DNA from: a virus
Length of the DNA stretch: 64,000 nucleotides
IMG/VR virus record: IMGVR_UViG_3300009000_000003
Direction: 5' to 3' (one strand)
Part shown: one piece after another, positions 1-64,000 of the stretch
Layout of the letters: every line of letters begins with the position of its first letter
Numbering within the stretch: position 1 is the stretch's first letter
The notes under the pieces: model-generated
What the model saw: the letters and a program-made list of their open reading frames with translations, nothing else
Databases searched by the model: none
What the model was told of the DNA's origin: nothing
Position numbers and translations under genes: made by a program

Positions 1-1
1 T

Positions 2-619
2 TTAAAATTAGGTAATATAGGCCTACATAATCTTTTTTATACAAGTGTTAATTTAAATAAATTAAGAGATAATATAATTTATCAAATGTTATCTCATGCA
101 ACGTTTACGCAAGTGTTAATGAGGAATTTTATAGAATTTAATTTAAATTATGAACTGTTAAAAGAAATTCAAGATTTTATAAATAAAAATGGTTTGCAAG
201 GTAGAGCAGAGCAAGCAAAAAAATTAATGAGTTATTTTGAAAATAATGAAGCAATAGAAAATATAAGCGATGAAGAATTTTTAAATAATGAATTTACAAG
301 TTCACTTAATTTGCCCTTAATTGATAATTTAGTTCACCCAAATATTTCTTATGATTTTGTAAGTATTCTTCCAAAAATAAGTGAAGAAACAATTTTAAAT
401 TATAAGGAAGATGATTTTAATCTAAATATATATCATATAAAATATGCTAATATTTCAATAAATAATATAAAAGTTTTATCACCAGCAGAAGGTATAATAT
501 CATTTAAAGATAATGTAATAGAAATACAAACAAATAATTATGGAATTATTAAATATTTAAATATTCAATGCACAGATAATTTAAAAGAATTTTATAAAAG
601 TACAAATTATCAAGTATAA
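2..619 (+). CDS. 5'-truncated hypothetical virion protein (frame open from window start)
   Basis: The frame of ORF 86..619 has no stop back to position 2. It is in the same frame as the next ORF. Confidence 0.6.
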   Translation, partial: LKLGNIGLHNLFYTSVNLNKLRDNIIYQMLSHATFTQVLMRNFIEFNLNYELLKEIQDFINKNGLQGRAEQAKKLMSYFENNEAIENISDEEFLNNEFTSSLNLPLIDNLVHPNISYDFVSILPKISEETILNYKEDDFNLNIYHIKYANISINNIKVLSPAEGIISFKDNVIEIQTNNYGIIKYLNIQCTDNLKEFYKSTNYQV

Positions 620-640
620 GCTGGAAGCGTTGTTGGTTTT

Positions 641-2320
641 ATGAAAAACAATTATGTTAGTGTTGAATTATTAGGAAAAATAAAAAATAAATTTGAATCT
701 TTAAAAGAAGTAAAAAATACTTTTTTTAAAAACAGTACTAAAGATAAATTAAATTTAATGAAAGAATATACTGATTATATTAAATCTAACTTTGATTTAT
801 ATATTGAAAGAGCTGGATTAGAAAATATATTTCAAAATGAAACAAACATAACTTTTAATTCAGAATTAACATTAGCAGATATTCAAAGACTTACTGGAAT
901 TAAAAAACCAGTAGATTTTGAAGAACCAGAATTTAAAAATAATAATACTAGTATAACTAGTATATCTGGATCACTAAGACATATTATGTCTAGTATTCCT
1001 ATATTAGGATTAGAATATCCTACACATCAATTTTTAGGTTCAATTGAACCAGTATATCAAATAAATTTATTAGAAAATAACCGTTTAATAAATGAAGAAT
1101 CTTCTAAGATAAAAAGATTAGAAGAATTTCGTAGAAACGGAATGTTTTATATTAAAAACTTTCCAGAAATACCAGATTCAAATCAATTAATTGTAGACTC
1201 TTTTATTACTAGATTGTTTGGAAGTTATAGAGAGTTTGAAAGTTTTCAAGTACTTGATGAAGAAACTTTAAAAAAGAAAAATTTTAACATTTCATTAGAC
1301 TCTATGGATACTTTTACGGTTGATGGTTCACCAAATACTTACGGAGTGAATCTTAGATTATCTGAATCCAAGTCATACAATGACGAGAATATAAAACCGG
1401 CAGCAAGTAATAAGCTTGGAGATAATGCTAAAAAAGAAATTCAAAAATATTTTGAAAACAAAATGCCAATTTATAAAGAAAGTTTTTTTAATAGTTCTGC
1501 ACCAGTAAAAAATGCTCCAAAAGCAAGCAAAATTATACCACAAAACAATGATTATGTTTTTATGAATTGGACTTCAGAGCGAGGATTTTTTGATGCAGAA
1601 ACTTTTTACCAGAGACCACGTTCTTATAAATATAGCAATAAATTAGTTCCTTTTTTACAAAATTTTGATAATAATGAACAAGATCCAATAGGCCTGCTTT
1701 ACAGTCCAGATAAAAATTTATATGCATTAGCTAATTTATTAGATGGTATTCAAAATATTTTAAATCATTATGAATCGCCAAATAATCCTGGAAAAGTAGG
1801 ATACAGTATAAATCTTTTTTCAACATTAAGAGATTATCATATAGTTCCTAATTCTACTAGTTTTAAAAGTGCTCACAAAACAGGATCGGCAGCAGATACA
1901 GTTGTAAGTGGATTAAATGTTATGGAATTTGCTTCTATATGCAAATATTTGATAGATCACAATCATATTATACACCCTTATGCTGAAAGTAGAGGGGTTT
2001 CTCAACTTACTATTGGAATAGGGATGTATGGAGCAAATGCGCATGATATTAATGTAAAAATGTCAGATAGATATGCTGGTGTAAGAGGATTTGTACATAT
2101 AGATTTAAACCCAACTGTAAAGTTTCTTAATTTTCCAAGAGGAATGCTGTATAATTTTAATTTTAATACAAAGTGGAATAGACTCTGGTTTGGAAAAGAT
2201 GCTAAAGATAAATTTAATCCAGGAACAAGTGTATTCGGATGGTGGTCCCAAAATTATAATCAAATAATTGAGACTATTAAGCCAAAACTATTAGAAGCTA
2301 TAGAAAAATCTAAGGAATAA
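641..2320 (+). CDS. Virion protein with C-terminal peptidase M15-like (Zn) peptidoglycan hydrolase domain
   Basis: Motifs STLR...SAHKTGSAAD (H-x6-D), IGIGMYG and GFVHID match the Peptidase_M15_3 pattern. Lies in the tail module. Confidence 0.7.
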   Translation: MKNNYVSVELLGKIKNKFESLKEVKNTFFKNSTKDKLNLMKEYTDYIKSNFDLYIERAGLENIFQNETNITFNSELTLADIQRLTGIKKPVDFEEPEFKNNNTSITSISGSLRHIMSSIPILGLEYPTHQFLGSIEPVYQINLLENNRLINEESSKIKRLEEFRRNGMFYIKNFPEIPDSNQLIVDSFITRLFGSYREFESFQVLDEETLKKKNFNISLDSMDTFTVDGSPNTYGVNLRLSESKSYNDENIKPAASNKLGDNAKKEIQKYFENKMPIYKESFFNSSAPVKNAPKASKIIPQNNDYVFMNWTSERGFFDAETFYQRPRSYKYSNKLVPFLQNFDNNEQDPIGLLYSPDKNLYALANLLDGIQNILNHYESPNNPGKVGYSINLFSTLRDYHIVPNSTSFKSAHKTGSAADTVVSGLNVMEFASICKYLIDHNHIIHPYAESRGVSQLTIGIGMYGANAHDINVKMSDRYAGVRGFVHIDLNPTVKFLNFPRGMLYNFNFNTKWNRLWFGKDAKDKFNPGTSVFGWWSQNYNQIIETIKPKLLEAIEKSKE

Positions 2321-2325
2321 AAGCA

Positions 2326-5300
2326 ATGGCTGATTTGGATCTAAATTTAAATGATTTAGAAGAAAGTGATTCTTCTGAAGTTAAAACCGAAGGAAATGAG
2401 CTATTATCTCCTGCTAAAAAAGAACCGTTAAATTTAAATGAAGATCAACGAGAACAATATTTTAAAGATTTAAAAGCACAATTGAATATAATGAGAGGTG
2501 GGAGATTTTCAAAAGGGAGCTATTATACTTATGATGATAAAATAAAAATTAGCGAAAATTATGAAGCTTCAGGTGGACCGATTTTAATTATTGAAAATAA
2601 TGAAAATTCTAGCAACGACAATGTAAATCAATTTCTTCAAGAATTAAAATCAAAAAAATTGATTTCAATACCATCTACGCAAGATATGAAAATTGTAGAA
2701 AAGAAAAAAGATGGTAAAAAAAGAATAGAAATTTATATAAAACCAAAACCATATATTAAAGAAAAAATAAAAAATGCTGAACTTTTAAAAGCATTTAAAG
2801 ATTTTGCGTCACTAATATTAACTGAACCTTATTTATATAAAGATACAATTGAAGAACAAGATCAAGAGCTAAAAAGAATTCAATCAGAATTATACAATTT
2901 AAATATTTATCCTTGTTTTTATAATTTTATAGAGGCTTCTATTTTTGGTTCAGAAAATGCTCACTACGAATCTGCAAGTTTCTTTAGAAGTATAATGGAA
3001 AACCAAGGAAAAATTGGACTTGCTACTAGTGCTGCTAGTACAGCTGGTAGTGTTACAGCAACTGGACTTGCATTAGCGAGTATATACGCAACAATAAGTG
3101 TTCCAGTCATAGTTGTAAGTGGAGCTGCGTTTGTGATTGTAGGAGGAACTGTTTATTTTGTAAGCTCTTTATTTGATAGTAGTACAGAAAATAGTGCTAA
3201 ATTAAATTATAAAAGAGTTTTATATTCTAAAAATAGCTATGATGTAAATAAATTTAATTATTATATAAATGATATTTATAAATATGAAATTAAAGAAATA
3301 ATTGGTGACATCAGTTTTGATCGAGATTTATTATCTGAATTAGCAAGCGGAAATACAGTTGCTAAAGCAACAGAAACTTATTTAAAAAAAGTAATTTCAA
3401 AGCATTCTACAATTAAAATATTTGAAGAAGAAATTTTAAAAAGTAATGTTGCTTCTAAAATAAATAATTTAATTAGTAAATCTTTACAACAAGAATTAAA
3501 AGATAAATCTGATAATAATGAATTAAGCAATATTTTTTCACAAGACGTAATCGGAAAAGAATACAATGATTATATAACTTGGTTATTTGATATACCTGCT
3601 GATTACGATTTAGATTTTAATGATTATGAAGCTGAAGAAATTTTTGATATTGAAGAAAGAGAAAAAAATAAACATTATTTTAGTGACTCTCAGTTTATTA
3701 TTAAAAACGATGAGGATTTATTTTGGACAGATAATCACAAAGTAGGAGATACAGAATCTCCTTTAGCAAAATTGTTTGATTATCAATGGGCAAATAAAGA
3801 AAAGCCTTTAGAAAGTGTAACTGTTAAAGAATTTTATTTTGACAAAAGAAAAAAAGAAATAGAATCTCAACAAAATAAAAAGCTAACTCTCCTAAAAGAA
3901 ATGTATGAAATGCTTTTGGAAGATGCTGCTATTTTAAATTTTGATAATATTCTAGAAGAAAATCCAGAGCTAGCAGAAACAATAAATGAAGAATCTGTTT
4001 TCAAATTATTAGAAGACAGCCCATATCCAGATATTATTACACCTTTTAATCCGTTACTTAAAAAAAGAAATTTAAAAGCAAATAAATACGCGCCTTGGTT
4101 TTACTATTCAGATTCTATTTCTAATGGTGAATTAAAAAAAGAAAAAACAATTTTAAATACTATTTTAAACAGAAGTGAAGAATTTAAAAACCAATTAACA
4201 AACCCAAGCAACGCTTTATTTGGAGGACCTTCAAGTAAACTTCCTCTTAAAATAGATACATGGTCTCCTGGAATATTTACTTCTGGAGATAAAAATTTAA
4301 AAACTTTTAAAGATATTCGTTATGATGAAGATGAAATAAAAGTTAGCAATTCTGGAACAATTGACATACCAGCCGATACTATTAAAGACGGTAAAAAAGC
4401 TGTCGAAACTTTTTTAGATAATTTAAAAAAACAGCATCAAGGAAATTTAAACGAAGTTAAAAGTTTTAAAAAGAATTTTGGAAATAAATATTTTAATAAT
4501 ATAATTGAAAAACCAATAACAGATAAAACTTTAAATAAATTAAAAGAAAATATAATTCCTGAAGAGTCAAATCAATCTTTAACAAAACTCTCTGACGAAT
4601 CATTTAAAGATTATAAAAAATATTCAGGTATCAAAGGAGCTTTTCCTACTTTTAGATTATATATAGTAGAAGAAGACGCTATACATAGTTCAAGATATAC
4701 TGCTTATGACGACTTCTTTAATTATAACTCTGTTATATCTTTTAGAGTCCATACAGATAAAGATATGTCTGCATCTACAGCTAATATCCAGGTGCAGAAT
4801 ATTTCTGGGATATTAGACGGAACTAAAAAGTTTGTTAAGCGAGACATTGATATACAACGATCAGATTATAATCAGAATGCAGATGATTTAATTAATGACC
4901 AAATAGAATCTATAGTTTTAAGAAAAGGTATTAACGTTCAACTAAGAGCTGGTTATGGAGCAAGTACGGAAGATTTAGATGTATTAATATCAGGGCGAAT
5001 TACTGAAATAAATTATAGTAACGATAATATGATCTGTAATCTTACTGTACAAAGCTATGGCGTTGAATTAGACGTAGTGTCTTATGGGCAAAATGCTAAA
5101 GATAATACTAGTGCAACATTTGATACGACCCACCAATTGTTAGGTTCTTTAATATTAAGCAAAGAATTAAAACATTTTGGAAGGGTTCGCACTGGAAAAA
5201 TTTTTCAAACACACGAAAATAAATCTCCAAGCTTAGATACAGAAAAATATTACGATTCAGAAGCTTTTGATTTTAATTATACTTATGGATTGTATGATTG

Positions 5301-8043
5301 GTTTAAAGAAAATGAAACATATATTTTACTTGGATCTTTATTTTCAGGAATTATTTTAAAGCAAGCAGGGACAGCATTTAAATGGTTAGGTAAAACTAAG
5401 GCAGGTAAATGGACTGCAACTAAATATAGTACAATTAAAGGAAGTAGTGTAGTAGATGCTGCAATTAAAGGAGTTAAAGATAATTTTAAAAAATTTGATG
5501 ATTATTTAAAATTTGGAAACATTACAGACGATCTTATAAGTCCCGGATATCTTGCAGATTTTAATTTAATAAGATATTTTCCTGCTGCAATTTATGCAGC
5601 AGGAAAAGGATTAATAAAAGGGGTCCGTTGGGGATTTAGTTCTGTATATAAAACTAACCCTAAGTTAAATAGATTGAGTGATCAAAGTTTAATAAACTAT
5701 TTAAATGGAAATTTAAAAAACAATCAAAAAGAAATTATAGAAAAATTTATAGATAATAAAATTATCAAAGGAGCTTATGAAACTATTGTTAATCAAGAAC
5801 TAATAGCTAGAGGGGTATTTTTAAAAAGAGCAATTAAAGGAAAAAGATTGCAAGTATTTAAAGAGTGGACAAAAGGAGCAATTACGTATGGAGGTAAAAG
5901 AGCAGTTGCTGGGTTAGCAATAAGTGCTATTGCAGGTTTAGCAGACATATTATCAAATGGAGTTTCTTATGTCTGGGAAGGTATAAAAAATACTTTTATG
6001 GAAGCTTTTTATTTAAAGAAGAACTTTAAAAGAAAAATTCTTTTATCTCCACAAGACGATAATTTATTTTGTCCGAATCCAGAAGATTATATTTTAAATC
6101 AAAGTAGCTTTTCAGAAACTATTTATAGAGCGGCTTATATCCCAGCATCATTTTTTAATTCAGAAACATTTGGTTTACCAGGAATCGTTGCTTCATTATT
6201 CGGTTTCGATATTTTTGAAAATGAAGATCAAAATTATAAAAATATAAATAAATTCTTTAATAAAAAATTTATAGCAAAGGAAGCTCAATTTAAATTAATA
6301 AATAAAACTATTTGGGATACTTTTGGAGAATGCACTTTAAGGCACCCAGGATATGTTAGAGCAGTAAGACCTTATGGAAACTCTATGGAGTACAGAGTTT
6401 TCTTTGGATTGCCATCACAAAGATATTGGTCTAAAGACATTTCATTATTAGATGTAACAAGAATAAATCGAATATTTGAAGAATCGTCAGATGATGGATT
6501 GCTTCCAATAGAGACATTAAACTTTTTATATAAAAATAAAATAGATTATTATAAAAAAATTACTAAAAAAACTAATTTGGACAATGAAGATATAAAGCTT
6601 TTCAGTAATTTAGCTTTAGAAGAATATCTGAATAAAACAAAAGAAAGATTTATTCCAATCAGAAAATTTTACAGAGTATCTTCTAAATCAAATTTAATAC
6701 AAAATGGAATAACAGTATCTGATCATAATGTTATCAACACAGCGCTGGTGCACTATTTAGATGGAAATCGTTCCGCAAAAGATAGTGATAGTGCAGATTC
6801 TGCTGTTTTAAAAAGCATAAAATTAAGTGCGCATGGAAACATTCCACCAAATTTAGAAAGAGACACTAGCGTAAAAAGTATAAATATTAGAGGTGTAGCA
6901 GCAGCCTTTAGATATGGCGTTTCTACTGTGCTTGAAGGTATGAAAAATATTTATCAAGGTAATTTATTAATACTTGGCAACTCTAAAATTATGCCTATTG
7001 ATGCAGTAGTATTAGACGACAATATAACAAAAATGTACGGGCCATTAGAAGTTAAAAGCGTTACACACATGTTTAGTCATGAAACTGGTTTTTTAACTGA
7101 TTTAGAAGTTAGAGCTATGACAACTTATGGTTCAGATGGTTTAACATACCCTATGATGAATGCATCTATTTTATATCAAGCTAAGGAAGCTATATTTAAT
7201 AAATATAGTTCTAGGAATGATTATGAAGCAGATTTAAATTCATTGTTTCCTGACTGGATTAACGATATTTATTTAAAAGACGTAATACAAGATATTGTAG
7301 ATGATGTCGTTGAAGAAATAAATGAACCAGTAAGCAATGAAAATAAAAAGAAATTAGTAGAAAAGTATGTTGAAGATGTAAAAAAAGAAATTGAAGAAAA
7401 TAAAACTTTCTTTTTACAAGATATAGTCAATCCTAATTTTGAGTTACCTCAAAGTTTAAACGATACAATAGAAAACGTAGGACTTACTTTATTTAGTACA
7501 GGAGCTTTAGCTGGGGCTGGAGGGGCGGCAATAGAGAAACTTGTAAATGAAACTGCAGCAATTAAAATAGCATCTAGAACTAGATATGGTGCAATTATTA
7601 CCGCAGCCTTAGGAGCTGCAACATATTTTGCTTCAGATAAAATTTTAGATGCTGCAAGTGATTCAATTAGTAGCGGAATGATTGGTAAAAATTTATTTAG
7701 GCCAATGATTCTTTCAAAAGCAGACAACTCTTCGTTAATAGAAGTTTACCCATTAGTAAAAGATGGAGTACCTTTATTAGCTGGAGGATTAGAAGCATTA
7801 AACGGAGACTCTCATTTCTACCAAGCATTAGGAAATGTGTTTACACAATTCTCTGACGCTTACGAAGGTTATTTAAAAAAAGAAAAAGAAATTAATTCTT
7901 TGGGAGAAGAGTCTGCATATGTAATGGGTACAGATAATATTTGGAGTGAAATAGAAACAGCTAAAATTGAAGACAGTGATGATGGAATTAGCTTTATGCA
8001 ACAAATAAATTACTTTAGATATAAAGGTGACAATAATGAGTAA
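2326..8043 (+). CDS. Giant (1905 aa) baseplate hub-like tail protein
   Basis: Hub-like segments (TANIQVQNISG; LRKGINVQLRAGYG...ISGRITEI; QGNLLILGN..IMPIDAVVL...VKSVTHMFS..GFLTDL). Upstream of gp25/J-like genes. Confidence 0.6.
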   Translation: MADLDLNLNDLEESDSSEVKTEGNELLSPAKKEPLNLNEDQREQYFKDLKAQLNIMRGGRFSKGSYYTYDDKIKISENYEASGGPILIIENNENSSNDNVNQFLQELKSKKLISIPSTQDMKIVEKKKDGKKRIEIYIKPKPYIKEKIKNAELLKAFKDFASLILTEPYLYKDTIEEQDQELKRIQSELYNLNIYPCFYNFIEASIFGSENAHYESASFFRSIMENQGKIGLATSAASTAGSVTATGLALASIYATISVPVIVVSGAAFVIVGGTVYFVSSLFDSSTENSAKLNYKRVLYSKNSYDVNKFNYYINDIYKYEIKEIIGDISFDRDLLSELASGNTVAKATETYLKKVISKHSTIKIFEEEILKSNVASKINNLISKSLQQELKDKSDNNELSNIFSQDVIGKEYNDYITWLFDIPADYDLDFNDYEAEEIFDIEEREKNKHYFSDSQFIIKNDEDLFWTDNHKVGDTESPLAKLFDYQWANKEKPLESVTVKEFYFDKRKKEIESQQNKKLTLLKEMYEMLLEDAAILNFDNILEENPELAETINEESVFKLLEDSPYPDIITPFNPLLKKRNLKANKYAPWFYYSDSISNGELKKEKTILNTILNRSEEFKNQLTNPSNALFGGPSSKLPLKIDTWSPGIFTSGDKNLKTFKDIRYDEDEIKVSNSGTIDIPADTIKDGKKAVETFLDNLKKQHQGNLNEVKSFKKNFGNKYFNNIIEKPITDKTLNKLKENIIPEESNQSLTKLSDESFKDYKKYSGIKGAFPTFRLYIVEEDAIHSSRYTAYDDFFNYNSVISFRVHTDKDMSASTANIQVQNISGILDGTKKFVKRDIDIQRSDYNQNADDLINDQIESIVLRKGINVQLRAGYGASTEDLDVLISGRITEINYSNDNMICNLTVQSYGVELDVVSYGQNAKDNTSATFDTTHQLLGSLILSKELKHFGRVRTGKIFQTHENKSPSLDTEKYYDSEAFDFNYTYGLYDWFKENETYILLGSLFSGIILKQAGTAFKWLGKTKAGKWTATKYSTIKGSSVVDAAIKGVKDNFKKFDDYLKFGNITDDLISPGYLADFNLIRYFPAAIYAAGKGLIKGVRWGFSSVYKTNPKLNRLSDQSLINYLNGNLKNNQKEIIEKFIDNKIIKGAYETIVNQELIARGVFLKRAIKGKRLQVFKEWTKGAITYGGKRAVAGLAISAIAGLADILSNGVSYVWEGIKNTFMEAFYLKKNFKRKILLSPQDDNLFCPNPEDYILNQSSFSETIYRAAYIPASFFNSETFGLPGIVASLFGFDIFENEDQNYKNINKFFNKKFIAKEAQFKLINKTIWDTFGECTLRHPGYVRAVRPYGNSMEYRVFFGLPSQRYWSKDISLLDVTRINRIFEESSDDGLLPIETLNFLYKNKIDYYKKITKKTNLDNEDIKLFSNLALEEYLNKTKERFIPIRKFYRVSSKSNLIQNGITVSDHNVINTALVHYLDGNRSAKDSDSADSAVLKSIKLSAHGNIPPNLERDTSVKSINIRGVAAAFRYGVSTVLEGMKNIYQGNLLILGNSKIMPIDAVVLDDNITKMYGPLEVKSVTHMFSHETGFLTDLEVRAMTTYGSDGLTYPMMNASILYQAKEAIFNKYSSRNDYEADLNSLFPDWINDIYLKDVIQDIVDDVVEEINEPVSNENKKKLVEKYVEDVKKEIEENKTFFLQDIVNPNFELPQSLNDTIENVGLTLFSTGALAGAGGAAIEKLVNETAAIKIASRTRYGAIITAALGAATYFASDKILDAASDSISSGMIGKNLFRPMILSKADNSSLIEVYPLVKDGVPLLAGGLEALNGDSHFYQALGNVFTQFSDAYEGYLKKEKEINSLGEESAYVMGTDNIWSEIETAKIEDSDDGISFMQQINYFRYKGDNNE

Positions 8044-8536
8044 ATTAGGAAGAAAAAGTGAATTCGCTCAAAACTTAAGTAATTTAAATTACGAAATATT
8101 CAATAAAGAAAAAAGTAATGAAACAGCTCATTGCATAGTATTAGATATATGCGGAGCGCATAAACCAAAATCAAAGTTCGTAGAAGATGTTTTTGAAACT
8201 GGTATATATTTTATAGTAGGCTGTTACGAAACAGCATCTATAGAAATAGTATATTGGAACTGCTCTTATGATTATTTAAGAATGATTTATGGTTTAGATA
8301 GCAACATAATTGGTAGGCATTGCGTAGTGGAATGCAAAAGCTTTTCGTCTAATGATATGTTAAACGGAAATATAAGTTTTAGAGAAGGTAAAAGAAATAA
8401 ATATCAAGACGAATCAAATGGCATTTATATGTCTATATCAATGTCTTCAGGAATAAAACAAAACTATGAAAGGCAAATCAAAAATTATGAAATTAATGAA
8501 GATGAAGGCCTTGGAGAGTTTTGGGCAAAGGTATAA
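8027..8536 (+). CDS. Hypothetical baseplate-region protein
   Basis: ORF overlaps its neighbours in the structural operon. Confidence 0.6.
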   Translation: MTIMSKLGRKSEFAQNLSNLNYEIFNKEKSNETAHCIVLDICGAHKPKSKFVEDVFETGIYFIVGCYETASIEIVYWNCSYDYLRMIYGLDSNIIGRHCVVECKSFSSNDMLNGNISFREGKRNKYQDESNGIYMSISMSSGIKQNYERQIKNYEINEDEGLGEFWAKV

Positions 8537-8538
8537 TT

Positions 8539-8880
8539 ATGCAAAGTAAAATACTAAAAGCACAATTTAATAAAATGTGTTTAGGAGGAATTCTTTTAGA
8601 CATGGAGACTGTTGCTTTGTTTTCTGGAGCAAATGGAATGTCTAATATTGAAGTTACTCCTAACGGTATCAACATACAACCAGGACCAGGTAAACCACTT
8701 GTAATAAACACAATGGATGTTCGAGGATTAGGATATAGATATCAAATGTCACCTACTGATTTTTTCCCACAAGTATATACTTACTTACCTAGAAAAAATA
8801 TTGATTTGCAAGTATTAGAAGATATTAAAGAAGCTTTAATAATCAGCAGTGCTTTCGCAGGAGTATCAGCACTATTATGA
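8539..8880 (+). CDS. Hypothetical baseplate-region protein (possible spike-related)
   Basis: ATG at 8539 just after the upstream stop. ATGA overlap with the next gene. Function inferred from position only. Confidence 0.55.
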   Translation: MQSKILKAQFNKMCLGGILLDMETVALFSGANGMSNIEVTPNGINIQPGPGKPLVINTMDVRGLGYRYQMSPTDFFPQVYTYLPRKNIDLQVLEDIKEALIISSAFAGVSALL

Positions 8881-9332
8881 TAAAAGAAACAAATACAGAT
8901 ATTTGCTTTACAGAAGACGGAGACTTTCTTTTCAAAAGAAATTCTCTTTATTTATCTAAAGAAGATAATAATGAAATTTTAATTGATACAATTATGAGGA
9001 GGCTTCAATCCTCTTCAATAGATTGGGCAAGTAATAAAATTATTGCAGCCAATTTAGATTATTATCGAGGTGAAAAAATAACAAGCAATCTTGTAAATCT
9101 GATAGGTAATGAAATATTAAATACAATTATTGCAGATAATTTAGTTCGTGAAGAATATGTAGATATAAAAGCAAACAGATTAAACCCAGAACAAATCAAT
9201 TATACAATAATTGTATATGCTAAACAAAACGCTGACACTAATATTGTAATTGGTTTAATGTATGATCAAAGAGTAAATAAAATAATTCCAAGATATCTTA
9301 ACCCAAGAGAGCTAGCGGCATGGCAAGACTAA
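8877..9332 (+). CDS. gp25-like baseplate wedge protein
   Basis: 151 aa; DICFTEDGDF...IMRRLQS pattern; directly upstream of the baseplate J-like gene. Confidence 0.55.
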   Translation: MIKETNTDICFTEDGDFLFKRNSLYLSKEDNNEILIDTIMRRLQSSSIDWASNKIIAANLDYYRGEKITSNLVNLIGNEILNTIIADNLVREEYVDIKANRLNPEQINYTIIVYAKQNADTNIVIGLMYDQRVNKIIPRYLNPRELAAWQD

Positions 9333-10561
9333 TTACAAGCGAACAATCTTATAGCATAGAAAACAATATACTTGGGAAACTTAAAGAAAGTATTCCTAAT
9401 TTATATCTTGGGGAAGATTCAGTAGTAAGAATTTTAAGTGAAGCAATAGCTAGCGAAATAAGCTTATTAAATGAAGAAGCAAAAAATACTTATTCTAATA
9501 ATCAGCTAAGTAATGCTAGTGGAGAAAATTTAGATCAAATTGCTTTTCAAAAATATGGGATTTCAAGATATTCTGAAAGTTACGCTGAATCATTAAGTAA
9601 CGAAAGAAATGTATATTTTTATAGTAATTTTGGAACTCTTGGTGAGCTAAACAATGGCCAGGGATTTGTAATTCCTGCAGGCACAATTATATCAAATAAA
9701 ATAGATGTAAATAACGCAGCAATACAATTTGCACTAACAAACGATGTACAGATATTAGCTGATGATCCATTTGTGTTTGCATCTGTAAGAGCAATCAATG
9801 CAGGATCAAGTTACAACGTAGATACTAATACTCTTGTATATCATAATTATGGAGAATATTCGGATTATTTGAATGGAAGCTTATTAGTAGAAAATAGACT
9901 GCCAATCATTAATGGATCGGAAAGAGAGTCTGACAATAACTTTAAATTTCGATTAACAAATTATTTATCGGCCAGTGTAAACAAAAGCTATGATTATTTA
10001 TTAATGCAAAGCTTAAGCTTACCAGGAGTATATGATGTATCTATCATTCCTTCTTATTATGGAATAGGAACAACAGGGGTTGTTTTATTTGGCGCGGGTA
10101 GGGAATCTAATAAAAATATAAATGATTTAGTAGATATTCGAATAGCTGAAGCGAAAACACCAGGCCAAAACATAATCGTTTCTCAAGGTATAGAAGTTTA
10201 TTTAGATATGGACATCAGAATATATTATGAGAAAACAATAAATACTTTAAACTTGGAAAAAATAAGAAAAAATATTTTAATAGAAGTAAAACAATTGGTT
10301 AAAGAAAAAGAACAATCTAAAGTAATTTCTTTTAATGAAATTTCTAATTTAATAAAAAATAATTTTACTTCTAAAGAATTTAAAGGCTTCGGAACTAAAA
10401 ATAACAGTATCTTTGAAAACATATTTATTAGAAAATCAGATAAATACAATGAATTTCCAGAAGAAAGAAAAAGTTTAGAAAGTGCTTACTTAAACATAGC
10501 AGATGATGAAAGAGTACGCTTTGGAATAATCAATATTATTATGGAAGAAGATAATAGATGA
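9320..10561 (+). CDS. Baseplate J-like (gp6-like) wedge protein
   Basis: NASGENLDQIA...GISR, IPAGTII, VRAINAGSSYNV and GSERESDNNFKFRL are typical Baseplate_J motifs. Confidence 0.85.
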   Translation: MARLITSEQSYSIENNILGKLKESIPNLYLGEDSVVRILSEAIASEISLLNEEAKNTYSNNQLSNASGENLDQIAFQKYGISRYSESYAESLSNERNVYFYSNFGTLGELNNGQGFVIPAGTIISNKIDVNNAAIQFALTNDVQILADDPFVFASVRAINAGSSYNVDTNTLVYHNYGEYSDYLNGSLLVENRLPIINGSERESDNNFKFRLTNYLSASVNKSYDYLLMQSLSLPGVYDVSIIPSYYGIGTTGVVLFGAGRESNKNINDLVDIRIAEAKTPGQNIIVSQGIEVYLDMDIRIYYEKTINTLNLEKIRKNILIEVKQLVKEKEQSKVISFNEISNLIKNNFTSKEFKGFGTKNNSIFENIFIRKSDKYNEFPEERKSLESAYLNIADDERVRFGIINIIMEEDNR

Positions 10562-13146
10562 GCTATTTATCTCAATCAATAAGAAATAGATTTCCTAGCT
10601 GGTCAGCTATAAGAAGAGAAGACTCTTCTAACGGCGCTAAAATAATAGATGTATTTGCTTTTTCATTAGAAAATTTAAGAAATGATTATAAAAAATTATA
10701 TAAACAAGAACCAAGTCTTTATTGTAGCCCAACATATGAACCTGGCCACATATTTTATACTTCATTAGAAAACCAAGAAGAATTTGTAAATTACTATAGA
10801 GATAATAAAGATTTAGAAAGCATTTTTATTAATGCAAATCAAGGTATTGAATTAAACCAGTATGATACTTACGAAGAACTAGTATCGTCATTACCAGATA
10901 GAATTGATGTCAATCTTTTAAAAACTAAAGAATGTTTAATTGTGGAGACAGAAGAAAAAGAAATTGAAAGTAGTTTCTTTTTAGATAAAGAAGGAGAAAA
11001 TATTTATATAGATTTAAACTATGTAAATAACTTTATTACTTCTGTTTCTCAACCTTACTTTAATAATGAAACTTCTATAACGTTAAGAGGAAAAAATTCT
11101 CTTTTTGATGATATTGAAGAAACAATAATTATTAAAAATACGGGAATGTATAAATCTAAAAATAGGTTTACATCTTTAGAAAAAATAGAAAAACAAGAAA
11201 ATATTTCAGGAGGAAATGGAATTTCTATTGTTGGCCTAGAAGGAGCAATAAGATTTTTTTCATCTCCTAAAAAAATATTTGGTAAAGAAATAAAAGATAA
11301 AATTCTTGTTAATAAATATAATCGACTAGAAGATCGAAATGGATTAGATGAAAATTATCTTTTTGTAGAGTTAAGGGAAGAAGAAGATAATTTTTATTTA
11401 GATTACATTTATAGATACTATGAATCAGGTATAGATTATAAAAAAGAAGAATCTTTAGAAGGCATTGAACATTTTGAAGATTTATTATTTAGTCAAATAA
11501 TTTTAGATATAAATGGCGAAAAGGTAAAAGTAGAAGATTTTTGGTGGGACGAAGTAAAACAAAAAATTATAGTAATAGATGCAGAGGGAATAATTTATTA
11601 TTATAATTTAAATAAACACTTTTTTACAGAACCAAGATTCAGTAGAAGTAAAAACATTACGTTTATATTTGAGGCTATAAACCAACAAGTAGCTTTAAAT
11701 GAAACTAGTGAAATCTTTGTTTTTCTAGAAAGGCCAAAAGGTCCAATATATAATTATTGCATCTTATTAGAGAAACCTAGTGATGAAAGCAATGAATATG
11801 AAAACTTTTTATTTTTAAATGAAAATAAAGAATTTCAAAATGAGATTTCTTTTTTTAAAGCAAAAGATCATTTAGATGTATTTGAAAATGTAGATTCTTT
11901 TAAATTTGATGTAAATTATAATGAAATTGGACAATATAATTTCTATATAATATCTTTTAGAATAAAAGAAGATATGCATTATGAATTTGAAAATAATAAT
12001 TTAACAAAAAATGAATTGTTAACTCGAATTCAAAATAGAATTGAAGATAATTATGAAACAGATATTCATGTAAATCGTTTGTCAATATACTGTGAATTTT
12101 TAAAACCAGAAAAAAGCTTCAATACAAATTTACTAGAAGGTAATTATTCTTTATACAAGGAAGGTCCTGAAAATAATTTATATTGTATAAAGACAGAAAA
12201 TAATATTGATTCTTTATATGTAATCAATGAATATACAGATGGATTTTTATTTAATTATTCTAGTGGAGAATTAGCAGTATTAAACGAATATGAATCTTTA
12301 TCTATTAATATAAATTCATCTTTAAATATTGAATTTAATTTTTATGATGAAATGACCAAATATAGAAACTCTACTTCTTTAGATGAATTAGGAGTTGAAT
12401 ATAAATTATTACGAGGTCAAAACGAAAGATTAAATGATTATTATAAAAGAATTTATAAATGTGTTTTAGAAAATTATAAATACCATAAAAATTCTTTTTA
12501 CAATTCATTAGGATATGCAACAGAGCTACAAGAAAAAATTATTTGTAGAATCAAACCTATTGAAACAGAAATATTTTTATTACCAAATATTATAATTAAT
12601 GATACAAATTTAATAGTGACAGAAGGTACACAAGAAGTATTGAATGTTTCTTTAAAAGAAAAGAAATTCTTAGTAGATATTTTTGAAGAATTAAATAACT
12701 TGAATTTATTTGAAATAGAAATTCTTGAAAATAATTATGAATATTTAAAATCAGAATATTTAATTCCTTGTAATGCTTATCGAGCAATTAATAATATGTT
12801 AAGCGATGATTATGTTACTAGATTACCTAAGAAATATATAAATTCTGTAACAGATTTTAATGGTAATTTTCTTTACAACAAGAACGATGCAGAATACATT
12901 TTGAACGAAAACAGTTATGTTTTAGAAGAAAATGTTTTAACAAAATTTAATCGTGGTGAAGAAAGATTGCATGTAGAGTATTATGATTATCCGTTAATAA
13001 TTAAATGGTCACCAATTAAAAGTTATGAAATTTATAAAGATAGTTTTAATAAAATTACACATGACGGTGATGAAAACTTGACTCAAGACGGTGCTAAAAT
13101 TTATAACATGATTTTAGAAAAACAAAACACATACTGGGGTAAATGA
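10558..13146 (+). CDS. Large baseplate/wedge-associated structural protein
   Basis: Follows the J-like gene with ATGA overlap; contains an LDELG...LLRGQNERLNDYYKRI wedge-type motif. Confidence 0.55.
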   Translation: MSYLSQSIRNRFPSWSAIRREDSSNGAKIIDVFAFSLENLRNDYKKLYKQEPSLYCSPTYEPGHIFYTSLENQEEFVNYYRDNKDLESIFINANQGIELNQYDTYEELVSSLPDRIDVNLLKTKECLIVETEEKEIESSFFLDKEGENIYIDLNYVNNFITSVSQPYFNNETSITLRGKNSLFDDIEETIIIKNTGMYKSKNRFTSLEKIEKQENISGGNGISIVGLEGAIRFFSSPKKIFGKEIKDKILVNKYNRLEDRNGLDENYLFVELREEEDNFYLDYIYRYYESGIDYKKEESLEGIEHFEDLLFSQIILDINGEKVKVEDFWWDEVKQKIIVIDAEGIIYYYNLNKHFFTEPRFSRSKNITFIFEAINQQVALNETSEIFVFLERPKGPIYNYCILLEKPSDESNEYENFLFLNENKEFQNEISFFKAKDHLDVFENVDSFKFDVNYNEIGQYNFYIISFRIKEDMHYEFENNNLTKNELLTRIQNRIEDNYETDIHVNRLSIYCEFLKPEKSFNTNLLEGNYSLYKEGPENNLYCIKTENNIDSLYVINEYTDGFLFNYSSGELAVLNEYESLSININSSLNIEFNFYDEMTKYRNSTSLDELGVEYKLLRGQNERLNDYYKRIYKCVLENYKYHKNSFYNSLGYATELQEKIICRIKPIETEIFLLPNIIINDTNLIVTEGTQEVLNVSLKEKKFLVDIFEELNNLNLFEIEILENNYEYLKSEYLIPCNAYRAINNMLSDDYVTRLPKKYINSVTDFNGNFLYNKNDAEYILNENSYVLEENVLTKFNRGEERLHVEYYDYPLIIKWSPIKSYEIYKDSFNKITHDGDENLTQDGAKIYNMILEKQNTYWGK

Positions 13147-13709
13147 TGAGCGAAGTTATATATACATTTTATATAGAGCAAAACATGGAGCCTCAAGTAG
13201 CTTTAACGCCTACTTTTAGCGTGTTTAAAAGTGTAGATGATGGATTGGATATGCTAGAAGAAGAATATCCAGAAATCATTAATCTTGGAAGCGGATATTA
13301 TAAATTTGTTTATACATGGAATGAAACATCACCTAGCGCCTGGTTGTTAAAAATAGCAACAACTTTAGTGCATCCTGCAGATGAGTATGTGCATCTTAAG
13401 ATAGAAAAGCATGATTACTTACCTACGCTTGCGCAATCAATTAAAGACACTGCAGACAACTTAACAACCTCGTCTACAACTTTACAAACAAGCGCTGATG
13501 AACTCTATTTAAGAGTAAACAGACTGCTTGATGTGCAAGAGGGAAGTTGGGAAATTGAAGGTACTGAACTTAAAATTTATACGCCTGCTGCAAACGAAGG
13601 CGAGCGTGTACTTATTGCTACATATCAATTATATGACTCAGAAGGTCAGCAATCAGCTTTAAATCCATTTAAAAGAACTTTAGTATCATTAGCTGAACGA
13701 GGATTCTAA
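13143..13709 (+). CDS. Hypothetical structural protein
   Basis: Coupled ORF in the structural operon. Confidence 0.65.
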   Translation: MMSEVIYTFYIEQNMEPQVALTPTFSVFKSVDDGLDMLEEEYPEIINLGSGYYKFVYTWNETSPSAWLLKIATTLVHPADEYVHLKIEKHDYLPTLAQSIKDTADNLTTSSTTLQTSADELYLRVNRLLDVQEGSWEIEGTELKIYTPAANEGERVLIATYQLYDSEGQQSALNPFKRTLVSLAERGF

Positions 13710-13711
13710 TT

Positions 13712-16063
13712 ATGTCTATAGTAGCAAGAGGGCTGCAACAAGGCATAGTTTCCCATGGCCTTGGTGGTGTAACACTTGGGCCAGATGAAGAAATAGTAGA
13801 ATTAGATATTCTTGCTATAGCTGTGTATGAAAAAAAAGAATATCCAACAACTGGAACTTTTAACGAAGTTGAAGGCTGGCAATGGAGTAAAAGCTTAGCA
13901 CAAGACTTGTCTAAAGAACGCCAGAGAATTAACTCTCATATTGGTGGTTATGAAAACAACCTTGAAGAAGGAACAATATATCAAGATTGGATCGGTGCAA
14001 AATTAAATGGTTTAGAAGTTTCTATTGTTGAAAAACAAGACAAAACAAAAAGATCTAAATGGTTAGCAGAAATAGATCCAGGCCAATATTCGATACTACA
14101 TAAAAAAAATTATTTGTATGGAAATAAAAGCTCATCACTTATTTTAAATGATGAATTATTTTATGAATTAGATGAGCTTGTTAAAAGTAATTTGACTATT
14201 AGTACTTATAAAAGAGATAGTTTTTTTAACAATATTCCAAACATTGTATATCAATATGATGATAATTTAGATCTAGAATTTAGTTATACTTATGATGATC
14301 AAAATAATGTACTTTTAAATCAATTGTATAAAAAAGAAATTGGCGTAGGAGAAGAGTTAGATTCTGGTAGTTGGGAATTTTGCGGAGTAAGTACGGAAAC
14401 TCGCAGCATTATTTATACTGAGTATTTCCCTGCAATCAATTTAAGATTAATAGAAAAAACTATCGAAGGTAATTTGATTGAATGGTCGAAGGTAAATAAA
14501 TTCTCTAATGAAAATAGAAGAGAGTTTATTGTAGATGAACACAGCGGAAAAATCTTTATCAATAGCAAAACAGATAAAAAGTTTTATGTTAAAAAAGATT
14601 TTGGAAACGCAATAGAAATATACGGAACAACCGACTCTTTAAAAGAGTCGGGAACTTTTAATAATAGATTTAGTTATTATAGTAAAACTAAAACTAAAAT
14701 ATTATTAAATGAAAATAGAGCTTCTGTTTACAACAAAGGTGATGTTATTACTTTTAATAAAGAAGGTAATAATTTTCAAAATGGCTCAGAATTATATATC
14801 TCTTATACAAATGTACCAAGGCTTTCTTATGAAATCACAGAAGAGAAAAGAACTTCTAATTTTAATTTAAAACCATACGAGCTTGGAACTTCTATAGGTT
14901 TAATTGAAATAGCACCGTATGAAAAAACATTATCTAAAATTAACCTTACTTCTGATTTAACTAAAGTAGGGAATGATTTATACCAAACTTTAAAAGTAGG
15001 TAGCGATTCTACTATTATTGAAGCAGAAGCATTAAATTATAAAAACAAACCGGTAAAAGAAATTAATATAAGTTTTTATACAGATAGCGGTTTGTTTGAA
15101 AACACTAGCAAAACAATTAACCAAATTACATCTGAATTGGGTACATGTTTGACTAGTTATTCTCAGCCTTATGAAAACGATGTATTAGCAGAATATGTAA
15201 ATATAGAATATGAAGGCAATAACTCTGTAATTGAATTAAATACAATTACACCTGGAACAAATGTAAATGATATAAATATTTTTCAAGTATTAAAAACAGA
15301 TCCATATTATGGATCATTAGGCACTATGTGTGAAATAGAATCTTTTGAATTAAAAAATGGCAAATATCACATAATATTAAAAGAAAAGCTTTTAGATTCA
15401 GAAGAATATATTACTTATCAAAATTATGACTTTAATGACATAGCTGAAAGATTTCCTTTGTTATGTCAAGAAGGCTATATAAACTTTGGGTGGGGTTATT
15501 TTTATTTTAATAATTCATTAGTTTCTTCAAAAGCTTTAATTGAAAATATTATTGAAGATAAATGCATTGTTGTAGATCCAGCAAATTTTGAAAATGTATT
15601 TTTTACTGAGATAAATCAAATGAGGTTATTCAAGAGAAATGAACTGTTATTTAATATTAATGATATTAAACAAACAGGAAGATCTTTTGACAGGATATGT
15701 TATTATTCAAATGGTGAAGAATATGTTTTGTTGCGTCCAGACAGGCTTGAAGGGCGCAAATTAATATTTGAAAACATACATATACCTCAAGCATCGGCTT
15801 CAAGCGTAACTAATATTATTGGAGCTTATAAAGTATTTAATAAAAAAATTAATAAAGTCTGGGCAGAAGCAGTTGATCCTGCTACTGGTAGAATTATAAG
15901 ATCAAATACTTTAAAAATAATAGTAGATTTTCCTGCTTACTTAAAAGGTAATCAAGGATTCAAATTAAAACAAGATTTGGATATTGACGAATCAGGATTA
16001 GGTGGATCTAATTTTATTACAATAAATCCATTAATTCAAAATCAAATTAACTTTATGATCTGA
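13712..16063 (+). CDS. Structural protein with Ig-like (Big_1-like) segment
   Basis: STIIEAEALNYKNKPVKEINISFYTDSG...TSELGTCLTSY resembles invasin-type Ig repeats. Confidence 0.5.
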   Translation: MSIVARGLQQGIVSHGLGGVTLGPDEEIVELDILAIAVYEKKEYPTTGTFNEVEGWQWSKSLAQDLSKERQRINSHIGGYENNLEEGTIYQDWIGAKLNGLEVSIVEKQDKTKRSKWLAEIDPGQYSILHKKNYLYGNKSSSLILNDELFYELDELVKSNLTISTYKRDSFFNNIPNIVYQYDDNLDLEFSYTYDDQNNVLLNQLYKKEIGVGEELDSGSWEFCGVSTETRSIIYTEYFPAINLRLIEKTIEGNLIEWSKVNKFSNENRREFIVDEHSGKIFINSKTDKKFYVKKDFGNAIEIYGTTDSLKESGTFNNRFSYYSKTKTKILLNENRASVYNKGDVITFNKEGNNFQNGSELYISYTNVPRLSYEITEEKRTSNFNLKPYELGTSIGLIEIAPYEKTLSKINLTSDLTKVGNDLYQTLKVGSDSTIIEAEALNYKNKPVKEINISFYTDSGLFENTSKTINQITSELGTCLTSYSQPYENDVLAEYVNIEYEGNNSVIELNTITPGTNVNDINIFQVLKTDPYYGSLGTMCEIESFELKNGKYHIILKEKLLDSEEYITYQNYDFNDIAERFPLLCQEGYINFGWGYFYFNNSLVSSKALIENIIEDKCIVVDPANFENVFFTEINQMRLFKRNELLFNINDIKQTGRSFDRICYYSNGEEYVLLRPDRLEGRKLIFENIHIPQASASSVTNIIGAYKVFNKKINKVWAEAVDPATGRIIRSNTLKIIVDFPAYLKGNQGFKLKQDLDIDESGLGGSNFITINPLIQNQINFMI

Positions 16064-16071
16064 GAAGCGTT

Positions 16072-18726
16072 ATGGCAGATAGACTTAAAACATTTACTTC
16101 TAATTTAATTCGTTTTGCTGCTGGAGAAAGACCTTCTGCAGATAAATTTAATGCTGCTAATGAATATCTTGGACGAAACATTAGAGATATTTTTAAAGCT
16201 ATTGGAGATATGTATGGGCAAGGATATCCACATTTAATTGATGGCGAAACCCATTTAACTGGTAAGTGGAATCCACATCAAGTAGGTGGGGATGAAGGCA
16301 GAGCTTTAGATATAGTTAATCTTGCTAGACTTATAGGGCCGGCTTCTAATTTAAATCCAAAACAGCTTTATGAAAATTCTGTTGAAAGAATAGAAGAGAT
16401 AATTCCAGCTGGAGTCGGAGAATATCAAACTAAATTTCCTTTTAAAACTTCAGTTGGACTTGCAATCTCAATTGAAGGATATGCTGAAATACTAGGAATA
16501 AATAATTTTACAAATAACAATCAATTCAAAGTATCTTATAATAAAAATACTATTTATTTTTCAGAAATAACGACTAGTGAATTAACTGTAATTTATCGTA
16601 CAGAACCTAAACTTTATCAAGGTGGAGGAAACTATCTTTACGCTGGGTTTAATGTAATACCAGACCCTAATCAAGCTTCTAAATTAGAAATTATTTCAGA
16701 TCCAAACGATCCCACTAGTTATAGATTAAATTGGTCAGAAACAACAATAGAAGCACAACAATCAGGTTTAATTGATCTTAATACCACCAGTACTGCTGGA
16801 GAGTGGAATGAAGGTAAAACAGCAACTTTGCCGCGATGGATGTGGATTGGAGATGATCCATTATTTTCCACTGGAACCATTATTCCTGAAGGCTTTCTTT
16901 ACGTTAAAAATTTAACTACTAATGAATGCTATCTTTCTGCGACATACACATTTTTAGATCAAACTAGCATTAAGATTAGTGGAGTAACTTTATGTTTAAC
17001 AGATGAATATCAAATAGTAACAGTAGGTACTGATATCACTACAAGCATAGATGATTTAAGAAATAAGTGGTTCAATCATAGACATGATGGATCTTTTGGA
17101 GAACCAAGAATTTCTGTTAAAGACCTTGTAGGCAAATATTTAGAGTCTGCAGATTTTGAAGAATCATCTATTGCTGACAATGATTTCCCTATGTATTTAC
17201 ATAGAAAAGGTTATCAAGAAGATAACTCCAGACGTAATGCAAATAATGCAATGCTTGGAGACATTGTTATGGGACAATCATCTTTTGATGATTTAGATCC
17301 TAACAGTAATGTTTTAATTATTGAGGAAGAAGATTTAAGTCACCAAAGCATAAATTTGAATAGTATAAGTAATAAAATTTTGTTTGGAGAAACAAATTCT
17401 TTTATAAGTCAAATAAACGGATGTTTAAATTTAAAAAATAATGCATCTATAAAATTTGGTTTAGATCCAGTAGATGGGTCAAAACAATATATTCGAAATG
17501 AAAGAGAAATAAACGATGTAACAGTTACTGACTATTTGCCTAGTGTAAATATTGAAAGTAAATTTGGAGGAATTGAAATTAATTCAAAAAGATTAAAAAT
17601 AGATACACCGTCTTTATTTCTTCAAAATACTAGAAATACAAAAAGTGGTTTTTATACTAATTTAAATCTTATTCTTTCAAATATATTAGCTTTAAATACA
17701 AAAGAAAAACATATTTATTCTTATTTAATTAATGAATATGCTTCATTAAATAATGAAAATGATTTTAATAATATTAATTCAAGTAATTTAAATGAAGAAA
17801 CAATATTAAATACAAGTGAAAAAGAATTACTTACTAATCATAAAATATTTAATAAAATTGAAAGAAATATAGAAGAATACAATTACGAAAAAGTTTTAAT
17901 TCCTGTTGAATTTGATTCTAATAAAAGAAAATACAATAATTATAAAAGTTATAATAACGAAATATTTAATTTTGAAATTCAAGAAGTTTTTCAAAATATA
18001 TTTGATGGTAATAATGTTCAGGCGGATTTAATTAATCAAATTGAATCAGATGTTTCAACTTTATATGGAAATAATATTAGTTTACAAAATGAATTAAATT
18101 TACCTGTTTACTATAGAGAAGAAAATAATTACAGTGCAATAAATTTTAATTCAACAACAATGAGTAACAATTATAATTATGCAACAATAAAAAATTCTGT
18201 CAATGAAAATGAACATAATTTTATAATTGAAGATATATACGATAACAGTATTTATGATATTGATTCATTAGAGTATGATTTAAACGAATATTTAAATAAT
18301 TATAAATTTTCATTTAAAGGAAATTTAAATTTCCAAATCAATAGAATTAATAATGAAAACTTTAATATTCAAGAAACATATAATAAAGTTCAATCAAATT
18401 GTAATTTGACTTTTTATTTAAAAGACAACACAAATGGAATAGGAAAAATAAATTATAAATTATTATATGAATTTAACAGAGAAAATATTTTTTATAAAGT
18501 TGATAAAATCAATCACGTAGGTGATCTTAGTGAAGGTCATGAATATGAAACAGATTTTATATCATCTTATTCTCAAGAAATAGGAAACAAAACATTAATT
18601 GATTTAAGAACTGCATTAAATTTAAATTTTACTAATGACCCTCACATTGTTTTTATAGAAGAAAAAATTAAAGGTAAATTCTTATTTTTAAATATAGTTT
18701 ATTTAAATGAAAATCTTGATAGATAA
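16072..18726 (+). CDS. Tail fibre-like structural protein
   Basis: FAAGERPSADKFN N-terminus, HRHDG metal-binding fibre motif and Asn-rich C-terminal region. Confidence 0.5.
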   Translation: MADRLKTFTSNLIRFAAGERPSADKFNAANEYLGRNIRDIFKAIGDMYGQGYPHLIDGETHLTGKWNPHQVGGDEGRALDIVNLARLIGPASNLNPKQLYENSVERIEEIIPAGVGEYQTKFPFKTSVGLAISIEGYAEILGINNFTNNNQFKVSYNKNTIYFSEITTSELTVIYRTEPKLYQGGGNYLYAGFNVIPDPNQASKLEIISDPNDPTSYRLNWSETTIEAQQSGLIDLNTTSTAGEWNEGKTATLPRWMWIGDDPLFSTGTIIPEGFLYVKNLTTNECYLSATYTFLDQTSIKISGVTLCLTDEYQIVTVGTDITTSIDDLRNKWFNHRHDGSFGEPRISVKDLVGKYLESADFEESSIADNDFPMYLHRKGYQEDNSRRNANNAMLGDIVMGQSSFDDLDPNSNVLIIEEEDLSHQSINLNSISNKILFGETNSFISQINGCLNLKNNASIKFGLDPVDGSKQYIRNEREINDVTVTDYLPSVNIESKFGGIEINSKRLKIDTPSLFLQNTRNTKSGFYTNLNLILSNILALNTKEKHIYSYLINEYASLNNENDFNNINSSNLNEETILNTSEKELLTNHKIFNKIERNIEEYNYEKVLIPVEFDSNKRKYNNYKSYNNEIFNFEIQEVFQNIFDGNNVQADLINQIESDVSTLYGNNISLQNELNLPVYYREENNYSAINFNSTTMSNNYNYATIKNSVNENEHNFIIEDIYDNSIYDIDSLEYDLNEYLNNYKFSFKGNLNFQINRINNENFNIQETYNKVQSNCNLTFYLKDNTNGIGKINYKLLYEFNRENIFYKVDKINHVGDLSEGHEYETDFISSYSQEIGNKTLIDLRTALNLNFTNDPHIVFIEEKIKGKFLFLNIVYLNENLDR

Positions 18727-18730
18727 ATAA

Positions 18731-20725
18731 ATGATTAATTTACAATTAATAAATCATCCAGGTGAACAAGAAACAGAAATTAATATTATTTCTGTAGTAA
18801 ATTCACATATAGATTCAATTGATTATTCTAAATTTATATCAAACCAAGATGTAGCTTTAGAAGCAATTGAATTTGAAGAAATTAATTCTAATGATAATTT
18901 AGAAATATTAAATCTATCTTGGCAACATCCTAAAAATAATATTAATTTTTTAAATCAAATATTTAAAGTAAAAACTAAAAGCTTTATTTTACCATATACA
19001 AATGTGTTAATTAGTGATCAGTATGAATTTGATATTGAAGGTAATGAAACGCCTTTATTTTTTAAACATAAGAAAAAATTAAAAGAAGCGCGCATAGAAG
19101 TTCGACGCTCAGGAAAAGAGCTTGAAGAATATTATGGTTATAAGTTTATAAATAATTATCTTTATACTAATTATACAAACCAATATGACTATGATACTGG
19201 CAGTTATGTACTTTATTATGTAGTTGGTACAGATCTAGAAGGTAACCCTGTAAACGAATTATTAAATGCAGAACCAGCTATAAAAGAAGCCACATGGGAA
19301 GATATTGATCTTGATTCTGGAGAGATAAGAAATAATACTTATACTAAAGAAGTATTGCCAGAAGGTACGTCTTTCAGAATTTCTGATGATGTAAAAAAAG
19401 AATGTAGCACAGAGAATAATGAGTCAGAATATTTTATTAAATTAGTAGACCAAAATCTTATACAGTTATTATCACCAGACGAGCATTCTATCAAAAACAC
19501 TTGGAATGTACGCGTATCTAATGGAGCTTTCTGGAGCAATGGTAAAAAATACTCTGTACCAGAATTTGAAAATCAAAATTTTAATCCTGAATTTGGATTA
19601 GTCAAAAAATCTTTTAAAGACTCTTATTTAGTAAATGAAAACATTATTAAATTGGCTTCAAAAAACATACGTTACAACCCAGTAAATGAATTACATTTAG
19701 ATCTTTTAATTTATTTAAATGAAGAAATTGTAGAGGCTATTAGTAGCGACCCTAATAAGATAGGAACACGTTATAAAGATTCAGAAATATTCTGGGAAAA
19801 TAAAATTTTAAATGTAGACGAACGCAATGGGTTTGTAGAACTAAATAAAAGTTTAGAATTAACAAAAGAAATTAAAAGCGATTATTTTTGTTTTGTAGAT
19901 GATTATTTAATTAAAGAAATTAATTTTAATCCTACAATTAATAAAAACATTATATACAATAAATACTTTTTCTATTTAAAACCTAACGTACAAGCTGGGT
20001 TTAAAAGTATTGAGTGGTTAATTCTAGATGAAGATAATGTTATTATTGAATGCTCTCAAGAAAATCTTAAAGTAGAATACAATAATACATTTAATGAAAA
20101 CACAATCATTAACGAAACTTTAAATACTTTTAAAAATCTATACTGCTACAACTATAATAACAATTATGAATATTTAATATTAGGAGAAGTTTTCTTAAAA
20201 GAAGATTACTATCTAGATGAAATTAATCAAGCAGAACTATCTCTTAACAATAAAATAAATATTAACTCAAGTGTAAATAGGCAATGGAAACTTTTACAGA
20301 GTGAATATGGTTATGGAGAAAAAGGCCAAGCAGTACAAAAGAATAATATTCTGTATTTAAAAGTACCTAAGATGCTATTAGATACAATGAGCCAAGATGA
20401 AATAGACAATGCTTTACGTAGAAAACTTAAAGCTGGAACTGATATTGTAATTGAGTACGATATAGAAGAAAGTTTATTAAATATAACTTTACCAGTTGTT
20501 AAAAAAGTATCTGTTAATATGAATTGGGAAGGCCCTGGTAATTATAAACTTTATAGAAGTGACTCTGAAGTAGGTATCAAAGAATTAATTTATGAAAAAG
20601 AAAGTATTGAACGAGAAACAGTAGGTTATGTAGACAACAATGTAGAATCAAATAAAAAGTACTATTACTGGTCTAGATATAATAATAATGATTTTGGAAG
20701 AACTTATGGAGTTGAAGTCAGATGA
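18731..20725 (+). CDS. Structural protein with C-terminal FN3-like domain
   Basis: W...YKLYRS...YVDNNVESNKKYYYW is an FN3 signature. Confidence 0.55.
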   Translation: MINLQLINHPGEQETEINIISVVNSHIDSIDYSKFISNQDVALEAIEFEEINSNDNLEILNLSWQHPKNNINFLNQIFKVKTKSFILPYTNVLISDQYEFDIEGNETPLFFKHKKKLKEARIEVRRSGKELEEYYGYKFINNYLYTNYTNQYDYDTGSYVLYYVVGTDLEGNPVNELLNAEPAIKEATWEDIDLDSGEIRNNTYTKEVLPEGTSFRISDDVKKECSTENNESEYFIKLVDQNLIQLLSPDEHSIKNTWNVRVSNGAFWSNGKKYSVPEFENQNFNPEFGLVKKSFKDSYLVNENIIKLASKNIRYNPVNELHLDLLIYLNEEIVEAISSDPNKIGTRYKDSEIFWENKILNVDERNGFVELNKSLELTKEIKSDYFCFVDDYLIKEINFNPTINKNIIYNKYFFYLKPNVQAGFKSIEWLILDEDNVIIECSQENLKVEYNNTFNENTIINETLNTFKNLYCYNYNNNYEYLILGEVFLKEDYYLDEINQAELSLNNKININSSVNRQWKLLQSEYGYGEKGQAVQKNNILYLKVPKMLLDTMSQDEIDNALRRKLKAGTDIVIEYDIEESLLNITLPVVKKVSVNMNWEGPGNYKLYRSDSEVGIKELIYEKESIERETVGYVDNNVESNKKYYYWSRYNNNDFGRTYGVEVR

Positions 20726-21177
20726 GTTTTATATTTCAAAAAGCAGACGGCACTCCATTAAGTCAAAATGATTTAATTGAATCATCAAGTTTGTTGTTAA
20801 ATGGAGCTGAAGTAGATTTTTATATTTACTCAGATGCTGCTACAACAAATCCAGGGATTTATTTGAAAACTTCTAGTTTTTTAGGTGAAATAAACATGCC
20901 TGGAAAAGAGTCTGTATATAAAGACTACGCGGACTTATTGCACTGGGGGAGCGACACTAGTGTAGATGCAGGATTAGAAGTAAAAAGGACTGTAGAAGGC
21001 GTAGAAGAGTGGACTAAATTCTCTTTCATACATGGGGCTAGCTTCTCAAATAAAATTAGCTTAGAGCAAGGTATTTTGGAACAAGAAGGAGTATTTTCCA
21101 TAAGCTTAAGATATAAATCTTATCCAAATGCAGAAGCTAGAAGATTATTTATAGGAGTCGAAATAGATGATTCTTGA
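20722..21177 (+). CDS. Hypothetical structural protein
   Basis: Coupled ORF. Confidence 0.6.
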   Translation: MSFIFQKADGTPLSQNDLIESSSLLLNGAEVDFYIYSDAATTNPGIYLKTSSFLGEINMPGKESVYKDYADLLHWGSDTSVDAGLEVKRTVEGVEEWTKFSFIHGASFSNKISLEQGILEQEGVFSISLRYKSYPNAEARRLFIGVEIDDS

Positions 21178-23023
21178 TCAATTATATAATTTTGATTTTT
21201 TAAAAAGAGAAGCAAGTTCTTTTCGACAAAATTTAAGACATACAAAAGGTTCGACAAGAAATGAAATCGAATCTTTTTTGTTTTCTAAAGCTTCAAATAT
21301 TAACAAGTATTCTTTTTTTAATTTAAAAAGAACAAAACCTATTTCAAGTAATGACTTTGTAAGAAATATAAACAATTTTAAATATGTGATGTATGTTCTG
21401 TTAAAAGAAAATACAGCAATAGAAAATTTATTAGAAGTATTTAAAAATAAGTCTAGCTCTTTTTTAAAGAGAGCAGATAAAGAAATAATTATTTTAGAAG
21501 ATCAAATCAAAGAGATTGATTTACAATTAAATTCTAAATACTCAAATGTTAAGTCGTTCTCTGTTTTTCAAGAAAAAGATTTTGAAGAAACTTATGACTT
21601 AATTGATTTAAAAACAAATTTGCGTTTAGAAAAAAAATATCAATGTAGTTATAAAGATGGGGTAATTAAAATTCCTAGCATAGCTAGTTTAGAAATACTG
21701 CCATCTAAAATAGAAATATTAAATGAAAAATCATTTAATAGTGACGCATTAATTTCTTTAAATAAAGAAACAAATACATCTTTTATATGGAGGGAAGAAA
21801 AATTCTTTTCATATATAGTGGGTAAAAAAGAAAACCATGATTATGGAGAACAAATAAAAAATAGAGAAGTTCAATTACAATTTGTATGCAGTTTCAATAC
21901 TGTAAGTAAATTAAATAATTTAAATATTACAATGTGTAGCGCACTACCTGTAAATATAAAAGAAATATATTATTGGGACAATGAATGGTTATTAATTGAA
22001 AACTTAGGAATAAAAGAAACTTATAAAGAAAAAAAGATTTGGTTCGAAACTTTAGAAACTAAAAAAATAAAAATTGTTTTAGAACAAAGAAAGTATATAG
22101 AGCTTTGTAAAAAAGAATCTTTAACAAATAAAGAAAACATAATTAATTCTTTTTCAAAATACTTGTCGTATGTAAACGAAGAAGAAATATTAAAAATATA
22201 TGATTTTTCTATTCAGTCTTTAAGCTTTAAATATGAAGCTTATAATAAAGTTGGTTTTTATAGAGAAGCTAACGAAATACAAGTAAACAATCCCTTAACA
22301 TTCTCTATTAAAGAAAACTTACTACTAAATACAGAGAAATGTTTTGTAGAAAAAGAAGCTCATGTAGTACTTTACGGAGACGAAAATAGAAGTGCCTTCA
22401 AGCAAGGAACAAAATCTAGTTTAAGAGTAAACTCAATTATTAAAATTCCTAATAGTAATAAAATACAAACAGAAGTTTTAATACCTATTAAAAATGAAGC
22501 AAAGCTTTCGTTCTTTCCAAAAATTAAAAAAGACTCTTTAAATGAAGAGTTACATAATGTAATTTCAGTACAATTAAATAACGTTGAATTAACAATGTAC
22601 CAAGACTTCTTAGTATCTATAGATGAAGGAAATACTTGGATAAACCAAGCTATAAGAATCGGAGAATTAGAAAAACAAATAAAAGAAAAAATTGCAGGGA
22701 GTGTTTATATTCAATTTATCAAAAGCCTCAACCCTGAAGACTTAATTACTTGTACATATAAGATAGACAATTTCTTTTATTTAAATGAAGAAAAAAATAT
22801 TTTCTTTTCTAATCTTGAAGTAGGTTTTGAAAAAAGTTTAAATAAATCGAGTGGATTTATTAGACCAAGATTTATTTTAAGAAATTTTAATTTTGATAAT
22901 GCAAGTGATATGATTAGCAACTATGTAGCTCTAATAGAAGAACTTAAAGAAGATTCTGAAAGTTATATAGAGTACGAAACATATAAAGAAAAAGCAGCGG
23001 AGAACAATATCAATGGCTTATAA
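21167..23023 (+). CDS. Structural protein (N-terminal coiled coil + beta-sandwich)
   Basis: 618 aa; architecture shared with the next two ORFs. Confidence 0.55.
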   Translation: MILDQLYNFDFLKREASSFRQNLRHTKGSTRNEIESFLFSKASNINKYSFFNLKRTKPISSNDFVRNINNFKYVMYVLLKENTAIENLLEVFKNKSSSFLKRADKEIIILEDQIKEIDLQLNSKYSNVKSFSVFQEKDFEETYDLIDLKTNLRLEKKYQCSYKDGVIKIPSIASLEILPSKIEILNEKSFNSDALISLNKETNTSFIWREEKFFSYIVGKKENHDYGEQIKNREVQLQFVCSFNTVSKLNNLNITMCSALPVNIKEIYYWDNEWLLIENLGIKETYKEKKIWFETLETKKIKIVLEQRKYIELCKKESLTNKENIINSFSKYLSYVNEEEILKIYDFSIQSLSFKYEAYNKVGFYREANEIQVNNPLTFSIKENLLLNTEKCFVEKEAHVVLYGDENRSAFKQGTKSSLRVNSIIKIPNSNKIQTEVLIPIKNEAKLSFFPKIKKDSLNEELHNVISVQLNNVELTMYQDFLVSIDEGNTWINQAIRIGELEKQIKEKIAGSVYIQFIKSLNPEDLITCTYKIDNFFYLNEEKNIFFSNLEVGFEKSLNKSSGFIRPRFILRNFNFDNASDMISNYVALIEELKEDSESYIEYETYKEKAAENNINGL

Positions 23024-25808
23024 TGATATCGTTATTAACGAAACTAATAGTTTATTAAAAAACCTGCTTTCAAAAAAAACAAATTCTGACTTTGCAGAAG
23101 AAAATATTAGTAATGAATTTGATTTAATTAATTATGAAATTAAAGAAAAAGATTTAAAAAAAAGTTTAACTAAAATCAATGCACTAAAACAGCTTGACGC
23201 TAATCAATTTAATAAATTAAAAGAGTTAATTGATTTTAAATTAAAAAAGATAAAACTAGAAAAAGAAAACCTAGTTACTTTTTCACAAGAATATTACAAT
23301 CAAATAGAAATTAAAAAAATAAATTTAGTTTCAAGTACAAAAGAATTAAGACAGAAAATGAGTATTCTGTCTGGATTCAGCAATGTTGTAAAATTTGCGT
23401 TTGAAGAAAACTTTAATAATTATTTTCAAATTAATACAAATGTAAAAAATTTATTAAATGTAGATACAAACAGTAATATCTGCACATTGCCAATTGAAGA
23501 AAAAACTAAATTAATTGTTAATTCAATTAAGATAAATAAAGAATCAAATTTAATTCCTGGAAATAATAGAACAGGAGAAAATAAATTAATTTTATCGTTA
23601 TTAAGCAACGATCAAAATAGTTATTTTGAATGCTTCAAATATGATTCTGGACCGGGAAAATTAATAATTTCTGGTGAATTTAAAAAAGAAGAAATTGTAA
23701 ATCAATTTGAAATTAGCGCTATACCCGTAAATGGAATTGTGTCTTTAGAAATTGAAGATATAATATATACAGATGCATTTAATAAAAGCATATCAATTAA
23801 AAAACTAATTGATAATAAAGAGCAAAAATTAAATATTAATAGCTTAGAAAATGAAGAAGCTTTAAATATTTATCATCTGCCTATAAAAGCATACAAATAT
23901 AAAATTGTTCTAAAAACAAAAGAATTTCAAATTGTAGAAAAACGAAAAGTTTTTAAAATAAGTTTAAAATCAATTAGCTTTTATAAAAACAAATACAAGG
24001 ACGAAGGGAACCTTAAATCAAAAAGTATTACTTCTCCTGAATCTATTTATCAGCTACAAGGTGTAGCAAAAGTATACCCAGATAAAAGTAATTCATATAT
24101 TCAAAAGCTTCAATTCTCTATTGACGGGGAAGACAGTTATATTAATGATAATTTCGGGACGTTTATCAATGGAGAACAAAAACAAGTAAATTATAATTAT
24201 AGTTTAACTAAAAACTTATCAAATTTAAATGTAAGAAACATTATTAAAAAAGATTTATTTTTACTAGATATTAAAACTTATTTAAAAAATTATAATAAAA
24301 AAGTTTCTCCAATATCTTACAATATAAATGAAGATAAAGAAAATTTCTTAATCTACCTACCAGATGTACTAAGAAGAAGTATAGATATAGAGGAAGCTAT
24401 AAAAATTGGAGCAGCAAGCACTGTAGGGTTGAATAGAATTTTATTACCAAAAATTCTTAGCAAATTAGATATTAAAAAAGATGAATTGATTATATTTTTT
24501 AATAATCAAAAATGGCTCCAAGTAGATCTTTTAGAAGAGGCTCAAACAGAAGGTTTCTTTTATATAGAAGACAATTTTGAAGCTATTAATGTTAATCTAA
24601 CTAATGTTAATTATTTTACTTGCAAACTTTTACTAAAACCAAAAATAATGCCTATGTTAAAAACAACAGAAGGTTATTATATTAAAATAAATGAAAATTT
24701 TGATTTAGATAAAAAGAAAATTAAATTAAAAAATTTATCTAAAAGTATTTATGAAAAAGAAGAATTTTTAGCTAAAGGCGAAACAAGTTTCTTTTTAGAA
24801 GAAGAGTATATAGTAGAAGGAAGTTTTAAATTATATTATGAAAACGAAAGTCAATGGATTGAAGATACTAGTGAAATAGAAATAGACTATTTAACTGGTA
24901 GATTATTCACTTTTGAACATGAAGAATACGAAAGAAAAGTAATTTATTCTTATTATAAAGAATCAGAAATAAAAGATTTTTCTGTATGGAACAAAGAAAA
25001 TAATTTTTTTGGTTTGTTTATAAATGAAGAAGATATTGCTTTAGAAAATATAAAGCAAAACTTAAATGAGTTACCAAATAATTTCTTTTATTTAAGTGAT
25101 GAAGCCAGATCAAGCATTAATTCAAGTAAATCTTTTGTTTTAAAAGAAGCAGGTATAATAAAAGGAAGCCTGTCTTTAGAAGAAAATATGTTTGAAGGAG
25201 ACGATTTTAAAGAAGTAGAATTTGTAAATGGGTATATAGAATTTTTAAATCTTAAAAAAATATTAGAAGACCAAGTACCTCAAATAGAAGCTAATTCAGA
25301 AAATAAAGTCACATTTACTTTAAGCGAAAAAATTTATAGTACCAATGATGTAGTTGTTTATAAAGATGATGAAATTGTATCTACGGAGATAGAATTTGAT
25401 GCATCTAAAAGAATTTGTACTTTAACTTTAGTAGATGGAGATTTAATAGCTGAGGGATACCATTTATCTTATTACTATATTGATGAAGAAAATTATAACG
25501 AAGATATTAAAAAATATAGTGTAAATTATGATAAAGGTATACTTTATACATCTGAAAATATTTTAAATCCAGAAACAAAAACAATAAATTACGAAGTAAA
25601 TAGAGTGTTATTAAATTATAGTATAGTGTCTTTAGTTGAAGATTATTTCTTTGAAGAAAATGTAATAAAAGTTTACACAGAAAACCTTCCAGAAAGAAAC
25701 AAACAAATTAAATTTGGCTTTTATCAAAGTATAGATAATTTTTCTATAGAAGGCTTAGAAGATTATTATTCTCCATTATTATATAAAATAAAAATTGAAA
25801 TGAGTTAA
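23013..25808 (+). CDS. Structural protein (N-terminal coiled coil + beta-sandwich)
   Basis: 931 aa; architecture shared with its neighbours. Confidence 0.55.
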   Translation: MAYNDIVINETNSLLKNLLSKKTNSDFAEENISNEFDLINYEIKEKDLKKSLTKINALKQLDANQFNKLKELIDFKLKKIKLEKENLVTFSQEYYNQIEIKKINLVSSTKELRQKMSILSGFSNVVKFAFEENFNNYFQINTNVKNLLNVDTNSNICTLPIEEKTKLIVNSIKINKESNLIPGNNRTGENKLILSLLSNDQNSYFECFKYDSGPGKLIISGEFKKEEIVNQFEISAIPVNGIVSLEIEDIIYTDAFNKSISIKKLIDNKEQKLNINSLENEEALNIYHLPIKAYKYKIVLKTKEFQIVEKRKVFKISLKSISFYKNKYKDEGNLKSKSITSPESIYQLQGVAKVYPDKSNSYIQKLQFSIDGEDSYINDNFGTFINGEQKQVNYNYSLTKNLSNLNVRNIIKKDLFLLDIKTYLKNYNKKVSPISYNINEDKENFLIYLPDVLRRSIDIEEAIKIGAASTVGLNRILLPKILSKLDIKKDELIIFFNNQKWLQVDLLEEAQTEGFFYIEDNFEAINVNLTNVNYFTCKLLLKPKIMPMLKTTEGYYIKINENFDLDKKKIKLKNLSKSIYEKEEFLAKGETSFFLEEEYIVEGSFKLYYENESQWIEDTSEIEIDYLTGRLFTFEHEEYERKVIYSYYKESEIKDFSVWNKENNFFGLFINEEDIALENIKQNLNELPNNFFYLSDEARSSINSSKSFVLKEAGIIKGSLSLEENMFEGDDFKEVEFVNGYIEFLNLKKILEDQVPQIEANSENKVTFTLSEKIYSTNDVVVYKDDEIVSTEIEFDASKRICTLTLVDGDLIAEGYHLSYYYIDEENYNEDIKKYSVNYDKGILYTSENILNPETKTINYEVNRVLLNYSIVSLVEDYFFEENVIKVYTENLPERNKQIKFGFYQSIDNFSIEGLEDYYSPLLYKIKIEMS

Positions 25809-25810
25809 AA

Positions 25811-27808
25811 ATGGAAAACTCAATTAAAAAATATTTATTAAAAAAATATATTGAAGAAAATAATAAAGTACCTTCTAGAAATATTTTAAATTTATTATAT
25901 CAAAATTTTATTAAAGAAAATCCTGAAAGTTTAGAAGTAGGAATTTTTCCAGGAAGCAAAAGTAGTTTACCTCAAGGTGGAGAAGAATCCTCTAGTGGTA
26001 ACTTTGAAGAATTAAAAGAAAAAATATTATTAGATTTAGAAGAGTTCGAAAATAAAATAGAAGAAGAAAAATATTTATTTTATAAATATTTTAATACTTT
26101 TACTAATTCATTTAATAAAAGCATTTCTAAAATTAAAAACTTAGAAAGAAATGTTAATAAAAATTTATTAATTCATTCTAAAGATGATCCGTTTGTATAT
26201 TCAGTTGTAGAGGATTTTACTGATTATTCAAAAGTAGATTTTGATAATTCAAACATATATTTTTTTAACGGAAAAGCTACATTAGGGTTTAAAAAAGTAG
26301 CCTCTGATTCTTTTAATCAAAGCGAAATAAAATATTCTTTTAATCATCAAGACAATATGGGCGCAGGATATAAAGCTTATAATGATATATCTAATGTTTT
26401 AAAAGAAGATGGAAAGTACTTTAAAGTAGTTGCATACTCTACAAGCAAAACAGAAACTGTAAATTTTGTAATTAATATTGACTTTGATGAACCAAAAGAA
26501 ATCGACACGATTAAATATTTAACTCAAAATGTAAATAAAAATAGCAAGATAGTACAAACTTGTTTTTGGTCTCCAAATGGAAACAATTTCTACGAAATAT
26601 TTGAAAGTAAATTAGTAATACAAAACAATTCAAACTATGTAGAAATTAAACAAGAAAAAGTAAAATCAATTAAATTAGTACTTACTAAAGAAGTGTCTGA
26701 CTATACAGATGCTGGGAAATACGTTTATTTATTTACTTTAGATTTTATTGGTTATACTGAAAATTCATATAAAATAAATACTGATTCTACAATGTATTTA
26801 GGTCCATATGAAATATTAGATGAAAACGATGAGCCAGTAAACTTTAGTTTAGCAACAGTAAAGGGAGGTACTTGCTGCATCATACCAGATGAAACTTCTA
26901 TAGATATGTTTGTATCTAAAGATAATTCTAGTTGGATAAAAGCAGATTTTAAAGGTACTTCTCAACAAGTAATACAATTTTCTGAATCAGAAGAAAATGC
27001 AGAAACATATAACATCTTTAATATTTTAGATGAAAGTTCTGAAAGCAACTGGGTTGCTGAAAACTATCCAGAAGAATTAAGTTTAAAGAAAAATGAAAGA
27101 TGTTTAAATGTTTATGTACCAAAAGAAAACAAAGCGCTTATAAATTTTAATTCTTTAAACATACAAAGAAATATTTTAAAAGAAGATAAAGTAAAACTTT
27201 ATAAGGCTTACTCAGGCTGGGAATATAAAGAAGGGTATTATCACACCAATATTATCTGCAATTCAATTGAAGGTATGTATATAGATTTTGGAAATAGAAG
27301 TTGTTTTTTAAATGGACAGCAAACCAATGGAAAAACTTTTATTAGTTTTGGAAAGCATTCTTTTAAAACTTCTAAAGAGAATTGGTTACATATTAAAGAC
27401 GAACCCAATATAAATTCATTAAAATCTTTAAAAGAAAAAGATAAGCTGTATCCTTTTAATCACAAGTATTTGATAGAAGGTTTTGATTACAAAATTGATT
27501 TTAGAGGAAATAAAAAGTATAAAAAGAAATTAGATATTTTTTCATTTGATTTAAAATTACTTAGTAATTCAAAGTTTGCTTATGAAAATGAGTTAGATGT
27601 ATTTACTTTGAAAGAAGTTGACGAAAATATTTACATCATAGTAAAATGTAAAGAAATTAGTGGTGAAGAAAAAATAGAAGACTACAACATCACTTATCGT
27701 AAAAACGACACAATCAATTCAAATAAATTATATATTAAAGCAATTTTAAGAAGTGCAAATGAAAAAGTAACTCCTAAAATAGATCAAATCCAAGTCAGGG
27801 TAATCTAA
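25811..27808 (+). CDS. Structural protein with discoidin/F5-8C-like domain
   Basis: INIDFDEPKEIDTIKY...WSPNGNNFYEI...VKSIKLVLTK; C-terminal LYIKAILRS..VTPKIDQIQV. Confidence 0.55.
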   Translation: MENSIKKYLLKKYIEENNKVPSRNILNLLYQNFIKENPESLEVGIFPGSKSSLPQGGEESSSGNFEELKEKILLDLEEFENKIEEEKYLFYKYFNTFTNSFNKSISKIKNLERNVNKNLLIHSKDDPFVYSVVEDFTDYSKVDFDNSNIYFFNGKATLGFKKVASDSFNQSEIKYSFNHQDNMGAGYKAYNDISNVLKEDGKYFKVVAYSTSKTETVNFVINIDFDEPKEIDTIKYLTQNVNKNSKIVQTCFWSPNGNNFYEIFESKLVIQNNSNYVEIKQEKVKSIKLVLTKEVSDYTDAGKYVYLFTLDFIGYTENSYKINTDSTMYLGPYEILDENDEPVNFSLATVKGGTCCIIPDETSIDMFVSKDNSSWIKADFKGTSQQVIQFSESEENAETYNIFNILDESSESNWVAENYPEELSLKKNERCLNVYVPKENKALINFNSLNIQRNILKEDKVKLYKAYSGWEYKEGYYHTNIICNSIEGMYIDFGNRSCFLNGQQTNGKTFISFGKHSFKTSKENWLHIKDEPNINSLKSLKEKDKLYPFNHKYLIEGFDYKIDFRGNKKYKKKLDIFSFDLKLLSNSKFAYENELDVFTLKEVDENIYIIVKCKEISGEEKIEDYNITYRKNDTINSNKLYIKAILRSANEKVTPKIDQIQVRVI

Positions 27809-29875
27809 ATGGCAACCAACTTTTTAAATAATCTAAACTATCCAATAGTAATAAATTCATCAGCAGTAACAAATGCAGATAATAAAGAGGCTATATATTT
27901 AAACTCTGTAAAGAACAGAAATGATTTAAACAATATAAGCGCTTATATTAACACTTTATTGGTACCTGCTATGCAGGGGTTAGCTAGCGGGCCAAAGTAT
28001 CCTTATGATGCCGTTGTAGATGGTATTTCAGGGCTTACTACAATTACTTATCCAGAGGAAAAAGGTAACAATCAATTTAACATTGGATTATACTGGAAAA
28101 AAGATTCAGAAACAGAACCAGGTAGACCTTGTACTATTAAGGAATCTTTTGATTATTTATTAAGCAACTTAGTAGACAGAATTGTTGAAGTACAACAATC
28201 GACTACAGACTTAACTGAAGTTTGGGAACAAATTAGATGCAACTCTTTAAATTTAGAAAGAGTTAAAAAAGACAGTTTGGGCGAACAATATATTCTTGAA
28301 TGCTTATCAAATAAGCAAAGAGAATGGGATCTTTCTAAACATATCTATGAAATTTTATTTCAACTTACAGAAGGTCATGATGAAGCTCAATTAGCTGAAT
28401 TAGATTCTGGAGCTGATTATCCGAGCTTATCTATTAAAACTTCTTTATTAATTCCTGGGCCAGAAGGTCCCGCTGGGCCAACTGGGCCTCAAGGGCCTGC
28501 TGGAGTAGACGGCGGGAATGCAATATTTTATTCTAGAGAGCAATTGGCACCTACAATTGAAAATGTTAAAGAAACTACTTTAGATAAATTAAGTAGCGCT
28601 AATAACTTTAAATTTAATTCAATTGAAAATCAATTTAATATTGTTAATGCTGGTAAAGACAGAGGATTATCTTTAGGAGAAACTTTAAATTTAACAGTTT
28701 TTGGAGATTTTCCTGGAACTGGAATACCAGATCATGGAGAAGCTAGAGCATATACTTTTTGTAGTACAGGAAGTCCCGACATAAATAGAATTATTGATTT
28801 AATTGAATACGAATCAAACGGTGTACCTTCATTAAAAAGTTTAATGCAAAATGTATCAACTTTAAATAATAATTTAAATGCAAAGTTTATCGCACCTATT
28901 TGGAATAGAAATTATTTAACAAATAAAGTAGGGGATGAAATTTTAGCTGTAGAAGAATCTTACACGCCAATCATTGGCGTATCTAGAGATGATATAACTT
29001 ATTCAGACATCACTTTTAATAGCGCATTCGTTTGGAACGAAGAAGAGTATGTTGGATTGCAAGATGATTACGAAAATGCCAATGCATTTAATTTAGGAGA
29101 AACTGCTACTTTAAAAAGACATTATTGTTCAATGGGCGAGTCACCTATAATTATGCTAGGTGAATACTTGCAAGGAGACGAAATTGTAGCAGTACCTTTT
29201 CAACTGTTAATAAATAGAGGAATACCTGTTAGATTTTTGCTTACTGGGCTGCAAGATATTGATAGTAGCGAGCCGCACCATTTTAATGCTAATGTAATAG
29301 GAATGTCTAAAAGGTATTTTGAAGAATCTATATTAGACAGTTATTTATTAGATCCAGATCCAGAAAATAATGCTCAAGAAAAAATTCAAGAACAACTTTT
29401 TAATTCTTTAAATATTATTGAAGATGATCAAGGAAATCTAGTGGGGGCCGCTTACGAAAAATTGCCTTCTTTAATGTTTAGGGAAGATGTTGATTTTGGT
29501 AGCGAAAATAGCGATGACTTGAGAATATATACAAAAGGAAATTGGGAAAAATATATCAACTTAAATACATTGGGAATTATTACTAATAAATCAAATTATG
29601 GAGAAGTAGAAGAAAATCCTAGATTGTTTAATGAAGATCCAAACCTTGGACTTTTAGATCTTGGAATTTTAAATTCTGATGCTAATAAAATGTGCAGCGA
29701 TATTTTAAATATACAAGATGACAATTTTGCTAGTGGAATAATTTATTACCCTTACATAGAAAAAGTTTGGGAACTTTTGTTTGGAGAAACAAAAGATAAA
29801 ACAAACATAACTCAAAGATTAGCTGTAGCTAAACATTCAAGACTAAGCATAGCTTATGCTAATATAAAAGTGTAA
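27809..29875 (+). CDS. Structural/fibre protein with short collagen-like linker
   Basis: GPEGPAGPTGPQGPAGVDG (about 28457-28513). Confidence 0.55.
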   Translation: MATNFLNNLNYPIVINSSAVTNADNKEAIYLNSVKNRNDLNNISAYINTLLVPAMQGLASGPKYPYDAVVDGISGLTTITYPEEKGNNQFNIGLYWKKDSETEPGRPCTIKESFDYLLSNLVDRIVEVQQSTTDLTEVWEQIRCNSLNLERVKKDSLGEQYILECLSNKQREWDLSKHIYEILFQLTEGHDEAQLAELDSGADYPSLSIKTSLLIPGPEGPAGPTGPQGPAGVDGGNAIFYSREQLAPTIENVKETTLDKLSSANNFKFNSIENQFNIVNAGKDRGLSLGETLNLTVFGDFPGTGIPDHGEARAYTFCSTGSPDINRIIDLIEYESNGVPSLKSLMQNVSTLNNNLNAKFIAPIWNRNYLTNKVGDEILAVEESYTPIIGVSRDDITYSDITFNSAFVWNEEEYVGLQDDYENANAFNLGETATLKRHYCSMGESPIIMLGEYLQGDEIVAVPFQLLINRGIPVRFLLTGLQDIDSSEPHHFNANVIGMSKRYFEESILDSYLLDPDPENNAQEKIQEQLFNSLNIIEDDQGNLVGAAYEKLPSLMFREDVDFGSENSDDLRIYTKGNWEKYINLNTLGIITNKSNYGEVEENPRLFNEDPNLGLLDLGILNSDANKMCSDILNIQDDNFASGIIYYPYIEKVWELLFGETKDKTNITQRLAVAKHSRLSIAYANIKV

Positions 29876-29885
29876 GGAGAAATAA

Positions 29886-30200
29886 ATGAAAGAAGACCAA
29901 GATATAAATCTAGTTTCTTACCGCTTAAAAGAAATTGAAAATAGTTTAGACAAGCACTTAGAAAAGCTGTCTAATAAAATTGATCTTCTTTTAGAACAAG
30001 TAAATAAAACAACTATTGCTCAATCTGAAACTAAAGTAAAAGTACAAAAGTTAGAAAGTGACGTACAAAATTTAATTAAAGCAGATGAAAATTTAAAAGA
30101 AGAAATTACAAAACTAAAAGTTACGCTTGCAGAAAAATTAGGATGGGGAGCTGTAGGCGGAATTTTAAGTGGAGTAATTTTAAAAATGTTAGGACAATAA
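29886..30200 (+). CDS. Coiled-coil protein with C-terminal TM helix (holin/XhlA-like)
   Basis: RBS AAGGAG; heptad coiled coil followed by LGWGAVGGILSGVILKML. Confidence 0.45.
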   Translation: MKEDQDINLVSYRLKEIENSLDKHLEKLSNKIDLLLEQVNKTTIAQSETKVKVQKLESDVQNLIKADENLKEEITKLKVTLAEKLGWGAVGGILSGVILKMLGQ

Positions 30201-30201
30201 T

Positions 30202-30429
30202 ATGCCATTAGATCCAAATAATAATTTTGATAGAATTACTTTAAATAGAATTTCTAATCTTGAAGAAAGAATTAGAGACTTATTTACAGTTCAAAACAAT
30301 CTTGTATCTAATGCACAAGTATCAGAACTACTTACAGCTATATCAACAGAACTTAGCGTGATTAAAGAAACGCTAAGCTCATTAGAAAAAAGAGTAAGTA
30401 TTTTAGAAGATATTCCAGAAATTAATTAA
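30202..30429 (+). CDS. Small coiled-coil hypothetical protein
   Basis: Last ORF of the + strand operon. Confidence 0.55.
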   Translation: MPLDPNNNFDRITLNRISNLEERIRDLFTVQNNLVSNAQVSELLTAISTELSVIKETLSSLEKRVSILEDIPEIN

Positions 30430-30481
30430 CATTTAAAACTGAATTAATTTTAGTAATAATATCTTTAATCTTTAATTTGCT

Positions 30482-30533
30482 AGACTCTAGATCATTAATA
30501 TTTTTTTGAATTTTTTTTAATGAATTAGAGTCT
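30482..30533. terminator. Imperfect inverted repeat at the convergence of the two operons (possible bidirectional terminator)
   Basis: AGACTCTAGATCATTAA ... TTAATGAATTAGAGTCT (15/17 complementary) with an 18-nt T-rich spacer. Confidence 0.35.
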
Positions 30534-30548
30534 TTATTTCGTTTGCAA

Positions 30549-30860
30549 TTACACATCTTGCTCTAAGTCCTTCAACTTGTTTTTAAGGCGTGTATTTTCA
30601 GAACGTACTTTTTTAAGATCTGCTTTAAGATCAGATGCCTCTTCAGCAAGTTGAGTAAGCAAACGATTCAAGTCTTCAATTTTTTGATCAGAATCTTTTT
30701 GCAAAAGCTCTAACTCAGCTTCAAGCTCTGGACATCTAGTACATGCAGCTTGCTTAGTATTAGATTTGCAAGAAGCCAGTTGTTGTTTAAGAGAAATGAT
30801 TTCATTTTGAAGTTGAACAACTTTTTTAGCAGACGCTTGTCTTTCTTTAAATAAGCTCAT
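30549..30860 (-). CDS. Coiled-coil hypothetical protein
   Basis: ATG at 30860 (MSLFKE) just after the upstream stop; CxxC in a coiled coil. Confidence 0.6.
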   Translation of the reverse strand: MSLFKERQASAKKVVQLQNEIISLKQQLASCKSNTKQAACTRCPELEAELELLQKDSDQKIEDLNRLLTQLAEEASDLKADLKKVRSENTRLKNKLKDLEQDV

Positions 30861-30862
30861 AA

Positions 30863-31360
30863 TTAAAATCCTGTAGGCTTGTGTGGAGTAAAAATGAGAT
30901 GAGGCTCCCAAGAATCAGAATCATTATTAAATGATTGATCTTTATCTAATACCACATGAATACCAATTTTATCTACTTTTACAGAAAGCACATTATCCAT
31001 ACTAATAACATTAGCGATTTGCTCTGCTAGCCACTTCTTACCTTGAACCTCCCATTGGGGGAGTTTTGTAGTATTATTAAAATCTACTACAGTAGCAACT
31101 TGAGTATTTTTATTAGAGTATGAATTAATTAAAGAAATTTCTACATCTTTAAAATGGCGACACCTTCTAAGCCAAGTAAAAATTGCAGTAGGCAATTGTT
31201 CAGCGCTGACTAAGTCAGTTAAATTTTTACCACCTGGAATTACCATTTTAAGTTGTTTGTTAATTTTAGGACCTTGTAGTTTTTTAACTAAAGATTCTTG
31301 ATTTGCAATAGAAGAATTAGTGCCTAATTGCTTGATTGCATCTGTTTTATTAATAGACAT
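30863..31360 (-). CDS. Hypothetical protein
   Basis: Coupled ORF. Confidence 0.6.
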   Translation of the reverse strand: MSINKTDAIKQLGTNSSIANQESLVKKLQGPKINKQLKMVIPGGKNLTDLVSAEQLPTAIFTWLRRCRHFKDVEISLINSYSNKNTQVATVVDFNNTTKLPQWEVQGKKWLAEQIANVISMDNVLSVKVDKIGIHVVLDKDQSFNNDSDSWEPHLIFTPHKPTGF

Positions 31361-32034
31361 AAATTATCTCTTTTCTCAGATAAATTTGAAGTATATTTAA
31401 AGTTTTTGTTTTCAACGCTAGGTTTATAATAAGTAAGTTTATTATAAAGATACATTTTTAGATCATCGCCATCAAAATTATCTGGAATAGATAAGTCAAT
31501 ATATTTGAATGGCTCTATTATAAAATAATCAATTTCTTCAGTAGCTCTATAAAGTAAGTCTCTATTAACTTCTAAAATATATTTTCGTATAATAGAAAAG
31601 ATAAACATTTTAATTTCATTAACAATATAAAACCAAAATTTCTTTTCTTTTTTATATCTAGAAGCAGGTATATGAGCTTTTTTATTTAAGTGCAAAATAA
31701 AAGCCTCAATGCATATATCTAAAAAAGACATGTTGTTATTCTTTAAATATGTGTCTAGCAAAGAGAATTTTTTTTCTAAAGTAAAAGGAGTGCCATCATC
31801 TGCTTCTAGTAATCTTAATAAAGTATAGAAAGTTATATCTTTATAATAATTTCTGTTTTCGTAACAAGCTTGCCATACTAAAAACGTAGGAAGTATTTTA
31901 TTTAAAATATAACTATAACTTTTTTTACACTTATGTTTTTTAACAGCTATATACTTGCTTTGAAAAATCTCAAAATTTATATTGCTGTAAATAGGTATTA
32001 CATTAGTATCTAAAGTTATAGTTTCTAATTTCAT
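31324..32034 (-). CDS. Hypothetical protein
   Basis: Coupled ORF (ATGA overlap). Confidence 0.55.
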   Translation of the reverse strand: MKLETITLDTNVIPIYSNINFEIFQSKYIAVKKHKCKKSYSYILNKILPTFLVWQACYENRNYYKDITFYTLLRLLEADDGTPFTLEKKFSLLDTYLKNNNMSFLDICIEAFILHLNKKAHIPASRYKKEKKFWFYIVNEIKMFIFSIIRKYILEVNRDLLYRATEEIDYFIIEPFKYIDLSIPDNFDGDDLKMYLYNKLTYYKPSVENKNFKYTSNLSEKRDNLCLLIKQMQSSN

Positions 32035-32381
32035 TTATCACATGTGTCTATGTATGCATTGAAAAGATGAATCCAGTCATCTAAACGCATAGTACATAGA
32101 ATGTCTTCTCTATCATCTTTTGTTATGGCTACAGGAATCTTACCATTAATATTAGCATCTTCTATAGCTTGTTTTAAAGCAGCTTTAATATTGCAACGTT
32201 TATGACGCTTAGCCTCTATATGAAATATAGGTATATCTACATCAGAAACTTCAGCTCCACCAGACCTAGTTTGGCCTATACCTCTCTTAGCTTCAAGAGA
32301 AGTATTATCAGTTATATACTTTGCAAGCTTACGTTCAAATGCTGCACCTTTTAATCTAGCACCTCTACCTCTACTCGTCAT
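32031..32381 (-). CDS. Hjc-type (PD-(D/E)XK) Holliday junction resolvase
   Basis: KGAAFERKLA...SDVD...HIEAKR; likely start MTSRGRG at 32381. Confidence 0.75.
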   Translation of the reverse strand: MTSRGRGARLKGAAFERKLAKYITDNTSLEAKRGIGQTRSGGAEVSDVDIPIFHIEAKRHKRCNIKAALKQAIEDANINGKIPVAITKDDREDILCTMRLDDWIHLFNAYIDTCDK

Positions 32382-33018
32382 CTTCTTCATCCTTTTCAAA
32401 AGAGACTTCATATTTTCTTGAATCCATAACTGAATCAATTAAATTGAAATCTAAAGCTTCTTGAGTAGAAAAATAAAAAGAAGTTTTATTTTTAAAATTA
32501 AGATTCCAAACTGATTTTTTCATTTCAGTTCTTTCTCGAATAATTTTATCTGCTACTTTTTGACAATGCTCATAATAATGAGCAAAAGATTTCATACCAT
32601 CAATAGAGTCTATGCTGCCGGAATGAACTACAGGTTGATGATAAAAGAAAGTAGTAGTAGGAGTAGCAATTCTATAATCAGCTGCACTTAAAATAATTAA
32701 TCCAGCACTACTACATAAACCAGTAGTAACTAAAATAACTGGGCAACTAATTGTTTTGATTGCATCATATATAGCAAGGCCATCAGTTAAAGAGCCTCCT
32801 TCTGTATTTAAATATACAGTAATTGGCTCTTCATCATTTAATTTTTCTAAATGAAATAATTGAGAAATAAATAGTTCTGCTTTTTCTCCAGAAACTTCAC
32901 CAAAAAAAGATAAAGCTCTAGTAGTATCACCAAAGAACTTATGTTCATAAGGCGACCAAGTAGAAAGATCTTGAGAAGATAGAAGTTCCTCAAGTAGTGC
33001 TTGTTTTAATTCGCTCAT
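32371..33018 (-). CDS. clpP: ClpP-like protease
   Basis: YLNTEGGSLTDGLAIYDAI, GLCSSAG (Ser), YHQP (His), EALDFNLIDSV. Confidence 0.85.
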   Translation of the reverse strand: MSELKQALLEELLSSQDLSTWSPYEHKFFGDTTRALSFFGEVSGEKAELFISQLFHLEKLNDEEPITVYLNTEGGSLTDGLAIYDAIKTISCPVILVTTGLCSSAGLIILSAADYRIATPTTTFFYHQPVVHSGSIDSIDGMKSFAHYYEHCQKVADKIIRERTEMKKSVWNLNFKNKTSFYFSTQEALDFNLIDSVMDSRKYEVSFEKDEEDDE

Positions 33019-33453
33019 TTAATAGCTTTCGAATATTTTTTGTTTAATGTAATCAGAAGTTATTTTTTTAGCTTCTTTGTAAGATACTTCCACATAATTA
33101 TAACCGGCGTCAATTAAAAAAGTTTTTTTGCGATTGTCTCGATATTGAATATTATGAAAATCTTTTTTAGCTTCTTCATATGGTTTATAACCAAAAAGAA
33201 CCTGCTCATAATGTTGTTTACCGTGAAGCTCAATAACAGTATTTAACTCATCTATAAACCAGTCTACTGCATCGTAATTATTAGGATAAGAAGAAACCAA
33301 TCCACTTAAAGGAACTTCTTGATAACATTTTAAATTTTTAAAATAAGTGTCAGTCCTAAAAAGATCTCTAAGTTTATTGTGAAATTTAGAAGCGTTCGGA
33401 TAATGAAAAAACTGATCTGACCAACCGGAACGTTTATCATTTGTCATAATCAT
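33019..33453 (-). CDS. Vsr/DUF559-like endonuclease
   Basis: QEV...VDWFI...IELHGKQHY...RDNRKK...GYNYVEV. Confidence 0.7.
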   Translation of the reverse strand: MIMTNDKRSGWSDQFFHYPNASKFHNKLRDLFRTDTYFKNLKCYQEVPLSGLVSSYPNNYDAVDWFIDELNTVIELHGKQHYEQVLFGYKPYEEAKKDFHNIQYRDNRKKTFLIDAGYNYVEVSYKEAKKITSDYIKQKIFESY

Positions 33454-33745
33454 GCCCTACAACAATTTCTTTATCTTTAACAAAACCAATAATCCCTTTA
33501 GAAAAAAAGAAATTTAATAAATCTTCCCAAAGTTTATCGTCTGCTATTTCGTGAAATTGACCAGTAGCGCTAATTTCTTCTAAATAAATTTTTTGAGTAG
33601 GCTCATGTAATATGCAAACAAACTCCCTAAATGATCGTTTAGCAGTAGCTAAATGAACCCAAGGGCCATTTTTGAATACATGAGTAGGCAAATTTATTCT
33701 TACTGAAGAAGCTAAAATAAAATCGCCATAAGTAGCTGTAGTCAT
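33437..33745 (-). CDS. Hypothetical protein
   Basis: ATG at 33745 overlaps the upstream TGA. Confidence 0.6.
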   Translation of the reverse strand: MTTATYGDFILASSVRINLPTHVFKNGPWVHLATAKRSFREFVCILHEPTQKIYLEEISATGQFHEIADDKLWEDLLNFFFSKGIIGFVKDKEIVVGHDYDK

Positions 33746-34485
33746 TTGAAACAATCCGATCTTTTTACACAAGTAAAATTAGTGCAATAAGGTTTTATTT
33801 TGTATTGATTTAAAGCAACATAAGTTTCAAAATATTTAGTATAATGTGAAATATCTTTAATATCTGTATCTTTAATATCAATATGCTTTAAACGATCAAG
33901 TAAAGCTTTTTTATTTTCAGATCTTATTTTTGAATAACAAATAATAGAATAGTCTATAGATACTTTAGAAAATGTATCTTTAAGCCTTTGCTTTAAAATT
34001 AAAGCTTTGTATTCAAAAAGATCTTGCATCCTTTTTATTTGATAATCTAAAAAAGGATAAAAAGAAATACCAACAAATTTTTTAGAAAATCTTTTAGTAG
34101 TTATATCTCTTAAAATAAAATGATATTTAAAATTTACATTAACATAACTGCTATAAGAAGGTACTTCTAAATCAGATAAAATCAATCTATATTTATCAAA
34201 TGAATATAACTTGTTAAAATTGTAAATAAATAAAGTAACATATTTAAACAATTGTCTCATTTCAGGCATTTGTTCAATAGTAAAATATTTAACAGTTTTA
34301 TTAAAACAAGAATAAATTCTATCGTCTAAATCTTTAAAAGGATCTTTATCTAAACTTTTAAATAAAGCTTTTAAAGTTTTAAGAGCTATTACTTGAGAGT
34401 AATCGAGTTTAATAACAGAATGACCATATACAGGAAGTAGGGGGCATTCAAAAGTAGTTAAAAATTTATCTTCAGATATTTTCAT
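33742..34485 (-). CDS. Hypothetical protein (C-terminal Cys cluster)
   Basis: Coupled ORF; YCTNFTCVKRSDC. Confidence 0.55.
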   Translation of the reverse strand: MKISEDKFLTTFECPLLPVYGHSVIKLDYSQVIALKTLKALFKSLDKDPFKDLDDRIYSCFNKTVKYFTIEQMPEMRQLFKYVTLFIYNFNKLYSFDKYRLILSDLEVPSYSSYVNVNFKYHFILRDITTKRFSKKFVGISFYPFLDYQIKRMQDLFEYKALILKQRLKDTFSKVSIDYSIICYSKIRSENKKALLDRLKHIDIKDTDIKDISHYTKYFETYVALNQYKIKPYCTNFTCVKRSDCFK

Positions 34486-34946
34486 TTTACCAAATGATAA
34501 GTATACAATCCTGCTGTAAAAGCTAAAGGTAAGGCTATATACATGACAAGTTTGTGTTTAAATAAAGTGTTACTTAATAATTTATTTTCTTTTTCAAGAA
34601 GAAGATTTCGTTCCTCATAAAAAGCAGCAGCAGTTTTAATATCTTCTATAACTTGATCGCATTGAGTTCTAAATAAAGATATTTTATTTTCACATAAGCG
34701 ATCTTGGTGCTCAAGTTGAGCAGCCATGTCTTTATGAAGATTATCTAAAGTATCTCTAAATATTACTAATTGATAAGGTTTAATTAAAAAAGCATGATAA
34801 GGAGCTTTTTCACCTTTAAAAATTTGATCACAACATTGCAAATCTTGATCTTCAAAAAAAGAAAAATCAAAAAGGTTTACTTGAAAAGTATCTGCATATA
34901 AATTTAAAGGCAAACTAAAAAGTAAAAACAATAAAATTTTTTTCAT
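34482..34946 (-). CDS. Secreted/membrane coiled-coil protein (signal peptide + C-terminal TM)
   Basis: MKKILLFLLFSLPLNLYA; C-terminal LVMYIALPLAFTAGLYTY. Confidence 0.55.
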   Translation of the reverse strand: MKKILLFLLFSLPLNLYADTFQVNLFDFSFFEDQDLQCCDQIFKGEKAPYHAFLIKPYQLVIFRDTLDNLHKDMAAQLEHQDRLCENKISLFRTQCDQVIEDIKTAAAFYEERNLLLEKENKLLSNTLFKHKLVMYIALPLAFTAGLYTYHLVK

Positions 34947-35263
34947 TTCTTTTTATCTCGCTTGCATTGAAGACAATCAAGTTCGTTACAAGCCTCTTCA
35001 AGGCGTTTATACTTTTTTTGAAAGGTCTCTTTATTAGTTTTGCTTTCAATTTTTACAGCAGCATCTATTTTCTGTAAACACAGATTATTAGAATCTGTTA
35101 ATTGAATTTTTAAAGATTTTACTTGAGCAATATCTAGTTTACATACTTCTGAATGAGGCCTTGGTGGTCTTTTTAAAACAAAAGTATAAAAAACTATACC
35201 AAAGAAAAAACCAGTAGCAAAAACAATAGCTAAGATTTGTAAATTTTCTTTAAGTTCTTTCAT
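34943..35263 (-). CDS. Membrane-anchored Cys-containing coiled-coil protein
   Basis: N-terminal TM ILAIVFATGFFFGIVFYTFVL. Confidence 0.55.
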   Translation of the reverse strand: MKELKENLQILAIVFATGFFFGIVFYTFVLKRPPRPHSEVCKLDIAQVKSLKIQLTDSNNLCLQKIDAAVKIESKTNKETFQKKYKRLEEACNELDCLQCKRDKKK

Positions 35264-35550
35264 TTAAAAGCTCCTGAATTTTTATTCTCTTTAGACTTAT
35301 ACATATTTTCTACATGTTTAGAAATAAATATAGGTTGCAAAGAATAATCTTTTTTAACAGCTTCTTCATATGAAAGAATATCGTACGAAGCAGCCATTGG
35401 AGCATCAGTAAGACCCTGAATAAGGCCGCGTTGAATTAACGCTTTACGAACCCTATCCAGAGTATTACCGATGTGGTTATCTCCAGCTTCTAAATAATAA
35501 TATGTTTTGTTAGAGTATAAATATACACCCATTGATTTTTTTTGAGGCAT
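35260..35550 (-). CDS. Hypothetical protein
   Basis: Likely start MPQKK at 35550 with RBS AAGGA. Confidence 0.55.
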   Translation of the reverse strand: MPQKKSMGVYLYSNKTYYYLEAGDNHIGNTLDRVRKALIQRGLIQGLTDAPMAASYDILSYEEAVKKDYSLQPIFISKHVENMYKSKENKNSGAFK

Positions 35551-35560
35551 TTTTGAATCC

Positions 35561-38053
35561 TTAATAATCTTGATCGTACTCTTCAGCACGAACATATTTT
35601 ATTTGTTTTCCATCAGTTTGTACATACCCAGAATCTTTTAGATCTCTAAAAGTCTCTGCTTCTTGCAAAGCAGATTCTCTACTTTTGGGAGAAAGAGAAA
35701 CAGTCTTAGGGTCAAGATCAAGAATAAGTTTATCTTTGAAACCAGATATTTTATTCTTTGTAAAGTGTAAAAGAAGTCTAGGTTTGATATTACCTTCTTC
35801 GTCTTTCCAAAAGATTTCTGCGTGCTCTTTGCGATCGTGCATGTCATTGTAAACATGCCAAATAACGTTTGGACGATACATTAGTGCACGTGCATCTGCA
35901 AGGTCATCATCTACAGGTAAACGAAGTTTGCTGTGATCCATAGGCATATTTTTACGATACTCAGCAGTAGCAATCATGCAAGCATGATATTTAACAGTAA
36001 GGTTCTTTTGTTGATTCGAAATCATTGTCATCCGACTAGATTGTTCCATATTCATAAAATCCATATAGTTATGAGTATTGTCACAAACCATTAAGATTTT
36101 TCGATTAGGGTATCTATTTCTGTAATAGCGAACATTTCTTTCCAAAGTAGAAAGATTAGCGCCATCTTCAGAGTCAATAATAACAAGTCTCTCTTGCTCA
36201 ATCAAATCTCTAAATATTTCATTTGCTTGATTAAAAGCAGCTGTATATTCTTCAGGCAATTGAGATAAATGAAATTTAGGTTGAACAACCATACCAATAG
36301 TAAGAGGGATACTATCTGGAAAGGCCATTTTATAAATGTTAGTTTTAATTCTAGGTTCAATTTGCTCATAAGAATCGTCAGTAGAGTGAATAATAACTAA
36401 AGCGTTTTCATCACTCATAGCGATATCAGTACCTATCATAAGGCAAGTAGCAGTTTTACCTGAATTAGCACGACCACCGACATACATTAAGCTGCCAGTA
36501 GTCCAAGGCATACCACCATTCATATTGTCTGCAAACTCTCTAAAATAATTCATTTTAAAAGAAGTAGCAGCTTCATCATCTCCAGCTTGCTCTCTTAGCT
36601 CTTGAATGGATTCGAATCTATTAAGCTGATAATTAATACCGATGGAATCAGTTTTAAATTCTTTTTCTATAAGCTCAATGTTTTGTTCATGCATAGCAAC
36701 ATGAGATCTGATATTATCTGGATCTTCAGACACAGCTCTCATATATGCTTCTGCTGACAATTTAATTCTATCTATTTTTTCTGAAAATTTATTATTGCGA
36801 ATAGCATTAACATCTGCCGTAATAGATGTAGTAGAAACAGTAGTATATTGAGCAAGCTCTTTAATAAGAAGCTCACGTTTTACTCCAGTTTCTTCTGCTG
36901 CAATAATAGGAATCATCTTTTGACAGATAACATCTGGTGTTTCACTATCTGAAAAAGAAGTAAGTTGCCAATTAAAAGCAGGTACTTTTTCTAATGAAAG
37001 ATAAGTAGAAGGGTCGTCGTGATTCTTAAGGTAATCATCAACGTCCTTAACATCTTCTTCAGGTGCAGAAACTACATAAACAGAAAAACCAGAAATAGAC
37101 TTTAATATGTTTTCTAAAACTCTGTGAGTAGCAGCATAACCTGCTTGATCCCAATCAAAGTTAAGATATATTTTGCGAATACCAATTTGCTTTAAAAACA
37201 ATAAATGATTTTCAGTAAAAGCAGTACCGCAAACTGCAACTGCATTCAAAATACCAAGTCGATAAAGTTGCATAAGGTCGCCTGGACCCTCGACAACATA
37301 AAGACCATATTTTTTAGCTTCTCTATAAGCTACATCAATACCCATAAGAGCTTGGTTCTTTTTATAAATAACAGACTCAGGAGTATTAATATACTTTGGT
37401 AAACCATCTTCTTGATAATTTAAATTTCTACAAATAAAACCAACAGTGCGTTTACAATGATCTTTAATTGGAAAAGTTAATTTATCTTCGCCAAAATAAG
37501 AAACATATCTAGTTCTAATTAAATTTGTAGTAGCAATATAAGAAGAATCCCACCCTTTTTCAATAAGTTTATTAATCAAAAGGTCGGGATCAATACTACC
37601 TAGAGGGACATAACGTTGAATCCAATTTCTCTCGACAGCATAATCATTATCTTGAATAGATAAAGAACCCAAAATATCAGAAATATCTTGAGCAATTTTA
37701 AATAAAGAGATTCTCTCTCTGTCTTCTTGTGTCAAAGAACCTGGAGAGTAATTAATATCCAAGTCATCACAAAGTTGAGGAATAGTAACTTTAAGCCACT
37801 CTGGACCATTTAAAGGTAAATTATCAAAATGATTTGCAGCAGTAAATATATCACCATGAAAACCACAAGAAAAACATTTTACTGTTTCATTCGCAGTTTT
37901 TGGATTAATATGCATACTAGGATCGGAATCATCATGAGCAAAACATTTAAATTTTTTAGTAGAAGAAAAATCTTCTTTTAACTTTAAAGATAAATAATCT
38001 GTAAGTTTGGATCGTAATAAAGAAACTACTTCATCAACATCTGTGATGTACAA
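35561..38053 (-). CDS. Fused DnaG-type primase / DnaB-like (SF4) helicase
   Basis: CHC2 Zn finger CFAHDD..PS...CFSCG; KYINTPE; TOPRIM VVEGPGD and FDWD; Walker A GGRANSGKT; terminal TKNK. Confidence 0.9.
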   Translation of the reverse strand: MYITDVDEVVSLLRSKLTDYLSLKLKEDFSSTKKFKCFAHDDSDPSMHINPKTANETVKCFSCGFHGDIFTAANHFDNLPLNGPEWLKVTIPQLCDDLDINYSPGSLTQEDRERISLFKIAQDISDILGSLSIQDNDYAVERNWIQRYVPLGSIDPDLLINKLIEKGWDSSYIATTNLIRTRYVSYFGEDKLTFPIKDHCKRTVGFICRNLNYQEDGLPKYINTPESVIYKKNQALMGIDVAYREAKKYGLYVVEGPGDLMQLYRLGILNAVAVCGTAFTENHLLFLKQIGIRKIYLNFDWDQAGYAATHRVLENILKSISGFSVYVVSAPEEDVKDVDDYLKNHDDPSTYLSLEKVPAFNWQLTSFSDSETPDVICQKMIPIIAAEETGVKRELLIKELAQYTTVSTTSITADVNAIRNNKFSEKIDRIKLSAEAYMRAVSEDPDNIRSHVAMHEQNIELIEKEFKTDSIGINYQLNRFESIQELREQAGDDEAATSFKMNYFREFADNMNGGMPWTTGSLMYVGGRANSGKTATCLMIGTDIAMSDENALVIIHSTDDSYEQIEPRIKTNIYKMAFPDSIPLTIGMVVQPKFHLSQLPEEYTAAFNQANEIFRDLIEQERLVIIDSEDGANLSTLERNVRYYRNRYPNRKILMVCDNTHNYMDFMNMEQSSRMTMISNQQKNLTVKYHACMIATAEYRKNMPMDHSKLRLPVDDDLADARALMYRPNVIWHVYNDMHDRKEHAEIFWKDEEGNIKPRLLLHFTKNKISGFKDKLILDLDPKTVSLSPKSRESALQEAETFRDLKDSGYVQTDGKQIKYVRAEEYDQDY

Positions 38054-38063
38054 TAGAAATCTC

Positions 38064-39125
38064 CTAATTTAAAATATGTGGGCGACTCTCATTAAAACCA
38101 CTAGATGTAATTTTTACAAATTTTACATTTTCAGGTTTTAAATCTGAGATTTGTTTTATAGACAAATAAGAAATTGTAGAAGCTAAAGCAGACTTAACTT
38201 CTTTATTAAAAGTATAAAAAGATTTTGTTGGGTGTATTTTTTTATTATTTTGTACACCTTCTGGAACACCATTAATTTTACCACGCTTATCTTTTTGAAA
38301 TTCAGCAGAAGCTTGTCCTCTATAATATTTATAAGGTTTAGAAAAGAGTGGACGAATCCAACCTTCTGACTCATATATAGTTGAAAGCATACTACCTATC
38401 ATCACGCCATTAGCTCCAGCGGCTAGATATTTTGCAATATCACCAGTATTTTTAATTCCACCATCGGCAATTAATTTAAAGTTATTATATTCTTGAAATT
38501 GAAAATAACGATAAATTTCATAAACTGCCGAAAGGTTAGGATAACCGCAACCAGTAACGATTCTTGTACTGCAAGCACTACCAGGGCCAATTCCAATGCG
38601 AACATGATTACAACCAGCGGTATGAACAAATTCCGCTGCCCCAGGGGTTGCTACAGTACCTGACATTAAATTTTTACACCAAGAAAACCTAGAATAAGTT
38701 TCATATATTATTTCCATTTCTTGAGTAGCACCATGGGCTACATCTACAGATATATTTAAATAAAAATCTTCTGGAAGTTGTTTAGTTTGTTTTAAATATT
38801 CAATTAATTCCCAATCGGAATCAAAAGCTCCAACGCTATACCAAAAATTTTCTTGAGAATGAAATTTTAAAATAGCTTTAACTTTTTGATCTAAAGGTAA
38901 AAATCTACAAAATACTGGATTTTGATTTTCAGCAATCATAGCTTCAGACATATTTAAACCAGTAACCACATCCATGGGACTGGAAAAAATAAAAGATGAA
39001 TCAATAATAGCTTCAGATCTAGATTTTAAAAGACCAATAGAAGGTTGTAACAATACATCGTTAGTAGAAAGTTTTACTTGCGATGCATCTTCAAGACTAA
39101 AAACAAGATCGTTGTATTTTATCAT
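38064..39125 (-). CDS. guaC: IMPDH/GMP reductase family protein, probably GMP reductase
   Basis: SSPMD, VDVAHG, GIGPGSACSTR, IADGGI, YRGQAS, PEG; no CBS domains and no flap RY dyad. Confidence 0.75.
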   Translation of the reverse strand: MIKYNDLVFSLEDASQVKLSTNDVLLQPSIGLLKSRSEAIIDSSFIFSSPMDVVTGLNMSEAMIAENQNPVFCRFLPLDQKVKAILKFHSQENFWYSVGAFDSDWELIEYLKQTKQLPEDFYLNISVDVAHGATQEMEIIYETYSRFSWCKNLMSGTVATPGAAEFVHTAGCNHVRIGIGPGSACSTRIVTGCGYPNLSAVYEIYRYFQFQEYNNFKLIADGGIKNTGDIAKYLAAGANGVMIGSMLSTIYESEGWIRPLFSKPYKYYRGQASAEFQKDKRGKINGVPEGVQNNKKIHPTKSFYTFNKEVKSALASTISYLSIKQISDLKPENVKFVKITSSGFNESRPHILN

Positions 39126-39354
39126 ATTTAATTTTAACTGACTCTTTCTTACCTAAAATCCATTTAGTGCCATCATCTTGCCTTAAGTACAAGGCTCCTG
39201 AAAAAACAAAATCGTTTTTTGGATTAACTTTAGTTTTAGCATGTGAGTATAATTCTCGAACCCAGAACTTAGAAGCTTTTTCAAAAGTCCAAGGCCCAAG
39301 AATTGATTTATCAATACCATGCACATGTATATCTATATAATATTTGTGTTTCAT
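39097..39354 (-). CDS. Hypothetical protein
   Basis: Small ORF in the operon. Confidence 0.5.
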   Translation of the reverse strand: MKHKYYIDIHVHGIDKSILGPWTFEKASKFWVRELYSHAKTKVNPKNDFVFSGALYLRQDDGTKWILGKKESVKIKYDKIQRSCF

Positions 39355-39383
39355 TTTTAATTAATCTTTTATTTATTTGTTTG

Positions 39384-40370
39384 TTAATCTTGATAACAAA
39401 CGTTTTTATATTCGCAAAGACGACATTGCCAATCACCTTTTTCTACAGGCTTGACAAGTCTAGTCTTTCCTTCTTCAATTTGTTTTTTACGTTTTTCATA
39501 TTGAGTAGTTTCAGTTTTATTTAACTGCCCAGCTTCATATAAAGAATCAATCATTTCCTCAGTATAAGATAAATAATAATCTCTATCTGGGATTTGATTA
39601 TTTTCTAAAGCAGTCATAATAGAAGCATAATTAGTCATAATAGACTGAATAGTGATTCCGCTATTAACTTTTTTAGTTTGAATGGGGTAGTTACCTTGAT
39701 ACCAAATATAATCAAGACCATCTTCTTCATTATGTTCTACTGTAACAAGAAATTCTGCAAAACGACCTGTATCACGAGCACCATAAAGTAGTATGCCTGG
39801 GCCCCACTCTTTAGGGTTGGCGTACCAAGATTGATAAATACCAAGCTGCATTAAGTGAGACTCTCTGGGAGTACCCATTTCCATCTTTTTATGCATGGCT
39901 TCAGTACCGATAATGTTATTAGCATTAAAACCATAAATAGATTTAACTTCTATAATTTGATAATTAGAATCTTCAGGATTTAAAACTATTAAGTCAATTT
40001 TACCAGAAACGTTAAATTTAGGCACATAAATAGATATTTGTGTACCAACGTAAACTCCAGCTTGTTTTGCAAGCTCAATGCAGTACTCCTCGTAAAGTTC
40101 ACCAGCACGCCAAATCCATTTAGTGTATTGACTTACTGGAAGTTTTTTTTCTTTAATTTCTAAAGCTAAGGGTTCAATATAATCATATTTCTCATTAAAA
40201 TTATATGAATCTGTAGCATAACGATAATAAGATTGGCGGCGACACTTACCAACAACTTTCCCACCTACCATAGCTGTAGCAGCAGAAGGCCATAAGGTAG
40301 GGGCTTTTTGTTCATCTAAAAAGCCTCTGGAAAGCTCGTTAGTAATTTGATTTACAAATGACCATGTCAA
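39384..40370 (-). CDS. Cas4-like PD-(D/E)XK exonuclease with 4-Cys cluster
   Basis: CRRQSYY, GKIDL...EVKS, QLGIY, CRLCEYKNVC; TTG start. Confidence 0.8.
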   Translation of the reverse strand: MTWSFVNQITNELSRGFLDEQKAPTLWPSAATAMVGGKVVGKCRRQSYYRYATDSYNFNEKYDYIEPLALEIKEKKLPVSQYTKWIWRAGELYEEYCIELAKQAGVYVGTQISIYVPKFNVSGKIDLIVLNPEDSNYQIIEVKSIYGFNANNIIGTEAMHKKMEMGTPRESHLMQLGIYQSWYANPKEWGPGILLYGARDTGRFAEFLVTVEHNEEDGLDYIWYQGNYPIQTKKVNSGITIQSIMTNYASIMTALENNQIPDRDYYLSYTEEMIDSLYEAGQLNKTETTQYEKRKKQIEEGKTRLVKPVEKGDWQCRLCEYKNVCYQD

Positions 40371-40703
40371 TTAACTGTCCTCCATATTGACATCTTGTTT
40401 GAAAACTTCTTCAGCGGCTTCTTGTGGGTCTTTAATGCCTTGTTTAATCTTTTCAAACTGTTGAGTAATTTCTTCTAAGCGTGAGTTTTGAAACTCTTCA
40501 AATTTTTCATCAAGTTTAATTTCGATACCTTTTTCCTCTAACTGAGAATACATATATTCTACTAAAAGAGATACTTGAATCATTGAATTAAAATTGTAAT
40601 CAATTCTTGCTTCAAGAGCATCTGCAATATTAATAAAAAATTGAAAAGGTACTGGTTTATCTTTTAATTCATCTGGAAGATTAATTTCTTTTTGGTCGCT
40701 CAT
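40371..40703 (-). CDS. Hypothetical acidic protein
   Basis: RBS AGGAG; coupled ORF. Confidence 0.65.
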   Translation of the reverse strand: MSDQKEINLPDELKDKPVPFQFFINIADALEARIDYNFNSMIQVSLLVEYMYSQLEEKGIEIKLDEKFEEFQNSRLEEITQQFEKIKQGIKDPQEAAEEVFKQDVNMEDS

Positions 40704-41779
40704 AAAGCTCCTTTTTTTGTAGGTAAATGTGAGCCTAAATAATAGGTTTGAGAATCATTAAAATTAGTATTTCCGTAAGCATCTTGATAAATTACAGCAT
40801 AACCATTCATTGCGTTTTTAAATCTAAGATCAGGTTGGAATTGATAGGGAAGCTTATGAGCCATAGCCCCTTGCTCAATTAACATTTTTCCTGATACAAT
40901 TCCTTTATAAACTTTATGAGTATGCCCAACAACAATAGAATCAAAATCGTCGTAATGCATTCTTTCAGAAAAATGATCAAGTAATTTAACAACTGTAGCG
41001 CCAGGATATTTAGAGCCAAAACCACTAGGATGGCAAAAAATAGTTTTACCAACCCTAACATACCATGGATCATGTCTTTGATAGAGGACGTTATCGAAAT
41101 TAAGTTTTTCAATTAATTCTCCTCTGTCATTTAGTTTTTCACCATTGCTAATCTTAAACAATAGATCAGTACCAAATACTGAGCTAGCATCTTGATTAAA
41201 GCCTGCTTGTTTAACAGCTCGAGTAGTTCTATAATCATGGTTGCCGCATACTAATATTACTGTTTCAAAATGATCAGATAAGTAATGTACTAAATCAAAT
41301 GCTACTTTATATTCTTTTAAAGCAGCAATATTTTTGCTTTTAGAAAATGTACTAAATATATAAGCATCTAATATGTCGCCATTTAAAACAACAACATTAG
41401 CATCGGAATGCAAAGTTAAAGCAGCTTCCATATCTTCCCAAAGGAAAAATGGAACATGTAAATCACTAAAAGTAATGATTTTACGTTCTTTAGAAGTCGT
41501 AAGACCTAAATCTTTTTTAACAGATTTGGATCTATAGTCTTTAGTAGTTTTAATAATATAATCCCAAGAATCATTATAAGAAACAACGCTTTTAACATCA
41601 GGATCTCTAGAGATTTTATCTCTAGCAATCTTTCTGCGAATAGCATGTTCCGTTCTTTCAAAAGGAAAGCCTGGAACATTGTTTAAATGAAATTGAGAAT
41701 ATTTTTCTGCTAATTCTGAATTAGAATATTTGTTAATATTTTCAATTAGGAAGTTCTCTTCTTCAGGAGTCCACTTCAT
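40700..41779 (-). CDS. Calcineurin-like metallophosphoesterase with N-terminal HTH-like domain
   Basis: SDLH, NGDILD, GNHD and GHTH motifs; N-terminal WTPEEENFL helix. Confidence 0.85.
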   Translation of the reverse strand: MKWTPEEENFLIENINKYSNSELAEKYSQFHLNNVPGFPFERTEHAIRRKIARDKISRDPDVKSVVSYNDSWDYIIKTTKDYRSKSVKKDLGLTTSKERKIITFSDLHVPFFLWEDMEAALTLHSDANVVVLNGDILDAYIFSTFSKSKNIAALKEYKVAFDLVHYLSDHFETVILVCGNHDYRTTRAVKQAGFNQDASSVFGTDLLFKISNGEKLNDRGELIEKLNFDNVLYQRHDPWYVRVGKTIFCHPSGFGSKYPGATVVKLLDHFSERMHYDDFDSIVVGHTHKVYKGIVSGKMLIEQGAMAHKLPYQFQPDLRFKNAMNGYAVIYQDAYGNTNFNDSQTYYLGSHLPTKKGAL

Positions 41780-43022
41780 CTGTTTGTATTCTTTCTAAAT
41801 GTTTTAAAATTAATTTTATATCTGGATCTGTTTGTTCTACTTTTACTTTAGCTTTTATAATATCTGATTCTTTTAAACCAGTAGCTTTTATTTTTTCCCA
41901 TATAGAAGGAAACAATACAATCTCAGCACTAGCTGTAGAGTCATCTATTTCCATAAAAGCCATCATTTGTCCACGTCTAGTTTTAATTTCTTTTAACGAT
42001 AAAATTACTCCAGCTACTCTAGCATCTAAACCAGGAGTAAGTGAAGATAAATCTTCTTTATTAATTTGAATTAAATCCAAAGGATGACCGCCAATATAGC
42101 AGCCAATATAATTGGCTTGATCCATTATTTGTTTTAAAGTCAAAGGAACAAATTCTGTACGTTCAATTTCAGGAAAAGTAGGCTTTTCTTTTTTAGCTAA
42201 AGCAGGAAGCCTTTTTAATTTTTGATCTTCTAAATCTTGAAGCTCAGGTTCATAAATGTGAAGATTTGAAACATCTTCTTCTTTTTCTTTACCTTTAGAA
42301 ATACGATTAGTTATTTTTTTAACTTCATTGCGTAAATAATTACGTCTTTCAATTAAAGGTTCTACGCGCTCATTATGCCTTTGACGTTCTACATAGTCAA
42401 TTTCTCTTTGAGCATAATCTTCTAAATCTCTTACATATTGGTAAATACTAGAAGTATATTGAATCAAAGAATCTCGAGTATAACCCATTCGGTCAAAAGC
42501 ACCTGCATGGACTAAAGCTTCAAAAACTTTTGTATTTACTTTTTGTAAATTAACTCTATCGAGAAAATCTCTTACGCTTTTAAAAGGTAGATTACCTCTA
42601 GCTTTAATAATAGCTTTAGCTGCAGTTTTACCAACATCTCGAATAGCATTTAATCCAAAGTATATTTCATGATCTACAATGGTGAATTCATAACCGCTTT
42701 GATTAACACTAGGCGGATAAACATTTACATTAAAACGTTTGGCTTCATTAATATATTCAGGAGCTTTAACTGCCCAAGATTTAGGTTGTAAAGTTTTACT
42801 TCGAGTACTCATTAAGGCAGCAAAAAATTCTACAGGATAATGAGCCTTCATATATGCAGTAATATAAGTCAACATAGAATAACTTACACTGTGTGCTTTA
42901 TTAAAACAATTTGAAGCAACAAGACCATTAGCTAAAGTAAAATTATGAGTATTGGTGCTAGATGCAACACCAATATCATATACTTGTTGCTCTCCAAGAT
43001 ATTCTTTTTTAATAATTTTCAA
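41763..43022 (-). CDS. dnaE: DNA polymerase III alpha, part 3 (C-intein + fingers end, HhH, OB fold)
   Basis: TTG start; C-intein followed by CFNKAHSVSY, YMKAHYPVEF, FGLNAIRDVG, ALVHAGAFD, YIGGHPL and OB fold KTRRGQMMAFMEIDD. Confidence 0.95.
   Translation of the reverse strand: MKIIKKEYLGEQQVYDIGVASSTNTHNFTLANGLVASNCFNKAHSVSYSMLTYITAYMKAHYPVEFFAALMSTRSKTLQPKSWAVKAPEYINEAKRFNVNVYPPSVNQSGYEFTIVDHEIYFGLNAIRDVGKTAAKAIIKARGNLPFKSVRDFLDRVNLQKVNTKVFEALVHAGAFDRMGYTRDSLIQYTSSIYQYVRDLEDYAQREIDYVERQRHNERVEPLIERRNYLRNEVKKITNRISKGKEKEEDVSNLHIYEPELQDLEDQKLKRLPALAKKEKPTFPEIERTEFVPLTLKQIMDQANYIGCYIGGHPLDLIQINKEDLSSLTPGLDARVAGVILSLKEIKTRRGQMMAFMEIDDSTASAEIVLFPSIWEKIKATGLKESDIIKAKVKVEQTDPDIKLILKHLERIQTDEVDS
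42909..43022 (-). other. Split intein, C-terminal half (38 aa)
   Basis: MKIIKKEYLGEQQVYDIGV...HNFTLANGLVASN|CFN, closely resembling cyanobacterial DnaE Int-C. Confidence 0.95.
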
Positions 43023-43024
43023 AA

Positions 43025-43258
43025 TTAATCTTCCACTTTAATATTTAAATCAGACATTTTTAAAGGTCGACCAGAGTCGCCATGAAAAGAATAAAAAGTA
43101 ATTCCTTTAACATGGTTTTTTAATTTATCAAAACTATCAATTACAATATTTTTTGTTTCATAACCATCAGGAATATATTTAGTAGCATAAGTATTTATGC
43201 CACAAAGAGATCTTTGCCGATAGTATTTTGGATTTTTATAAGAAGCAATAATACGCAT
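43025..43258 (-). CDS. Hypothetical protein
   Basis: RBS AAAGGA; ends 2 nt before the dnaE part 3 start. Confidence 0.55.
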   Translation of the reverse strand: MRIIASYKNPKYYRQRSLCGINTYATKYIPDGYETKNIVIDSFDKLKNHVKGITFYSFHGDSGRPLKMSDLNIKVED

Positions 43259-43277
43259 AATATTCCTTTATTAAAAA

Positions 43278-43314
43278 TAAAAAAAGGGCAGCTTGAATAA
43301 ACAAGCCACCCTTT
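43278..43314 (-). terminator. Rho-independent terminator after the fibre cassette
   Basis: Minus strand AAAGGGTGGCTTG-TTTATT-CAAGCTGCCC followed by TTTTTTT. Confidence 0.8.
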
Positions 43315-43358
43315 AAAAACAAGAAATTACTTTATTTGTTAAAGTGTATTAGTTTTGA

Positions 43359-46300
43359 TTAAACTTGATACCAGTCGGTAGAATTAATTGCTATTAAACG
43401 TAAAGTTTGTTTAGCAGCTAAAGTTATTAAAGTTGCACTAGAGCTTTGACCAGACTCATAGATTACATCGTTCCCATCTGCTGATACGGTGATACTATTA
43501 CTATTAGTATTAATATAAATCATTTCTAACCCTTGAGATGCTGAAGGTAATGTAGCATTGCTAGAAGTAACGATAATATGATTACCTAAATCATATTTCA
43601 TCGTGCCTTCAAATTCAATCCCACTTGACCCGCCTGTTATTTTTGCTTGGGCTACAAGATTGCTTGAAATAATTACATCACTTGCAGACCCAGCACTTAT
43701 AGTTAAATCGCCTGAATTTGCATAAAGTTCTGGAGTAATGACGCTATCAGCAGTCAAGTCGCCACCAGTCAAAGTAGCAATACCATCTGTGAAAGTGCCG
43801 GAAGCTACTTTACTAAGATTTGCAATTTCTCTATTTGAATTAACTACAAGAGCTTTATTTGCAGCAGCAGTGCCATCAGTAATATCGTCAATTTTCTCTA
43901 AATCAGCTGCATCAAGAACAGCGCTACCTACAGTAATAGTAGTAGCAGAAATACTACTTGCTAAATCAAAATCAAGAGAATTTGTTGCACTATCTGCAGA
44001 AATAACAATGTTCCCTCTAGCTTCAGAAGAAAATATAACAGTTTGACCAAGATTAGGAGAAATAGTAAGACCACCAATACCTGCGCCAGTAGTACCTTTA
44101 ATAAAGAAACCAGAATTATCTAATTTGGCATTAGTAACACCACCATCTTTAATTTCTACAGAACCAGCTGTAACATCAAAATTAGCACCATTAAACTTAG
44201 CAACACCAAGAGTTGCCGCAGTAGCAGTTTCTACAGAAATAGAAAGCGCATCCGTATTAGCGTCATATGAAGTAGAGAGATTAGAAGTGGTTGCTCCACT
44301 TACAAGAGCTCCTGCAAGATCAGTTACTTCAGCATCAAAATCAGTAATTTGAGTATGATCAATACTAATATTTTGATGAGTAGCAGCTGTTAAACGACCT
44401 TGAGCATCAACACTAATAGACAAAGATTTAGAAGCTTCACCATAATCGCCCGCAGTTACATTTGTATTATCAAGTGCAAAAGAGACTTGATCATCGCTGA
44501 CTGTAGAAGTAAGAGCAGTTCCACCAACAAAAGTAAGAGTGCCACCAAGCAATGCAAGAGAATCCGCACCAGAATCACCTTTAAAAGCAAGGCTTGTAGC
44601 AACATCAGCAGTGCTGATACTGCGGACTCTACCACGAGTATCTACTTCAACTACAGGGATTTCAGTAGCAGAGCCATAAGTATCTGCAGTGAGGCCTGAA
44701 ATAGTTGCTAAAGCAATTGTAGCTGCACCATTTTCTTGGTTGCTATTAGCTAAAACAAAATCTGAATTAGAGCCGCTTTCATTAAGTGTAGCAACATAAT
44801 CACCAGTAGTATGAGTACCAAGATCAACTGAATCACTTTGCATTAATACGCTAACTGTAGCAGTACCAGTACCATTAGTAGTTACTGAGCCAGCCACATC
44901 ACCTGCAATAGCAATTGTAAAATTTGAAGCTAAAGCAGAAGCAGTGTCTGCATTCCCTTCAAGAGCACCACTAAATGTAGTTGCTGTAATTTTTTGCATT
45001 CCAGCAATAACAGTATTCGTAGCGCCAAGAGTGAGAGCGGTGCTACCTAAAGTAGTAATTGAATTAGCTAACTGAGCATTAGAAACGCCTGCAGCCTTAA
45101 TACTAACTGCGCCAGAAGTAACACTAAAATCTGAAGATGCAAATGAAGCTACACCCTTATTACTTTCAGAAGCATCTTCTGCAGCAACAGTAAGAGTATT
45201 AGCTACATCGTCATAAGTTAAAACAATAGCTTCACCTTGAGTAAGAAGATTGTCAACTCGATCGTCTACTCTTTCATCAGTGTAATAAAGATTAGTACCT
45301 TCTGCTAAATTATCAGTGCTGTGATTAGAGAGTGTGCTGATTTTACCTATAAAAGTAGTAGCAGTAACAGTATCAAATGTAACATCATCTGTAGTTCCTA
45401 CAGCCTGACCAATTGAAATTGTTGAAGAACCAGTAATTGTAATACCAGTTCCAGCTTCAAGAATGTTGTTTACTGCTGAAGGAAGATCAGAAAGTTTAGC
45501 AGAGTCAATTGTTGAATCAACAATATTTGCATTAGTAATAGTTCCAACTTTAAGAGTATCGGCGTCAATAAGAATAGACGCGCCATCAACATTAACACTA
45601 AGCTGACCATTAGTATCAGCTAAACCAGCACCGTCAAGTCCTGTAACTTTACTTGCAGCAATTTGACCATCAGTAAGAGTCAAAGTGCCTGTTGAAACAT
45701 CTAAAGCTTTTACTGTACCTAAAGAAGTTAATTCAGAACCTGCAAAGCTGTAAGTTCCAGCTGCAAAAGTACCTTCTGAAACCTTATTTGCAGGAATTTG
45801 ACCTGCAGCAAGAGTTAAAGTAGCAGCACTTACATCTAAAGTAGAACCATCAGCAACTGTAATATCTTTAGAAAGTAAAGCTTGTTCAAATTGAATTTGA
45901 GAGTCAGCAGTATCTAAAACGATATAATCTGAAGCTCCAGCAGAAATGCTCAAAGCGTCTTGTTTAGTTTCAGGAAGCTTAACAGTAAATTGAGCAGTAT
46001 CTAAAGCAGAACCATCAATAGTTAATTCAGCGTCATTAGATGCAATTACTGAAGAGCTAACAGTAGAAGCAGTCAAAGTAGAATCTAAAGAAACATTTCT
46101 AAAACCAGAAATATCTTTAGAAGAATCAACGACTACAGCAAGACCTTGAGAAACTGAACCAACAGTAACACCATCAAGTAAATTTAATTCAGAAGCAGTA
46201 GATGTAACTGCAGTTGCACCTAAAGTAATTCCTCCCTCAGGAGCAATAATTTTAGTTTTAATTGTACCTAAAGAAGCAGAACTAAAGTCAACTGTTGTGC

Positions 46301-46682
46301 CATCGCCGCTTAAAGGGTCAGTAGTAAGACCTTCAAACGTTTGCCAAACTTTATCGCTATCACTAGCATCGCGTGCAAAACCGCTATAAACTGGAGTACC
46401 ATCAGTATCTTCAGCACCAACAAGACCAATGTCAGCAGTAGTACCAGTATTAGTTTTACCTAATTTAATTAATGTTTCATCAACAGCAAGTTGAGAAACT
46501 GTAACTTCATTTGCATCTCCAGTAATCGTAAGATCGCCTTCAATAGTAACGTCACCTTTTGCAGTAAGGTTTACAGTATGAACGTCTTTCCAAGGCACTG
46601 TAGAAGTACCAAGTGTATCTTGTCCACCTTCAGCATAACTTGCACCTGAAGGTGCTGTTTTTTGTCTTAAGCTTGAAGCCAT
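43359..46682 (-). CDS. Long Thr/Ser/Ala/Gly-rich tail or capsid fibre protein (1107 aa)
   Basis: RBS AGGAG; fibre motifs TDNLAEGTNLYYTDERV, YG...VDTRGRV / VDAQGRL, and internally duplicated GVAxF...F.VT.G.V.IK..GV.NA.L. Confidence 0.75.
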   Translation of the reverse strand: MASSLRQKTAPSGASYAEGGQDTLGTSTVPWKDVHTVNLTAKGDVTIEGDLTITGDANEVTVSQLAVDETLIKLGKTNTGTTADIGLVGAEDTDGTPVYSGFARDASDSDKVWQTFEGLTTDPLSGDGTTVDFSSASLGTIKTKIIAPEGGITLGATAVTSTASELNLLDGVTVGSVSQGLAVVVDSSKDISGFRNVSLDSTLTASTVSSSVIASNDAELTIDGSALDTAQFTVKLPETKQDALSISAGASDYIVLDTADSQIQFEQALLSKDITVADGSTLDVSAATLTLAAGQIPANKVSEGTFAAGTYSFAGSELTSLGTVKALDVSTGTLTLTDGQIAASKVTGLDGAGLADTNGQLSVNVDGASILIDADTLKVGTITNANIVDSTIDSAKLSDLPSAVNNILEAGTGITITGSSTISIGQAVGTTDDVTFDTVTATTFIGKISTLSNHSTDNLAEGTNLYYTDERVDDRVDNLLTQGEAIVLTYDDVANTLTVAAEDASESNKGVASFASSDFSVTSGAVSIKAAGVSNAQLANSITTLGSTALTLGATNTVIAGMQKITATTFSGALEGNADTASALASNFTIAIAGDVAGSVTTNGTGTATVSVLMQSDSVDLGTHTTGDYVATLNESGSNSDFVLANSNQENGAATIALATISGLTADTYGSATEIPVVEVDTRGRVRSISTADVATSLAFKGDSGADSLALLGGTLTFVGGTALTSTVSDDQVSFALDNTNVTAGDYGEASKSLSISVDAQGRLTAATHQNISIDHTQITDFDAEVTDLAGALVSGATTSNLSTSYDANTDALSISVETATAATLGVAKFNGANFDVTAGSVEIKDGGVTNAKLDNSGFFIKGTTGAGIGGLTISPNLGQTVIFSSEARGNIVISADSATNSLDFDLASSISATTITVGSAVLDAADLEKIDDITDGTAAANKALVVNSNREIANLSKVASGTFTDGIATLTGGDLTADSVITPELYANSGDLTISAGSASDVIISSNLVAQAKITGGSSGIEFEGTMKYDLGNHIIVTSSNATLPSASQGLEMIYINTNSNSITVSADGNDVIYESGQSSSATLITLAAKQTLRLIAINSTDWYQV

Positions 46683-46704
46683 ATTTTTAATCTCCTGTTT
46701 TTAA

Positions 46705-49700
46705 TTATTCTGAATATCCAGTGAATATCGCATCACCTGTTGAAATGTCAATTTCAAAGTGTTTGTCTTCGTGTTTGATTGATTTGGAACCGAAGAACAC
46801 TAGATCTCCAGCACCAGAATTAGCAATTACTTCAGCTAAGTCAATCTCAAAAGGACCTAAATGACCAGAAATCTTAATAGTTTCTGGAAGATAAACAATC
46901 TTAGGACCAACTCCACTCCACTCTTGTTCTAAAAGACCACCATCTCTAGTATTCAGGGAAGCAATTTCTGAAACTAAGTCAACAACTTGAGACTGAGCAA
47001 TTTGAATATTTTGCAAAGTTGCAGAAGTGATCATACCATGAGAATCAAAAGCAAGACTTACAGTTTTAGCTGCATCATCTAAAGTTCCAGCAGTTACAGA
47101 ATTAGTAATACTAAATTCTTCATCACTTAAAGTAAGCCCAGAACCTGCAGTATAAGTTGTATCAGTATTCACAACAGTTTCAGTAGCTGTGGAAACTGAA
47201 GTAACGTGCCCATTGCTATCTAAAGTAATGCTTTGGATATAAGTTCGGTCAGAATTACTCAAGTTAAGAGTAGCCGCAACAATATCTGGGTGAGTAGTTA
47301 AATAACCTACGTTATTAACTAATTCAGATATATTATCATTAGGTTGCAAAGCAGAGTCAGCAGTAGTACCTTGAGCTGTAGTAGCATAGTTAGTTGAATC
47401 TGTATAGGCCGCAGTACCAAGCCCAAGAGCATTTTTCAGCGTTGTTTCAGCTGTAAGATCTGCATCAATAGCTGCTACAATTTCTTGTGCAGTTTGATCA
47501 GCAGTAGCTCCAGGTTCAATGCCAGCAACTTTATCGACTACAGTTTGTAAACCAGTAATAGCAGAAATAGGGTGTTGATCAGAAAGAGTTCTTTCAGTTA
47601 AAGCATCGTGGCTTGTAGCTGAGAATGCAGCATTAAGAGAAGATTGACGCCCTGAAAGCTGAGCAACAGAATTGATTTCACATTTATAAGCACCAGAAGT
47701 TTTAGCTTGAAGAACAATCTTGTAAAGAGGAACGAGCTCTGGAACAGAAAAACCTAAGTTAACAAACTCTTCAGCTTCAGCAGCGGCGACAGTTGTATAC
47801 TGATCGTGGCCCATCATCAATTTAATAGGATATGTAGAATCATTAGTAGCAACCATATAATAGCTGATATAATTGCCATTAGAAACGGTTGCTAAAGATC
47901 CAACATTATTAACAATTTGATTAAATTGAATACTAGTGGCATTTGCAAGCCAAGGAACACTAGTTGGTGAAGTTTGAACGACTGCTGAACCACTTTGGTG
48001 AATTACAGGAATTTCCGCATCACCGCTTAAAACTTGCTCATAAGGATTAGCTGAAGAACCATGCTGAATAACGTGTACAAGATCTTCATCAGCAATTGTA
48101 ATTTGACCTAAAGACAAAGTTACATCAGTGTCATCTTCTAATTGATAGCTAAGAGCGCCGCCACTTCTCCAAATAGCACCTACATCGAGGTGTTGAGAAA
48201 GATGCCATTGAGTATCTCTATGAGATGAGTGTCTTTCATCACCAAAAATAATTGCTTCGGAATTAGTAGCGTCCCAGTAAACATAAGCAACAAGTAAATC
48301 TTCAATTAACGAAGGATGTGCTCCAATAGCCAACTCTTGTAATGAATCTGTTGATGGATTATATTTAATATAACGACCACCAGCAGAATTAGTAATTTGA
48401 AGAGTTTTAGAAGAAGAAACAGTGATCTCTTGACCGCGATACCAAAGAGTAAATGAATCACCGACAGGTGACAAAGTAAAAGTGTTGGTAGAATTATCAA
48501 AAGAAAGAGATGAATCATCCCTGTTGGGGAAACCAGTCATATCTAATGTAATAGAGCCAACAGCCTCGAGAGCCTCTGAACTAGTTATAAAATCAGAGAT
48601 TTCAGAACTAATTTTAGAAGAAGACCATAAGCTATTTGCAGATACAACCGCATCATCAATATAGGTGTCAGCATTAAGACCTTGAGGACCTGTAGCACCT
48701 TGAGCTCCAGTTAGCCCTACAGGGCCAGTAGATCCCTGCGCACCAGTAGCGCCGGTAGGTCCTTGAAGACCTTGAGGGCCAACTTCACCCTGAAGGCCTT
48801 GTTCTCCCTGCGCTCCAGTCGGTCCTGCAAGACCTTGAGGCCCTTGTACCCCGGTAGGTCCTTGAGAGCCTTGTAGTCCTTGAGGACCTGTAGGTCCGAT
48901 TGAACCTGCAGCTCCAGTTGCACCTGTGGGTCCAACTGGACCTTGAATGCCTTGCTCACCTTGCGGGCCTTGCTCACCTTGGAGACCCTGAGGGCCTTGT
49001 GGCCCCGTTGCCCCAATCGCACCAGTATCACCAGTAGCTCCAGTAATACCTTGAGGCCCGGTTGGGCCAGTCAAACCAATTAAACCTTGAGGGCCTTGTG
49101 GCCCGGTAGCGCCAATCGGTCCTTGGATGCCTTGAATACCTTGCGGACCGATTTCACCTTGTTCACCTTGTACCCCCTGAAGGCCTTGAGGTCCTGTAGC
49201 ACCAGTCAAGCCAATAGAGCCTTGCGGCCCAACAGGGCCTGTTGGGCCTTGAATACCTTGTTCGCCTTGAGCCCCAGCCGGGCCTTGTTCACCTTGAGCT
49301 CCAGTAGGACCTGTAAGTCCGGTAGGGCCAACTGCTCCAGTAACACCAGCTAAACCTTGCTCACCTTGGGGGCCAGTAGGGCCTTGGATACCCTGAGCTC
49401 CTTGGGCCCCGGTGGGGCCAACAGGTCCTTGAATTCCCTGGTCTCCCTGAAGCCCTTGAGGGCCTTGAGGCCCTGTTGCGCCAGTTAAACCTGTAGGTCC
49501 AGTAGGGCCTGTAGCACCTTGTGGACCTTGAGTTCCTGCAAATTGTCCAAAATCACTCCAAGTAGTACCGTTATAAACAATAAGATGATTTGTTAAATCA
49601 TTAGTTAAATAAGAAATAGAAGTAGAGCGATTATCTAAAGTTACTACAACAAAAAATAAATTAGAAGTAGTAATGGTGTCATCAGATTCAATTTGAGTGA

Positions 49701-50556
49701 CAATAGTGTCGTTAAGCTCACCAGAATAATCAACATTAAAAGCTTGACCTGGGTCACCTTTAGGACCCGTAACTCCTGTTGGTCCAACAGGTCCCTGAAG
49801 GCCTGTTGTTCCTGCTAGCCCTTGCAAACCCTGAAGCCCTTGAGGGCCTTGAGCGCCAGTAGGGCCAATGGCACCAGTTGGGCCTTGCGGCCCTTGTGGA
49901 CCAATAAGACCTTGCGCTCCTGTAGGTCCTACGGGACCTTGGACACCTTGAATTCCTTGAAGACCTTGAGGGCCAACTTCGCCTTGTAAACCCTGCATGC
50001 CTTGAGGCCCCTGTGCACCTGTAGCACCTTGAGGGCCAGTTGGACCGATATCTCCTTGATCTCCTTTAAGGCCAGTTGCTCCGGTAAGTCCGGTTGGACC
50101 TGTAAGACCTTGCAATCCCTGAGGGCCTGTAGGGCCTCTTTGACCAATAGCCCCTGTGGGGCCTTGAGCTCCATCAAGACCGGATGCACCTTGAGGGCCA
50201 GCTTCACCTTGAGGCCCTTGTAGACCGGTTGGACCTACTAATCCTTGAGGACCAGTAGCACCCGTTGGTCCTTGTGGCCCAACTAAACCTTGAGGGCCTT
50301 GTAAGCCTTGAAGGCCTTGTGGTCCGGTTGGACCTTGCAATCCAGTAGGTCCCGAAGCTCCTGTTGGTCCTACTGGCCCAGTAGGACCAACAATACCTGA
50401 TCCGGCTCCTCCAATAGCAGTAGCAATTTTTGCATCAATATCGGCTTCAGGTAAACCAAGAATAATTTTACCATCTGCATCTTTTTGATTTGGCTTGTCA
50501 AACAGATTGTCTAAATCTAAAGACCCTCTGCGTAAGTCTGTTCTTCTATTAGCCAT
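46705..50556 (-). CDS. Collagen-like fibre protein (1283 aa)
   Basis: RBS AGGAG; two long Gly-X-Y blocks, then [10 protein letters not shown] and fibre-type C-terminal motifs. Confidence 0.85.
48673..49536 (-). repeat. Collagen Gly-X-Y block 2 (about 96 triplets)
   Basis: 9-nt periodicity encoding [15 protein letters not shown]. Confidence 0.9.
49741..50397 (-). repeat. Collagen Gly-X-Y block 1 (about 73 triplets)
   Basis: 9-nt periodicity encoding GPT/GPQ/GLQ. Confidence 0.9.
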
Positions 50557-50569
50557 CTATGTTCTCCTA

Positions 50570-50935
50570 TTAATCGTCTATTGAATATCTTGCAAGTAGA
50601 ACAGGAGTATCATCTGGACTAGCTTTTTTTAAACCTACATCCCAAACAAACTCGAAGGTACTAGAGCTTGTAATTCTGTAATCGCCTAAAGAGTCAGGAG
50701 TTTCTTGAGGAGAAAGTACCAAGCCATCTAAAGTAATGATTATGCTGTTTCTTTTAGCGGGAAATGGTAGCGTAAATAAAAACTTGCCATCAGGATAATC
50801 AACATCGTCATGTTCAGGAATCTGATCAGTAAGATCAAAAGTTCTAACAGTATGTTCTTGATTATAAATATTAACAGTATTTACTGTTATTGTAGAATTA
50901 TCTACTGCGACTAATTTTGGATAAACTGGATCCAT
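50570..50935 (-). CDS. Small virion structural (fibre-associated) protein
   Basis: RBS AGGAG; FTLP...IIITLDGLVL...GDYRIT..TFEF...LLARY beta-domain pattern. Confidence 0.6.
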   Translation of the reverse strand: MDPVYPKLVAVDNSTITVNTVNIYNQEHTVRTFDLTDQIPEHDDVDYPDGKFLFTLPFPAKRNSIIITLDGLVLSPQETPDSLGDYRITSSSTFEFVWDVGLKKASPDDTPVLLARYSIDD

Positions 50936-50944
50936 ATTTATCTC

Positions 50945-51316
50945 CTAAGCAGGTGTGTAAAAAATAGTGACGTCTGTTTGATCATTTATCAATGCTGTAT
51001 ATTCGCCAAGAATATATAACTTATTAAATTCACTATCTATATAAAAACCATCACCTAGCATAGATTCAAGTCTTGGAATAATGTCACCATTAATAAATAA
51101 CATTACAAATTTTTCAAAACCTTCCTTTATATAAGGGAAGATTTCATAAAATGAATCATTTTGATCAAATGAAGAAAAAGCTAAAGCTTTTTGTAAAGGC
51201 AAATTGTCTACAATATTTCCAACAGTAGTAGTTTTATCAACATTCAAAGTATCAATTGTAATGTTGCTATCAGAAATAACTGTAACGGGTGTTCTTGTTT
51301 GAGCATGAGTCGCCAT
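50945..51316 (-). CDS. Small virion structural protein, probable paralog of 50570..50935
   Basis: RBS GAGG; DSNITIDTLNV vs DNSTITVNTVNI; LFINGD...VTIFY. Confidence 0.55.
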   Translation of the reverse strand: MATHAQTRTPVTVISDSNITIDTLNVDKTTTVGNIVDNLPLQKALAFSSFDQNDSFYEIFPYIKEGFEKFVMLFINGDIIPRLESMLGDGFYIDSEFNKLYILGEYTALINDQTDVTIFYTPA

Positions 51317-51380
51317 ATAAACCTCGCCTTTTTGTTTAGTTTTAATATATTTTTGCTATTATTTTCAAGAGTATAGAAAA

Positions 51381-51698
51381 TTATATATTATCTTTTGTAG
51401 AAAAAATATCTATTTCTTTAGTAAATAATAAATCAATTGGGAGCATTTGATTATTAGAAGACATAAATTTATGGTCTTCTGTACAATCAACATAATCTCC
51501 ATTTTCTAAAGTGTATCTGTAAACAGTTTTAATACCTTTATCGTGCCATTGAGTGACTTGTTGAGCAACCCAAGGGGTAGCTTGAGTTGAATCATTACTA
51601 AGTACAAAACCAGAATATTGAGCTTTAACAATATCTTCAATAGTTCTAGATCTTTTTGTAAGAGTAGGAATTAATATTTCGGTATTTCCTGCTAAACA
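51381..51698 (-). other. Split intein, N-terminal half (105 aa)
   Basis: CLAGNTEILI...QWHDKG...YTLENG...CTEDHKFM...QMLPID..F..EIDI, resembling cyanobacterial DnaE Int-N (blocks A and B). Confidence 0.95.
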
Positions 51699-52997
51699 AT
51701 AATCAGCAAAACCTAAAATATCTTTCCAAAGATCTTTAGCATAGTCAGATAACAAGCCACCTACTTTTACAGAATTTTCTATAAATTTTTCTTCATATTT
51801 TTCAAGAACGGAAAGTTTTTTCTTACCCATAGCTCGTCGAACATCATCTGCTTCTTGTTGAGTAAAACCTGCTAAATCGGTAAATAATTTCATAATTTGT
51901 TCCTGATATATTAAAGTCCAATAAGAAGCTTTTAGAATTTCAGCAACTTGAAGAGGTAAATCTTCAGGCGGAGAATTATTTAATTTATTAGCAATATAAG
52001 TTTTATCAAGACCAGCTTGCAAAGGGCCAGGGCGGTTGATAGCACTGATAGCACTAAGATCCTCTATGCTAGCGGGTTGTATGTCATTAATTAATCGTTT
52101 AGCGGTACCGGATGTTTCCATTTGAAAAATACCAGTTAAACAACCTAAATTTAAATATTTATAAGCTAACTCGTCGCCATCTGGTATAGAATAAGGCTCT
52201 AAATCTATGTTGTAATTTTGTTTAATTAAATTTTTACATTCTTTGATAATAGATAAAGTGTCAATACCTAAAAAATCAAACTTAATAAGCCCAAGCTCTT
52301 CACATTCATCTTTATCATATTGAGTAATTCTTTCTGCTTTACTATTAGACCAAACAGGGACAGTATCATGTATTTCTTTATCTGAAATAATGACACCTGC
52401 TGCATGGATGCCAAAATTAGCAACCATGTTTTCTATTCTATCAGCAAATTCTAAAAAAGCAGAATATCTTTGATCATCAGAAAGGTCGGGATTTTCTTCA
52501 AGAACTTCTTCTAAAGTAGGTTCTTTGCCATACTTAGGAGGAGGAAACATTTTTAATAACTCGTTAAGTTCAGAAGAATCACCTTCGTGTATTCTATAAA
52601 AAGAACGAGCTAATGATTTTGGTTTAAAAGTTCCATGAGTTATAATATTGGCAACTCTCTCACGCCCCCAATAATCAATGCACCATTGTATTGCTTTCTC
52701 TCTATCTAAAGCATCATGGTCTATATCAATATCGGGAGTCGCACCCCCAATAGTATCTGATCTCATTTTATTAAAATCAAACACATCGGTAAGTCCAGTA
52801 ATATAAAGTAAAATACTATTATATGGATTTTCTAAAAAAGAATGTTTAGACTGTAAACAAGATTCAATTCTGTCTAAATCTTCTAAAGAAATCATAGCAA
52901 CTTCTTGATGGAGAAAATCTGGATCTACTTTTTGATAACGATCTTCAATAATATAAGAATCTATTTCTTTTAAAAAAGTTTCTCGAGATTTAAACAT
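51381..52997 (-). CDS. dnaE: DNA polymerase III alpha, part 2 (palm/thumb/fingers + N-intein)
   Basis: PDIDID, GIHAAGVII, LIKFDFLG, GIFQME, AINRPGP, IYQEQIM, RRAMGKKK, then FADY|CLAG. Confidence 0.95.
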   Translation of the reverse strand: MFKSRETFLKEIDSYIIEDRYQKVDPDFLHQEVAMISLEDLDRIESCLQSKHSFLENPYNSILLYITGLTDVFDFNKMRSDTIGGATPDIDIDHDALDREKAIQWCIDYWGRERVANIITHGTFKPKSLARSFYRIHEGDSSELNELLKMFPPPKYGKEPTLEEVLEENPDLSDDQRYSAFLEFADRIENMVANFGIHAAGVIISDKEIHDTVPVWSNSKAERITQYDKDECEELGLIKFDFLGIDTLSIIKECKNLIKQNYNIDLEPYSIPDGDELAYKYLNLGCLTGIFQMETSGTAKRLINDIQPASIEDLSAISAINRPGPLQAGLDKTYIANKLNNSPPEDLPLQVAEILKASYWTLIYQEQIMKLFTDLAGFTQQEADDVRRAMGKKKLSVLEKYEEKFIENSVKVGGLLSDYAKDLWKDILGFADYCLAGNTEILIPTLTKRSRTIEDIVKAQYSGFVLSNDSTQATPWVAQQVTQWHDKGIKTVYRYTLENGDYVDCTEDHKFMSSNNQMLPIDLLFTKEIDIFSTKDNI

Positions 52998-53060
52998 GTT
53001 AAACTTTCAAATAATAAAAAGATGGAAATTACCTAAAGTAAGAAACTGCAAAGGTGGTTG

Positions 53061-53405
53061 TTAAACCACCCAAGATTTGTTTAAATAATATTCAGGATTT
53101 TCTATAGATATATTAAATACTTGGGAAAGATTTTGTTTTTCTTGAATAGAAAATAATCTTTCGTTTAAAGAAAATAAAATTTGTAAAACTTTTTGAGTTT
53201 GACTATTTGCTTCACAAATAATTGTATAGTTAGCAGTCAAGTTATAAAGCAAAGCACTTATAATGTAGTTTGTTTCATTACCTACAAAAAATTTTGCACA
53301 TTTATAATTAGATTCGTCAGTAAAACACTTTTTTAAATTCTTAAATAAAGAACTTGTTGGATCTACATTTAAGTTAAAAAGCGAGTTATTTGTATCCATA
53401 TGCAC
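53061..53405 (-). CDS. Hypothetical protein between dnaE parts 1 and 2
   Basis: ORF track; no recognisable motif. Confidence 0.5.
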   Translation of the reverse strand: MHMDTNNSLFNLNVDPTSSLFKNLKKCFTDESNYKCAKFFVGNETNYIISALLYNLTANYTIICEANSQTQKVLQILFSLNERLFSIQEKQNLSQVFNISIENPEYYLNKSWVV

Positions 53406-53412
53406 CTGCTTG

Positions 53413-53640
53413 TTATCTTACAGATGTCCAATCTGTATAATTTGTAAAATCACATTTCATAATTTTAACATCAGTTCTCTGAGTTAATCTTCTGTAAGAT
53501 CTAGCATCAGATCTAGTAGTGTGTAATGTCCTACCTTTAATAGTTATAGGTGTATTTGTCGTTTGATCGACAACAGCATAAAGAGTGGTAGCACAAGTAT
53601 CTATAGGAGTAACTAGATTAGTCATAATTATTTCTTTCAA
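53413..53640 (-). CDS. Hypothetical protein between dnaE parts 1 and 2
   Basis: Overlaps the part 1 stop; may start at the internal MTNLV. Confidence 0.5.
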   Translation of the reverse strand: MKEIIMTNLVTPIDTCATTLYAVVDQTTNTPITIKGRTLHTTRSDARSYRRLTQRTDVKIMKCDFTNYTDWTSVR

Positions 53641-54947
53641 AAAGGTAAAGTAAACTGATCTGCTTGCTCAGCCATTTGTTTATTAAAAATAAGAGGGGTA
53701 GCAGCACGACCCTCATTAAGAAAACGAGAAAACATAAGATCGTATTTAATTGGATCAATTTCAGTAATGCCTAAAGACCAGGCTACAAGAGAACCAGCAG
53801 CAGAACCTCGACCGGGCCCATGCATTACTCCATAATCTCTAGCACCATTCATAAATTGAGAAACAATTAACATATAATCAGAAAAACCCATACGTTTAAT
53901 TACATTTAATTCATGATCAAGCCTATCTCGATATTCTTGAGGAGGCATATCATTAAACCTATTGTATAAACCGTGTTGAGATTCTAAAGTAAGGAATTCA
54001 AAACTTTTATAAGTTTCTGGAAGATCTTGAAACTTAGGATAACGGTTCATTCTATCCATAAAATAAGTTTCATTATCTATCAAATCAGCTACATGAACTG
54101 TATTAGATATGACGTCGTAAGGCATATTTTGTTGGTTAGCTTCATTCCAAGTCCAATCATGAGATGCAAAATGAACATCTATTGGTCCGAAACTAAATCT
54201 TTTTTCATCAGAAAGTACAGTTTTAGTTTGCATACACAAAGCGGCTTCATGATGTTGTTTATCATGTTCATGAGTGTAATGACAATCACATGTAAGTACC
54301 ATAGGTAAATTATGTTTAGAAGCAATTTCTTGCAAAACTTTATTTACAGCTTGTTGCTCTTCATCTTTATGGAGTTGAAGTTCCACAAGAAATCTATCTT
54401 TAAACATTTCTTTATGATGTAAAATAAGATTTTCTGCGGCTTTTTTCTCACCCATAAGGATGAGTTGACTTGCTCTACTACCCAAACAAGTAGTGGTAGC
54501 AATAATACCTTCAGAATATTGAGCAATAAGAGCATCATCAATACGTGGTTTACGATACATACCTTCAGTATAAGCATAAGAACTGAGCTTCATGAGGTTA
54601 TGTAAACCAATATTATTTTGAGCTAACAAAATCAAATGATAATAAGACTTGCCTAAATGGTCAGGTTCTTTTGCAGTTCTATCATTTATAGTATAATAAG
54701 CTTCCATACCGATAATTGGTTTTATATCTTGTTTTTTACATTCTTTATAAAATTTGTAACTACCTGATACATTACCATGATCTGTCATCGCTACAGCAGG
54801 CATACCCATTTGTTTTGCATAAGCAGGAAGCCTATTAACTTTATTAATTCCATCTAAAAGACTATATTCTGTATGTACATGCAAATGCACATAAGGCTTT
54901 TCAGACGGATTCTGATGTTGGTTTTGATGATTGCATGTCGTTGCCAT
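53637..54947 (-). CDS. dnaE: DNA polymerase III alpha, part 1 (PHP domain + N-terminal palm with GRGS)
   Basis: HLHVHTEYSLLDG, TDHG, GMEAY, YHLILLA, KPRID, TCLG, CDCHY, GPGRGSAAGSLVAWSLGITEIDP, FSRFLN. Confidence 0.95.
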   Translation of the reverse strand: MATTCNHQNQHQNPSEKPYVHLHVHTEYSLLDGINKVNRLPAYAKQMGMPAVAMTDHGNVSGSYKFYKECKKQDIKPIIGMEAYYTINDRTAKEPDHLGKSYYHLILLAQNNIGLHNLMKLSSYAYTEGMYRKPRIDDALIAQYSEGIIATTTCLGSRASQLILMGEKKAAENLILHHKEMFKDRFLVELQLHKDEEQQAVNKVLQEIASKHNLPMVLTCDCHYTHEHDKQHHEAALCMQTKTVLSDEKRFSFGPIDVHFASHDWTWNEANQQNMPYDVISNTVHVADLIDNETYFMDRMNRYPKFQDLPETYKSFEFLTLESQHGLYNRFNDMPPQEYRDRLDHELNVIKRMGFSDYMLIVSQFMNGARDYGVMHGPGRGSAAGSLVAWSLGITEIDPIKYDLMFSRFLNEGRAATPLIFNKQMAEQADQFTLPF

Positions 54948-55341
54948 TTAATAAATTGCTTTCTTTTCCAGTACACACAAGCTTAAAATGTTCAAAGTAA
55001 TTGGGTTGCTCTTCAATTAAAGCACGTAAACCCATCTTACCACCAGTGCAAAGAGTTTCTTCTTCACTTGTCGTGGGATTTTGCCACTTTACTGCAGAGC
55101 CAGCAAAACGAACAAAACCCATGTCTTTTGCAAGACCAATGACATCCATGATTTTATCAGTGCCTTTAGCACATTCAAATTCAAATTCAGCTACTTTATT
55201 AAGAGCTGGAGCAACTTTGTTCTTAACTATTTTTACTTTCATAGCCAAAGTATTAGGAGAGTCAGAGCTAGGCTTAGAACTAACCCTGAGCCTAACAGAA
55301 GCGTAAAATGGAATAGCATTGCCACCTGAAGTTGTTTCTGG
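54901..55341 (-). CDS. recA: RecA exon 2
   Basis: PETTSGGNAIPFYASVRL, VKIVKNKVAP; in frame with exon 1 after intron removal (spliced product about 355 aa). Confidence 0.92.
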   Translation of the reverse strand, partial: PETTSGGNAIPFYASVRLRVSSKPSSDSPNTLAMKVKIVKNKVAPALNKVAEFEFECAKGTDKIMDVIGLAKDMGFVRFAGSAVKWQNPTTSEEETLCTGGKMGLRALIEEQPNYFEHFKLVCTGKESNLLNGNDMQSSKPTSESV

Positions 55342-56282
55342 CACGAAACTCCACAAGTTTACCATACTTGTGGCGTGGACTATATCTTCATCTTTCTCTC
55401 GAAAGAGCCTTGCGCTTGGGGAACGTACCAATCTCATTCCCTACTCTACTCACTTCCATCTTTCGATGTGTTTTCGATAGTCTCTACACCTTCCTCTATT
55501 AAAGAGGCTTGGCACGGTATTGCCCAATAAATGGAGGGGTTCACCGTTAGCCCGTAATGGACACCCACTGGTAGTGGTTCACAAGGTTTTTTTCCTAGAG
55601 TCGCCTCTAGGGGAAACCGTAGAAACTGAAGTATAGTTTCTTTAGCAGTGTCAATATTCTCTTCTAATATAACGCAATAATGATAACCCATAGAAGTTAG
55701 CTCTTTGATTTTTCTTTGATCACTCTTCTTTTGTTTTTCGAAAGAGTGAGCCCAAGAGCCATGAATATCTATACAATACTTTTGACCAAGATAAAAATCA
55801 ATAGACCATTGATTAATTCGTTTTTCATAGATATAAGCTAAATCTAATTCATCTAAAATTTCTTTAAGCTTTTCTTCTAAACGATTCATGGAAACATTTC
55901 TTCTAACAGAAACGCCCATGGCTTTTCTTTTGTGGCCAACAGCAGATTCACTACAGCCCCAAAGATCAGCTAGTTTAACATGGCTAAGATAAGGGTCTTT
56001 AAGCATTTGGATAGCTTCAGGAGTATTGGGAATTTTCTTACGATACATACGTTGTCTTTTTAAACCTAAGGCTTTTAAAAGACGGTAAACTGTTTCGTCA
56101 CAAAAATTTAAATACTCTTGAAGTTCTGTTAATTTCATTAAATTGTAATTCTTTTGAACAAATTGAATTTGTTCTTGAGTAATTTCTTTATTAAAAGTGA
56201 CACCGTTTATAGTAGTTGACATATAACCTCCTGTAAAGTTGGCATATAGTAAACTACACAAAACAATACTTATTTCAAGTTA
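55342..56282 (-). mobile_element. Group I intron (941 nt) in recA
   Basis: Exon 1 ends in U (GGA AAU) and the intron ends in G before CCA GAA. Core elements: P-like AACGGTGAA, Q-like AATACCGTGCCAAG, R GTAGAGACTAT, S AAGATATAGTCC (P7), P3 CCTTGTG/CGCAAGG, P9 CCACAAGT..ACTTGTGG. IGS GTTTCTACGGTTTCC at 55612-55626. Confidence 0.93.
55446..56222 (-). CDS. Intron-encoded homing endonuclease, Vsr-like/EDxHD type with N-terminal HTH-like repeats
   Basis: RBS GGAGG before the ATG at 56222; LEEKL...IDFYL...IDIHGSWAH...SDQRK...GYHYCVI. Confidence 0.8.
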   Translation of the reverse strand: MSTTINGVTFNKEITQEQIQFVQKNYNLMKLTELQEYLNFCDETVYRLLKALGLKRQRMYRKKIPNTPEAIQMLKDPYLSHVKLADLWGCSESAVGHKRKAMGVSVRRNVSMNRLEEKLKEILDELDLAYIYEKRINQWSIDFYLGQKYCIDIHGSWAHSFEKQKKSDQRKIKELTSMGYHYCVILEENIDTAKETILQFLRFPLEATLGKKPCEPLPVGVHYGLTVNPSIYWAIPCQASLIEEGVETIENTSKDGSE

Positions 56283-56909
56283 ATTTCCGTACATGACACC
56301 AATATTCATGCGAACTTGGTTAATAAATAAATATAAACAATCATGATCTACACTAATTTTGCTAATAGCTCGGAGAGCTTTAGAAAGTAATCTAGGTAAA
56401 TCACCAACGCCCATCTCATTCATAAGTCGTTTAGTATCTCGTTCTGATTGAGCAGCGTCAATAGAGTCAAATACAATAACGCCTACTTTACCAGTCTTGC
56501 CAAGATCTTGGCAAAGCTGAAGCGCTTCTTCAGCAGTATCAGGGTAACAGAAAACCATACGATCAGGGTCGATTCCCATAGACTTAATAAGATCTAAACC
56601 AGTAGTACGCTCTAAATCTACAAATACTGGGACTCTATCGTAACCATAAGTATCTACATAAGACTTAACGATTTGAAGGCAAAGACTAGTTTTGCCAGCG
56701 CTTGGAGGACCAAATATTTCTACAACTCTATCTGAAGGTAAACCTCCGACACCTAAAGCAGAGTCAAGAGTTACAGAACCTGTAGAAATTGCTTTTACTT
56801 TTTCATACTTTGGACCAAGAGAAATAGAATCTTCTTTGCCAAACTTTTTACTAATACTATTAGCAATTGCATCAATTTCTGGAATACCTGTAATTTTTTT
56901 AATTGCCAT
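56283..56909 (-). CDS. recA: RecA exon 1
   Basis: ISTGSVTLDSALGVGGLP, EIFGPPSAGKT, VFDSI, FINQVRMNIGVMYGN. Confidence 0.95.
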
Positions 56910-57097
56910 TAATCATCTCTTTCAGGATTTAAAACATGTTTTACTTCCTGAGGATCAGGAAGAGTGCAATCATGAATTTTATTTGCAATATCAGTATTGC
57001 CAAGCAAATGAACAATTTCTGATAATGGGTGAGCTATTAAATTATGGATTGTCCATTTATATCTAATAGGTAAAATATTAATAATTTTTTTTATCAT
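56909..57097 (-). CDS. Small hypothetical phage protein
   Basis: TAATG coupling to recA; WTIHNLIAHPLSE. Confidence 0.6.
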   Translation of the reverse strand: MIKKIINILPIRYKWTIHNLIAHPLSEIVHLLGNTDIANKIHDCTLPDPQEVKHVLNPERDD

Positions 57098-57322
57098 TTA
57101 AATTTCCTGATAGTAAAAAGTAGAATCATGCAAAACAACTTTTTTCCATAAAGAGACTTCTAAAGAAACATTTTCTTTAGTAGGATAGGAAAATAAATCG
57201 TAATCTTTACAATTGAATTTATTATATAAAGTAATTACAGAAAGATTTACGTCTTTTGAAGAAATAGAAATAAAAATATTTTTATTTGTTTTAGTTTTTG
57301 CTGGGACTAATATTTGGGTCAT
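57098..57322 (-). CDS. Hypothetical protein
   Basis: Fills the operon gap. Confidence 0.45.
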   Translation of the reverse strand: MTQILVPAKTKTNKNIFISISSKDVNLSVITLYNKFNCKDYDLFSYPTKENVSLEVSLWKKVVLHDSTFYYQEI

Positions 57323-57662
57323 TTAATATTTTCTTATCAATATTAATTACTTCAAAAAATTGAGAATCTAAAGTACCATAATCATATGGAGCGTTAGTTT
57401 TATGGCCTTCTCTAAAAAAGAAACCAGAAGAACCACTATTGATTGGATAAGTTACATCCTCCATTATACCTCTAGACAAATATTCTCCAGAGCCAGAAAG
57501 TACTTTAAAAGGTACATCTGACAACCTAGTAGGCGAAGATACTATTTCAACTAAAGTTCCAGGATTTAAATAGCCTGGTCCAGGACGATTGTAATCGTTA
57601 TCTTTAATCTTTACTTTCTTGAGGACTTTTAGTTTGAGCCCTTTCTTCAGCTTTATTGTCAT
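57291..57662 (-). CDS. Hypothetical protein
   Basis: RBS GAGG. Confidence 0.55.
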   Translation of the reverse strand: MTIKLKKGLKLKVLKKVKIKDNDYNRPGPGYLNPGTLVEIVSSPTRLSDVPFKVLSGSGEYLSRGIMEDVTYPINSGSSGFFFREGHKTNAPYDYGTLDSQFFEVINIDKKILNDPNISPSKN

Positions 57663-58242
57663 TTAACACCTCGTCTAAATTAATTACTTCAAAAGTAACT
57701 TTATTATCTTTAATTGCGTCTCTAATTCGTCTTTGAGATTTGTTTAAAGAAGATTTACCAGTTTTTATATCTATGAATTTTATAGAAACTATCTCATCAG
57801 ACTTTTTATCTAATAAATCACTAAGGCCTTCAAAAAGAACATAATCCACAGGATTGCCCATAAAGCGATAATCTTTAGGATTAGTACCTTTAATTATAAA
57901 AGGTGCAAGATGTTCTGTAGCTTGGCCACGCATAACTGATCTAGATTTATCTAAAGCGTCTTTTCTTGCTTTAATAAGTTCATTTTTATGAGAAGCTTTT
58001 AAAATTGTTATTTGATTTTCTAAAGAATATACTTCTTCAAGAGAATTAGATAACTTGTTTTGGTTTTCTTCAAACTGATCAAAAAGTTTTTCTTTAGCTT
58101 CTTTAACTTCAAGAGATTTAGTTACTAATTGAGTAGCTAATTCAGAAAGAACAGTATTGAGCTCTTTGTTTTTTTTGTTTAAAAAATAAGCATAAATTAA
58201 TAAAGAAAAATATGCTATTATAAATAATATTTTATAAATCAT
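57604..58242 (-). CDS. Membrane-anchored Holliday junction resolvase-like endonuclease (Endonuc_Holl family)
   Basis: N-terminal TM + coiled coil; SRSVMRGQATEHLAPF, RFMGNPVDYVLFEG, FIDIKTG..L...QRRIRDAI. Confidence 0.8.
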   Translation of the reverse strand: MIYKILFIIAYFSLLIYAYFLNKKNKELNTVLSELATQLVTKSLEVKEAKEKLFDQFEENQNKLSNSLEEVYSLENQITILKASHKNELIKARKDALDKSRSVMRGQATEHLAPFIIKGTNPKDYRFMGNPVDYVLFEGLSDLLDKKSDEIVSIKFIDIKTGKSSLNKSQRRIRDAIKDNKVTFEVINLDEVLNDNKAEERAQTKSPQESKD

Positions 58243-58243
58243 T

Positions 58244-58822
58244 TTAATTAAATGCTGAATTTATTTTTAAAAATAAATAAAAATGTTTAAATAAAGAATC
58301 TAATTCAGAATCAGATAAATTAATATTTGATTCTAAAAGTATTATTTTTAAACATAATTTTAAATAAATTCTATCAGCGCCTTTTTTCTTAACAGGACAA
58401 TAAATTCGATTATTTTCATAGTCAATATAATGATTTTTTGGAGAGTTTATTATTGAATAAACTTTACCAGATATAGATATTTTTTCTGGTATCTTTATAT
58501 CATGGAAATTTTTATTCCACCAGTAATCAATTGAATCTGAAATAATATTATTTCGTATCTGTTCCATATTGACCTGTGTAGTGTTTAATATATTAATTAA
58601 TAAATCTCTTGTAGATAAATGAATTGAATCATCTTCATCATCTACAAAAGATTCAAAAGTGTATGTATCGTCAAAAAATAAATCAACTGAGTTGTTAAAT
58701 GATTCTTCAAGAAAAGTTTTATTTCTGTTTTTCTTATGTTGGAGTTTTATATAATCAGTTGCTGCTGCTTCTAAAACAGCGCGCATGATTTTTTTTACAT
58801 CTTCAGAAGAATCATATTTCAT
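58244..58822 (-). CDS. Hypothetical protein
   Basis: Coupled ORF. Confidence 0.6.
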   Translation of the reverse strand: MKYDSSEDVKKIMRAVLEAAATDYIKLQHKKNRNKTFLEESFNNSVDLFFDDTYTFESFVDDEDDSIHLSTRDLLINILNTTQVNMEQIRNNIISDSIDYWWNKNFHDIKIPEKISISGKVYSIINSPKNHYIDYENNRIYCPVKKKGADRIYLKLCLKIILLESNINLSDSELDSLFKHFYLFLKINSAFN

Positions 58823-58825
58823 TGA

Positions 58826-59173
58826 TTATACTTTTTTGCCACCATGGCGATGTGGTCTAGATTTATTATAAATGATCTTTTCATTTAATGCTTCCTCTAG
58901 ATCAATACCATACTTACCGCAAAAATCAAATATTCTGATAACACAATCTGCAAGCTCAATAGGAATGCCTTCAGGCTTTCTAGGTTTATCAGGATTATAA
59001 TAAACCTCTGTAGGGGTACGACCATTGCGGTACTCCTCTAAAGCTTCACTAAGTTCAGAATGCATAAGAGCAATTAGATCACCAATAGATCTTTCTTGTT
59101 CATGCCAACCTTTTTCTACAGCGTTATCGTAAGAAATTTGAACATATTCGTTGACGTAATGTCTGTTAATCAT
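58826..59173 (-). CDS. MazG-like NTP pyrophosphohydrolase
   Basis: LMHSELSEALEEYR...ELADCVIRIFD...KIIYNKSRPHRHG. Confidence 0.85.
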   Translation of the reverse strand: MINRHYVNEYVQISYDNAVEKGWHEQERSIGDLIALMHSELSEALEEYRNGRTPTEVYYNPDKPRKPEGIPIELADCVIRIFDFCGKYGIDLEEALNEKIIYNKSRPHRHGGKKV

Positions 59174-59181
59174 TTTTTTCC

Positions 59182-60156
59182 TTAATTAATTAAAGACCAA
59201 TCTAGTTCTCCAGAAAGGCCAGAAGCGTTATAATCAGTAACTGTTCCTTCAAAAAAATTCTTAAAGGAATCTCCAGAAACAATCCAATCAAGCCAAGGCA
59301 ATGGGTTGTCTTTTTGTTTAAAAATAGGTTTCATACCAAGCTGAAGCAGTCTTCTATCCGCTAAATAAGAAATATACTTTTTAACTTCTTCACGAGTTAA
59401 ACCTTGAGAAGAAGAGTTATCGTATATTAAGTCAATTAAATCATGCTCTAATTTAACAGCTTGAGTAAAATTACTATAAATATATGTTTTTAAAGTATCT
59501 GTAACTAAATGAGGGTTTTCTTCTAGGTATGTATGAAATAATTTAGTTATAGCCTCTACATGAAGAGTTTCATCTCGTATAGACCATTCAACAATCTCAC
59601 ACATGCCTTTCATTTTACCAAATCTTTGATAGTTTAAAAGCATTACAAATGCAGAAAAAAGAGACATGCCTTCATTACAAACGCTCCTTGCTAATTCAAA
59701 AGCAAGATTTTGATCATGCTTCTTCATGCTTTTAGGAGGTTGCATCATAAAATCAATTTTATCTGACATCTCTTTAAATTTTAAAAATAAAGAATATTCT
59801 TCTTCAGGAATTCCTAAAGTATCATTTAAGAGTGCATATGATCTTTGGTGAGTTCCTTCGCGATTAGCAAAAGAAAGAAGCATATTGCGTATTTCATTAT
59901 TTTTAAAAGCCTGTATAAATATATCACAATAATTTCCTCCGACAGCTACATCTGACTGAGTAAAAATTCTCAAGATATTTGTGATATGATTTTTTTCTTC
60001 TTGAGTAATTTTATTTGATTTCCATTGGTTTAAATCTTCTTGAAGTTTAGCTTCCCAAGAACCCCAATGAATTTTTTCGTGTTGTTCAGCATATTCCATA
60101 GCCCAAGGATAATTAAAGGGCTTATAAGTTTTAGAGTATTCGGTTAACCTTGACAT
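59182..60156 (-). CDS. nrdB: Ribonucleotide reductase class Ia beta subunit
   Basis: YKPFNYPWA, FTQSDV, REGTH..SY, EGMSLFSAF, WSIRDETLH, NFFEGTVTDY. Confidence 0.95.
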   Translation of the reverse strand: MSRLTEYSKTYKPFNYPWAMEYAEQHEKIHWGSWEAKLQEDLNQWKSNKITQEEKNHITNILRIFTQSDVAVGGNYCDIFIQAFKNNEIRNMLLSFANREGTHQRSYALLNDTLGIPEEEYSLFLKFKEMSDKIDFMMQPPKSMKKHDQNLAFELARSVCNEGMSLFSAFVMLLNYQRFGKMKGMCEIVEWSIRDETLHVEAITKLFHTYLEENPHLVTDTLKTYIYSNFTQAVKLEHDLIDLIYDNSSSQGLTREEVKKYISYLADRRLLQLGMKPIFKQKDNPLPWLDWIVSGDSFKNFFEGTVTDYNASGLSGELDWSLIN

Positions 60157-61859
60157 GAAAGGCACTCCTCAAAATCTTTTAAAGTTTTTCGTTCGATTTT
60201 ATTAGAAACTTTTTCTCCAGAAACACCAGCATTAGTTCTTAAATAATAAAGACCTTTTAGATTGCGTTTCCAAGCAATAATATGAGTCATATTGACATTA
60301 TTGATATCGGTACCGCTAGGAAAGAAAAGATTTACAGATTGTCCCTGACAAATCCATTCCTGCCTAATAGCTGCATGTTCAATTATCCAGGTTTGGTCTA
60401 ATTCAAACGCAGTTTTAAATACTTGTTTTTCGTAATCAGTCAAATAATCAAGGTGTTGAATTGAACCTTGAGCAAGAATAATAGATTGAATTTGATCATC
60501 AAGCCAAGAGTCTTCTTCAGAAAGAATATTTTGATGTTTTTTTAAACATTCTAAAAGATATTTATTTACTTGAAGAAAAGAACCTGCTCTTGTTCTATGG
60601 GTAAAAGCATTAGATTTCCAAGGCTCAATACTAGGAGAAGTATTAAGAATAATACTACTATTGGCGTTAGGAGCAATAGCAAGTAAATGGCTATTCCTTC
60701 TTGTTTTAGTATCGTCATCTAAATAAGCACCTTTTTCTTTTGCTAATCTTTCAGTTGCAAGCACAGCTTCAGATTTAATAAAAGAAAATATATTTCTATT
60801 TAAAGAAATAGCTAAAGCAGATTCAAAAGCAATATTTTTTCTTTGAAGCAAGCTATGAAATCCCATAGCTCCAAGACCAAGAGATCTTTCTCTTGTAGCA
60901 GAAAAAACTGCTTTTTCTAAATGACTAGGAGCGTTAACAATAAAATATTGCAAAACATCGTCTAAATATTCAATTAAATCTTGGACAATTGAAGTTTCTT
61001 TCCAATCATCAAAATATTCAAGATTTAAAGATGATAAGCAGCAAACTGCAGACCTATCAGGGGACGTGGGTAAGTGAATTTCATTGCATAAATTAGATCC
61101 ATTTATTTTAAGTCCTTTATTTTTTAATTGAATGGGAAGTTTATTATTTGCACTGTCAATAAAATTTAAATAAGGTTCACCAGTTCGAAATCTTGCTTCT
61201 AATATTCTAGTCCAAAGTTTTCTAGCTGATAAAGTATCAAAAATTGTTTTATGTTTAGGATCGACAAGATCCCACTTTTTATCTAGAAGAACAGCTTCCA
61301 TAAAAGAGTCAGTAATGTTTATTGCATTATGTATATTAAAACATTTACGATTTGAATCACCGCCAGTAGGCATTCTAATATTTAAAAATTCCAAAATATC
61401 AGGATGACTAATGTCTATGTAAGCAGCATAACTTCCTCTGCGAGTGCTACCTTGAGAATAAGCTAGCATGTCGGAATCAACTGTTTTTAAAAAAGGTATA
61501 GGTCCTGGAGACTTCTTTGAAACAGAACGAATGTCGGACCAATGGCCTCCAACGCCTCCACCCATAACACTCATCCACCGCAATTCTTCTGTATGCTGAA
61601 TTAAACCTTCAACTGAATCGGGTACATAAGATAAGAAACAAGATATAGGTAGTCCAGTTCTGCCAGCGTTTGACAAAATAGGACTGCTAAACATAAACCA
61701 ACCTTTTTTAGCATATTCTGCAATTCTAGAAGCTAGATCTTTGTTATCAGTATAAGCATAAGCTGCTCGAGTAAAAGCTTCTTCAGGAGAAGTCTCTCCA
61801 TCAGCAAAATAATAATTTTGTAATAATGAAATTGCGTGATCTGAAAAGACAAAATTCAT
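60144..61859 (-). CDS. nrdA: Ribonucleotide reductase class Ia alpha subunit (short, no ATP cone)
   Basis: PISCFL, GSNLCNEI, VCCLSSLN, AIAPNANSS, LYYLR, C-terminal CLSCQG. Confidence 0.95.
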   Translation of the reverse strand: MNFVFSDHAISLLQNYYFADGETSPEEAFTRAAYAYTDNKDLASRIAEYAKKGWFMFSSPILSNAGRTGLPISCFLSYVPDSVEGLIQHTEELRWMSVMGGGVGGHWSDIRSVSKKSPGPIPFLKTVDSDMLAYSQGSTRRGSYAAYIDISHPDILEFLNIRMPTGGDSNRKCFNIHNAINITDSFMEAVLLDKKWDLVDPKHKTIFDTLSARKLWTRILEARFRTGEPYLNFIDSANNKLPIQLKNKGLKINGSNLCNEIHLPTSPDRSAVCCLSSLNLEYFDDWKETSIVQDLIEYLDDVLQYFIVNAPSHLEKAVFSATRERSLGLGAMGFHSLLQRKNIAFESALAISLNRNIFSFIKSEAVLATERLAKEKGAYLDDDTKTRRNSHLLAIAPNANSSIILNTSPSIEPWKSNAFTHRTRAGSFLQVNKYLLECLKKHQNILSEEDSWLDDQIQSIILAQGSIQHLDYLTDYEKQVFKTAFELDQTWIIEHAAIRQEWICQGQSVNLFFPSGTDINNVNMTHIIAWKRNLKGLYYLRTNAGVSGEKVSNKIERKTLKDFEECLSCQG

Positions 61860-61870
61860 TTTAATATCCT

Positions 61871-62140
61871 TTAATTAAATATTTTTATTAATCTTTCCAA
61901 ATAATTTCTTTTGTAAAAGATTAAAGTAAAATTAACTAGCAAACCACAAACTACAGAAGCAATTACTGCCGAAAGTGATTTGCTTATACTAGTTAAAAGC
62001 AAGAAAGAAGTCAATACAGAGAGCAAATCTGTTAAAGCAAAATGCTTTAATAAAATTCTTTTCAAAAAATTAGGAAAATGTTGAAAAGAAAAAATAAAAC
62101 TAATCCATGTAATGACTCCAAGTATCATTCCATCATACAA
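61871..62140 (-). CDS. Small integral membrane protein
   Basis: About three hydrophobic segments. Confidence 0.55.
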   Translation of the reverse strand: MYDGMILGVITWISFIFSFQHFPNFLKRILLKHFALTDLLSVLTSFLLLTSISKSLSAVIASVVCGLLVNFTLIFYKRNYLERLIKIFN

Positions 62141-62149
62141 AATAAAAGC

Positions 62150-62713
62150 CTATTGAGAGGTAAATTTCATTTCTACGGAAAGAGATAATCCAATTTGCTC
62201 AAATACTTTTCTAAGTTCAAGTAATGTATCGAATCTTTGTTTCCAAAAAGTCTTTACAATTCTTGCTGCTTTTTCTGCAGAAACTGTGTTGGATAAATAA
62301 CTATCCGCCATTCTTTCAATAACAGTTGCAGCTGGACGCTTTGCTCCCTTGGCTGCAAAATTTGAGACAATAATATTTATCAAATCACTTTTTTTAATAC
62401 TATTGCCACCACCTATAGCATCAACCATAGAAGAGGCAAGAGAATAATAATTTGAAGAAATTTGAATATTGTTAGCAAGCTTAGTTAAAAGAGCTCTAAA
62501 TTTTAAAATATCAAGCTCTTTAACAGTAGGAACTTCAATCATAAGATCAGAAGCCCATTCATATAAGGTTTTATCATAAAAGATAAACTCTTTTATAAAG
62601 CTTTCAGTAATAGCTGAGTAAGTTTCAGCACCAATTTTAAGCTCATCTACAAGCTCTTGAGCTTCAATATTTATAAGCTCAATAACTTTTTCTTCATTGG
62701 TTTCTGCTGTCAT
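62150..62713 (-). CDS. Helical hypothetical protein (possibly UvsY-like)
   Basis: TAATG coupling to spoVG; all-helical pattern. The UvsY resemblance is weak. Confidence 0.4.
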   Translation of the reverse strand: MTAETNEEKVIELINIEAQELVDELKIGAETYSAITESFIKEFIFYDKTLYEWASDLMIEVPTVKELDILKFRALLTKLANNIQISSNYYSLASSMVDAIGGGNSIKKSDLINIIVSNFAAKGAKRPAATVIERMADSYLSNTVSAEKAARIVKTFWKQRFDTLLELRKVFEQIGLSLSVEMKFTSQ

Positions 62714-63126
62714 TAAAAGCCCCAAAGAGGTTTACGTTCGCGAGAAGTAACTGCACCGGGATCAGATTGTGCTGCAACCTCTCTAGCTGCGCTAACTTTA
62801 GCTTTAGAAGGAGCCGAAGATGCAGATGTAGCAGCTAGTGGGTCTGAAGTAGATGCATAAGAATTTAAAATAGAATCTTTAAGCTCTTTAGAGAAAGCTA
62901 AACCATCTTCATTCTTGAATCGAATATCATCAAAATATTTTTCGACTTTTTGACCATCTTCCATAATAGTACCTTTGTGGCTTGGAACAGATACAAAAAG
63001 ACCATTAGAACCTTGAATGATTTTAAAGCCGTCAATCTCCATGATATCGTCAATAATAACAGAAGCAATACCTTTAAGCTTTGATGCTGAATTAATTTTT
63101 CTTACATTAATCGTATATGAAAACAT
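62713..63126 (-). CDS. spoVG: SpoVG-family nucleic-acid-binding protein
   Basis: LKGIASVIIDD...GFKIIQGSNGLFVSVPS...ILNSY matches the SpoVG consensus. Confidence 0.85.
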   Translation of the reverse strand: MFSYTINVRKINSASKLKGIASVIIDDIMEIDGFKIIQGSNGLFVSVPSHKGTIMEDGQKVEKYFDDIRFKNEDGLAFSKELKDSILNSYASTSDPLAATSASSAPSKAKVSAAREVAAQSDPGAVTSRERKPLWGF

Positions 63127-63404
63127 TATTTATCCTTAATAATTTCAACATTATTTTTTACTAAAAATAATTTATAATAATAGCCAACTAAAAAATATAT
63201 AGAGAGTAATTGTTTTAAAGTTAAATCATCGACTTTATCAAAATTTGCAAAATAAGAATTTAATTCTTTTACAAAAGCATCAATAACTTCTTGATCTTTT
63301 TGTTCTAAATTTTCGTTTACATGCTTTAATAAGTTTAAAGTGAGCTGATTGAGATTTAAATTAAAAGAATCACCCTGAGAAGGAGAAACTTTAAATTTAA
63401 ACAT
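63126..63404 (-). CDS. Hypothetical protein
   Basis: Coupled between the Whirly-like gene and spoVG. Confidence 0.55.
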   Translation of the reverse strand: MFKFKVSPSQGDSFNLNLNQLTLNLLKHVNENLEQKDQEVIDAFVKELNSYFANFDKVDDLTLKQLLSIYFLVGYYYKLFLVKNNVEIIKDK

Positions 63405-63405
63405 A

Positions 63406-63834
63406 CTACTGCCACCCTAACATTCGAGGAAGAGCAGCAGTAAATAATCTACCAAGAACTTGAAACTCTCCAGCAGATAAAGAAACAGAAACTCTTTTAT
63501 CCCCTGAAGAAAGACCCATCATAAAAGTACCAGCATATTTACCTTCGCCAGGTGTAATAGTAAGCTTTTTGCCAGTACCATCATTATCATGATAAAAACT
63601 TCCCCACTTTGGGGAAGAAGGATCATCAAAAAATTGAGTTAAATCATTGATACCAAAAGCAAATGTAATCTTTTGATTTTTCCAATCATAAGATTTTTCT
63701 CCTTGAGAAGGAGCCATCTCTAAAAGCACCGCACCAGTTTTTTGAATTCTATTATTATCGTCTACTCTAGGAGGCAATAAAGTGAATTGAGCTGCTGCAG
63801 ATTTTTTATAAATGTTAAATGAAGTTGGATACAT
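63406..63834 (-). CDS. Whirly-family ssDNA-binding protein homolog
   Basis: RBS AAGGA before the ATG at 63834. Motifs IYKKSAA, GAVLLEMAP..G.KSYDW, FYHD, KKLTITP and GEFQVL..LF...LPRMLGW are collinear with the plant Whirly domain. Confidence 0.75.
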   Translation of the reverse strand: MYPTSFNIYKKSAAAQFTLLPPRVDDNNRIQKTGAVLLEMAPSQGEKSYDWKNQKITFAFGINDLTQFFDDPSSPKWGSFYHDNDGTGKKLTITPGEGKYAGTFMMGLSSGDKRVSVSLSAGEFQVLGRLFTAALPRMLGWQ

Positions 63835-64000
63835 TATTTTCCTTTTCCAAGTTATAATATTCGTCGGAAATTGATTCACAAAGATCAGCTAATACAGATC
63901 TATATTGTGAAGTTAAAGTTATTTGTGAAGTTGCTGTAGAATCTTTAAATGCATAAGATTCTAAAAAAATGTGTAAACCAGATTCCTTTTTTCTAAAAGG

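Follow-up and report, generated by a model that had tools for sequence, protein, structure and literature searches.

The question raised by this locus is how the active site of a replicative DNA polymerase is assembled when its gene is broken within the palm domain. In an uncultured phage of ∼155 kb, represented here by a stretch of 64,000 nucleotides (hereafter the window), a family-C DnaE is encoded by three genes, all on the minus strand (Table 1). We consider it likely that these genes give a DnaE of two non-covalently associated chains that share a composite active site: chain A, the product of part 1, and chain B, secondarily made by trans-splicing of parts 2 and 3.

Gene layout and contiguity

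Read across the three genes, the domains follow the order of DnaE: PHP, thumb/GS motif, palm, fingers, HhH, and OB. Pfam assigns to part 1 a PHP domain and positions 3-102 of PF07733, ending at aa 418, to part 2 positions 100-260 of PF07733, starting at aa 86, together with the fingers and a weak intein match, and to part 3 the HhH_6 and OB domains. The PF07733 halves of parts 1 and 2 abut, so no segment is missing between them. The collinear split over three genes proposed in the preliminary description is thus borne out, with all three ORFs present and their Pfam domains in order. Its account of the motifs also stands, but it had omitted an 84-aa head on part 2 and an 18-aa tail on part 1.

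Misassembly is rejected because contigs from independent studies cross the junction (X3, 51493-56331; X4, 52741-55706) and the same layout recurs in many independent contigs. A scan for promoters and terminators gave results at chance level, and the TCCATC motif that precedes chain B does not recur as an element within the window.

Table 1. Features of the three-part dnaE locus (positions in the window; a slash in a motif marks the splice point).
Feature	Position	Strand	Size or residues	Remarks
dnaE part 1 / chain A	53637..54947	-	436 aa	PHP, thumb, GRGS
GRGS motif	53802..53813	-	aa 379-382 of chain A	invariant in 102 chain-A homologues
Chain A C-terminal tail	53637..53693	-	aa 419-436 of chain A	LIF in place of DID; predicted helix
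Spacer, chain A to chain B	52998..53636	-	639 nt	two small co-oriented ORFs; no intron signal
Spacer ORF	53640-53413	-	75 aa	homologues in relatives; no family match
Spacer ORF	53405-53061	-	114 aa	homologues in relatives; no family match
dnaE part 2 / chain B N-precursor	51381..52997	-	538 aa	head, catalytic palm, fingers, N-intein
Chain B head	52746..52997	-	aa 1-84 of chain B	helical module; invariant D25, D27, E32, N57, N60, S61, L64, F73, R79
PDIDID	52719..52736	-		D89, D91 align with E. coli D401, D403
KFD	52275..52283	-		D241, third catalytic Asp
N-intein	51384..51698	-	105 aa	FADY/C; block B TxxH (T506, H509)
Cassette separating intein halves	43023..51380	-	8,358 nt	five ORFs
C-intein	42909..43022	-	38 aa	HNF ... 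ASN/CFNK
dnaE part 3	41763..43022	-	419 aa	TTG start; C-intein, end of fingers, HhH, long predicted helical insert, OB fold

Conservation on both sides of the break

Chain A retains the PHP residues H23, H25, D32, H57, E82, H104, C154, D221, and H223, and alongside GRGS its R408 and R414 are invariant in the 102 sequences. The core of the chain stops at the Pro that precedes the catalytic Asp in single-chain DnaE, and the tail is then added; in most of the single-chain examples compared, 39 aa lie between GRGS and PD. Chain B resumes the alignment, with part 2 aa 86-435 matching E. coli alpha 398-756, and holds the catalytic Asp triad of family C: D89, D91, and D241, the last of which we take by its motif to correspond to E. 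coli D555, are invariant in 79 sequences.

The segments flanking the break are under purifying selection as protein. With synonymous sites saturated, pN/pS is 0.26 for the tail region (aa 415-425) and 0.33 for aa 57-84 of the head, against 0.26-0.37 for the cores. The head, which is absent from single-chain DnaE, was N-terminal in 73 of 73 profile matches when 1.84 billion proteins were searched; about 20 of the matches are forms of 790-930 aa. No fused protein with an internal head was found in that search, to which a separate search for longer proteins adds weak evidence, nor does the head have a match in cultured phage records.

The head is probably a decayed duplicate of the thumb/GS-helix region, a reading to which sequence comparison lends moderate support. 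Aligned to the stretch of single-chain DnaE that precedes PDID, it reaches an hhalign score of 24.4 (E 0.0008) that none of 100 column shuffles equals, though the signal is weak, at an HH probability of 25%, and it echoes the GS-helix segment in register (S61/S386, T70/T395, R79/R408, P88/P418). Among its ESM feature neighbours, at 0.90, are short PF07733 proteins; the comparison with chain A itself, made with shallow profiles, is not significant.

The gap between chains A and B

The distance between the two genes varies from -1 to 7,428 nt across relatives. It is a stop/start overlap of -1 nt in locus L146 and 7 nt in L138, reaches 7,428 nt with six genes in L149, and contains opposite-strand genes in L126/L127. 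No homing endonuclease was found in the window's spacer, whose two small ORFs match no family, and in relatives the gap can be as short as -1 or 7 nt. Junction 1/2 had been described as free of an intein or a visible intron, and this holds: no RF00028 match was found with Rfam at this junction in the window, L002, L005-L007, L127, L128, L138, L146, or L149, and the flanking segments evolve as protein. Rfam detects group I introns elsewhere in the loci of the clade (L007, L135) and misses some, such as the window's recA intron and a probable intron of phage Satyr.

The split intein of chain B

Parts 2 and 3 are probably joined by protein trans-splicing, as previously proposed, a reading supported by relatives that lack the intein and by intact motifs of an intein located at the cyanobacterial site. 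NCBIfam places intein_Nterm at aa 434-512 of part 2 and intein_Cterm at aa 14-39 of part 3, both above the cut-off. Cys1, block B TxxH, block F HNF, the terminal Asn, and Cys+1 are all present; no variation is seen in C434 or in the C-intein N38 and C39, and almost none in T506 and H509. The halves align, at the same site, with the models for cyanobacterial DnaE-N and DnaE-C, keep the native extein context FADY/CFN, and conform in insertion site and size to F-A-x-Y/C-F-N-K with an N-half of ∼100 aa and a C-half of ∼36 aa. The predicted spliced chain B would have 433+381 = 814 aa, and intein-free relatives encode the same product as one ORF of 803-812 aa.

The cassette between the halves encodes proteins of 123, 121, 1283 (a collagen-like tail fibre), 1107, and 77 aa, which match tail-fibre proteins or nothing, with no homing-endonuclease match among them. 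Elsewhere in the clade, a free LAGLIDADG gene lies between the intein halves in L138, L140, and L149, other branches of chain B make use of a second intein site, and in L149 dnaE is in four pieces, one extein being only four residues long.

Distribution in the clade

The search of related genomes for the same breakpoints, suggested in the preliminary description, found the A/B break in all close relatives and also in intein-free ones, and every clade member seen carries the palm on two genes. In a quick tree, its search not run to completion, the intein-split group to which the window belongs branches from within intein-free chain-B sequences. Intein-split sequences occur at four places in it, and some branches may therefore have lost the intein. 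The A/B break is clade-wide and probably older than the intein; judged from these sequences, the two-chain state would be the basic trait of the clade, with the intein added later. Two complete relatives, G001 (158 kb) and G003 (162 kb), hold only the two PF07733 halves, with no PolA and no PolB detected. The cultured phages Catera, NootNoot, Limpid, PIS 136, and Y1 have single-chain DnaE.

A proposed composite active site and its alternatives

In the mechanism proposed here, the replicative family-C polymerase would be a heterodimer of chains A and B, which are translated separately and dock non-covalently, so that the palm active site is composite. Chain A would bring the PHP domain (probably for proofreading), the thumb, and the GS and Arg residues that hold the dNTP triphosphate, and chain B the three catalytic Asp residues, the fingers, HhH, and OB. 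The tail of A and the head of B, probable remnants of a partial tandem duplication with complementary decay, would cap the broken ends and probably help to keep the chains together. In the sub-lineage of the window, a DnaE-type intein would later have entered chain B and split, chain B then being made from parts 2 and 3.

Completion of the palm in trans by part 1, as the preliminary description had it, is supported by the conservation of the break flanks, the variable gaps, the lack of a detected intron, and structure models. In the AlphaFold model of part 2 alone, the catalytic strand has low confidence (pLDDT ∼50) and the comparison with E. coli alpha gives Z 9.7 and rmsd 11.8 Å, whereas the strand forms (pLDDT 70-80) when parts 1 and 2 are modelled together, and the A+B model superposes as one body on E. 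coli alpha 2-610 (Z 42, rmsd 4.0 Å, 585 residues). The joint model is a covalent in-frame read-through, with stops as Gly and a 213-residue artificial spacer, and serves as a modelling device, not as a proposed product. The two folds differ in alignment depth (79 rows against a shallow 28 for A+B), and alignments A7-A9 were left out because their chain B rows were misplaced. Structures of DnaE were already known to AlphaFold. The model indicates compatibility of the chains, not binding.

It is unlikely that chain B is self-sufficient, its head substituting for the GS helix while chain A, its GRGS kept for some other reason, acts as a separate proofreading or accessory subunit of an epsilon-like kind. 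The head does match the GS-helix segment in register, its R79 is invariant, and it folds confidently by itself in the part 2 model, but it has no GRGS, whereas GRGS, R408, and R414 are invariant in chain A. The disordered catalytic strand of B alone speaks against it as well, as does the A+B model, which takes up the space of E. coli 2-610, its PHP and palm being in register. Joining of parts 1 and 2 into one chain at the level of RNA or translation, by an undetected intron, trans-splicing, ribosomal bypass, or a frameshift, and with or without tail and head, is improbable, even though introns are common in the clade, can escape Rfam, and target this motif: that of L135 follows directly after PPD, and Satyr apparently has one at PD/ID. 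Against such joining, tail and head evolve as protein, the gap varies widely and may contain opposite-strand genes, no chain A gene was found upstream of chain B within 5.5 kb in L135 or within 1.5 kb in L140, exon 1 of chain B in L135 consists of the head, and no protein fused around an internal head was found.

That the intein halves do not splice and serve solely as a second non-covalent clasp is very improbable. The C-intein, with three basic and three acidic residues, has no net positive charge, unlike Npu IntC, which has one; the invariant or nearly invariant splicing residues and the native extein context nevertheless argue against this reading. Least probable of all is a decaying or accessory polymerase in a phage that depends on the host replicase. 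It would fit the lack of a beta-clamp gene (PF02767) in the two complete relatives and of an obvious clamp-binding motif in part 3 inspected by eye, but all parts are under purifying selection and the catalytic and PHP residues are conserved in ∼80-100 homologues, in line with the earlier argument that intact motifs speak against decay. The dnaE pieces are, moreover, linked to genes for primase-helicase, RecA, and RNR, and the complete relatives have no other detected polymerase. The reading that we favour is thus a DnaE whose two chains, held together non-covalently, make up one composite active site.

Comparison with known systems

The architecture is more modestly new than first claimed, since both of its ingredients have precedents. 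In group 2.2 jumbo phages, a minimal Pol III alpha is split, intein-free, into an N-terminal NTP-binding protein and a C-terminal Mg2+- and template-binding protein, which are encoded by separate genes and should, by prediction, come together as one enzyme (Iyer et al. 2021, PMC7824862). The A/B break, which lies between RFLN..R and PDID in the window, falls at the same functional boundary, and PHROG 11127 (171 aa) also terminates at the RFL motif. The jumbo-phage version is minimal, accompanies a family B polymerase, and is without the other Pol III domains (PMC7824862), whereas that of the window's clade is full-size, with a head and a tail that are conserved and with a split intein, and no polymerase other than it was detected in complete relatives. 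The three-part combination itself was found in no paper by literature searches covering a minority of the subscription journals.

For the B/C split, a close parallel is the cyanobacterial Ssp/Npu DnaE intein, which is inserted at the same site and divided in the same way (N ∼105 aa, C ∼36-38 aa, SN/CFN); the window intein aligns to PRK09532 and PRK07373 and is about 39-41% identical to the Npu halves in a structure alignment. Unlike its cyanobacterial counterpart, it is phage-encoded, splits only chain B of a two-chain enzyme, and has its halves 8.4 kb apart around tail-fibre genes. Fractured genes with split-intein dnaE have been described in phage-like metagenomic DNA (Dassa et al. 2009, PMC2677866). 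Judged by the passages of that paper drawn on here, L138, L140, and L149 have its canonical layout, whereas the window has no endonuclease gene between the halves; the three DnaE sites given there differ from the cyanobacterial site used in the window, and the same passages contain no intein-free palm split.

The best mechanistic model for junction 1/2 is NrdA of phage Aeh1, an essential enzyme broken, without splicing, into two polypeptides, NrdA-a and NrdA-b, whose activity depends on additional C- and N-terminal tails at the break (Crona 2011, PMC3045599). Extra conserved tails at the break are common to both systems, though those of Aeh1 stem from insertion of the mobE endonuclease and those of the window resemble decayed DnaE duplicates, with no endonuclease in the gap. 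T4-like phages with a split gp43 also carry a replicative polymerase in two genes (Petrov/Karam, cited in PMC2677866), though gp43 belongs to family B, with a fold unrelated to DnaE, and the citing passage mentions no additional split intein. Single-chain DnaE (E. coli, 2HNH; T. aquaticus, 2HPI; M. tuberculosis, 5LEW) shares domain order, motifs, and predicted fold with the window's enzyme, but is one polypeptide with neither head nor tail.

If the reading holds, nature would here have built the active site of a full-size replicative family-C polymerase from two chains, and its palm would permit a direct test of the nucleotide-binding and metal-catalysis halves against each other and of the coupling of PHP proofreading to synthesis. 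Fission of an essential active site by partial duplication and complementary decay would differ from the endonuclease-driven route of Aeh1 NrdA. It is conceivable, and we suggest it tentatively, that the whole large-phage clade has a full-size family-C polymerase with its active site split in this way, the decayed copies forming a dedicated reciprocal clasp and one or two orthogonal split inteins further dividing chain B, up to the four genes and four-residue extein of L149, where the intein pair must work side by side across that extein. The clade would also be a source of natural DnaE-type split inteins, ∼40% identical to Npu, and may bear on the origin of the cyanobacterial split intein.

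The break in phages Satyr and Maenad was considered as a further precedent and dropped, as the parts join cleanly at PD/ID with an endonuclease-like gene between them, which probably marks an intron. It possibly corresponds to the pair PHROG 7513/13169 and 12219.

Three DnaE Genes in the Window

The three-gene DnaE of this uncultured phage is real and conserved, and it is probably functional. The preliminary description placed three dnaE ORFs in the window, and all are present on the minus strand, with the PHP domain and the start of the palm in part 1, the rest of the palm and the fingers in part 2, and the HhH and OB regions in part 3. Part 1 aligns with residues 2-402 of E. coli alpha and residues 86-435 of part 2 with 398-756, so the break falls precisely at the Pro that precedes the first catalytic Asp, without loss. 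Part 1 runs on for 18 residues past the break (the tail), with LIF in place of DID, and 84 extra residues (the head) precede the DnaE-matching region of part 2. The genes are separated by 639 nt containing two small genes (junction 1/2) and by 8,358 nt containing a tail-fibre-like cassette (junction 2/3). Junction 1/2 is crossed by contigs from other studies, one with 4 differences and one with 1, which excludes misassembly at this point. An identical copy of the part 2 protein is encoded on a contig of 154,609 nt, and near-identical DNA was found in estuary and marine sequencing runs. Genes for baseplate J, a primase-helicase, RNR and RecA give the neighbourhood a phage-like character, and no close cultured phage was found for the window.

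Features of the window and of related or other viral loci (L numbers)
Feature	Location	Strand	Length	Description
Part 1 (chain A)		-	436 aa	PHP; PF07733 positions 3-102
Part 2 (chain B, start)		-	538 aa	PF07733 positions 100-260 from residue 86, then fingers
Part 3 (chain B, end)		-	419 aa	HhH and OB matches
Part 3 insert, aa ~190-290	window 42150-42450	-		Long, charged, probably helical, between HhH and OB; position of the clamp-binding region of bacterial DnaE (complete relatives have no clamp gene)
Two large cassette genes	window 43359-50556	-		G+C 37-52% vs ~30% in flanks; most variable stretch among near-identical genomes
recA interruption	window 55342-56282	-		Between GN and PETT
ORF in recA interruption	window 56261-55446		271 aa	Weak HTH and DUF559 matches
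Part 2 intron	L007:10960-12200			Group I, between SAIN and RPGP; four ORFs in this phage
Chain B with introns	L135:5552-10583			Three group I introns (81, 64, 62 bits), two of the three with LAGLIDADG ORFs
Lactobacillus phage Satyr DnaE	L148:2578-7484			Annotated as two genes, broken between PD and ID
Unrelated viral DnaE	L028/L029:7516-12004			Broken in insertion after RFLN, around GIY-YIG gene; no Rfam intron found at the break
Unrelated viral DnaE	L010:3896-8522			Broken just after PHP domain
Independent three-gene forms	L138:10001-13667; L140:1508-5068			Split intein between FNK and S
Strand switch	L146:9382-19382			Genes on opposite strand after chain B + N-intein; no C-part within 10 kb
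Four-gene DnaE (178-kb ENA contig)	L149:1229-20398			Chain A; chain B + N-intein 1; 132-aa ORF; LAGLIDADG gene; C-intein 2 + C-terminal part

Probable Trans-splicing at Junction 2/3

Parts 2 and 3 would very likely be joined by protein trans-splicing, as judged from the intein models, the insertion site, the conserved residues and the intein-free relatives. The expected N-intein (105 aa, at the end of part 2, with the boundary at FADY|C) and C-intein (38 aa at the start of part 3, closing in SN before CFNK) both score above the model cut-offs, both match the Npu/Ssp structures at ~39-41% identity, and their catalytic residues are conserved among homologues. Both parts align through the intein with the cyanobacterial DnaE-N and DnaE-C families, which makes the insertion site and split geometry cyanobacterial. 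Three relatives (P0089, P0091, and P0095) carry the same chain without the intein (803-812 aa), with FADYCFNK intact, and the gene immediately after it is the same phosphoesterase gene as after part 3 of the window. In intein-split relatives, the halves lie 2.8 to 13.5 kb apart.

Probable Separate Chains at Junction 1/2

The break between chains A and B recurs in every clade member examined, intein-bearing or intein-free. The gap varies from -1 nt (L146), 7 nt (L138), and 77 nt (L128) to 7,428 nt (L149), and in L126 and L127 it contains genes on the opposite strand. Judged from the sequences, both flanks of the break are evolving as protein, with pN/pS values of 0.26 for tail residues 415-425, 0.33 for head residues 57-84, and 0.26-0.37 for the cores; synonymous sites are saturated.

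An intron offers another account of the break. In L135, the first intron immediately follows PPD in the catalytic motif, so that exon 1 of chain B is the head, and ~15 further head-only proteins (80-125 aa) stop at PD, which suggests that PD/PPD is a common intron site. No Rfam group I intron was found at junction 1/2, in agreement with the preliminary description, and Rfam does detect such introns elsewhere in these loci (66.8 bits in L007; three in L135). All 73 matches of the head profile among 1.84 billion proteins begin within the first 30 residues of their protein, and ~20 of them, mostly intein-free chain B, are 790-930 aa long. PolA, PolB, and the beta clamp are absent from two complete relatives, where PF07733 is present only as the two halves. 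The simplest interpretation is that chains A and B are translated separately.

A Proposed Composite Active Site

The key motifs are intact, as had been proposed: none of 102 chain-A sequences departs from GRGS, R408, or R414. In the E. coli and Taq structures, the dNTP triphosphate is bound by the GS motif and these Arg residues. The three catalytic Asp residues (numbered as in PMC3919608) are invariant in 79 chain-B sequences. Folded alone, part 2 has a confident helical head (pLDDT 82-95) and a disordered catalytic strand (~50; pTM 0.38), and fits DnaE poorly (Z 9.7, rmsd 11.8 Å). An AlphaFold model was also made of part 1, spacer and part 2 as an in-frame read-through, with an unpaired alignment. 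In it, the catalytic strand is formed (pLDDT 70-80) and the spacer disordered; the tail is a confident helix (84), and short β-bridges are seen at residues 416-417 of A and 82-83 of B. This model can be superposed as a single body on residues 2-610 of E. coli alpha (Z 42, 4.0 Å, 585 residues). The predicted fold shows that parts 1 and 2 are compatible with a canonical DnaE core, a matter of fit and not proof of binding, since the read-through is covalent, the two models differ in alignment depth, and AlphaFold already knows DnaE. The mechanism that we infer, a polymerase active site composed from two chains, is unexpected and can be tested directly.

Both ends of chain A bear variable His/Cys-rich extensions (window N-terminus, aa 1-15; tails of relatives, for example P0175, P0186, and P0198) that are possibly metal-binding.

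Origin of the Head and Order of Events

In single-chain DnaE, the thumb/GS-helix segment that lies upstream of PDID aligns collinearly with a diverse profile of the head; the match scores 24.4 (E 0.0008, probability 25%), against a mean of 11.5 and a maximum of 18.5 in 100 column shuffles. The best weak head match lies near GRGS in 34 of 78 single-chain proteins. MAFFT repeatedly sets the head on the end of chain A (register S61/S386, R79/R408, P88/P418), and the ESM feature neighbours of the head include short PF07733 proteins (0.90). The profile alignment, register and neighbours moderately support a partial tandem duplication, after which A would have lost DID and B GRGS.

In a quick, unfinished chain-B tree, the intein-split group that contains the window (support 97) is nested among intein-free sequences. 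Split-intein forms at the same site turn up in three further places, and two branches use a second intein site, between FNK and S. The most economical account is that the A/B fission came first and that inteins invaded repeatedly afterwards. In L138 and L140, a free LAGLIDADG gene between the intein halves gives the classic fractured-gene layout. In L149, both intein sites are used; its 132-aa ORF has an extein of four residues, CFNK, between C-intein 1 and N-intein 2, and two trans-splicing steps would restore FANY-CFNK-SHA.

Relation to Known Systems

In group 2.2 jumbo phages, which also carry a family B polymerase, a minimal Pol III alpha is divided without an intein into one protein that binds NTP and another that binds Mg2+ (Iyer et al., 2021; PMC7824862). 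Split-intein dnaE in phage-like loci was reported, and split gp43 cited, by Dassa et al. (2009; PMC2677866), and phage Aeh1 has a two-piece NrdA in which the tails at the break are essential (Crona et al.; PMC3045599). Junction 1/2 would work like Aeh1 NrdA and junction 2/3 like cyanobacterial DnaE, but the three-gene phage DnaE lacks some of the features that define the Iyer, Dassa, and Aeh1 classes. The suggested novelty holds in part: both assembly principles have precedents, and neither a full-size two-chain DnaE with this head nor the three-gene form was found described in an incompletely covered literature.

Introns and Other Breaks

The recA interruption is a probable group I intron, with exon end U, intron end G, and AGACUA and GAUAUAGUCC core motifs; its ORF resembles Vsr-like endonucleases of recA introns in PMC2677866. 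The L007 homologue scores 30.7 bits for RF00028, and recA is uninterrupted in L001-L006. The Satyr DnaE break, at which Rfam gave no intron match, surrounds a 220-aa endonuclease-like gene and is probably an unannotated intron.

Follow-up and report, generated by a model that had tools for sequence, protein, structure and literature searches.

A split DnaE intein in a phage polymerase

The replicative DNA polymerase, DnaE, of an uncultured, myovirus-like marine phage (about 155 kb) very likely contains a functional natural split intein of the cyanobacterial type at Pol III alpha insertion point 'a', the site occupied by the cyanobacterial split DnaE intein (Novikova et al. 2015, PMC4760082). 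In the window, i.e. the whole stretch of 64,000 nucleotides that was analysed, the two intein halves are encoded by separate genes on the same strand, with Int-C located downstream of Int-N at a distance of 8,358 bp (Table 1). One ORF (51381-52997, minus strand, 538 aa) ends in ...ILGFADY/CLAGNTEIL...QWHDKG...TEDHKFM...QMLPID...KDNI followed by a stop codon, and the other (41763-43022, minus strand, 419 aa) starts with MKIIKKEYLGEQQVYDIGV...HNFTLANGLVASN/CFNKAH (slashes mark the junctions). The junctions in the window read FADY/C on the Int-N side and N/CFNKAHS on the Int-C side; the intein strings and the exteins FADY and CFNKAH quoted in a preliminary description of this sequence were all found on the minus strand where it had placed them. 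The same description had equated the insertion site with that of cyanobacterial dnaE and, indeed, ...KFAEY/CLSYDTEIL was found in 111 cyanobacterial loci and ...ASN/CFNKSHS in three, checked in real genomes.

The split point lies past the block B region and ahead of block F, as in naturally split DnaE inteins. The TTG start codon of Int-C is located 7 nt past a GGAAG motif and 2 nt past the stop codon of the preceding ORF, and its position aligns with the start of cyanobacterial Int-C; the start assigned to this gene is sound.

Table 1. Pieces of dnaE, intein halves and intervening genes in the window
Feature	Position	Strand	Evidence and remarks
dnaE piece 1, 436 aa: PHP and first 100 positions of the Pol III alpha palm; ends just past SRFLNEGR	53637..54947	-	Pfam PF02811 3e-49, PF07733 positions 3-102 1.5e-35
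Two small ORFs (75 aa and 114 aa) in the intein-less break between pieces 1 and 2	53061..53640	-	no Pfam match; homologues at the same place in relatives
dnaE piece 2 extein, 433 aa: 85-aa leader, rest of palm (PDIDID aspartates), fingers; ends FADY	51699..52997	-	Pfam PF07733 positions 100-260, PF17657
Int-N, 105 aa (CLAGNTEIL...KDNI)	51384..51698	-	C-terminal part of the middle dnaE gene; stop codon 51381-51383
Two small cassette genes, 123 aa and 121 aa	50570..51316	-	no Pfam or PHROG family
Collagen-like fibre protein, 1283 aa	46705..50556	-	Pfam Collagen 1e-76, 8 stretches
Fibre-like protein, 1107 aa, Ser/Thr/Ala/Gly-rich	43359..46682	-	weak PHROG 'structural protein' match only; partly homologous to L135 cassette gene
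Terminator-like hairpin, 13 pairs then T run, closing the fibre genes	43283..43314	-	consensus scan; consensus match only
77-aa ORF	43025..43258	-	no family found (Pfam); stop 2 nt before Int-C start codon
Int-C, 38 aa (MKIIKKEYLGEQQVYDIGVASSTNTHNFTLANGLVASN)	42909..43022	-	N-terminal part of the last dnaE gene; TTG start, GGAAG ribosome-binding site
dnaE piece 3 extein, 381 aa: +1 Cys (CFNKAHS), then helix-hairpin-helix and OB domains	41763..42908	-	Pfam PF14579 1e-28, PF01336 4e-7

Family membership and conservation of splicing residues

The view of the preliminary description that this intein belongs, as a divergent viral member, to the cyanobacterial family of split DnaE inteins is upheld by the shared insertion site, the phage genes in the surroundings (baseplate wedge protein, primase-helicase, RNR and a Cas4-like nuclease) and comparison with the sequences of known structures. 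In phmmer searches against all PDB chains, the top matches of Int-N were DnaE inteins only (5.4e-16 to 6e-11; 7qil, Npu 4lx3 and 4qfq, Ssp 1zd7), as were those of Int-C (2.8e-9 to 1e-3), which matched Npu DnaE Int-C at 3e-9 to 4e-7; the next intein family, RecA/PI-MtuI, scored about 0.01 in the same searches. Judged from these comparisons, the match to DnaE inteins is not by chance. The Pfam Intein_splicing model gave 19.6 bits only on piece 2, under its cut-off, and family membership thus rests on the PDB matches and the alignments. Homologues were collected by scanning DNA for a motif and by exhaustive profile searching instead of a word-indexed search, which returned three proteins for Int-N and missed the cyanobacterial ones. 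A laboratory GFP-intein-mCherry construct (P0140) and two Int-N-like domains with non-DnaE tails (P0139, P0149) were set aside.

Int-N aligns collinearly with 18 cyanobacterial copies. Cys1, Thr73 and His76 are invariant across 29 aligned Int-N sequences, Asp16 and Asn38 of Int-C across 14 aligned Int-C sequences, and the +1 Cys is present in every aligned sequence, the window included, which keeps the full set of splicing residues (C1, T73, H76, D16', N38' and the +1 Cys). All catalytic residues are also retained in at least 15 related viral contigs. The penultimate residue of Int-C is Ser, like in Nostoc-type alleles, in agreement with the non-His residue reported earlier for this position. 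Int-C of the window has a three-residue insertion ahead of the HNF motif; this motif is found in the other relatives as well, with the exception of L003 and L005, where NNF takes its place and the block F His is lost. Within the phage clade, Int-N is 32-59% identical compared to 58-75% for the adjoining extein. The invariance of the splicing residues despite the higher divergence of Int-N argues for selection on these residues.

Identity to the cyanobacterial halves amounts to 33-43% for Int-N and 54-57% for Int-C. An acidic Int-N and a basic head of Int-C, which mediate electrostatic capture, are characteristic of cyanobacterial alleles, without being strictly defining. The net charge of Int-N is -4 in the window and -5 to -14 (about -10) in cyanobacteria, and the first 14 residues of Int-C carry +1 in the window and +3 or +4 in cyanobacteria; in the phage clade, Int-N spans -9 to +3 and the head of Int-C -1 to +3. 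The charge complementarity typical for the cyanobacterial halves thus appears weak in the window.

Organization of dnaE and the genes between the intein halves

The window exteins are phage-type and not cyanobacterial, with only 34-38% identity to cyanobacterial DnaE. Further upstream, dnaE has a second break, which is devoid of an intein and was absent from the preliminary description. A group I intron at this break between pieces 1 and 2 was considered and rejected, as no Rfam match was obtained in the window at E up to 1, and the same Rfam search does detect a group I intron in the dnaE of a relative. The idea that the leader of piece 2 arose by decay of a duplicated piece 1 end was likewise rejected, as BLASTP aligned the two nowhere, although a relic too weak for BLASTP would escape this comparison.

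Between Int-N and Int-C there are five co-oriented genes, i.e. two small ORFs, a gene for a collagen-like fibre, whose region has a G+C content of 48% in a background of about 30%, a gene for a 1107-aa fibre-like protein, and a 77-aa ORF. For the first small gene, tblastn detected homologues directly after Int-N in three relatives (L132, L134, L135). No homing endonuclease was found among the five ORFs in Pfam, or in PHROGs for the two of them that were also scanned there. Related viruses contain a variable cassette of 2.8-12 kb at the same place.

Occurrence and phylogeny of the viral inteins

All related contigs covering the insertion site are split there, and the same architecture recurs in more than 15 contigs from different metagenomes, one of them with terminal repeats. 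In addition, the intein occurs in a second viral group (the IMG/VR contigs behind L130 and L131, and G004, 204 kb, 45% G+C), whose Int-N runs in frame into a helix-turn-helix and a LAGLIDADG endonuclease domain, 378 aa in total. Int-C of this group begins at a separate ATG, which has a GGAG site, and shares 29 nt with the end of the endonuclease ORF, read in another frame.

Separate trees of intein and extein, which had been expected to bear on the origin of the family, are in conflict. In the unrooted extein tree the phage clade (support 100), the cyanobacteria (99, together with other bacteria) and the second viral group are all separate, whereas in the unrooted intein tree the cyanobacteria and the second viral group are found together, with the phage clade across a branch supported at 99/95. 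Indeed, Int-N of the second viral group clusters with the cyanobacterial ones and shows 64% identity to a Leptolyngbya copy. The presence of the same intein allele in three unrelated DnaE lineages implies, on the evidence of these trees, horizontal transfer of the intein. As the trees are unrooted and the viral intein branches long, the topologies are to be read as evidence of transfer and not of its direction.

Assembly of the polymerase and alternative explanations

We infer that piece 2, with palm, fingers and Int-N, and piece 3, with Int-C and the helix-hairpin-helix and OB domains, would be translated separately, and that both intein halves would then fold jointly into a single HINT domain and splice in trans by means of Cys1, Thr73/His76, Asp16', Asn38' and the +1 Cys. 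The product would be a chain of 814 residues with the junction FADY-CFNKAH, to which piece 1, with the PHP domain and the initial portion of the palm, would have to dock non-covalently to form the polymerase. No family A or B polymerase was found in the complete relatives G006 and G007, nor in G004, and DnaE is the sole DNA polymerase detected there; trans-splicing is therefore very probably needed for replication. As to its history, an ancestral endonuclease-bearing intein may have moved between phage and cyanobacterial dnaE and may later have become fixed as the split form.

The separation of the two genes might serve as a timing device, with dnaE-c placed behind the fibre genes and a terminator-like hairpin, so that the level of complete polymerase would be set by a separate transcription unit. 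The position of this hairpin between the fibre genes and the 77-aa ORF with dnaE-c, as well as the coupling of the dnaE-c start to the 77-aa ORF, would fit such a role, which we nevertheless regard as unlikely: the hairpin was identified by agreement with a consensus only, the region shows no enrichment of such terminator-like sites (5 observed versus 8.4 expected), and relatives have not conserved the ORF that precedes Int-C. It is less probable still that splicing has been lost and that the halves only dock, the intein acting as a non-covalent clamp for pieces 2 and 3. Since piece 1 evidently becomes part of the enzyme with no intein to join it, this polymerase would tolerate non-covalent assembly, and the loss of the block F His in two relatives would also be consistent with a clamp. 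However, the residues needed solely for the chemistry (C1, the block B Thr and His, the terminal Asn and the +1 Cys) do not vary even among very divergent copies, which argues against a clamp, for a clamp would not need them.

The preliminary description had also raised the possibility that the phage halves splice with those of a host with split DnaE, giving rise to chimeric or poisoned host polymerases. Cyanobacterial DnaE alleles cross-react with one another, and the insertion site and junction residues of the phage intein are identical to the cyanobacterial ones. Still, this idea found no support and seems very improbable, given the non-cyanobacterial exteins, the low identity to the cyanobacterial halves and the apparently weak charge steering. 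In addition, psbA was not found in five related viral genomes, three of which are complete, and no cultured relatives of the DnaE, primase-helicase or baseplate proteins were found; the neighbouring phosphoesterase gene has no relative among 185,579 species genomes. Among 301 sampled genomes of the cyanobacterial phylum, 91 were strong carriers, all with at least 2.5 Mb; of the 20 non-carriers listed by size, nine have 1.6-2.2 Mb. Finally, for an assembly artefact, by which cyanobacterial DNA had been joined to a phage contig, we found no point in favour. It can practically be dismissed, being contradicted by the in-frame fusion of both halves with phage-type exteins and by the recurrence of the architecture in contigs of different metagenomes. 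A naturally split intein that splices the phage polymerase in trans thus represents our preferred explanation.

Implications and comparison with known systems

Protein ligation routinely relies on split DnaE inteins (Npu, Ssp and derivatives of their consensus). According to our analysis, this widely used element also has a diverse viral branch, which includes many natural same-site variants with differing charge patterns that could provide ligation pairs which are orthogonal or behave differently. So far, these inteins have been treated as a cyanobacterial speciality that originated from one breaking event (PMC2677866, PMC4760082), and no report of a viral branch was found in the literature searched. 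With one allele in three unrelated DnaE lineages and an endonuclease still fused to Int-N in one virus, the origin and spread of the split form become testable. Moreover, the phage would appear to run its sole replicative polymerase from three genes, with one covalent (spliced) and one non-covalent junction. As a tentative and rather doubtful proposal, phages might be the reservoir of this intein family, an endonuclease-bearing form like that of the second viral group might have seeded cyanobacterial dnaE, and the halves in the window's clade might serve as conserved bookends for fibre (host-recognition) cassettes exchanged by recombination among co-infecting relatives.

With the cyanobacterial split DnaE intein (Ssp of Synechocystis, Npu of Nostoc; DnaE-n and DnaE-c) the phage intein shares the host protein, the site (FA(E/D)Y/C...N/CFNK(S/A)H), the split point (about 100 aa plus 35-38 aa) and the catalytic residues including the Ser before the terminal Asn. 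In contrast to the cyanobacterial system, it resides in a phage and in non-cyanobacterial exteins, its Int-C has a three-residue insertion, and its charge complementarity appears much weaker. Its halves flank the fibre genes on one strand, at a distance of 8.4 kb, instead of occupying distant loci, and its dnaE carries a second break without intein. 'Fractured genes' in environmental phage-like DNA, including three DnaE loci, were described by Dassa et al. (2009, PMC2677866) and resemble our case in that a split intein breaks up a replication gene of a phage-like genome and foreign genes lie in between. However, according to the authors, the DnaE inteins of these loci are inserted at different points and show only about 40% similarity to those of cyanobacteria (PMC2677866), and the gap contains a free-standing homing endonuclease, whereas none of the five genes in the gap of the window was recognised as such. 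The second viral group has the same site (FADY/C...ASN/CFNKSH), the same split point and a related downstream gene order; there, however, a LAGLIDADG endonuclease is fused to Int-N, while Int-N of the window ends at a stop codon.

A split intein in a phage dnaE gene of three pieces

The window is phage DNA of 25-32% G+C, with genes for a baseplate wedge protein, primase-helicase, RNR, Cas4-like nuclease, resolvase and ClpP. Its dnaE gene (Pol III alpha) is spread over three ORFs on the minus strand at 41.7-55 kb. Piece 2 ends in ...GFADY followed directly by CLAGNTEIL...QWHDKG...TEDHKFM...QMLPID...KDNI and a stop codon, and piece 3 begins with MKIIKKEYLGEQQVYDIGVASSTNTHNFTLANGLVASN followed directly by CFNKAHS; the limits of the N- and C-terminal intein halves (Int-N, Int-C) in the preliminary description match the ORF translations exactly. 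Int-C starts with TTG, preceded by GGAAG 7 nt before and by the stop codon of a 77-aa ORF 2 nt before.

The break between pieces 1 and 2 contains no intein and lies just ahead of the catalytic PDIDID motif. It holds two small conserved ORFs; Rfam revealed no group I intron at this break, and BLASTP no similarity between the 85-aa leader of piece 2 and the end of piece 1. The same Rfam search detected a group I intron (RF00028, 66.8 bits) between AIN and RPGP in piece 2 of the relative L140, within a 1.25-kb insertion. In some relatives (P0004-P0008) an additional contiguous intein, which contains LAGLIDADG and Hint domains, lengthens piece 1 to 800-817 aa.

Features of the window and of related viral contigs (L handles)
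Feature	Position	Strand	Remarks
ClpP	32371-33018	-	
IMPDH/GMP-reductase-like	38064-39125	-	
dnaE piece 3	41763-43022	-	419 aa; Int-C, then HhH and OB domains
Int-C	42909-43022	-	38 aa
G+C-rich stretch	48000-50000		
Twister-sister match	49840-49895		
dnaE piece 2	51381-52997	-	538 aa; Pfam DNA_pol3_alpha positions 100-260 and fingers; Int-N at end
Int-N	51384-51698	-	105 aa
dnaE break without intein	52742-53640	-	
dnaE piece 1	53637-54947	-	436 aa; PHP domain, DNA_pol3_alpha positions 3-102
Broken recA	54901-56909	-	
recA C part	54901-55437	-	Pfam RecA positions 197-260
ORF between recA parts	55446-56261	-	271 aa; weak HNH/intron-nuclease PHROG matches
recA N part	56280-56909	-	RecA positions 3-198
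SpoVG-like	62713-63126	-	
Whirly-like	63406-63879	-	2e-13
Group I intron	L140:10897-11219		
Int-N-HTH-LAGLIDADG ORF, Int-C, four-piece dnaE	L130:1082-2294 and L191:3090-9357		

The halves are 8,358 bp apart in the window; across the clade the distance ranges from 2.8 kb (L137) to about 12 kb (L140 and L001, which lie on one contig). The gap of the window holds two small ORFs, homologues of the first of which directly follow Int-N in relatives, and also genes for collagen-like and fibre-like proteins of 1283 and 1107 aa, a terminator-like hairpin and the 77-aa ORF. G+C reaches 48% over the collagen-like gene compared with 30% for the genome, which may reflect Gly and Pro codons and not foreign DNA; a Twister-sister match inside this gene (26.5 bits against a cut-off of 34 bits) is probably due to chance.

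No close cultured phage was found (DnaE identity at most about 32%; primase and baseplate proteins below 28%). Relatives occur in IMG/VR (L001-L009, L132-L140) and in Tara Oceans and reef metagenomes. One IMG/VR genome, of 161.8 kb, has terminal repeats, and another, of 158 kb, is rated complete. All clade relatives show FADY followed by C...stop, and M(K/Q)I...N followed by CFNK. The recA gene of the window is also broken, with no space for intein halves; the marine relative L193 has an intact RecA of 341 aa in the same place.

Relationship to cyanobacterial inteins

Searched against every PDB chain, Int-N matched only DnaE inteins at 5e-16 to 6e-11, and Int-C with 13 extein residues matched them at 3e-9 to 1e-3; the remaining inteins scored 0.01 or worse. 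A DNA scan for WHD(R/K)G-x19-DHKFM in one genome per prokaryotic species gave at least 120 matches, and the named entries among the matches listed were all cyanobacteria. FAEY precedes all 111 cyanobacterial Int-N sequences read from these listed loci, and CFNKSHS follows Int-C in three of the scanned genomes. The insertion site and split point of the window are thus those of cyanobacterial dnaE, as proposed earlier, i.e. 'insertion point a' of PMC4760082.

Among 29 aligned Int-N sequences (11 viral, 18 cyanobacterial) C1, L2, G55, T73, H76 and I88 are invariant, as are I3, V14, D16, F28 and N38 among 14 Int-C sequences; the +1 Cys is universal in the aligned sequences. Identity to cyanobacterial copies is 33-43% for Int-N and 54-57% for Int-C. 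Because it fits every testable defining feature of the cyanobacterial DnaE split-intein family, the window element is, judged by its sequence, a viral, divergent member. Some cyanobacterial genomes (set L027, L057, L103; L023, L068, L129; proteins P0139, P0149) carry extra partial Int-N copies, and in others of this set domains resembling Int-N are joined to C-terminal tails that are not DnaE. A synthetic GFP-Ssp DnaE intein-mCherry construct (P0140) in the representative library also appeared among the natural matches.

The exteins have a different affiliation. Piece 1 shares 42-46% identity with DnaE from Synergistota, Clostridia and Desulfovibrio, but only 35-38% with cyanobacterial DnaE; for the palm-fingers part beside the intein, cyanobacterial proteins score slightly above the sample from those three groups. 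In the palm-fingers tree the phage clade stands alone (100*), cyanobacteria (99*) join other bacteria (93), and a second viral group (L130/L131) falls weakly (83) with other viral DnaEs. In the Int-N tree a 99/95* branch parts the phage clade from cyanobacteria and the second viral group. That a single intein allele occurs in three unrelated exteins implies horizontal transfer of the intein, which may have run in either direction: neither tree is rooted, and the viral branches are long.

Probable trans-splicing, and the host

DnaE is the only polymerase found in the complete relatives, which contain no family A or B polymerase. Within the clade, identity to the window is 32-59% for Int-N and 58-75% for the adjoining extein, and the catalytic residues are unchanged despite the Int-N divergence, as one would expect if the intein has to splice. 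Since DnaE is the sole polymerase found and these residues are constant, pieces 2 and 3 are very probably joined by trans-splicing, and piece 1 would join non-covalently.

The suggestion that phage halves might cross-splice with those of a host found no support. Neither psbA (none in five relatives) nor any other link to a host was found. Cyanobacterial halves combine an acidic Int-N (about -10) with a basic Int-C (+3/+4), whereas this contrast is weak in the window (-4 and +1). Furthermore, among 301 genomes sampled from the cyanobacterial phylum, none of the 91 strong intein carriers (E of 1e-37 or lower) is smaller than 2.5 Mb; non-carriers of 1.6-2.2 Mb made up 9/20 among those listed by size.

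Comparison with known systems

Known inteins at insertion point a are all split and all cyanobacterial (PMC4760082), and we found no report of one in a virus in the literature searched. In the second viral group (L130 and L131, identical to each other over 2,661 nt, from contigs of 204 kb and 143 kb with 45% G+C), Int-N extends in frame into an HTH and a LAGLIDADG endonuclease domain, and Int-C, which starts at its own ATG after a GGAG site, shares 29 nt with the end of the Int-N ORF, read in a different frame. The dnaE gene of this group is in four pieces, with more small ORFs and a 189-aa ORF between them. To explain how the split arose, a form that carries an endonuclease is needed. Whereas no recognisable endonuclease is present among the gap genes of the window, the phage-like fractured DnaE loci described by Dassa et al. 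2009 (PMC2677866) are located at other insertion points and carry endonuclease genes in the gap.

Follow-up and report, generated by a model that had tools for sequence, protein, structure and literature searches.

A Whirly-family protein in a large tailed phage and its possible role beside phage RecA

Plant Whirly proteins are single-stranded DNA (ssDNA) binding tetramers that melt duplexes and limit microhomology-driven rearrangement. Reviews and a preprint of 2026 describe the family as confined to plants or as having arisen in eukaryotes (PMC9070903, PMC4758235, PMC11135702, bioRxiv 10.64898/2026.10.24.761589). A minus-strand open reading frame at 63406-63834 of a 64-kb stretch of viral DNA, here called the window, raises the question of whether a phage encodes a genuine member of this family, and, if so, what that protein does and how it relates to its plant counterparts.

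Sequence and predicted structure of the phage Whirly protein

The product of 63406-63834 is a genuine Whirly-family protein. The frame is intact, with an ATG start and 142 codons, and reading the sequence we observe a ribosome-binding-like AGGA (63840-63843, minus) placed 6-9 nt before the ATG. The 142-aa protein (pI 9.2) is a bare domain, with residues 6-141 forming the Whirly domain, and its assignment draws on Pfam PF08536, PDB sequence matches, AlphaFold2, Foldseek and VIA, with WHY1 and StWhy2 as the matched proteins. The Pfam Whirly profile, which the earlier note had named as a check on its proposed phage homolog of plant Whirly, scores 51.3 bits (E 1.4e-13), where the cut-off is 23, and is covered from position 1 to 134 of 136. 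Significant PDB sequence matches are confined to plant WHY1/2/3 and PBF-2 p24 (E 1e-8 to 4e-7), and a profile built from 120 short homologs reaches the plant Whirly PDB entries at E 2e-27. The homology claim is supported by profile, PDB matches, fold and a predicted tetramer, and every phage motif on which it was based is present in the translation. The match had also been described as full length and collinear. The plant motifs do occur in the same order in 1l3a, but the description as full length applies to the Whirly domain only, and a 7-residue deletion follows the conserved histidine (H82).

The phage protein shares with the plant organellar Whirlies (StWhy2, 3n1h; PBF-2 p24, 1l3a; Arabidopsis WHY1-3) a whole-domain sequence match, the fold and the conserved W/H/K/G/E positions, and is predicted to share the tetramer. 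It differs in being phage-encoded within an operon that contains SpoVG and in having neither a targeting (transit) peptide nor an acidic/aromatic C-terminal tail, which places it outside the higher-plant WHIRLY subtype. Among 128 short and 22 eukaryotic homologs, W51 and H82 are invariant, and K89 is kept in 120 of the short and all of the eukaryotic rows. In the profile alignment Y9, W51, H82 and K89 fall opposite StWhy2 F64, W110, H139 and K153, which we take to be contact residues on the DNA face; their role in DNA contact was reportedly described by Cappadocia in 2010. The equivalent of W100 is alanine, as it is in potato p24. The loop that follows H82 is 6 residues long, as against 13 in 16 of the 22 eukaryotic and 28 of the 128 short rows. 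The plant KGKAAL motif reads KKSAAA here, with Ser12 in place of the second lysine (the K67 position). Because the motif is missing from algal Whirlies too (PMC9070903), the absent lysine excludes the higher-plant subtype and not membership of the Whirly family.

The AlphaFold2 model (pLDDT 96.7) has a topology of four strands and a helix, repeated twice. As the earlier note had proposed to check, the model superposes on a StWhy structure: against potato WHY2 (3n1h) it gives Z 18.9 with rmsd 1.8 A over 137 aligned residues, and against Arabidopsis WHY1 a Foldseek E of 8e-10 with TM 0.85. WHY proteins rank first in the structural comparison, followed by MRP1/2 at Z 13.3 (16% identity for MRP), with all others below 6. 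A four-copy prediction scores 0.95 against 0.00 for the best control, with at least 95% of contacts common to runs and pLDDT of at least 91, a mark that, in a calibration limited to two-copy cases, 20 of 30 solved self-pairs attain, as does 1 of 23 single chains. This score may stem from resemblance to solved Whirly tetramers. In our main reading the protein most likely forms the whirligig homotetramer. The second lysine of KGKAAL is required for 24-mers and cooperative binding (PMC3245945), and with Ser12 at its place the phage protein probably stays tetrameric, forming no cooperative 24-mers.

Gene neighbourhood and the question of the main SSB

The window, with its baseplate, tail fibre, primase-helicase, RecA and RNR genes and its DnaE pieces, comes from a large tailed phage. 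Two contigs encode an identical Whirly protein, one of 154.6 kb that is 99.97% identical to the window and one of 155.8 kb, and the carrier is a myophage lineage of lytic type with a genome of ~155 kb. The genes from PhoH to RecA lie on the minus strand, and the first five, Whirly among them, abut or overlap. The first is a PhoH-family gene, present in the window as the 3' end of an open frame (63815-64000) with a 20-nt overlap with the Whirly start, and found whole (PF02562) in contig L052, which is 99.97% identical. After Whirly, a conserved 92-aa gene with no assigned function (63126-63404) starts 1 nt past the Whirly stop and holds the same place in L001, L004 and L013. It is followed by a SpoVG-family nucleic-acid-binding protein (62713-63126; PF04026, E 1.9e-13) that overlaps both neighbours at its start and stop and has a long tail ending in W-x-F, and then by a 187-aa all-helical protein (62150-62713), a candidate UvsY-type recombination mediator whose gene adjoins SpoVG in 10 of 10 records. 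Beyond these lie the large and small subunits of ribonucleotide reductase (59182-61859; Pfam matches on the identical genes in L052), an endonuclease related to Holliday junction resolvases (57604-58242; PF10107, E 2e-33), and, 6.5 kb from Whirly, the phage RecA (54901-56909). RecA is in two pieces, 56280-56909 and 54901-55437, which match PF00154 positions 3-198 and 197-260; an HNH-like ORF (55446-56261) with PHROG HNH/intron nuclease matches separates them and is a probable mobile intron. The interruption falls at one profile position in the window, L001 and L004, and RecA is uninterrupted in seven other relatives.

This arrangement recurs. SpoVG scores above cut-off within ~1 kb of Whirly in all ten virus records, and RecA is present in nine of the ten; in distant members, at ~30% identity, SpoVG is still at most three genes away, and two of these members also have the helical gene. 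An uncultured Caudovirales phage entry, CAB4160126.1, belongs to the same family and has the same order of PhoH, Whirly, an intervening gene, SpoVG and the helical gene. The likeness of the helical protein to UvsY is suggestive only: T4 UvsY (4zwq) comes fourth in its structural ranking (Z 8.8 and rmsd 5.4 over 127 aligned residues), level with helical bundles that are unrelated, Foldseek gives E 0.5, the UvsY label is on 13% of the members of its atlas cluster, and Pfam UvsY (PF11056) has no match to it. Comparison of Whirly and SpoVG profiles gave no sequence relation, ERF annealase and sigma-70 region 2 were absent from five relatives, and promoter and terminator scans gave chance-level signals only.

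Two other features deserve mention in their own right. Upstream of PhoH (L001:2039-7755; L052:3030-8042) we observe a conserved block in which a ThiF/E1-like gene is accompanied by genes for small proteins, ubiquitin-like by eye and one of them a triple repeat, a possible phage ubiquitin-like system. The DnaE-type polymerase is in three pieces (53637-54947, 51381-52997 and 41763-43022 in the window), the middle one ending in an intein-like segment that is below cut-off and the last being separated from it by 8.4 kb that include tail-fibre genes; they are candidates for a split intein.

The earlier note had suggested that Whirly might itself be the phage's SSB, and noted that no OB-fold SSB is seen in the window. 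There is indeed none there, but the window stops 166 bp upstream of the Whirly gene, short of the place where an SSB would be expected. Eight of ten Whirly-bearing virus records also encode an OB-fold SSB (PF00436 above cut-off), 10-13 kb upstream of Whirly, including both complete genomes and a relative with a 92% identical Whirly; the two records without one are fragments. The phage's own DNA was read 9.8 kb upstream, and the last gene there matches one whose place in seven relatives is two genes away from ssb, so that by synteny the ssb of this phage would be placed just past the stretch read. It is thus very probable that a separate OB-fold SSB serves the fork of this phage, and this part of the earlier proposal is not supported. 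It is very unlikely that Whirly is the main replicative SSB in place of an OB-fold protein, a reading that could appeal to the SSB-less window and to the relatives' SSBs, which are mostly short and without an acidic tail and so may be atypical; Whirly likewise lacks such a tail, which tells against it. It could also appeal to T5, whose PC4 homolog, like other PC4-like ssDNA binders, is phage-encoded and of the same superfamily, and is implicated in recombination-dependent replication (cited in PMC7549692); these proteins differ from Whirly in being single-repeat dimers of unrelated sequence. The relatives' OB-fold SSBs (L014, L015, L024-L028) are 107-126 aa long, while the SpoVG homologs have a long, flexible tail with W-x-F or W at its end; a shift of the docking role is possible.

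An accessory role in recombination and its rivals

We hold it most likely, at little better than an even chance, that Whirly acts as an accessory to phage RecA in recombination. The phage's RecA, resolvase, probable SSB and Whirly mirror the plant set, and in the vicinity of RecA the Whirly gene is coupled both to SpoVG and to the gene with weak likeness to UvsY; we therefore regard an accessory RecA role as the best reading. Arabidopsis WHY1/3 raise the strand-exchange product of RecA1 from <10% to 41-51%, and canonical mitochondrial SSBs give RecA1 strand exchange no help (bioRxiv 10.64898/2026.10.24.761589). In such a scheme, one coupled run of PhoH, Whirly, the 92-aa gene, SpoVG and the helical gene would yield Whirly, with RNR, resolvase and RecA downstream. 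The predicted tetramer, in a protein whose homology and fold the analysis shows, would bind ssDNA with no sequence preference. An OB-fold SSB would serve the fork, leaving Whirly as a second, specialised ssDNA binder that would coat or melt resected and displaced strands, block annealing at short false homologies, and aid strand exchange by phage RecA in recombination-dependent replication and repair, much as WHY1/3 do with RecA1 in vitro. A distant Whirly member that sits among RecA, ligase, PolA and primase genes speaks for this reading. On the other side, 6.5 kb separate Whirly from RecA, the helical neighbour is weakly like UvsY, the constant neighbours PhoH and SpoVG are not recombination proteins, and several distant Whirly contexts are free of RecA within the DNA read.

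These same constant neighbours bear on a different reading, in which Whirly mainly binds RNA or acts as an RNA chaperone together with SpoVG, whether to handle transcripts, to control translation or to splice introns. The linkage to SpoVG, fixed across deep divergence, and PhoH upstream would suit such a function. Listeria SpoVG is RNA-binding (PMC4959528), plant WHY binds RNA too and assists intron splicing (PMC4758235), and the RecA of this phage looks intron-split. Other Whirly-fold proteins also favour RNA: ChmC of Chimalliviridae jumbo phages, which is phage-borne and has an affinity for RNA three times that for DNA, and trypanosome MRP1/MRP2 have the Whirly-type fold and tetramer. The likeness of ChmC and MRP1/MRP2 to WHY is one of fold with no sequence similarity, whereas the phage Whirly is far nearer to plant WHY than to MRP in structural score and retains the plant-type W/H/K set. 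The gene is moreover kept in relatives whose RecA is uninterrupted. We therefore consider a mainly RNA-binding role unlikely, if worth keeping in view.

It is also conceivable that Whirly generally coats, compacts or shields phage DNA, in nucleoid-like packing or in the protection of ssDNA from host nucleases and sensors, with no specific link to RecA. Plant WHY1 compacts nucleoids, in E. coli too (PMC9070903, PMC4758235), a histone-like Hc1 gene lies upstream of Whirly in contig L052, and a distant plasmid family of Whirly-like genes adjoins MvaT/ParB or Rep genes. We judge a general coating role quite improbable, since serine replaces the lysine needed for cooperative binding and the operon is one of replication and recombination. 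An accessory role beside RecA thus remains our preferred reading.

Distribution and origin of the family

The phage Whirly has 100 close homologs, and a search with E up to 0.001 gives 298 clusters at 50% identity; the best 150 of these 298 are mostly proteins of 125-200 aa with no leader, together with ~22 longer proteins of eukaryote type. Wherever the context of a short protein was fetched it was phage-like (10 of 10), most other members being on short contigs, and in atlas clusters of look-alikes viruses make up 60-100% of the members for which there is a record. Chromosomal matches are scarce. With a positive control run for these scans, the family profile had no match in a set of 401 genomes from a single proteobacterial class, chosen around a MAG titled Alphaproteobacteria, and two weak partial matches, both of the plasmid-type family, in 401 genomes of the proteobacterial phylum. 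Pfam Whirly was above cut-off in none of 14 control genomes, in which cyanobacteria are represented by one. PHROGs gave no match to the phage Whirly, three queries of cultured-phage records no Whirly, plasmids queried with P0204 no match, and a GTDB scan with the protein's own patterns, whose reach is close relatives only, nothing.

Several members extend this picture. Plasmids of proteobacteria (52 records; L136:1099-1968, L137:1324-2310, L138-L141) encode proteins of 240-400 aa that end in a distant, unannotated Whirly-like domain, in genes adjoining Rep, MvaT/ParB or helicase genes. Profile-profile comparison links it to the phage family at 96.9% (E 1.5e-10, 120 columns); it matches potato p24 at E 5e-4, and one member is barely above the Pfam cut-off. 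A phage-like contig carries a long-loop, eukaryote-like Whirly (L029:8001-8603) between RecA, an ATP ligase, a UDG-PolA fusion and primase. A minimal Whirly of 127 aa adjoins SpoVG on a 195-kb contig (L008-L010) that is found in 825 blocks of the collection, and this lineage is an abundant phage. A 77% identical homolog, P0054, is filed under Candidatus Pacearchaeota and is probably from a phage contig in a genome bin. Beyond green plants, Whirlies occur in Euglena gracilis and as eukaryote-like proteins with signal-like or mitochondrial-type leaders (P0241, P0231, P0233, P0172), and all of these fall inside the eukaryotic clade.

The earlier note had hinted at a viral source for plant Whirly. 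Such a source is plausible, although root tests were uninformative and the clade of the window's Whirly is not the nearest to eukaryotes. Our trees use ~150 columns, the 65-row set omits long branches and fragments, and it was mostly the leader that decided which rows count as eukaryotic. The eukaryotic Whirlies fall into a single clade (support 100/97), and the rows nearest to it are short proteins with the long loop, of which two come from phage-like contigs; the window's Whirly belongs to a separate short-loop group. The midpoint root shifted with sampling, and under a non-reversible model 98 of 127 root positions escaped rejection. A quick tree with a plasmid outgroup had nested eukaryotes inside the phage-type rows, a claim we dropped, as holding the phage-type rows as one clade is 9 log units better (p-AU 0.70). 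We likewise set aside an apparent closeness of the window's Whirly to eukaryotes by high mean identity: this is selection bias, because the eukaryotic rows were found with the query and their mean identity to it is thereby inflated. We favour a mobile-element source of Whirly, because the family is found in phages and plasmids and is scarce in the sampled chromosomes. More tentatively, and well short of an even chance, Whirly may be an old family of bacterial mobile elements, comprising large phages and a distant plasmid branch. It would have passed into eukaryotes a single time, the donor being a phage lineage whose Whirly had the long post-His loop, and would serve as the RecA accessory ssDNA binder in both settings.

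Literature searches on Whirly, SpoVG or T5, limited to papers open without subscription, returned no paper on phage Whirly homologs at the sequence level. A member of the family is already labelled in NCBI, as CAB4160126.1, where "Whirly transcription factor" is an automatic label, though it is in no paper that we found. The well over 100 clusters at 50% identity of short homologs, phage-like wherever context was read, remove the "plant-specific" label from the family, and rarity in ~800 sampled proteobacterial genomes, with two weak plasmid-type matches only, supports this. The origin of the family thereby becomes testable by phylogeny, and a minimal Whirly, 142 aa long and accompanied in its phage by RecA and probably by an SSB, is available for reconstitution. 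Were the mobile-element scenario true, Whirly, SpoVG, the UvsY-like protein and RecA would together be a recombination system not described before, and one from which an organelle genome guardian regarded as "plant-specific" had sprung.
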